Assembly (NCBI GenBank): GCA_036338695.1
Contig: JAYZBQ010000065.1
Span: forward strand, 1 to 31,188
Reading direction: 5' to 3'
Length of the DNA: 31,188 nt
Origin: Myxococcota bacterium
GTDB taxonomy: Bacteria; Myxococcota; UBA4151
Shown: positions 1-31,188 of the stretch, piece by piece
Position numbering within the stretch: the stretch's first letter is position 1
Layout: every line of letters begins with the position of its first letter
Notes under the pieces: model-generated
Databases searched by the model: none
What the model was told of the DNA's origin: nothing
What the model saw: only the letters and a program-made list of their open reading frames with translations
Position numbers and translations under genes: made by a program

Positions 1-2
1 CG

Positions 3-470
3 TTCGATGAATGGCAGGGGCAGCGCCGATGGTACGAGACCCACAGCCAAGCGGTCTGGGTTAAACCTGAAGTGAATGGTCGGGCGTGCTTGATGGCGCG
101 TTTTGGGCCGCCGACACTCGGGAACCACTGGAATCGACAGCGGGCGACGCTCTGCTGGACGAGGCACGCTGGTCAACTGCATACATGGGTTCAGGGCCGT
201 TTGGTTCGCTACGAAGATGCTGACTTTGGGGGTGAGTGGGTTCGGCTCGGCTTCGAAGTCGACGCGCAGAACGAGCGCTTGCGGTTTTTCGTCAATGATC
301 AACCCCTTCACGAATACAGCTACAGCGCACCCGGAGACGATGTGACGCTTGCGCTTTTGTGCGAAGGCTCTCGGGCACGCGACACGACCTCATGTCAGTT
401 CGCCGAGTTGGGGGTTGGGCGCGACCGATACGACGTCTGCTTCGTGGCTGAGGACGAGCCTGCAGAGTAG
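3..470 (+). CDS. Partial (5'-truncated) hypothetical protein; beta-strand-rich C-terminus, possibly concanavalin/LamG-like
   Basis: The frame is open from position 3 (FDEWQGQRRWY...) to TAG at 468-470. The pattern WVRLGFEVDAQNERLRFFVNDQ resembles beta-sandwich lectin/glucanase folds. Confidence 0.65.
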   Translation, partial: FDEWQGQRRWYETHSQAVWVKPEVNGRACLMARFGPPTLGNHWNRQRATLCWTRHAGQLHTWVQGRLVRYEDADFGGEWVRLGFEVDAQNERLRFFVNDQPLHEYSYSAPGDDVTLALLCEGSRARDTTSCQFAELGVGRDRYDVCFVAEDEPAE

Positions 471-476
471 TCGGTG

Positions 477-875
477 CTACTCGCCGCGCTCGCTCTGGAT
501 GAACTCGATCAGCTGGAGCGCCATCGGGCTCTTCGCTGAGGCCTTGCGCTGCTCGCCGGTGTCGAGGATGCCGTCGCCGCCGATCCCGAAGTTGCGGGCG
601 AAGGAGTAGGGCGATGTGTGGACGCCAAATGATTTATCCTCGCTCAAGAGCGCGTCGTGACCTTCCCAAAGCGCCTTCTCGAGGTCTGCTGCGCGCAGGC
701 TCTTTGCCTCACCGGCAGCCTGCTTGACGACGCCTCGGTAGGCCTCGGGGACTTGGTCAACGTCGATGACTTTATCAGCGTCCCAGTGCTCACCGAAATC
801 GGGCTTGCCGACCACGTCGTTCATCACCTGGTGGAGGTAAGCCGAGACGTTGTTGTCGTAGAGCGTGGTCTTCAT
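477..875 (-). CDS. Hypothetical protein, 132 aa
   Basis: ATG preceded by GGAG, natural amino-acid composition, convergent with the upstream gene; no recognised family. Confidence 0.7.
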   Translation of the reverse strand: MKTTLYDNNVSAYLHQVMNDVVGKPDFGEHWDADKVIDVDQVPEAYRGVVKQAAGEAKSLRAADLEKALWEGHDALLSEDKSFGVHTSPYSFARNFGIGGDGILDTGEQRKASAKSPMALQLIEFIQSERGE

Positions 876-899
876 GCTGACTCCATGTCCGTGGTCTGC

Positions 900-926
900 T
901 TATCGGCGTGGTCGCGCCCGGGTTGC
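900..926 (-). promoter_or_regulatory. Candidate sigma-28 (FliA)-type promoter for 477..875
   Basis: The minus strand reads GCAA-N15-GCCGATAA. The -10 box is a perfect match to GCCGATAA, the -35 box is only partial (consensus TAAA), and it lies 24 nt upstream of the ATG. Confidence 0.35.
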
Positions 927-1097
927 GTCAATCTGCCGCGGACCGTCTCGCCCGACAAGTCCCGGCGGGCGCGCTGCGGGTTGAGCGAGGCGGCGCTGCG
1001 TGGGTTCGATCAGCCGCAATTGACGGATGCAGTGGGTGGCGTTGCCTTGCGGGTTGCTTGGTTTTAGAGCGATGCCTCAACGAGAGGGAGCGACAGG

Positions 1098-1847
1098 ATG
1101 ACGGCGGGTGCGGGACAGAAGGTGTTGGTGACTGGGGTGTCGGGCTATATCGGGCTGCATTGCGCCGCCGAGCTCTTGGAGCAAGGGTATTCGGTGCGCG
1201 GAACGCTTCGCAGCGCCGCCCGTGAGGCTTCGCTTCGGCGCGCGGTGGGCTCGGTGTCGGCGCGTGCCGATGAGATCGAGTTTGCACAGGCGGACTTACT
1301 CGATGATGCCGGCGTCGCCCCGTCTGGCTGCGGCGACGGGGTGGTCGATCCGGGCGAGGGCTGTGACGATGGGAACCGCAGCAACCATGATCAATGCACC
1401 AATGCGTGTCAGCGCGCCGCGTGCGGCGATGGATGGGTGCGCAGCGGGGTGGAGACCTGCGACGACGGGAACCGGACCTCGGACGATGGCTGCGACTCTG
1501 CCTGCCAGCTTGAAGAGCAAGGCGATCACGGCGACACAGCGAGCGAGGCGACGCCGATGTTCGTCCCCGGGCAGCGACAGGGAGCGCTCGATCGCCGTGA
1601 TGACCTTGATTTCTTCGTCTTCGTAGCACCCCAGACGCGACGCTACTTCATCGAGACGACGCAGCGGACCGACACGGTCTGCACCCTGTTCGCCAGCAAT
1701 GGAACCCAGCTTGCGATGGACAACAACAGAGGCGTGAGTAACAACTGCGCCATCATGGCGGAGCTTGAGGCAGACCAGACCTACCGGCTGCGGATCCACG
1801 GTTCTGCGGGCTCGATGGGGTCCTACAGGTTGCACGTCAACTGGTGA
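1098..1847 (+). CDS. Chimeric ORF: N-terminal fragment of an extended SDR/NAD-dependent epimerase (aldehyde reductase-like) + 2 Cys-rich DUF4215-type repeats + PPC-like C-terminal domain
   Basis: Rossmann motif KVLVTGVSGYIG...GYSVRGTLR...ADLLDDAG, then an abrupt switch at about 1313 to [16 protein letters not shown]. It ends in DHGDT...DDLDFF...DTVCTLF...TYRLRI...GSYRL (PPC-like). RBS GAGGGAG. Confidence 0.7.
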   Translation: MTAGAGQKVLVTGVSGYIGLHCAAELLEQGYSVRGTLRSAAREASLRRAVGSVSARADEIEFAQADLLDDAGVAPSGCGDGVVDPGEGCDDGNRSNHDQCTNACQRAACGDGWVRSGVETCDDGNRTSDDGCDSACQLEEQGDHGDTASEATPMFVPGQRQGALDRRDDLDFFVFVAPQTRRYFIETTQRTDTVCTLFASNGTQLAMDNNRGVSNNCAIMAELEADQTYRLRIHGSAGSMGSYRLHVNW

Positions 1848-1954
1848 GCGGATCATCTGCTGAGGTTGCGGCGCAACAGCGCTGAGGTTGATTGGGGAAT
1901 CGGTCGTGCCCTCGGGTGTTCATGAGTAGCTCACCGAAAGCTAGGGAGGTTTGG

Positions 1955-2686
1955 ATGCAGCGTCTCTTAGGTGTCGTTTGGGTCATGGCGCTGGCATGCG
2001 ATGAGCCAGGGTCCCAGATCGTTCTGGATGCGAGCGTTCTCAGGGATGCCACACCGTTACAATCTGATGGGAGCGGCGGGGTCGATTCAGGCTGGATGCC
2101 AGACGCAGGGCCGGGACTCGACAGCGGTTCCGTATGGGATGCAGGGACATCGCTCGATGCCGCACCGAGCGATGCGAGCGAGGCTGCAACCGACGCCCGA
2201 GTCGCTGTGGACGCAGCGGTTGACTCTGGTGCCTCGGGCGATGCAGGCGCCGGGATAGACGCTGGTGTCGGGGAAGACGCTGGCGGAGCCAATGAGCCAA
2301 CGATCTGGCGTGGTCAGCGCATCGTCTTTACGAAGGCCGCCAACGCAGACCCAACGTCGCCGCAAGCACAGGACCGCATAACGCCTCGTGTGGCGCTTAC
2401 GCGCGGTGCCATCAACATCCTGTTCAATGCGACGCAAGAGCAGCGCGCTGCACCGGCTTCGAGCCCGGCGGGTACGCTCTGGTCTTTCGGGACGACCGAT
2501 GACATCCCCAACCTGCGCTTTGCACCCTTCAAAGAGGCAGCTAATCGACGCATGCAAGACCTGCCAGGACGAGATATGGTTCTGCACCTCGTCGAGGAGG
2601 ATATCTACGTCGACATTAGATGGCGGTCGTGGGGCGTGGGAGGGACCAGCGGCGGCGGGTTCTCATACGAGCGATCAACCCCATGA
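1955..2686 (+). CDS. Putative lipoprotein with DAG-rich linker and uncharacterised C-terminal beta domain (243 aa)
   Basis: GGGAGG RBS before ATG 1955; signal MQRLLGVVWVMALA-C; acidic D-A/S-G linker; globular tail IWRG...FTK...QDRIT...SPAGT.W...GGFSYERST. Confidence 0.8.
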   Translation: MQRLLGVVWVMALACDEPGSQIVLDASVLRDATPLQSDGSGGVDSGWMPDAGPGLDSGSVWDAGTSLDAAPSDASEAATDARVAVDAAVDSGASGDAGAGIDAGVGEDAGGANEPTIWRGQRIVFTKAANADPTSPQAQDRITPRVALTRGAINILFNATQEQRAAPASSPAGTLWSFGTTDDIPNLRFAPFKEAANRRMQDLPGRDMVLHLVEEDIYVDIRWRSWGVGGTSGGGFSYERSTP

Positions 2687-2817
2687 TCGGAGCGCTACCC
2701 GACGCACCTTTCATCTCGACAATCTGCACCCTGCGATCCCGAGTCTCGTCGCCGACGAGGGCGCCTGCGCACTAGACCTCGCTGATCGAGATGGCGCAGT
2801 CGATGCCTAAGCCTTAG

Positions 2818-3954
2818 CTAGCGCCGTAGGGGCTGCCACCGACGGTAGGTTGCGCAGCGCCAGAGCCACTCGGCGGGACCAAGGCGGAAACGGCTCAGCC
2901 ACCAGCTGGTGGCGCCGAGTTGGACAGCCCAGATCGCAAAGATGAGCAGCCAGACGCTGGCGCGGTCAAGCCAGTCGGACGGGATCATCTGCGCCAGCGT
3001 CAAGCAGATCAGCGTCTGGCTTAGATAGTTGGTCAGCGCCATACGCCCGAGTGAGCGGACGCGCGCCAGCAACCAGCCGGTGTTGCCTGCATCCCAGCAC
3101 ATGATCAGCGCAAGGTACGCCAAGCTCATGGGTGGGGTCACCAAGGTGTTTGGGATGTTGCTGAGTATGAGCGCCTGGGGCGTGTGCCCCTGGTGGTAGC
3201 CCCAGATAACTCCAGTGGCGCTGACGAGCGCACCAGCCCCGATGACGACCTGAGCGTAGGGAGCGCTCGAGGCGTCGGCAGCGCGCAGGAGCCAGCCGCT
3301 GCGGTAGAGCCCCATCCCAATCAGCATCATCCCCAGCGCCCTGAGGTAGATTTCGAGCAGAAAATAGAAGCCGAGGAGTTCGGTTGCGTCGCTGGTGCCC
3401 TGCCCAGACAACAAGGCGGCGAAGGTGGTCTCATCGGCGAGCGGCGCGGCGGCGACAGCCGCGCCGATGGCGAGGTAATAGACCAGCAACCCCGTGACGA
3501 CGAGGCCGCGCCAGGAGCTTGCACCCGCCATCATGAGGATGGGAACGCAGAGGGCGTAGACCATCAAGATATCGCCGACCCAGAAGGCGGCATGGGCGAA
3601 GCCGATGAGCAGCAGCAGCGTGTTACGCCATGCGCTGAGGCGGATCGGGTGCGCCGTACGGTCCCGGACTCGATCGAGAAATAACAGATAGCTGGCGCCG
3701 AAGAGTAGGGAGAAGAGGCCCATGAATTTTTGATCAGCGAAGAGCTCTCCGAGGATGCCGACCCATCCGCTAAGACGGTTCTGAGGCTGGGGCTGCGTTA
3801 GGTCATAGACGGCAAGATCGCTCAGGAAGAACGAGAGCGAATTGATCACCAAGATGCCCATGACCGCCACGCCGCGCGCCGTGTCGAGGTGGGTGACTCG
3901 AGCGCCCGGGTTGATCAACAGCGTCTCCCTGTCCCCATCATGGGGTGACCTCAA
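2818..3954 (-). CDS. DUF418 (YeiB-like) membrane protein
   Basis: Motifs LDTARGVAVMGIL, KFMGLFSLLFG, GDILMVYAL, GRMALTNYLSQT and W...F..GPAEWLWR..TY. The real start may be TTG at 3918, which follows AGGGAG. Confidence 0.88.
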   Translation of the reverse strand: MRSPHDGDRETLLINPGARVTHLDTARGVAVMGILVINSLSFFLSDLAVYDLTQPQPQNRLSGWVGILGELFADQKFMGLFSLLFGASYLLFLDRVRDRTAHPIRLSAWRNTLLLLIGFAHAAFWVGDILMVYALCVPILMMAGASSWRGLVVTGLLVYYLAIGAAVAAAPLADETTFAALLSGQGTSDATELLGFYFLLEIYLRALGMMLIGMGLYRSGWLLRAADASSAPYAQVVIGAGALVSATGVIWGYHQGHTPQALILSNIPNTLVTPPMSLAYLALIMCWDAGNTGWLLARVRSLGRMALTNYLSQTLICLTLAQMIPSDWLDRASVWLLIFAIWAVQLGATSWWLSRFRLGPAEWLWRCATYRRWQPLRR

Positions 3955-4007
3955 CTGCCGCTTTGCGGCAGGGATCGCAAGCTGGCAAAGCCATCGAGAC
4001 CCGGGAG

Positions 4008-5765
4008 CTAGGGGGTGCGCACCAGGTGGGTGCCGAGCGCCGAGCAGCTGGCGCGCACAAAAGCCTGCTCGCCTGCGTTGAGCACCGCATCCGCTGCAGC
4101 CGCTGCGGCGATCGCCTCGAGCGCAGCCTGGCGCAGCGGCAGGGGCGCCTCGGCTAGCTGAGTATAGGCTGTGAGGAGGCGCTCACTCGAGCAGTCATCG
4201 ATCGGCAGAAGCTGAAGACGCCGTGCGCGCGGCGAGCTCATGCGCTGGCGTGCGCGCTCGAAAGCCTCGAGTGCCGGCGCGTCGCTCTCGTGCGCAATAG
4301 CCGACAGGACCACGGCGATCGCCTGCCACGGGCGCTTCTTACTTGAAGCCGGCGCTTGGCTCGTTGGGCTCAAGCGACGGCGCAGCGTGACCAACACGGC
4401 GCACTCAAAGGCGCTGATCCTGCCGTCTGTGCGTGCCAGATCGAGCGCCAGCTTGCGTACGCGCTCGCCTTGCGCTGCGCTCAACCTGCGCAATGTGGGC
4501 GCCAGCTTGTCGAGGAGCTCAAGCTGCTGGTCCAAGCCGAGCTGATAGACCGATGAGTGGTAACTCTGGGCGGCGGCGCCCAGCGTCCCGGCACGCTCGA
4601 GGCGCGCCGCCTGAGCAGATGAGAGGGTCCGTCGGGGCGCCATGATCAGCGCACACGCTAGGGCAGTGGCGTCAAAGAGGGTATCGGTGGGGGGCGGTGC
4701 GGCGGCGATCGGCGCAAAGGCTGCCGTAGCCGAGCCGCTGGGCGAGACGGAGGGCGCTGGCTCCCTGGTAGCGCTTTGCTTGACTAGGCGGACGCCGCCG
4801 AGCGCCTCAATGCGCCGCTCAAGCGGTGGGTGCGTGGCGAACAACCCGCTGAACCATCCGGAGCGAAACCCTTGCGCGAACAGGGCGTGGTGGATCTCGG
4901 CTGCCCCGGCTTGGTTCAGCCAGCTGCCTTCCGGGTAGCGTCCAATGCGAATGAGCGCCGCACGGATACCGTCTGGGTTACGGGTAAACTGAACAGCTGA
5001 GGCGTCGGCGAGATGCTCCCGCTGGCGACTCACCGCCGCTTGAATGAGGCGACCAAAGAGGACCCCAAGAAACCCCACGATCGCGAGTACGCCGCCGATA
5101 CTCCAGAGGGCGAGGCGCGCCTGGGCGCTGTCTTTGCTGGAGCGAAGGTGCGTCGCCGCGTTGATGATCGTGCGGCCGATGAGCGCGATCCCCATGAGAC
5201 CCGCGACCACGGCGACGAGGCGTAAGTTGAGCCGCATATCGCCGTTGAGCACGTGGCTGAACTCGTGCGCCATGACGCCTTGAAGCTCGTCGCGCGTGAG
5301 CTGGTCGAGCGCGCCCCGTGTGACTGCGACGATCGCATCCTCCGCTTGATAGCCCGCAGCGAAGGCGTTGATGCTCGCCTCGCCCTCAAGCACGTAGCAC
5401 GGGGGCACCGGGACCCCTGAGGCGATCGCCATCTCTTCAACGATGTTGATCAGTTGACGCTCGTCAGGTGCTGAGGTGCTGCGCTCAACGAGCGTCCCAC
5501 CGAGCCACTCGGCGACCCGCTCACCGCCTGCGCGCAAGCCGATCAGCTTGAACACGAACCCCAGGCCAACGACGGCCGCCACGGCGCCCAAGATGGTCAC
5601 GAAGACATCCAGCATCAGCCACGAGCCGGTCTCGGTGGCCTGCGCAACGTAAGCGACCACGCCGTACAGGAGCGCGGCGATGCTCAGGACCGACGCCGCG
5701 AGCGCGACGAGCAACCAGCGACTCCGCCGCTTCGCTCGCTCCTGCGCCGCAAAAAAGTCCATCAT
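4008..5765 (-). CDS. M48 family (HtpX-like) zinc metallopeptidase, long form with C-terminal helical extension
   Basis: MDFFAAQERA start, NIVEEMAIASG, INAFAAG, ELQGVMAHEFSH (HExxH), SRQREHLADASAVQFTRNP, THPPLERRI. Confidence 0.92.
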   Translation of the reverse strand: MMDFFAAQERAKRRSRWLLVALAASVLSIAALLYGVVAYVAQATETGSWLMLDVFVTILGAVAAVVGLGFVFKLIGLRAGGERVAEWLGGTLVERSTSAPDERQLINIVEEMAIASGVPVPPCYVLEGEASINAFAAGYQAEDAIVAVTRGALDQLTRDELQGVMAHEFSHVLNGDMRLNLRLVAVVAGLMGIALIGRTIINAATHLRSSKDSAQARLALWSIGGVLAIVGFLGVLFGRLIQAAVSRQREHLADASAVQFTRNPDGIRAALIRIGRYPEGSWLNQAGAAEIHHALFAQGFRSGWFSGLFATHPPLERRIEALGGVRLVKQSATREPAPSVSPSGSATAAFAPIAAAPPPTDTLFDATALACALIMAPRRTLSSAQAARLERAGTLGAAAQSYHSSVYQLGLDQQLELLDKLAPTLRRLSAAQGERVRKLALDLARTDGRISAFECAVLVTLRRRLSPTSQAPASSKKRPWQAIAVVLSAIAHESDAPALEAFERARQRMSSPRARRLQLLPIDDCSSERLLTAYTQLAEAPLPLRQAALEAIAAAAAADAVLNAGEQAFVRASCSALGTHLVRTP

Positions 5766-5991
5766 GAATTAGCCGGCCTTGGGATGACAGGCGCCGTTTG
5801 AGCGGGCGCCGAGCGAGGCATGGACTGTAGACACGGGGACCTCCACCGGGTGCGGTGCATGGGTTGGGGTAATCGAGCCAGCGCCTGTTGATCAAGCGGC
5901 GCCAAACCGAGCGCAACCGGGACGTGGTCGAGAAGCGATTGCGCTGGTGGGTCCGAGGTGATTAGGTGCGCGCTCGCTCGAGGAGTTTCAG

Positions 5992-7008
5992 ATGCGTCGA
6001 TACTTAGGATTTATGATGGGCACGTGCGCCGTGCTGGCTGGGTGCGGGGATGACGTCGAAGCGCCTGGAGTGGCATGGGATGCAGGCGCCACAGTCGTTG
6101 ACGCCGGGACGTCCGCCGGAGACGTTGGTAGCCCTCCTGATCGCGGCGAATCGGGTGACACCGGGCAGCCTGCGGCAGACGCAGGCACGCCCGCCGAAGA
6201 TACGGGACCGGATCCAGCCTGCGATGTCGACGGCGACGGCTTTTTGTCTGAAGCCTGTGGCGGTCGGGACTGCGATGATGAGGATCGCAGCGCCAACCCG
6301 GATGGGACCGAGCGTTGCTCGTTCGTTGATGAGAACTGCGATGGGGACAACAACGAGGACCTAGACTGCAGCTTTTGGGCTCATGGGCCGCGGCGGCTTT
6401 TCTCGGTGGACCCGTTTGAACAGGTGGTTGAGGAGATCGGACCGACGACGCTCGATGGTCGGCGCATCAGCCTTTTTGATATCGACATCGACCCTCAGGG
6501 CCAGCTTGTAGGGATATCAAGCAACCAGTTGATTCAGCTTGATAATGAGGGGCGAGGGAGGACCGTAGCCCGGGTGAGGACACCGGCCAACATCAACGGC
6601 TTAGCGATCGACAGCGAGGGGACCATTTTCCTGACGCAGTCGAGCGGACGACCGGCGCAAGCCTACACGTTGACCATGGACGGACGGCTGGACTCGCTCG
6701 GTGACCTCACCCCCTATGCGAGCTCGGGTGACTGCGTCGTCCTCAAGGACGATTCGTTGCTCATGACGTCGCGCAACCCGGAAGGCGGCAATGACCTGCT
6801 GGTCTATGTGGACAGCCGCAGCGCGCAGACCCGATTGATTGGAACGATGGGCGCGCCGCGTGTGTACGCGTTGTCCGCGAGCTTCGGCTACCTCTTTGGC
6901 TTGACCGATGAGGGGCGCGTCCTCCTGGTCAACGACCAGACAGGAGCGACCGAGGAGCTGTTCCGCCAAGCGGGTGTGCAGTTCTACGGAGCCGCCAACG
7001 GCGACTAG
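5992..7008 (+). CDS. Lipoprotein with a MopE-like putative metal-binding Cys repeat and a beta-propeller-like C-terminal region
   Basis: GAGGAG RBS; lipobox LAG-C; DAG linker; D.DGDG...DCDD....NP...E.C...DENCDG repeat; repeated short beta blades afterwards. Confidence 0.8.
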   Translation: MRRYLGFMMGTCAVLAGCGDDVEAPGVAWDAGATVVDAGTSAGDVGSPPDRGESGDTGQPAADAGTPAEDTGPDPACDVDGDGFLSEACGGRDCDDEDRSANPDGTERCSFVDENCDGDNNEDLDCSFWAHGPRRLFSVDPFEQVVEEIGPTTLDGRRISLFDIDIDPQGQLVGISSNQLIQLDNEGRGRTVARVRTPANINGLAIDSEGTIFLTQSSGRPAQAYTLTMDGRLDSLGDLTPYASSGDCVVLKDDSLLMTSRNPEGGNDLLVYVDSRSAQTRLIGTMGAPRVYALSASFGYLFGLTDEGRVLLVNDQTGATEELFRQAGVQFYGAANGD

Positions 7009-7030
7009 TTTTGCTGCGCCGCAGGCGCTT

Positions 7031-8053
7031 CTAGAAGGGCGACCAACCCAGGCTGATTCCGCCGTTGATCAAGCGGACACCACGCTGGCTGCTCGTAACG
7101 CCCCCTTCAAGGGTTTCGCTGCTCACAAAGCCGGCGCTCATGTGGACATCGAAGACCAGCTTGCTCGGGAGGACATGCCGGAAGCCAGCGACAGCGCCTG
7201 CGCCCAAGTCACTGCCGGTCTGAGGCTCGCTCGCAGACCCCTGACCCCAGCTCCAATTGCGGTAAAGCATGGTGAAACCCAGCCGTCCGCCACGAGTCTG
7301 GCTGCCGATCAAAGCTACCTCGTAGTCCACCTCCCAGAGGGTGGTGGTGTCGTTGTCTTCGGGCCCACTACCGACGGCGGCGTTGGCGCTGAATCGACGC
7401 CCAAGGCGTAGCCCGACCCCGCCGAGGAGCATCGCAGGCGGGCGGTAGCTGGTGCGGAGCACCAAAAAGCCCATCTCTTCGGAAGCCAAAGCGGGCTGGG
7501 GCGCTGGTTGCGGGGGGGCTGCGGGCTGAGCGCTTGAGCGCTCGGTGACCTTCTCAAGCAGCTTGCTCGCGACCTTGGCGGTGGCGTTGACGACAACCTG
7601 CCGCTTGGAGGGGTGCTCACCGAGCAGGTCGCTGGCGACCTCTGGCAGCTTGAGCAAGAGCGACTCGATCTTGGCGGCATGGGCTGACGCCGTGCGCTTC
7701 GCCGCCACCGTCTCGATGTCGATGAGCTTAAGCTGCAGCGTGTACAGGCTCCCGAGTTTGCCGACCTGACCGCTGATCAAGAATTTGGCGCCGAGCGCGC
7801 CGCCCAGCTCCGCGACGCAGCTCGCCTCGTCGCAACCACCGGAGAGCTGCCGGGTGAGCTCCTCGTCCACCGCGCTCATCTCCTCGGGCGTGACCAGGCG
7901 ATACCGCTCGGAGCGGCCGATCTGGGTTCGCAGCTCGGCGGTCAGGATGGACACGTCAGCCGCAGGGACCCCAACCGCCTTGAGCGGCACGACCACGGTG
8001 GTCTGAGGTGCGGTGGCGGCGAGCGCAGTCGCGAGCAGTGCGGAGTAGATCAT
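7031..8053 (-). CDS. Exported protein: N-terminal CsgG/TolB-N-like alpha/beta domain, Pro-rich linker, probable C-terminal beta-barrel
   Basis: Signal peptide; GCxEASCxAELGGALGA domain; PAAPPQPAPQP linker; amphipathic strands ending in SLGWSPF. Confidence 0.75.
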   Translation of the reverse strand: MIYSALLATALAATAPQTTVVVPLKAVGVPAADVSILTAELRTQIGRSERYRLVTPEEMSAVDEELTRQLSGGCDEASCVAELGGALGAKFLISGQVGKLGSLYTLQLKLIDIETVAAKRTASAHAAKIESLLLKLPEVASDLLGEHPSKRQVVVNATAKVASKLLEKVTERSSAQPAAPPQPAPQPALASEEMGFLVLRTSYRPPAMLLGGVGLRLGRRFSANAAVGSGPEDNDTTTLWEVDYEVALIGSQTRGGRLGFTMLYRNWSWGQGSASEPQTGSDLGAGAVAGFRHVLPSKLVFDVHMSAGFVSSETLEGGVTSSQRGVRLINGGISLGWSPF

Positions 8054-8249
8054 AAGCCCGGTGTGGCTTAGCCCTCAGCCAAAGGCAATGGGTTTGCGGC
8101 TTGTTGCGCAAACGGTGAGGCGCCCTGATTGGTCAACTCGAGCGGGACCCATTGGCACCAGCCCAAGCCGTTGTTGCGCCGAGCGCTCAGTCGGCTAAAG
8201 GGCACCTGCCGCCTGCAGAGTGGGCGAGCGTGAGAGGACGGTGGGGCGC

Positions 8250-9611
8250 ATGAGCAATCGCGTGTACGAAGGCATCTTGGATATGTTCTCGGACGAAGAG
8301 AACCCGACGCCGATGGTGCGGCTGCAGCGGGTTCACACGTTGCAACACACCAAGGTCTACGCCAAGCTCGAGTGGTACAATCCGTTCGGCGCCATCAAGG
8401 ATCGCGTCGCCGCCAACTTGCTGCGCGACGGCGAGGCGAGAGGTCTGGTTAAGGCTGAGCAGCGTTTGGTCGAGCCGACGAGCGGCAACACGGGTATGGG
8501 TTTGGCGATGCTCGCCAACCTCAAGGGCTACGAACTCACCACCCCGCTCTCGACCGAGATACCGGCAGAGAAGCGCGTCATGCTCAAGTTCGCCGGCGCC
8601 AAAGTCGAGGAGCTCGAGGACACCTTGTGCCCTGCGCCTGGCGCACCCGAGGGTGCGATCGCCCGCGCTATGGACCTGGCTGAGCGCCCCGACTTTCACA
8701 TGCTCAACCAGTACCAAAACGAGGCGAACTTTGAGGCGCATATGCGCACCACCGGCCCCGAGATCTGGCGGCAGACCCAAGGGCGGATCACCCACTTCGT
8801 GTCCGCCATGGGCACCTGCGGTACGCTCACCGGCAACGGTCGCTTTCTCAAAGGGAAGAACCCGAGCGTGCGGGTGATCGGCGCCCACCCCAACGAGGGG
8901 CATGATATCCCAGGGGTTCGCTCGCTCCGGCAGCTGCAGCAGACGCAGCTTTTTCGCCCGGAGGAGTACGACGAGCTGATCGAGATACACAACGACGAGG
9001 CGTACGCCATGTGTCTGCGACTCAACCGAGAAGAGGGGATTATTGCGGGACCGAGCGCGGCGCTCGGTCTGCTCGGTGCGCTCGCTCGCGTCGAGGACAA
9101 GCCCGGGAACGTGGTGGTGGTGATCTTTGCCGACAACATCTATAAATATGCCTCCTCTTTTGAGCGGCATTTCCCCGAGTTTCGCGTCGCCGGTTCCCCC
9201 TCGCAGGCGGTTGAGCCGCCGCCATCGGCGCGCTACTTTGAGCAGATGATTCAGCACAGCAAAGGGGAGCACGCGACCCTAGAGCTTGAGGCGCTGCGGG
9301 AGCGGCTCGAGGCGGGTGAGACCCCGTGCATCGTTGACGTGCGCCCGCCCGAGGTCTTCGCACGTGGGCACTTGCCTGGGGCGATCAACGTCCCGCTCTC
9401 GGCGATGGAGCGCGTGGATGAGCGGCTGCCGGCGGATAAGCGCCAGCCCATCGTGACCGTCTGCAACCGCGGCGTGATGTCCTTGTCGGGGCGCCTGCTG
9501 CTGCGCTCGATGGGGTACGATCGGGTGGAGAGCCTGAACGGCGGAACCCTCGGATGGCAGGAGCTCGGCTGGGCAACAAACAGCGTTGACAGTTCGGGCG
9601 CTGGCTCCTAG
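8250..9611 (+). CDS. PLP-dependent cysteine synthase family protein fused to a C-terminal rhodanese domain (453 aa)
   Basis: AKLEWYNPFGAIKDR (PLP lysine), EPTSGNTG, TTGPEI, MGTCGT; rhodanese motifs IVDVR...GHLPGAINVP...VCNRGVMS...SLNGG..GW. Confidence 0.92.
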   Translation: MSNRVYEGILDMFSDEENPTPMVRLQRVHTLQHTKVYAKLEWYNPFGAIKDRVAANLLRDGEARGLVKAEQRLVEPTSGNTGMGLAMLANLKGYELTTPLSTEIPAEKRVMLKFAGAKVEELEDTLCPAPGAPEGAIARAMDLAERPDFHMLNQYQNEANFEAHMRTTGPEIWRQTQGRITHFVSAMGTCGTLTGNGRFLKGKNPSVRVIGAHPNEGHDIPGVRSLRQLQQTQLFRPEEYDELIEIHNDEAYAMCLRLNREEGIIAGPSAALGLLGALARVEDKPGNVVVVIFADNIYKYASSFERHFPEFRVAGSPSQAVEPPPSARYFEQMIQHSKGEHATLELEALRERLEAGETPCIVDVRPPEVFARGHLPGAINVPLSAMERVDERLPADKRQPIVTVCNRGVMSLSGRLLLRSMGYDRVESLNGGTLGWQELGWATNSVDSSGAGS

Positions 9612-9626
9612 CAGGGTACGCACGAG

Positions 9627-9703
9627 GCGGGTGTAGCTCAGCTGGATAGAGTACCAGGCTTCGAACCTGTTGGTCGGGGGTTCGAATCCCTCCTCCCGCG
9701 CCA
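9627..9703 (+). tRNA. tRNA-Arg (anticodon TCG)
   Basis: 77-nt cloverleaf: D arm GCTC-AGCTGGATA-GAGT with A20, anticodon loop CT-TCG-AA, T arm GGGGG-TTCGAAT-CCCTC, encoded CCA at 9701-9703. Confidence 0.95.
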
Positions 9704-9738
9704 AGGCAGCCAGTTTCCTGGCTGCCTTGTTTCTTTTT
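9702..9738 (+). terminator. Rho-independent terminator after the tRNA
   Basis: Stem CAAGGCAGCCAG / CTGGCTGCCTTG with a TTTC loop, followed by TTTCTTTTT. Confidence 0.88.
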
Positions 9739-9947
9739 GCGCGCGCCAGAGCGTTCTCTCGACAGTTCGTCACGAAGTCGTCAGACTGAAGATCAAGGGC
9801 GTGAGCCGATGATGATCCGCACGGTGTCGACGGGGTGCGTACTTGTTTTGGCGATGTTGAGCGCACGCAGTCTAGTACGCCAAATCAACAGCGCCTTCCG
9901 CGTCTTGGTCAAGTGAGTAAGCCGTCGCCTTTGCAGCACCCGCTGCG

Positions 9948-11444
9948 CTAGCCGCCGAGTAAGGCGCCCAGCACGATCAGGCTAAGCCCCGTGGCGCCTG
10001 CCCAGCTGATGCTGCCGCTGACGCCGGCGTACGGACCGAGGCGCTCGGAGGCGCCGATAAAGGTTGAGACCTTAGTGGTCGCGCCCATGTCATGCTCTTC
10101 AAAAGGGATGAGATAGATTGAAGCGCCCGCCTCAAAGCCCGGGTCATGATTGAGCGTCAGGCGACCAAAGACGCTCAACGACGAGAACTCCTCGGCGCTT
10201 GCGAAGTAATGCTCATAGCCGAGCATCCAGGTCGCTATCGGTTCGCCTTGCTCGTTCCGGATCAGCTGTTGGTCGGAGCCGATCTGGGCGGCGACGCCGA
10301 CGTGAACCGCCGGCAGGTTCATGCCCGGTAACCCCTCAGGCTGGAACCAAAGCATCGGTTGGACGGCATGCTCATCGTCGCCGAAGTTCAGCGAGCGCAG
10401 GGTGCCGTACAAGAAGGAGACGTTCTCGTTCACGCGCTCAGCCTTTGACTGATAGCGCTTAGGTGCAGGCTTCGCTCGGAGCCGGCGGTCGGGCTTGAGG
10501 CGCACTCGAACCCGAGTGGTTTGACCCGCTCGCACCCTCTTGGAGAGCCGCTGGCTGTAGTAACCCGGGTTGCTGATCGTTAGGCGATAGGTCCCGCTTG
10601 GCGCCGAGCGGATCGCCATCGGTAGCCCTTGGACGGTGCGCATGGGACCGGACACCTCCACCTTGGACCCTTTGGGCGTGCCCTCAACGACGAGATGCCC
10701 TGGCGGAAGCAGCGTGATGTTGAGGGAGTTCGTCTGGTCTGCGCGGACCTGAAAGGTGCCCTTTTGAGTCTCAAAGCCCTCACGCACCGCTTGCCAGCGG
10801 TACCGCCCCGGGGGCAGCTGCTCGGTGCGCGGCTTGAGCCCGTCGCTGCGCCATGTCCAGCGTTTTCGCCCCTGGATCGAGACCTGCGTGTGGCGCGGCT
10901 TGACCATCATATTGACCCAGCCGAAGGCTTGACGGATGGCGCTGCCTCGAACCTGCGGGCGGCTCGGAGCCGCTGCCCGTGGCGCAGGCTCAGCGGGGCG
11001 CTCGCCGATGAGTTGACCGACCGCAGCGGGGAGGTCGTCGAGCAGCATCTCGAGCGCGCCCGCTTGAAGGGAGGCCGTGTTGACCGCCTTGCCCAGCTCG
11101 ATGTCGATGAGCTTGAGTAAGAGGACATAGCGGCTGCCAAAGCGGCTGAACTTTCCGGTGATCAAGAACCGGGCTCCCAGCGCACCCCCGAGCTCTGCGA
11201 TGCAGCTCGCCTCGCTGCAGCCCCCCGAGAGCTGGCGCCTAAGCTCCTCGTCGATGTGTCGCTGCTCTTCCGGGGTGACCAGCGTAAACCGAGCCGATTG
11301 CCCGACCTGGATACGGATCATCTCGGTGAGTGTCGTGGCGTCACTTTCACGGGTCTGGACGCGCTCGAGCGGCGCAACGACCAAGGTCGCGCCGGCGGGT
11401 GCGGCGAGCAGGAGGCTCTGTGTAAGCGCAGCGATGGCGAGCAT
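9948..11444 (-). CDS. PEGA-domain exported protein with the same N-terminal domain as 7031..8053
   Basis: Signal peptide; GCSEASCIAELGGALGA domain; two PEGA-like units (LPPGRYRWQAVREGFE; GTP.G..V...P....APSGTYRLTISNPGY); hydrophobic C-terminus. Confidence 0.8.
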   Translation of the reverse strand: MLAIAALTQSLLLAAPAGATLVVAPLERVQTRESDATTLTEMIRIQVGQSARFTLVTPEEQRHIDEELRRQLSGGCSEASCIAELGGALGARFLITGKFSRFGSRYVLLLKLIDIELGKAVNTASLQAGALEMLLDDLPAAVGQLIGERPAEPAPRAAAPSRPQVRGSAIRQAFGWVNMMVKPRHTQVSIQGRKRWTWRSDGLKPRTEQLPPGRYRWQAVREGFETQKGTFQVRADQTNSLNITLLPPGHLVVEGTPKGSKVEVSGPMRTVQGLPMAIRSAPSGTYRLTISNPGYYSQRLSKRVRAGQTTRVRVRLKPDRRLRAKPAPKRYQSKAERVNENVSFLYGTLRSLNFGDDEHAVQPMLWFQPEGLPGMNLPAVHVGVAAQIGSDQQLIRNEQGEPIATWMLGYEHYFASAEEFSSLSVFGRLTLNHDPGFEAGASIYLIPFEEHDMGATTKVSTFIGASERLGPYAGVSGSISWAGATGLSLIVLGALLGG

Positions 11445-11630
11445 GAGCTGGTCGGATCTCCCGGGAGTCTATGGCTTGGCGGAAGCCTCAGGACAAGGGC
11501 ACGGTCCATGGGTTGGCTGGAGCGCAAAAAACGACAAGGCTCCCCACGATGGGAGGCGCTTGCCATGACGACGGTTGTGCTGGTTAGCCGCGGTCGCCGA
11601 TCGCAACCTCTTGTTTTCCTGTCGGCAACG

Positions 11631-11859
11631 CGTCGCGCCGGTCTCACCTTTGCAAAGAGTCGGCGCCGATCACCTCAGCGGCGTCGAGCGTGCCTTTGCC
11701 ATCGGTGTCCTTGCCGGTCGCGGCCTCCAATCCGCCTGCAGCGCAGTTCTCGCCAGCCGCCTCGGCGGCGATGGCGCTCAGCGTCAACACGGGCGGTTCC
11801 GCCGCACAGCCGAGGTTGAGCCACGTGATCATGAGGGTTAGTAGGGAGAGATTTTTCAT
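11631..11859 (-). pseudogene. Frameshifted, truncated lipoprotein remnant (DUF7151-like motif)
   Basis: AAGAGG RBS, MKN...LNLG-C lipobox, EAAGENCAAGG...G.D.DG.G.LDAAEV. The expected continuation LCKGETGAT lies in a shifted frame from about 11658. Confidence 0.55.
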
Positions 11860-12070
11860 CGCAAGTGCCTCTTTCGGGAGGGCGGTTGTGCGGCGCCCGG
11901 AGCCCCAGGAATCAAATGGCGCCAGCGCGAAGCGGATTTTGTTGCGATGAACCGGGTTCGAGTTCGAGCAGACGCCTCTCTACGAGCGAGTCGTGCACGC
12001 GGTCGCGCAGACCATGGTGCAGCTCGGGTATCGTCTGTCGCCCCCGAGCGGCGAGATCGTCCAGGGTGAC

Positions 12071-12099
12071 TCGACAAGGCGCACACAAGCGGCCATTTT
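12071..12099 (+). promoter_or_regulatory. Candidate sigma70-like promoter of repeat lipoprotein A
   Basis: TCGACA-N17-CATTTT, with the same layout upstream of paralog D. Confidence 0.45.
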
Positions 12100-12124
12100 G
12101 AGCGCCTTACTGCGGGAGGCGCAC

Positions 12125-15100
12125 ATGGTTCGATTCAGGTTGTGGCGTTGGGCGGGTTCGCTCGCAGTGGTTTTGAGTTTGTCCTGCGGCGACCAAGTGG
12201 TCGTCCGGGAGACCCAGGCAGAGTGTGGCAATGGCACCGTCGACAGCGATGAGCAGTGCGATGATGGCAACACCGAGCCAGGCGATGGCTGCACCGACGG
12301 CTGCCGGCTTGCGCTCTGCGGTGACGGCATCATGCGCACCGACCTGGACCCGGGCGATGAAGGGTATGAAGGCTGTGATGACGGCAACGATGAAGACACC
12401 GACGCGTGCCTAAACACCTGCCGAGTCGCCGCCTGCGGCGATGGTGTTGCGCGCAACGATGTGGGCGAGGGTGAGCCGGGTTTTGAAGCCTGCGATGACG
12501 GCAACGACAGCGACCTTGATGGCTGCCTTGTGAACTGCGTGGCGGCTCGCTGCGGCGACGGCTTGCAGCGCCAGGACCTCGCCGAGGGTGACCCGGGCTT
12601 TGAGGCTTGCGACGATGGGAACGAGGACGACACGGACGCTTGCTTGAGCAGCTGCGTCCTGGCGAGCTGCGGTGATGGGATCGTCGGTCCTGGCGAGGGT
12701 TGCGATGACGGCAACGATGACCCGACGGATGGTTGCAACAACTGCGTCCCGTCGTCCTGCGGTGACGGCGTCGTGCAAGCAGGTGAGATCTGCGACGACG
12801 GCAACCAGGAGGACAGCGACGGGTGCCTAAGCTCTTGCGCGCCGGCGCGCTGCGGTGATGGGCTCGTGCGCACCGACTTGGCGGTCGGAGCGCCTGGCTA
12901 TGAAGCATGCGATGACGGCAACGCCGACCCAGCCGACGCCTGCACGGCGACCTGCGAGCTGGCGCGCTGTGGGGACAGGATTTTGCGGCGCGATCTCCAG
13001 CCCGAAGAGCAGGGCTTTGAGGAGTGCGACGACGGCAACGTTGAGTCGGGCGATGGCTGCTCGGTGACCTGCGGGCTCGAGCGCTGTGGTAACGGCAGGA
13101 TCGACCAGGGCGAGCTCTGCGACGACGGTAACGCCGTTGATACGGATGGATGCACCTCCGCCTGCCAGCCGGCGCGCTGCGGTGATGGGATCCGGCGCAA
13201 CGACCTCGAGCCGGGCGCCGACGCCTTTGAGGCTTGCGATGATGGCAACCGAGAATCGGGCGACGGCTGCTCCTCAGTCTGCGGCCTTGAGCGATGCGGT
13301 AACGGTCAGGTGGATGCGGGTGAGCAGTGTGATGACGGCAACCGCGTGGACGCAGACGCCTGCACGAACGGCTGCTTGAACGCTCGCTGCGGCGACAACA
13401 TCCTGTGGGCTCAAGCTGAGCAATGCGACGACGGCAACCAAGACCCAACCGACGCGTGCCTGAACGACTGCCGCCTCGCGCGTTGCGGTGACGGTCAGAT
13501 CTGGGCTGGGCGAGAAGCTTGCGACGACGGGAACCAAGACGACACCGACGGCTGCCGCAACGACTGCACCGAGGTGCGCTGCGGTGACGGCGTGGTCGCG
13601 CAGGGGCTCGAGGCATGTGATGACGGCAACCAAGATGACACGGACGCCTGCCGCAACAACTGCGAGCTGGCGCGCTGCGGCGACGGCGTCGTGCGCGCCG
13701 GGGTCGAAGGATGCGATGATGGCAACGAGGTCGACACCGACGCGTGCCTCAACCGCTGCGCGCTCGCCACCTGCGGCGACGGCGTCATCCGAGCCGGCGT
13801 CGAGGCCTGTGATGACGGCAACCGAGAGGACGCCGATGCGTGCCTCAACACATGCGCTTTAGCGACCTGCGGCGACGGGCGCCGCCGTCGTGACCTCCAA
13901 GAGGGGGATCAAGGCTTTGAGCAATGCGACGACGGCAACGCGGTCGACACCGACGGGTGCCGCAACAACTGCCTCGCAGCGCGCTGCGGAGATTCGGTGG
14001 TGCGCGCCGGGGTGGAGGACTGCGACGACGGCAACGAGGTGCAGACCGATGCGTGCCTGAACAGCTGCCGGTTCGCTCGCTGCGGCGACGGCGTGGTCGA
14101 GGAGAACGTCGAGGCTTGTGATGACGGAAACCGATTTGAGACGGACGCGTGTCGAAACAACTGCCAGCCCGCCCGCTGCGGCGATGGGGTCGTGTACGAA
14201 GGGGTCGAGGCCTGCGACGATGGCAACGGCGCTCAGACGGACGCTTGCCTCACCAATTGCGTCGCGGCACGCTGCGGCGATGGTGTGGTGCACGCGGGCG
14301 TCGAGGCTTGCGATGACGGCAACCAAGTTCAGACGGATGGCTGCCTGAATGACTGCGTGGCGGCGCGCTGCGGTGACGGGGTTGTTGAAGCGGGCGAAGA
14401 GGCTTGCGATGACGGCAACAACAACAACGATGACCAGTGCCAGAACGACTGCACCCAAACGCCCTCGGGTTCGACGCAGGATCGCGCCGCCCGGTCGTGC
14501 AAGGCGATCCTCGACGCCGGCGCATCGACCGGGAGCAAAGCCTACTGGATCGACCCGAACGGTGGCGGCACCGACGATGCGTTTCAGACCTGGTGCGACA
14601 TGACCACCCGCGGCGGCGGCTGGACCTTGATGGCGAAGCTCACCAACGCAGACGGCAGCAACTGGCACGCCCACTCAGCGCGCTGGGTTGATACGTCGAC
14701 CTTCGGCACGATGACCAACCTGAGCAATGCGGATGGGAAGAGCCAGGCGTACAATAGCTTGGCGGTGCGCGAGGTGATGGTGACCTCGTCCAACAACGCC
14801 AACCAGGTGGTGAGCGTCGGCAATTGCCTCAACGACTGGACCTTTCGGACCCTGTTTCGCCGGAACTCCGAGGAGGGCAACTGCGCGCACTCCTGCGGCA
14901 CCGTGGCGCGGGTGGGGCGCTGGCAAGGTCAAGCTCGTCAAGATGGGACCTTGCGCTTTCGCTGCCGTGATCGCGACGGGGTGACCTCGGCGCATGGTTT
15001 TACCGTGACGAACGGAGACAACAGCTTCGTCACGACCATGAGTCACGATGGCGGCAACCGGGACTACAACTTCGGGCTCGGCGCCGGTGAGGGCGGGAAC

Positions 15101-15181
15101 AACACCTGCGACTGGGACAACGACACCTCCGATGGTTCGAACAGCGGGGACAACGCGCTGCAGCTGTTCTACGGCCGCTAG
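12125..15181 (+). CDS. Repeat lipoprotein A (1018 aa): 22 DUF4215-type Cys-rich repeats + fibrinogen/intelectin-like tip
   Basis: GGGAGG RBS before ATG 12125; lipobox LSLS-C21; tip RSCKAI...YWIDPNG...[15 protein letters not shown]. Confidence 0.9.
12224..14452 (+). repeat. 22 tandem 30-39 aa Cys-rich repeats (CG[DN]G...E.CDDGN...D.C...C)
   Basis: Counted by hand from the translation. Confidence 0.9.
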
Positions 15182-15199
15182 CCCTGAGGAGACCATACG

Positions 15200-17995
15200 A
15201 TGAGACGCAATGCATGGAGCCAGCTTGGCGCGCTGAGCGCGATCCTGTTGAGCCTGTCCTGCGGTGACCAAGTGGTGGTGCGTGAGACCGAGGCCGCCTG
15301 CGGTAATGGCAGCGTGGAGGTGGGCGAGCAGTGCGACGACGGCAACGAAACCAACACCGATGAATGCACCAACGGGTGTGAAGTCGGCGTCTGCGGCGAT
15401 GGCGTGACGCGCACGGACCTCGCCCTCGGTGATGAGGGGTTTGAAGCCTGCGATGACGGCAACGACAGCGACCTCGACGGCTGCACCACGCAGTGCGTTG
15501 CGGCGACTTGTGGTGACGGGATCGTCCGGCAGGACCTCCCCGAAGGCGTGAGGGACTTTGAGGAGTGTGATGATGGCAACGACAGCGACGCCGACGCCTG
15601 CTTGAGCGATTGCGTCGCTGCGCGCTGCGGCGATGGAGTGCTGCGCACCGACCTCGCCGAGGGCGATGCGGGCTTTGAGGCCTGCGACGATGGCAACGAC
15701 GTCGACGAGGACACCTGCCTGCGCACGTGCCTGAGCGCGCGCTGCGGCGATGGGGTCGTTGGTCCGGGTGAGGGCTGTGATGACGGCAACGACGACCCGA
15801 CCGACGCGTGCAACGCATGCCAGCCTGCATCGTGCGGCGATGGGGTCGTCCAGGAGGGTGAGCGCTGCGACGACGGCAACGACGTCGAGACCGACGACTG
15901 CTTGAGCTCGTGTGCGCCGGCGTCGTGCGGTGACGGCGTCGTGCACGAGGGGGTTGAGGGCTGCGACGATGGGAACCCGGTCGCGCACGACGGCTGCACC
16001 TTATTGTGTGAGGTGGCGCGCTGCGGCGACAGCATCCGCCGGCTCGATCTCGCACCCGAAGATCAGGGCTTTGAGGAGTGTGACGACGGCAACCAAGAGG
16101 ACGCAGACGGTTGCTCGTCGCAGTGTCTGTCTGAGCGCTGCGGCAACGGTCGCGTTGACACAGGAGAAGCCTGCGATGACGGCAACGAGCGAGACACCGA
16201 CGGCTGCACCAATTCATGCGTCCAGGCGCGCTGCGGCGACGGGATCCGCTTTGTCGGTGAGGAGGCGTGCGACGACGGGAACCGGGACTCGGGCGACGGT
16301 TGCGACGCCGAGTGTCGCCTCGAAGCGTGCGGCAACGGAAGGCTCGACGCCGGCGAGCGCTGCGACGACGGTAACCGCGTGGAGGTCGACGCGTGCCGGA
16401 ATAATTGTGTCCCTGCAGCCTGCGGAGATGGTGTTTTGCGCGTTGACCTCGAACCCGGTGTGCTTGGCTTTGAGGCATGCGACGACGGCAATCAGGTCAA
16501 CACCGACAACTGTCTAGCGACCTGTCTCGCGGCGCGCTGCGGGGATGCGTTCGTCCATGAGGGGGTCGAGGGCTGTGATGACGGTAACCGGGTACCGGGC
16601 GATGGTTGCGACGCGCTGTGCCAAACCGAAGGCTGCGGCAACGGGCGCCTTGATGCGGGTGAAGCCTGCGATGACGGGAACGCGCAGGTCGGTGATGGAT
16701 GCGACGATCAGTGCCGAAGGGAGGTCTGCGGTAACGGGCGCGTCGACGCGGGAGAGGTCTGCGATGACGGGAACCGGGTCGAGACGGACGCCTGCACCAG
16801 CGCATGCCTGAGCGCTCGATGCGGCGATGGTATCCGCAGGCAGGACCTTGAGCCGGGGCAGCCGGGCTATGAGGGATGCGATGATGGTAACCAGGTCGAT
16901 GATGACGCCTGCCGCAATACCTGTGAGGTCTTGCGCTGCGGCGACGGCGTGGTGGTTCAAGGCGTCGAGGCTTGCGACGATGGCAACCGAGTCGAGACCG
17001 ATGCGTGCCGAAATGACTGCACCGTGGCGCGCTGCGGGGATGGTGTCGTCCGAGTTGGCGTTGAGGGCTGTGATGACGCCAACCTCGTCAACACGGACGG
17101 GTGCTTGAACGATTGCACCACTGCGCGTTGCGGCGACGGGGTCGTTCGAGCCGGTGTAGAGGCGTGCGACGACGGCAACCAAGTCGATGATGACGGCTGC
17201 AGCAACGCATGCGAAGTGGCGCTGCTCGGTGAAGCTCAGAACCGACCCGGGCGAGACTGCAAGGCGATCAAGACAGCCCGCCCGGAGGCTCGAGATGGGA
17301 CCTACTGGATCGACCCAGACGGGGTACGACAAGGCGAGGCGTTTCAGGCGGTCTGCGATATGACCACGGACAGCGGCGGCTGGACCTACATCGCAACGAT
17401 CACGAACAACGGAGACGGCAACAACCGTGGGAATTGGCTGCACACCACGCCCAACCCGAACCGCTGGGAGGGGACCGACGTGTTGGGCGCCATGGACCCT
17501 GGCGCCAACGCCGATTATCGCTCCGCTGGTTTTCACCGAATCCAAGCCACGGCGCTCATGATCCGGCATCGTAACCAGTTTTTACTCCGTACGAACAACA
17601 GCTGCCTGGCGGGTCGAGTGCTTTCCGACCACTTCGCCAACTTGACCTGGTCGTGTGGAGGGTCCGCTGGCTTGGGCGCTAACACAGCCTGCGCTAACCC
17701 TTGCGCGATCGCCGAGTCGACGGTGCGCAACGGGGACTCGGCGCTGCTCGCGGGCGCCAACCGCTCAGCGCTTTTCTTCAAGGCGGGTGAGGCGAACGGT
17801 GCGCAGGATCGTAACAAAGACCGTGCGTATCTCTCGACCACCTATCGAGACAACGTCGACTATCCCACGGGGCTGGGCGCTTTTTGCAGCGGCACGAGCT
17901 GCTCGCCGCGCACGGGCGAAGCCGACGTCAACAACCGCTCGGACGCAATCGTGCCGACCGCGGGTAGCGAGTTTTACGGGCTGTGGGTGCGCTAA
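15200..17995 (+). CDS. Repeat lipoprotein B (931 aa): 19 Cys-rich repeats + fibrinogen/intelectin-like tip
   Basis: AGGAG RBS, 18 nt after gene A; lipobox LSLS-C21; tip RDCKAIK...[10 protein letters not shown]...[13 protein letters not shown]. Confidence 0.9.
15299..17212 (+). repeat. 19 tandem Cys-rich repeats
   Basis: Counted by hand from the translation. Confidence 0.9.
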
Positions 17996-19500
17996 GGGCA
18001 CTCGGTCCAGCGGGCGCTCTTGAGGAGCCCATCGACATCGCAGACGCACTCGCCGAGGCGCTGTCCGACGCGAAGCACCTCACCGTCGATGGAGCAGCCA
18101 AACGCCGGCGTCATGGCGAGCGCGCCTTCTCGATCGGCTGAGTCAGCGAAGCGGATCGTTTGGTCGTCCAAGAGGATGGGTGAGCTCAAAGACAGGGTGT
18201 AGGTTCTGTCCAGCCGCTCGGCTGAGACGCCGGTGAGTTCGGCGCTGAAGGCGCGTACTTCGCCGGGCTGCAGAGTTTCCAGGTTACTCGCAAGCAGTCT
18301 TCGTTCGTCGACGTCATCGCTCAGATTCAGCGCGAGCGGGTAGTAGAAGGGTGCGACGCCTGTGTTCCTGAGTTCAACGTCGATGCGAACATCCACGAAA
18401 CCTCCGCGCAGGTTGGATGCGGTGACCGCAAAACGAGGGACGCTGAATTCGTAGCCCATCGACAGCGATGCCGCTTGAGCGGCGGCGAGCTGTTCGCCCT
18501 CGTAGCCGTCATCTGGGCGAAAGGCGCCGTTGTTAATCATCCAGGAGGCGTGGGTCTGCGTGACGCACTCCGCAAAATCTTGGCTTGGGGTGTCGACTCC
18601 GCCCCCCGGTAAGAACAGCTGCGCCTGAAGCTCCGGGTAGACCTCGCCGCCGATGGGCGCCACGCGCCAGCGATCCTGGGCTTGGGCGGCGAGCATCCGA
18701 GGGTAGAAGTACCAGTCTGTCTCACCCAGGGTGGCGTAGGCGAACGAGTCATCGTGGTAGCCGATGGTGCGCTGTGGCGCGTCATGGATGGGGTAGCGCA
18801 GCAGAACATGCGTCTGGTCAAAGGCGGCATCAAAGGCGGCGATCACCTGCCGCTGGAAGACATCTGGGGCGAACCAGTCGCCGTGCGGGTAGGTGTGCCA
18901 CTCGCCCCAAAACCCGAGCAGACCCATCTGCACAAAGCCGATACGGTTGTCGCCATCATAGCGCGCGCCGAGCGCCGCGATGAAGTCGAGCAGCGTCGAT
19001 TGGAGCAGAGGGTTGGCGTAGTCCGGGCTGCAGCCGCCGCCCCAGTCGGTGTACTCAGAGCAGTCTACCTCCTGTGCCAGCCACTCGGGTAAGCCAGGGG
19101 CTCGCCCAGGATAGTCTAGATAGAAGCGGATGATCATGTGGTTGCCGCGACCGCTGGATTCATCGAGGTAGGGCTCGAGCGCGGTGTCGAAGGCATACTG
19201 GTTCGCTCCGGTGAGCACGGACGACAGCGGCAAGTAGAGGAACTCGAGCGCGTGCGGCATCCGCTCATCGGGCGTCGTCCATTGGTAGCTGGTCAGGAAC
19301 CCTTTGAGCGGATTGCCGGCGGTGACCGCTCGATCGTAACGGACCGTGCGTTCCTGGGTGGCGCTTGCAAGAGATCCAAGCCGAACCCCTGCGTCGCCGC
19401 CGATCGAGGCGTCCGGTGCAGCCGTCGGTGGCTCGGTCACAAGGCTGCTCTGCCAACAAGCTGCTCCAAGGCAGCAACCGAGCGTGATCCACGATCGCAT
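17992..19500 (-). CDS. DUF4832-type putative glycoside hydrolase lipoprotein
   Basis: GAGGAG RBS; LGAA-C lipobox; [70 protein letters not shown]. Confidence 0.8.
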
Positions 19501-19686
19501 ACTGGACTCCTCTTCAACCGCCTCGTGCGTAGACAGCTTATCACGCCGAAGGTCAAAAGCGACGCAATGAACCCGGACCCGTTGCGTCTGCGCTCGCAGC
19601 AGGTCAAGCTCAGGCGAGAGTTCTAAGGATGTGCGCCTGTTGTGTCCTCGCCGAGCACCTTGATTAATGCATCAAAGAGTCTGCGG

Positions 19687-20610
19687 ATGCCGCTGTATTT
19701 TCATGCTTTGTACACGGGGGGCATCGCGCCCGATGCGCGCTTTCCTCGCTCCCGATACGAGCGACTCCGCAGCCGGCTCAGCCGGGGGGAAGCCTCAGAA
19801 CTCCTTGAGATTACAGAGGCGCCGCGTGCACGGCGTGAGGACATTTTGCTTGCGCATGAGCCAGAGTACACGGCGCGCTTCCTGAGTGGGAGCATGGACC
19901 GCGCCGAGCGGCGCCGGATCGGCCTTCGCCCTTGGACGCCGCTCCTCATTCCGCGCACGCTGCATCTACTCGGTGGCGCCATCGCTGCGCTCGAGCACGT
20001 GGCACGTCAGGGTGGGGTCGCCGGCAATATGGCTGGGGGGACGCACCACGCACACTACGATTTTGGCTCGGGTTTCTGCGTCTTTAACGATCTGGCGATT
20101 TGTGCACGCATCGCCCATCTGCGGCTCGGCTTGGAGCGCATCAGCGTCCTTGATCTCGACGTTCACCAGGGGGACGGGACCGCCACGTTGCTCTCGGACG
20201 ACGACTACGCTCGGACCATCTCGGTCCATTGCGCGCAGAACTTCCCGCTGCGAAAAGCCGCAAGCGATGTCGACCTACCCGTCGATCAGGGCACCGGCGA
20301 TGACGTCTACCTCGAGGTGGTCGAGCGCGCGCTGGACGCTGCCTTTGAGCACGCCCCGGATCTTCTGTTCTTTCAGGCCGGAGTCGATGGCTTGAGCGCC
20401 GATGGTCTCGGGCGGCTCGAGCTGAGCCGTGAGGGCCTCTGGGCTCGCAACGCACGCGTGTTCGAAGCTTGCGAGCGCGCCGGGATCCCCTGCCTTGTCT
20501 TCATGGGGGGCGGCTACAGCAAGCCCATTGACCATACGGTCGACGCCTTTGAGGACCTTTTTGTCCAGGCAGCCAGGAGCCACCAGCGGCATCTGATGCG
20601 GCGCATCTGA
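19687..20610 (+). CDS. Histone deacetylase family (class IV/HDAC11-like) amidohydrolase
   Basis: AGGTHHA, GFCVFND, DLDVHQGDGT, QAGVD, GGGY motifs. Start taken at ATG 19687. Confidence 0.92.
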   Translation: MPLYFHALYTGGIAPDARFPRSRYERLRSRLSRGEASELLEITEAPRARREDILLAHEPEYTARFLSGSMDRAERRRIGLRPWTPLLIPRTLHLLGGAIAALEHVARQGGVAGNMAGGTHHAHYDFGSGFCVFNDLAICARIAHLRLGLERISVLDLDVHQGDGTATLLSDDDYARTISVHCAQNFPLRKAASDVDLPVDQGTGDDVYLEVVERALDAAFEHAPDLLFFQAGVDGLSADGLGRLELSREGLWARNARVFEACERAGIPCLVFMGGGYSKPIDHTVDAFEDLFVQAARSHQRHLMRRI

Positions 20611-20646
20611 CCGGCTGATCGGTCGTTTGCCGGACCGTGGTTGCCC

Positions 20647-20671
20647 ATATAGTAAAGCTGGTTTACTAAAT
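20647..20671. promoter_or_regulatory. AT-rich palindrome, probable MarR operator
   Basis: TAGTAAA-gctgg-TTTACTA (20650-20668) directly upstream of the MarR RBS, next to a -35-like TTGCCC (20641-20646). Confidence 0.7.
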
Positions 20672-20691
20672 AGATGAGGAGGGTCCCTACG

Positions 20692-21195
20692 ATGAGCCCA
20701 TCAAGGCGAGATCAGTTACGCCTCCAGGTCGAAGAGCTCGAGGCGCAGCGCCTAGGAAACAGTTTGGTACGGCTGGGGCGGTTGACGTACCAGCGAACGG
20801 TTGAGCGGCTGCGCGCCCGCGGGCTCAGCGAGCTCCGGCTCAGCTACACCACGTTGTTGCCACATCTCGACCGCGTCGAGGGGTCTCGGGTGACCGAATT
20901 GGCTGAGCGCATGGGGGTGACGACGCAAGCCGCAGGGCAGATGGTCAGCCAGCTTGAGCAGGCTCAACTGGTCACGCGACGCCCGGACCCGAAGGACGGC
21001 CGCGCCCGGCGCGTCGAGCTGACCACCCAAGGTTTTGAGGTGCTGCTCGCGGGGCTTGAGGTCTTCGCTGAGCTCGAGGCCGAGCTCGAGGAAGCGCTCG
21101 GTAGTGAGCGCATGGACGCGTTTCGCAGCAGCGCCGACCAGAGCCGTCGTTATCTAGAATCCCTCGACGATGAGCGCTCGTCGAGAACGTCCTAA
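20692..21195 (+). CDS. MarR family transcriptional regulator
   Basis: AGGAGG RBS; wHTH motif VTELAERMGVTTQAAGQMVSQLE...V.R.PDPKDGRARRVELT..G. Confidence 0.92.
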   Translation: MSPSRRDQLRLQVEELEAQRLGNSLVRLGRLTYQRTVERLRARGLSELRLSYTTLLPHLDRVEGSRVTELAERMGVTTQAAGQMVSQLEQAQLVTRRPDPKDGRARRVELTTQGFEVLLAGLEVFAELEAELEEALGSERMDAFRSSADQSRRYLESLDDERSSRTS

Positions 21196-21205
21196 GAGGA
21201 GAGGT

Positions 21206-22912
21206 ATGATGTTTGATCTCGTGATTCGTGGCGGAACCGTTGTCGATGGAAGCGGTCGCCCCGCTGTGCTCGCCGATGTGGCGATCAAGGACGGTGTCAT
21301 CGCCGAGGTAGGCCGCGTCGGACCGGGGCGTCGAGAGCTCGACGCGAGCGGCGCGTTGGTCACGCCAGGCTGGGTCGACGTCCACACGCACTACGACGGC
21401 CAGGTCACCTGGGACCCGTTGCTCACGCCCTCATCGTGGCATGGCGTCACGACCGTCGTGATGGGCAACTGCGGCGTCGGCTTCGCCCCGGCGAAGCCCG
21501 ACAAGCACGACTGGCTGATCGGTTTGATGGAGGGGGTCGAGGACATCCCAGGTGCGGCGCTCGCTGAGGGCATCAACTGGGCATGGGAGACCTTCCCTGA
21601 GTACATGGATGCGATCGAAGCGAACGCTCGAGCCATCGACTTTGGTGTCCAGCTGCCGCACGGGGCGATCCGAGCGTATGTGATGGGCGAGCGCGGCGCG
21701 CAGAACGAGGAGGCGACCGCCGAGGATGTAGCCGCCATGGCGCAGGTCGTCGAGGAAGGCTTGCTGGCGGGCGCTCTTGGGTTCTCAACCTCGAGGACGC
21801 TGATGCATCGCTCGATCGACGGGATACCGGTACCGGGAACCTTCGCCGATCGCCTCGAACTCTTTGGCATCGGCGAAGCGCTCAAGAAGACGGGGCGTGG
21901 TGTCTTTCAGCTTGCGGCGCAGCATGAGGACGTCCCTGAGGAGCTTGAGTGGATGGATGAGCTGGCGCGTTACACCGGTCGTCCGGTCAGCTTTAACCTA
22001 AGCCAGATCGATCCGGACCCGCAGCTGTGGCGGCGTGGCTTGGAGCGTCTTGAGCGGGCGGACCGGCGCGTCGTGGCGCAGGTCGCTGGTCGCGGGATCG
22101 GTATCATCATGTGCTGGGAGGGGACCGCACACCCCTTTTTGAACCGCGCCGCCTACCTGCCGTTTCACGAGCTCAGCCCGGCGGAGCGGCGCGCGCAGCT
22201 CGAGCGCCCCGAGGTGCGCCAGGCGATCATCGAGTCACCGATGATGGAGCTCGATGAGCTCGGTAACTTTGTCACCCGAAGCTGGCACAAGATGTTCGTG
22301 GCCGAGCCCGGGCAGACCATGTCTTATGAGCCCGGCGCAGAGCACAGCGTGGCGGCGATCGCTGCGCGCACCGGGCGCTCATGCGAGGAGATCGCCTATG
22401 ATGCGTTGATGGAGCTGGACGGTCGGGGTACTTTGTATTTCCCGCTCTTCAATTACGCAGAGGGCTCGCTCGCACCTCAGTATGAGCTGCTGAGTCACCC
22501 GCGCACTCGCCTGGGGCTCAGTGACGGCGGCGCGCATTGCGGCGCGATCTGCGAGGGGGGGATGGCGACCTTTATGCTCACGCACTGGACACGGGATCGG
22601 GCGCGTGGTCCTCGGCTCGGGCTCGAGCGTGTCGTCGCGATGCAGACCCATGAGACGGCGCAGCTGTTTGGGCTGGGTGATCGCGGCTTGCTCAAGCCGG
22701 GGTACAAAGCCGACGTCAACCTCATCGACTACGCCAACTTGCGCCTCGAAAACCCGAAGATGGCTTATGATCTGCCGCTTGGCGGTCGCCGTTTAGTTCA
22801 GCGCGCGCATGGCTACGTCGCCACCGTCGTTTCAGGCGAGGTGATGATGGAGCACGGTGAATCGACCGGCGCATTACCCGGGCGCTTGCTCCGAGGCGCG
22901 CGCAGCCTGTAG
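21206..22912 (+). CDS. N-acyl-D-amino-acid deacylase (D-aminoacylase) family amidohydrolase
   Basis: DLVIRGGTVVDGSG, PGWVDVHTHYD, GVTTVVMGNCGVGFAP, LSDGGAH, DRGLL.PG.KAD.N; RBS GAGGAGAGG. Confidence 0.92.
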   Translation: MMFDLVIRGGTVVDGSGRPAVLADVAIKDGVIAEVGRVGPGRRELDASGALVTPGWVDVHTHYDGQVTWDPLLTPSSWHGVTTVVMGNCGVGFAPAKPDKHDWLIGLMEGVEDIPGAALAEGINWAWETFPEYMDAIEANARAIDFGVQLPHGAIRAYVMGERGAQNEEATAEDVAAMAQVVEEGLLAGALGFSTSRTLMHRSIDGIPVPGTFADRLELFGIGEALKKTGRGVFQLAAQHEDVPEELEWMDELARYTGRPVSFNLSQIDPDPQLWRRGLERLERADRRVVAQVAGRGIGIIMCWEGTAHPFLNRAAYLPFHELSPAERRAQLERPEVRQAIIESPMMELDELGNFVTRSWHKMFVAEPGQTMSYEPGAEHSVAAIAARTGRSCEEIAYDALMELDGRGTLYFPLFNYAEGSLAPQYELLSHPRTRLGLSDGGAHCGAICEGGMATFMLTHWTRDRARGPRLGLERVVAMQTHETAQLFGLGDRGLLKPGYKADVNLIDYANLRLENPKMAYDLPLGGRRLVQRAHGYVATVVSGEVMMEHGESTGALPGRLLRGARSL

Positions 22913-22959
22913 GTGTGCCGTCGTCCGCCCCGTGCTAAAGCGTCTACAGGAGGCTTAGG

Positions 22960-23562
22960 GTGGTGGATTTTGGACAGCTCAAGGCAGCAGCTCTGCTGCT
23001 GGCAACCGTGGCGCTGGCGAGTCACTCCGTCGCTGCGGAGCCCTCGCAGGACCGGTACAGCCTAGGGACTGACTCGCTGACCTGGGCGATTGACGGGTAC
23101 TCGCTGATCGGCACGTGGGAGCGTGCCTCTCTACCAAGCGTACGCTGGCACGTCGAAGCCTTCGGGATTGAGATCCCGGAGGGCTTGGTCGACGGTTTTG
23201 AAGGCAACACGGGTGAGGGCTGGCGGCGCCGTATACACCTGGCGCTGATGCTGAGCGCCGACCATCATCCCTTGGCGGCCTTGCCCGGTTTGCACTGGGG
23301 CGCAGGCTTCAATGTCCAGCGCACGAGCGTGTCGCGCAGAGGCATCGATGGCGAGCAGACCTACGACCTGATCGAGCCCATCGTGCGCGTCGGTTATCAG
23401 TGGTTTCCGCTCGCTGATGTCGGGCTCTTCCTGACACCCTATATGGTGCTGGGTGTGCCCATCCACCTGAGCGAGCCCGAGCCGATCGGCGGTCAAGCCT
23501 ACCAGGAGGCGGCGCTGCTGCCTGCAGCTTCCGTGCAGATAGGCTGGCGCTTTGCGCCCTGA
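22960..23562 (+). CDS. Hypothetical exported protein, probable small outer-membrane beta-barrel
   Basis: GGAGG RBS with GTG start; signal peptide ...SVAA-E; amphipathic strands RVGYQWFP, GLFLTPY, SVQIGWRF. Confidence 0.7.
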   Translation: MVDFGQLKAAALLLATVALASHSVAAEPSQDRYSLGTDSLTWAIDGYSLIGTWERASLPSVRWHVEAFGIEIPEGLVDGFEGNTGEGWRRRIHLALMLSADHHPLAALPGLHWGAGFNVQRTSVSRRGIDGEQTYDLIEPIVRVGYQWFPLADVGLFLTPYMVLGVPIHLSEPEPIGGQAYQEAALLPAASVQIGWRFAP

Positions 23563-23706
23563 TGACGAGGGCTGAAGGGAGAGGGTCGTCGGCTCACCCT
23601 TTGGTCCACAGGATGGCTGAGTCCGGATGAGCCGCTTCGATTGGGCGGGCATGGGTTGTATCTTGGGCGCGCTTCGTTCAGTGCTTATGGGGCTGATGGA
23701 GGTGGT

Positions 23707-26214
<2,508 letters not shown>

Positions 26215-26218
26215 CAGG

Positions 26219-27175
26219 ATGAGGAGCGATGCTTTGAACCGTATCGGGCTGATCGGTAGCGCCCTTTTGATGACCGTTAGCGGGTGCGGCGGACCAGCCG
26301 CTGTGGCGACCGACGCTGGCGCCGCTCACGGGGACGGGCTCATCGACGCTGGGCGGCGCGTCGACGCAGGCGAAAGAGGCGACGCCGGCACGCCGGATGC
26401 GGGCGTTGATAACGACCCGATCGAGATCACACCGACGGACGCACAGACCGAGTACATCAACCACTGGCTCGCTCAAGATCACGGCGAGGAGTTTGTCTCG
26501 TCGCTCAAGTGGCTGCCGCACTTTGTTCATGAACAGGGCGAGCTTGGCGTGTGCCTGCGGCTGGAGTTCCGCGAGCCGAAGCGCGTGCCGGGTTGGCGTA
26601 TCGAAGAGATCCGCTCGATGATCGCCGAGCGTATTTGGCTTTGGCAAAAAGGGCTGATCGGGCAACCTCATTGGATACACGACACCCCTGCGCCGGTTAA
26701 GCTGTTTGGGATCGGCGCTACCGAGCAGGTTGAGCTGGTGGATCCACCGGACGTGCCCGTGTACCGCAACGAGAACGCAGAGTGTCCAAGCAGCTGTTTT
26801 CGGTTCACCTACAAGCATGAGCGAGCGCCGGATTATGCGGACTGTGAGCACCCAAGCATGACCCATTTTGACTTCAACATTTGGTATTCAGATTTCGACA
26901 TCGGCGCAGCGGGGCATGGCGGTGACTGGGGCACGCGGCTGCCCTGGCGACTGTTTCTCGAAGAGCTGCGCAGCCCAGGACCGAAGCGAGTGACCGACCA
27001 TGAGCTCGGACACGTCGCCGGGCTGCCCGACGTCTATAACTATCCTATGGAGCTCAACGGTCACGCGCGACCGGAGGGTATCATGGCACAGGCGATGAGC
27101 ATCACCGCTTTTGACCATCTCTTGCTGCGCGAGGTCTGGCGCATGGCTTGGGAGAACTTTTACGCCAGCCCGTAG
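26219..27175 (+). CDS. Lipoprotein zinc metallopeptidase (HExxH)
   Basis: Lipobox VSG-C; DAG linker; C...C.RF...DY.DC...HFD...W...G.GGDWG; HELGHVAGLPDVY followed by a GIM Met-turn-like motif. Starts 4 nt after gene C. Confidence 0.8.
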   Translation: MRSDALNRIGLIGSALLMTVSGCGGPAAVATDAGAAHGDGLIDAGRRVDAGERGDAGTPDAGVDNDPIEITPTDAQTEYINHWLAQDHGEEFVSSLKWLPHFVHEQGELGVCLRLEFREPKRVPGWRIEEIRSMIAERIWLWQKGLIGQPHWIHDTPAPVKLFGIGATEQVELVDPPDVPVYRNENAECPSSCFRFTYKHERAPDYADCEHPSMTHFDFNIWYSDFDIGAAGHGGDWGTRLPWRLFLEELRSPGPKRVTDHELGHVAGLPDVYNYPMELNGHARPEGIMAQAMSITAFDHLLLREVWRMAWENFYASP

Positions 27176-27268
27176 AGTGGACCTGTTCGCGCCGTGAATA
27201 GAGAGCATCCGGGCGCCGTTAACTCCGCCGAGTCGCTGGTATCGACGTCCCCATTTTGGAGAGCTGCT

Positions 27269-27970
27269 ATGAAGTCCCTCGTGATCGCATCGTTTCTTTT
27301 CGTAACGGCTGGCGCTGCCACCGCTTCGCCGCCGCCAAGGAGCATTAAGGTGAGCGCACAGGCGAGCGAGCGCATCGTGCCGGACCGAGTGCTCTGGCGA
27401 CTGGTCCTCAACGCACGCCACCGCGACCTCACCAAGGCGAAGGCAGCCTCTGACCGGCAGATTCGTGACGTCCTCGCCACCACTCGGCGCCTTGGCGTTC
27501 AACCCTCCGACGTCCAGACGGGCGAGCTGTCGATCGATAAAGAGTACAGCGACCGCTACAGCTCGATCAAAGGAGGCAGAAAGTTCGTGGCGTACGTCCT
27601 CAGCCGAACGGTCGTCGTTCGCCAGCGCGCGCCGAAGCGGTTCGATGACTTCTTTACGGGGTTCATCAAAAACCGGGATATGAAGGTGGATTACGAGCTG
27701 GCGTCCTCGAAAGCGGCTAACCTCAAGGCGAAGGCGCAGGTCAACGCGGTGATCGCCGCGCGTGCGAAAGCTCGGGCGATGGTGGAAGCGCTTGGTGCCA
27801 AGCTGGGACGAGTAATGAAGATCGATGAGGGCTACCGTCCCAGCCATCGGCGGCGCGGACACAACCTGGCGATGGGGACACTCGATGGGTCAGCGTCAGA
27901 GGGCAGCACCTTCGCGCCCGGCACGATCGAGTTCTCGTCCGCTGTGACCGTCGAGTTTGCGATCGAGTGA
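27269..27970 (+). CDS. SIMPL (DUF541) domain periplasmic protein
   Basis: GGAGAG RBS; signal peptide; RSIKVS.......PD, DVQT, A..AARAKA.....LGAKLGRV..I.E, PG.I....V.V.F.I. Confidence 0.85.
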   Translation: MKSLVIASFLFVTAGAATASPPPRSIKVSAQASERIVPDRVLWRLVLNARHRDLTKAKAASDRQIRDVLATTRRLGVQPSDVQTGELSIDKEYSDRYSSIKGGRKFVAYVLSRTVVVRQRAPKRFDDFFTGFIKNRDMKVDYELASSKAANLKAKAQVNAVIAARAKARAMVEALGAKLGRVMKIDEGYRPSHRRRGHNLAMGTLDGSASEGSTFAPGTIEFSSAVTVEFAIE

Positions 27971-28033
27971 ATCGATGGGATGATGCGGCGCAACGTGTTG
28001 TTGAATGCGTCGCCATGTTAAGGAGCCAGCTGC

Positions 28034-29794
28034 GTGTCCGAGGATGGGAACACCGAGCCTGATCCGCGATCGTCGCGCCTCGACCTAGCGCGGGTCGCCT
28101 CACTCGCTCGGTCGGAGTGGCGGTTGCTCGCCGCAGGCACGCTGGCGCTGCTCCTCTCGACAGGGACCACACTGATCGCGCCGCTCTGGGTCGGTGATCT
28201 GGTTGATCGCATCACGTCTTCTGGCGATCGCGATCAACTGAACCTCGCAGTCCTTGCGCTCTTGGTGCTCTTCGTCGTCAGCGGCAGCGCAGCAGCTCTG
28301 CGCATGTATTGGTTTACGGTGGCCGGTGAGCGGATCGTGCTGCGCTTGCGTCGCCAGCTGTTCTCCGCGCTGATCGCTCGCAGCGTCGGTTTCTTTGACA
28401 CGCGCCGAACCGGTGAGCTGATCAATCGGCTCGCCTCGGACACGACGGTTTTGCAAAACACGGTCACGGTGAACGTCTCGATGGCGTTGCGCTTTGGGCT
28501 GCAGGGTCTTGGCGCCGTTGCGATCTTACTGTGGACCTCGTGGAAGCTCGCCGCCGTGATGCTCGCCGTAGTGCCGGTCGTGGCGCTCGGCGCAGTGGCT
28601 TACGGTCGGCGACTTCGCCGGCTCAGCCGCCGGGTGCAGGACGCGCTCGCCGGCGCCTCGGAGGTTGCGGAAGAGTCGATCGCAGGGATCCGCACAGTGC
28701 GCGCCGTTGTCCGCGAGCAGATGGTCACCGCTCGTTATGGTGACGCCGTCGGGGCAAGCTATGAGTTGGCGCGTCAGCGGGCATGGATCGGCGGGTTGTT
28801 CGCCGGATTTATCGGCGTGGTGGGCTACGGCGCAATTGCGGCGGTGCTTTGGTATGGCGGCACGCTCTTGATCGACGGTCAGCTCAGCTTTGGACAGCTC
28901 ACGAGCTTCTTGCTTTACACTTTTACGGTCGCCTTTAGCATCGGCGCGCTCGGTGGGCTCTGGTCCGACTTCGCACGCGCCGCCGGCGCCAGTCAGCGAG
29001 TGTTCGAGCTCATCGACGCAGCCCCGACCGGGATGACGAACGGCGAGCGTCTGGAGGAGCCCAGAGGCGACGTTGCGCTCGACGCGGTGAGTTTTGCCTA
29101 TCCCAGCCGACCTGAGGTGGCGGTTTTGACCGGCGTGACGCTCCATCTTCGCCCTGGAGAGGTCGTCGCTCTGGTGGGTCCGTCTGGATCGGGGAAGTCA
29201 ACGATCGCGCAGTTGATCTCGCGCTTGTACGACCCGGGCGAGGGGGTGCTGCGCTTTGACGGTCGAGCCTACGATGAGCTCGATGCGAGCTGGCTGCGCC
29301 AGCAGATCGGCGTCGTCAGCCAAGAGCCGATGCTCTTCGCCGCCAGCGTCGCCGAGAACATCCGTTTTGGGAACCCGAGCGCCAGCGAGTCCGAGCTGCG
29401 AGCCGCTGCCGAGTCCGCCAACTGCGTTGAGTTTATCGACCGCTTTGAGGACGGTTGTGAGACGCTCGTCGGCGAGCGCGGGGTGCAGCTTTCAGGCGGG
29501 CAGAAGCAACGGATCGCGATGGCGCGTGCGCTCTTGAAGGACCCATGCGTGCTGGTGCTCGACGAGGCGACGAGCGCCCTCGATGTCGCCTCTGAGCAGC
29601 TCGTTCAAGAGGCGCTCGAGCGCTTGATGGTGGGCAGGACGACCCTGGTGATCGCGCATCGACTGAGCACGGTTCGTGGGGCGGATCGGGTGGTCGTGTT
29701 GGATGAGGGGCGGGTCATCGAAGAGGGCACGCACGAAGAGCTCATGGCGAACCGAGGCCTCTATCAACGCTTGGTGGCGCTTCAGTTCAGCTAG
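28034..29794 (+). CDS. ABC exporter, fused permease + ATPase (ABCB/MsbA-like half transporter)
   Basis: AAGGAG RBS with GTG start; six TM segments, FFD..RTGELINRL, Walker A GPSGSGKS, LSGGQKQR, LDEATSALD, IAHRLST. Confidence 0.93.
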   Translation: MSEDGNTEPDPRSSRLDLARVASLARSEWRLLAAGTLALLLSTGTTLIAPLWVGDLVDRITSSGDRDQLNLAVLALLVLFVVSGSAAALRMYWFTVAGERIVLRLRRQLFSALIARSVGFFDTRRTGELINRLASDTTVLQNTVTVNVSMALRFGLQGLGAVAILLWTSWKLAAVMLAVVPVVALGAVAYGRRLRRLSRRVQDALAGASEVAEESIAGIRTVRAVVREQMVTARYGDAVGASYELARQRAWIGGLFAGFIGVVGYGAIAAVLWYGGTLLIDGQLSFGQLTSFLLYTFTVAFSIGALGGLWSDFARAAGASQRVFELIDAAPTGMTNGERLEEPRGDVALDAVSFAYPSRPEVAVLTGVTLHLRPGEVVALVGPSGSGKSTIAQLISRLYDPGEGVLRFDGRAYDELDASWLRQQIGVVSQEPMLFAASVAENIRFGNPSASESELRAAAESANCVEFIDRFEDGCETLVGERGVQLSGGQKQRIAMARALLKDPCVLVLDEATSALDVASEQLVQEALERLMVGRTTLVIAHRLSTVRGADRVVVLDEGRVIEEGTHEELMANRGLYQRLVALQFS

Positions 29795-29819
29795 CGACAT
29801 ACCTTTCCGCCCAGCCGGC

Positions 29820-29848
29820 TCGACAATCTGCTGAGACTTCGCCACCAT
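29820..29848 (+). promoter_or_regulatory. Candidate sigma70-like promoter of repeat lipoprotein D
   Basis: TCGACA-N17-CACCAT, with the same layout as upstream of paralog A. Confidence 0.45.
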
Positions 29849-29872
29849 CGGGCGCCTGACAGGGAGGGCAGC

Positions 29873-31188
29873 ATGCGCGTGGAGCGACGAATCTTCTGCT
29901 TGATGAGCCTGGTGATCACGAGCGCCGCCTGCAGCGATCAGGTGGTGGTGCGAGAGACCGAAGCCAGCTGCGGCAACGGCAGCATCGAGACCGGGGAAGC
30001 CTGCGACGACGGCAACGAGGTCAACACCGACGCGTGCACCAACGCGTGCAGCCGAGCTGCCTGCGGTGACGGCACGACGCGCACCGACCTTGAGGCGGGC
30101 GCCGAGGGCTATGAGGGCTGTGATGACGGCAACGCAACGGACAACGACGGCTGCACCAACGCCTGCGCCATCGCTCAATGTGGTGACGGGATTTTGCGCA
30201 GCGACGTCTCCGAGGGCGAGCTTGGGTTTGAAGCCTGTGATGACGGCAACGGCAGCGACGAGGACGGGTGTCTGAGCGACTGCACCGAGGCGCGCTGCGG
30301 GGACGGGGTTGTCCGAGGTGATCTCGAAGAGGGTGAGCCTGGGTTTGAAGCCTGCGATGACGGCAACGACGCCAACGACGACGCCTGCCTGAACAGCTGC
30401 GAGTCGGCGCGCTGCGGCGACGGCGTGCTCGGCCCGGGCGAAGGGTGCGACGACGGCAACGACGACCCAACGGACGCCTGCAACAACTGCCAGCCAGCGA
30501 GCTGCGGCGACGGCGTACTCCAAGAAGGGGAGCGCTGCGATGACGGCAACGACGTCGAGACCGACGCCTGCCTGAGCACCTGCGCACCCGCAGTCTGCGG
30601 CGACGGGGTCGTCTGGGAAGGGCGCGAAGCCTGCGACGACGGCAACGCGGAGCAGCGCGATGGCTGCACGGGCGTCTGTGCGCTCGCTGTTTGCGGCGAC
30701 GGCATCACCCGCGCGGACCTTGCGCCGGACGCCGAGGGCTTTGAGGAATGCGACGACGGCAACGACGACAACACCGACGCCTGCGTGGCTGGGTGCCGCG
30801 TGGGGCGCTGCGGTGATGGTTGGGTCTGGGACGGCCGAGAGGGCTGCGACGACGGCAACGAGGTCGAGACTGACGGCTGCTTGTCGTCGTGTGTCGAGGC
30901 GCGGTGCGGTGACGGGCTGGTGGGGCCAGGCGAGGCTTGTGACGACGGCAACCAGGTTCAGACCGATGACTGCCTGAACAGCTGCGAGCTGGCGCGCTGC
31001 GGTGACGGTTTTGTCTTGGACGGGGATGAGCGCTGCGATGACGGCAACCGCTCCAACGAGGACGCCTGCCTGAACAGCTGCGTCCCGGCGCGCTGCGGGG
31101 ACGGCAACGTCCACCGGGGCGTCGAAGCCTGCGATGACGGCAACGAAGTCCAGACCGACGGCTGCCTCAACAGCTGCGAGGCTGCGGC
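29873..31188 (+). CDS. Repeat lipoprotein D, partial (runs off the 3' end; absent from the ORF track)
   Basis: GGGAGG RBS; my translation [36 protein letters not shown]..., open to the end of the window, with 12 Cys-rich repeats visible. Confidence 0.9.
29969..31188 (+). repeat. At least 12 tandem Cys-rich repeats
   Basis: Counted from manual translation. Confidence 0.88.

Follow-up and report, generated by a model that had tools for sequence, protein, structure and literature searches.

Four lipoprotein genes that begin alike and end differently pose the question of whether a bacterium can exchange the far ends of its predicted surface proteins by recombination, and how often it does so. 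The genes lie in a 31,188-nucleotide stretch of DNA from a member of the Myxococcota, referred to throughout as the window. We favor, with a probability of roughly two in three, a set of about 100 lipid-anchored proteins in which a repeat stalk holds varied tips outward for binding, and which is slowly reshuffled.

Four window genes in a class-wide repeat family

A preliminary description of the window had proposed four lipobox paralogs with a common N-terminal motif, stalks of 22, 19, 15 and at least 12 repeats, and tips of which two resemble fibrinogen/intelectin and one ALK/LTK. Each of these points was confirmed, and the features are as follows.

1098..1847, + strand: chimeric ORF in which the N-terminus of a short-chain dehydrogenase runs in frame into two repeats and a PPC-like tip
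12125..15181, + strand: gene A, 1018 aa, Cys21 at 12185, 22 repeats, fibrinogen/intelectin-like tip at ~14453-15178
15200..17995, + strand: gene B, Cys21 at 15260, 19 repeats, second fibrinogen-like tip at ~17213-17992
15260..15304, + strand: post-lipobox motif C-x-[DE]-QVVVRET-x-A-x-CG (gene B example), also at 12185, 23767 and 29930
15263..15928, + strand: conserved base of gene B, with one 31-aa, three 39-aa and two 30-31-aa repeats
23707..26214, + strand: gene C, Cys21 at 23767, 15 repeats and one degenerate Cys module
~25402-26211, + strand: tip of gene C, ALK/LTK-like, TNF-like/glycine-rich
29873..31188, + strand: 5' part of gene D, Cys20 at 29930, 12 repeats inside the window

A lipoprotein signal (basic N-terminus, hydrophobic core, lipobox Cys) can be read directly from all four genes, with the Cys at residue 21, 21, 21 and 20 of A, B, C and D, and the sequence directly after the lipobox reads C-[GS]-[DE]-QVVVRET-[EQ]-A-x-CGNG. 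This motif marks the subfamily, and several recombination junctions fall there. Genes A and B stand in tandem. The repeats, counted as CDD[GA]N, are those of PF13948/TIGR02232, and A-D score 213-377 bits with TIGR02232 (cut-off 20.8) and 185-299 bits with PF13948 (cut-off 27). The rest of gene D lies on G000:C43, joined by an exact 141-bp overlap; once completed, the gene encodes 618 aa with 14 repeats and a ~120-aa Cys-rich orphan tip that has no match in Pfam or Atlas. The base, previously called constant, is conserved rather than constant, at 68-78% identity among A-D, and its 'LLLss' repeat order is found in 103 of 117 bases. The chimeric ORF carries no signal peptide, and over its repeats and tip it has 41% identity to G000:C95:12883-13848. 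SIMPL, ABC transporter, M6-like protease and DUF4832-like genes adjoin the family genes of the window; in relatives such neighbors often lie beside some family gene, though a different one, and for this reason they are excluded as parts of the system.

Rather than a family of four, the source genome holds about 100 repeat genes, 36 of which share the base type of A-D. Counted stop-to-stop, 100 repeat ORFs with 1154 repeats occupy 6.7% of the DNA of this small genome (3.4 Mb, 94% complete), with 27 repeat ORFs open at contig ends; all genomes compared are fragmented assemblies, often broken inside repeat genes. Repeat candidates number 273-362 per Mb in 6/6 genomes of the class. In 113 other genomes of the phylum the median is 8 and the highest value 79. 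That is to say, the class exceeds the next sampled genome 3.4-4.6-fold and the median 34-46-fold. Of 121 genomes sampled from the phylum, 99 have the repeat, which is frequently paired with RCC1, LamG, PPC, Kelch and further domains. The class genes match this catalogued repeat (TIGR02232, myxo_disulf_rpt; PF13948, DUF4215, 'Myxococcus cysteine-rich repeat') far above cut-offs, and are set apart from other TIGR02232 proteins by the VVVRE motif, the fixed LLLss base (both present in all six class genomes) and the far higher repeat density. Lipobox-like starts, scored by regular expression, are present in 61 of 88 5'-complete family ORFs versus 119 of 1157 background ORFs. These features suggest a class-wide expansion of about 100 genes for predicted lipid-anchored, likely outer-membrane proteins.

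We found no description of a VVVRE/LLLss lipoprotein family in the openly accessible literature searched, although a brief entry in the tables of a genome paper could have escaped notice. The scale of the family and the measured shuffling are new, and the repeat itself is already catalogued and almost unstudied. A share of ~7% of a small marine genome, together with presence as the mark of a whole uncultured class, points to surface contact as central in the life of these bacteria.

Stalk and tip domains

The stalk comprises 9 to 30 acidic beads per protein (17% Asp, 12% Cys), and is predicted to be stiffened by disulfides and Ca2+. An AlphaFold2 model of the base (pLDDT 90.9) is without regular secondary structure and contains no strands of 3 or more residues. 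Superposition of one base repeat on PAPP-A gives 1.0 A for 34 residues, and in sequence the repeat aligns to residues 947-978, within domain M3. Both likenesses are short, and their E-values are weak (0.1 for sequence, 0.5 for Foldseek). Domain M3 is described as S944-G995 and as holding two Ca2+ ions (PMC9579167). A search of PDB sequences with the base profile and the whole stalk gave no match at E <= 1 except ADAM17 at 0.18. Elsewhere, a diatom adhesive-trail protein is reported with 12 such repeats (10.1101/2023.03.06.531300), and a figure legend annotates ColQ 373-397 as a TIGR02232-type repeat (PMC8667818).

The modular design proposed earlier, of base, stalk and very diverse tips, is supported by a catalogue of 86 tips. 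Of these, 21 are RCC1-like, 14 fibrinogen-like (one also RCC1), 3 C-type lectin, 2 LamG, 2 ALK/LTK (Pfam) and 2 PPC, and 39 are without any family match. The tips of A and B, only 31% identical to each other, match NF040941/COLFI/Fibrinogen_C, scoring 56 and 65 bits with NF040941 (cut-off 30), and possess its N-terminal YCDxxxxGGGW subdomain. Between the A tip and intelectin-1 there is a match (E 8e-7), which ends at tip residue 109 of 242. The fibrinogen-like matches cover mainly the first 50-110 residues, outside the ligand-binding part, so lectin activity of these tips is putative. The C tip alone matches Pfam ALK_LTK_GRD weakly (E 0.005), whereas a profile built from 12 related sequences finds human ALK/LTK at E 1e-34; the match covers profile positions 7-251 (of 279) and spans the TNF-like and Gly-rich parts. 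PF12810 is matched by 10 of the 12 profile members, tip C itself falling below the cut-off, and a single-sequence fold prediction of tip C was unusable (pLDDT 39.5). The tips likely bind prey, particles or other surfaces. The 39 family-less tips and the close bacterial relatives of the ALK/LTK ectodomain offer material for expression and screening that requires no culture of the organism.

Periplasmic placement is the default for lipoproteins in diderm bacteria. The proteins might accordingly face the periplasm, or leave the cell in vesicles or matrix and serve as a scaffold that binds Ca2+, rather than act as surface adhesins, and no surface-export route was identified. Long spacers with lectin-like and receptor-like ends suit an outward role better, and type II/IV-type ATPases and DsbA-like domains in the genome fit exported disulfide-rich proteins without proving display. 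We regard an inward or released location as unlikely.

Tip exchange between relatives and junctions near the lipobox

Among 27 within-genus orthologue pairs, 22 have the same tip and 5 an unrelated one (two of these five RBH pairs, C25/G003:C118 and G001:C186/G002:C590, lack usable flanks and are unconfirmed as orthologues); random pairs match in 52 of 3384 cases. The other three replacements have both flanks conserved, supporting the earlier proposal of exchange through the repeats at syntenic loci. In G000:C74/G001:C20 the stalks measure 2025 and 2022 nt and the flanks stand at 73% and 72%; the further two are G000:C14/G001:C139 and G004:C112/G005:C33. A recent donor of the C74 tip was sought within the genome, where the best candidate is a 41%-identical paralog. 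Two genes of one assembly, C28 and C37, have a 756 bp stalk in common at 98% and unrelated tips. Tip exchange is real but slow, about one within-genus orthologue pair in five having exchanged its tip. Most bases have kept their tips through the divergence within a genus, so the genes resemble a standing library that is slowly reshuffled and not a fast switch.

Within species the tips are largely conserved. No whole-tip swap occurred in six complete same-species genes, and tips are 95-100% identical in 5/6. Tip dN/dS is ~0.03-0.13 where dS is estimable, which indicates purifying selection, and no diversifying selection was seen in 12 pairs. The preliminary description had called the system polymorphic, a term ill suited to tips that are mostly fixed, under purifying selection and unchanged in 6/6 same-species genes. 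Whole-tip replacement at syntenic loci was seen between species and in none of the six same-species genes.

Close strains differ by gene presence/absence and one mosaic tip (L244, L249). The divergent L249 tip has dN 0.083 and dS 0.66, against 0.02 and 0.24 for the base; with both values raised, it fits an imported segment. Such strain differences, and the huge investment for a 3.4 Mb genome, would also be expected of a defensive coat, in which dense acidic stalks and varied tips shield against phages and grazers or act as decoys and capture nothing. This seems improbable to us, since the tips are under purifying selection and kept across species, unlike fast-evolving escape antigens, and those tip folds that could be named are ones used for binding.

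Relatives retain the tips of genes A, B and D. The orthologue of A in G001 (base 78%, tip 80%) occupies the same place beside a DUF4832-like gene, and that of D has base 80% and tip 78%. Gene B is missing at the equivalent G001 site, but metagenome contig L244, at 99% identity to G001, has it following A; this copy has base 76% and tip 90% relative to the window gene. The C tip has a 78%-identical copy on L240, where the three top matches of the base are other genes. In four marine runs, drawn from four studies, contigs cover the tips of A, B and C; one run bridges the A tip to the B start and the C tip to the next gene, and three bridge a neighbor gene to the start of C or D. These contigs are too short to link base with tip, and so say nothing on tip swapping at the window loci. 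The listing included no RNA run, which carries no information on expression.

Near the lipobox a different kind of change is found: within species, arrays lose genes or couple one signal peptide to another body. L246 and G001:C67 agree at every position for 300 nt upstream, then differ at 8 of the first 30 nt past the Cys, and C87 and C89 split apart 50-60 nt past the Cys codon, with C89-type bases on a contig of run X2 and C87-type bases on contigs of X4. Four close-strain junctions lie within ~60 nt of the Cys codon (L246, L234, C87/C89 and a remnant at C58:17589), although those on single contigs (L246, L234, L236, L238) could be assembly chimeras. Two candidates were set aside: a ~0.68-kb stalk deletion in L227, left out of the counts with its reading frame broken, and a recent duplication of G001:C151 and C186, which are one gene across a contig overlap.

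The clustering of junctions, and the lack of any mid-stalk body swap among 19 close-strain motif sites, could be taken as programmed switching, with the post-lipobox motif as a DNA recombination site that couples promoter and signal peptide to alternative bodies. Such switching would resemble shufflons or antigenic-variation expression sites. We consider it highly improbable. Junctions are biased towards the motif because the metagenome search was anchored there and contigs break in stalks; homology between paralogs, moreover, simply starts on its 5' side at the motif. Its third codon positions are no more conserved than elsewhere (0.53 versus 0.40-0.67), placing the conservation at the protein level. 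A search of the 94%-complete genome for a dedicated recombinase of the tyrosine type found only a XerC-like enzyme, and no conserved DNA crossover site was found; a shufflon or site-specific cassette system was rejected as far as these searches reach. Carriage by phage was likewise sought, and the motif pattern was unmatched in viral contigs. A broader version, also unlikely, sees a surface receptor library of about 100 counterparts of animal-type domains, in which the motif serves as export signal and recombination hinge and switches the prey or particles bound. The domains meant are ALK/LTK, intelectin-like, PAPP-A M3, C-type lectin and LamG, with dozens of unknown folds; a cell population would pair its promoters and signal peptides anew with different stalk-tip bodies, and the class would be defined by its library.

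In the slowly reshuffled set that we favor, the lipobox Cys would anchor the N-terminus (the +2 residue is mostly Gly/Ser), the TIGR02232 chain would act as a spacer holding the tip away from the cell, and the C-terminal domain would be the active end, its ligands most likely being glycans or proteins carried by prey, particles or other cells. The repertoire would change by birth and death in tandem arrays, by expansion of repeat number and by recombination between ~70%-identical paralogs, probably of the ordinary homologous, RecA type. Stalk crossovers would swap the tip, as seen at syntenic loci between species, and crossovers near the lipobox motif would couple a signal peptide with another body or delete genes, as seen between close strains. 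The family is a natural example in which the evolution of adhesins through domain exchange can be measured.

Comparison with known systems

TraA, invoked earlier as an analogue, likewise has a stalk of Cys-rich repeats, on which a lectin-like domain is proposed to be displayed, but its topology is inverted, with N-terminal PA14, TIGR04201 repeats and a C-terminal MYXO-CTERM anchor (PMC3325183). It is described as a single highly polymorphic locus with the partner traB (OmpA) adjoining (PMC6372800). The present proteins have an N-terminal anchor, TIGR02232 repeats, a C-terminal tip and many loci. PA14 has no match in A-D or the 86 tips, the repeats beginning right after the lipobox; neither TIGR04201 nor MYXO-CTERM matches A-D, seven weak TIGR04201 matches in the genome all lie on other contigs or positions, and no OmpA gene is among 21 window proteins scanned. 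Identity with TraA was rejected on this basis. The same evidence bears on kin or self recognition in the TraA manner, by which matching tips on two cells would bind each other. Membership of the same phylum, a Cys-rich stalk with a lectin-like end and gene content that differs between strains speak for it; one polymorphic locus with opposite topology and another repeat compares poorly with ~100 loci, where tips are 95-100% identical between strains in 5 of the 6 complete genes, and we judge such recognition very unlikely.

The MAT fibres of Bdellovibrio would be the best functional analogue, being a set of paralogs whose N-terminal part is conserved and whose adhesive C-terminal tips are diverse, a C-type lectin among them. 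They are described as 21 trimeric beta-helix/beta-prism fibres in a predator, phage-spike related, 13 with an S74 chaperone, with a conserved, beta-rich N-domain of ~130 aa (PMC10769870). Unlike MATs, the proteins studied here are predicted lipoproteins with a Cys/Ca2+ bead stalk, encoded by ~100 genes. Fibres in the MAT sense, as the earlier wording could imply, are not indicated: the base model lacks strands of 3 or more residues, and S74 or beta-helix has no match in the window proteins or the 86 tips. An FHA-fused pilus-type ATPase at G000:C95 resembles KilF, reported as FHA-fused (PMC8460266); from this likeness, drawn from the FHA-ATPase and one neighbor of a Kil-like system, prey capture may be the likeliest single use, a tentative suggestion with the odds somewhat against it.

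Likeness extends to animal extracellular domains, namely PAPP-A M3, the ALK/LTK ectodomain, intelectin/fibrinogen-related domains and the ColQ repeat. PAPP-A and ColQ hold one repeat copy, whereas here tandem copies form a stalk on bacterial lipoproteins, and the ALK domain, part of a receptor kinase, is here a terminal tip. Large exported Cys-rich proteins with weak similarity to the repeat, strain-variable and proposed for attachment, are also described in Peribacteria, where they differ in numbering about twenty and in belonging to a CPR symbiont (PMC4736985).

Four paralogous genes and the stalk they encode

Inspection of the window confirmed the four paralogous ORFs of the preliminary description, here termed genes A-D (starting at 12125, 15200, 23707 and 29873, forward strand). 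In each, a basic, hydrophobic N-terminal signal ends at Cys20 or Cys21 and leads into C-[GS]-[DE]-QVVVRET-[EQ]-A-x-CGNG, which contains the VVVRE motif, and then into 22, 19, 15 and 12 repeats for A, B, C and the window part of D, respectively, where each unit spans 30-39 aa with four Cys and matches the PF13948/TIGR02232 profiles. Gene D is truncated by the contig end; the final 141 bases of the window are the initial 141 of contig C43 of the source genome (G000:C43), through which D is completed to 618 aa with 14 repeats and an orphan tip. The bases, comprising the conserved N-terminal repeats, share 68-78% mutual identity. Tips A and B are fibrinogen-like (NF040941) with 31% mutual identity, and the profile of the group containing tip C matches the human ALK/LTK ectodomain with E 1e-34.

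Base repeats are ordered long-long-long-short-short in 103 of 117 bases; distal repeats vary in order and number (9-30). An AlphaFold2 model of the base (222 residues, 61 sequences; pLDDT 90.9, pTM 0.68) has no regular secondary structure, and its top Foldseek matches are PAPP-A (34 residues, rmsd 1.0 Å, E 0.5) and ADAM22. By sequence, a single repeat matches PAPP-A 947-978 with E 0.1. These residues lie in domain M3, in which two Ca2+ ions have been modelled (PMC9579167). Given the model and the likeness to M3, we infer that the stalk is stiffened by disulfides and Ca2+.

Class-wide scale and tip repertoire

G000 (3.36 Mb, 94% complete, 99 contigs) contains 100 repeat-bearing ORFs with 1154 repeats in total, spread over 51 of its contigs and occupying 6.7% of its DNA when measured stop-to-stop, a slight overestimate. 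A VVVRE-type base is carried by 36 ORFs under a relaxed regex and 26 under a strict DNA pattern. The lipobox regex was positive for 61 of 88 5'-complete repeat ORFs versus 119 of 1157 background ORFs; in one repeat ORF, Asp follows the lipobox Cys as the +2 residue. The VVVRE motif is present in all six genomes that constitute the class (G000 and relatives G001-G005). With first-look TIGR02232 candidates as a density proxy (1216 in G000 versus the 1154 repeats counted), these six have 273-362 candidates per Mb; the corresponding figures for 113 other listed Myxococcota genomes are 8 at the median and 79 at the highest, two unlisted no-match genomes being excluded. Sequencing runs containing window DNA are, where habitat is stated, marine, estuarine or salt-marsh. 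A literature search found no description of the VVVRE-base family, and passages of PMC11925022 and PMC12075869 contain nothing relevant to it. What this case contributes is the extent of the expansion across the class, a defined base, and measurements of how often and where reshuffling occurs.

The tip survey of G000 took in every C-terminal region of 60 aa or longer, 86 in all. Pfam families identify 21 as RCC1-like, 14 as fibrinogen-like (one of them also RCC1), three as C-type lectin, two each as LamG, ALK/LTK and PPC, and one each as PNGase-F-C, FGE-sulfatase-like and TSP3/TNFR; one is residual repeat only, and 39 have no Pfam family match. Of 35 tips borne by VVVRE bases, 12 are fibrinogen-like, four ALK-like, two RCC1 and one LamG, with 16 unassigned, and tips related at 41-64% identity also occur on non-VVVRE base types. 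The tips of three loci (L045, L048, L042) and of window 25402-26211 very closely resemble the human ALK ectodomain, an N-terminal stretch being nearly identical in the alignment; such tips bear on where the ALK/LTK domain originated.

Several repeat proteins depart from this plan. The giant ORF G000:C70:2-8395 (L285) runs to at least 2798 aa and has ~74 repeats but lacks a tip; further tipless members occur in G001:C10, G003:C33 and G001:C182. A frame break divides G000:C10:3153-5351 (L032) into a base ORF and a tip ORF, the unbroken counterpart being in G001:C131. G000:C28:11026-13404 (L038) ends not in a tip but in GCGC..., a hydrophobic stretch and RRR, a tail we take to be MYXO-CTERM-like.

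Base-tip coupling and tip exchange

To compare bases with tips, we used 117 bases from G000 and the best-scoring members of G001-G005, 94 of them with a known tip. Orthologue pairs were reciprocal-best bases whose margin was 15 bits or more, and a tip was counted as common at 50% identity or more over 70%. Within genera, 22 of 27 pairs have the same tip and five a different one; in one weak cross-genus pair the tips differ too, and random cross-genome pairs have a tip in common in 52 of 3384 cases. On the base tree, the 56 tip states require 64 changes (minimum 55; ten printed shuffles, 84-87). The proposal of tip swapping stands in part: bases and tips are coupled as a rule, yet tips are in fact exchanged.

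G000:C74 and G001:C20 have both flanks conserved and colinear stalks of equal length, with unrelated tips. G000:C14/G001:C139 repeats this pattern and is syntenic, though under the reciprocal-best margin. G004:C112/G005:C33 also combines conserved flanks with unrelated tips, its stalks being unequal, and an upstream flank at 80% identity links G000:C67, which has an RCC1 tip, to G001:C67, which has a fibrinogen-like one. Distal stalk identity falls ahead of the tip in three of these four pairs, which locates the crossover in the repeats. Within G000, the C28 and C37 stalks are 98% identical over 756 bp and then lead to an orphan and a LamG tip, respectively. Base and tip of genes A, B and D stay together in relatives; locus L240 has a tip of the gene C type (78% identity) on a base whose best matches are other genes.

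A metagenome scan anchored on the VVVRE motif found it at 29 sites, distributed over 26 contigs. Nineteen of these sites fall on contigs ~90-100% identical to a class genome, that is, from the same or a sister species. Six complete close-strain genes retain their tips (100, 99, 99, 96, 95 and 86% identity). Gene B lies downstream of A in L244 and is missing in G001, and L238 has three additional repeats. L246 keeps the signal peptide exactly and has a different body from the Cys codon onward; in L234, a ~200-nt signal region is replaced, the replacement ending at Cys. G000:C58 holds a gene remnant cut ~50 nt past Cys, which is intact in L236. G000 contigs C87 and C89 have common upstream DNA and diverge 50-60 nt past Cys. 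A contig of run X2 has three listed C89-type bases, its match ending at the C87/C89 break; run X4 contigs have the C87 form, each with one upstream contig. Since G001 bears both tips on tandem genes, C89 reads best as the product of an array deletion. Junctions known from single contigs may be assembly chimeras.

The VVVRE motif is conserved at the protein level and not as a DNA site, purifying selection acts on tips, and no tyrosine recombinase besides one XerC-like protein was found in the 94% complete G000. The XerC-like gene (G000:C53:22262-23194; L292:762-1694) immediately follows two repeat genes and precedes a TadE-like gene. Ten adjacent pairs occur among 91 family genes. The simplest account is that paralogs at ~70% identity, a good number of them in tandem, would be reshuffled by homologous recombination, with gene birth and death also shaping the repertoire; we infer the recombination step.

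Predicted function and neighbouring genes

The N-terminal lipid anchor, long spacer and terminal binding-type fold point to putative adhesins or receptors. The stalk repeat also occurs in a diatom adhesive-trail protein (10.1101/2023.03.06.531300). The Bdellovibrio MAT repertoire consists of 21 fibres, each a trimer, that differ in their tips (PMC10769870); the stalked lipoproteins may work in a like manner but have none of its defining structure in common. Relative to TraA, the suggested analogue, they are topologically inverted (PMC3325183; PMC6372800).

An FHA-fused pilus-type ATPase lies beside a two-FHA protein at G000:C95:17445-21528 (L290:3446-7529, reverse strand). Because this is the signature of KilF, a component of the Kil contact-killing system of Myxococcus (PMC8460266), prey binding would be the likeliest single use of the putative adhesins. 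They may instead serve in particle attachment or shielding, or have a non-surface role. G000:C48:5018-6787 (reverse strand) is a single ORF of three tandem DsbA-like (Thioredoxin_4) domains that may aid folding of disulfide-rich proteins, and G000:C26:23122-25815 (L289:7123-9816, reverse strand) fuses a PilT-family ATPase to HEAT repeats, adjoining a second PilT.

Other genes in the window
1098-1847, forward: short-chain dehydrogenase (SDR) N-terminus fused in frame to a pair of repeats followed by a PPC-like tip, without signal peptide
5992-7008, forward: protein with MopE-type Cys/metal-binding motif (PF11617), representing another kind of Cys-rich repeat
7031-8053, reverse: weak LpoB-like N-terminal domain
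9948-11444, reverse: weak LpoB-like N-terminal domain with CarboxypepD_reg and PEGA
26219-27175, forward: gene with weak M6/snapalysin-like metalloprotease motif

The chimeric SDR ORF is likely a product of illegitimate recombination or a misassembly. The M6-like gene lies downstream of a family gene in G000 and of a different family gene in G004, and does not do so in G001 or G005. At window position 19236, in a DUF4832-like gene, contigs of runs X3 and X4, from two studies, have an identical 66-letter loose end.
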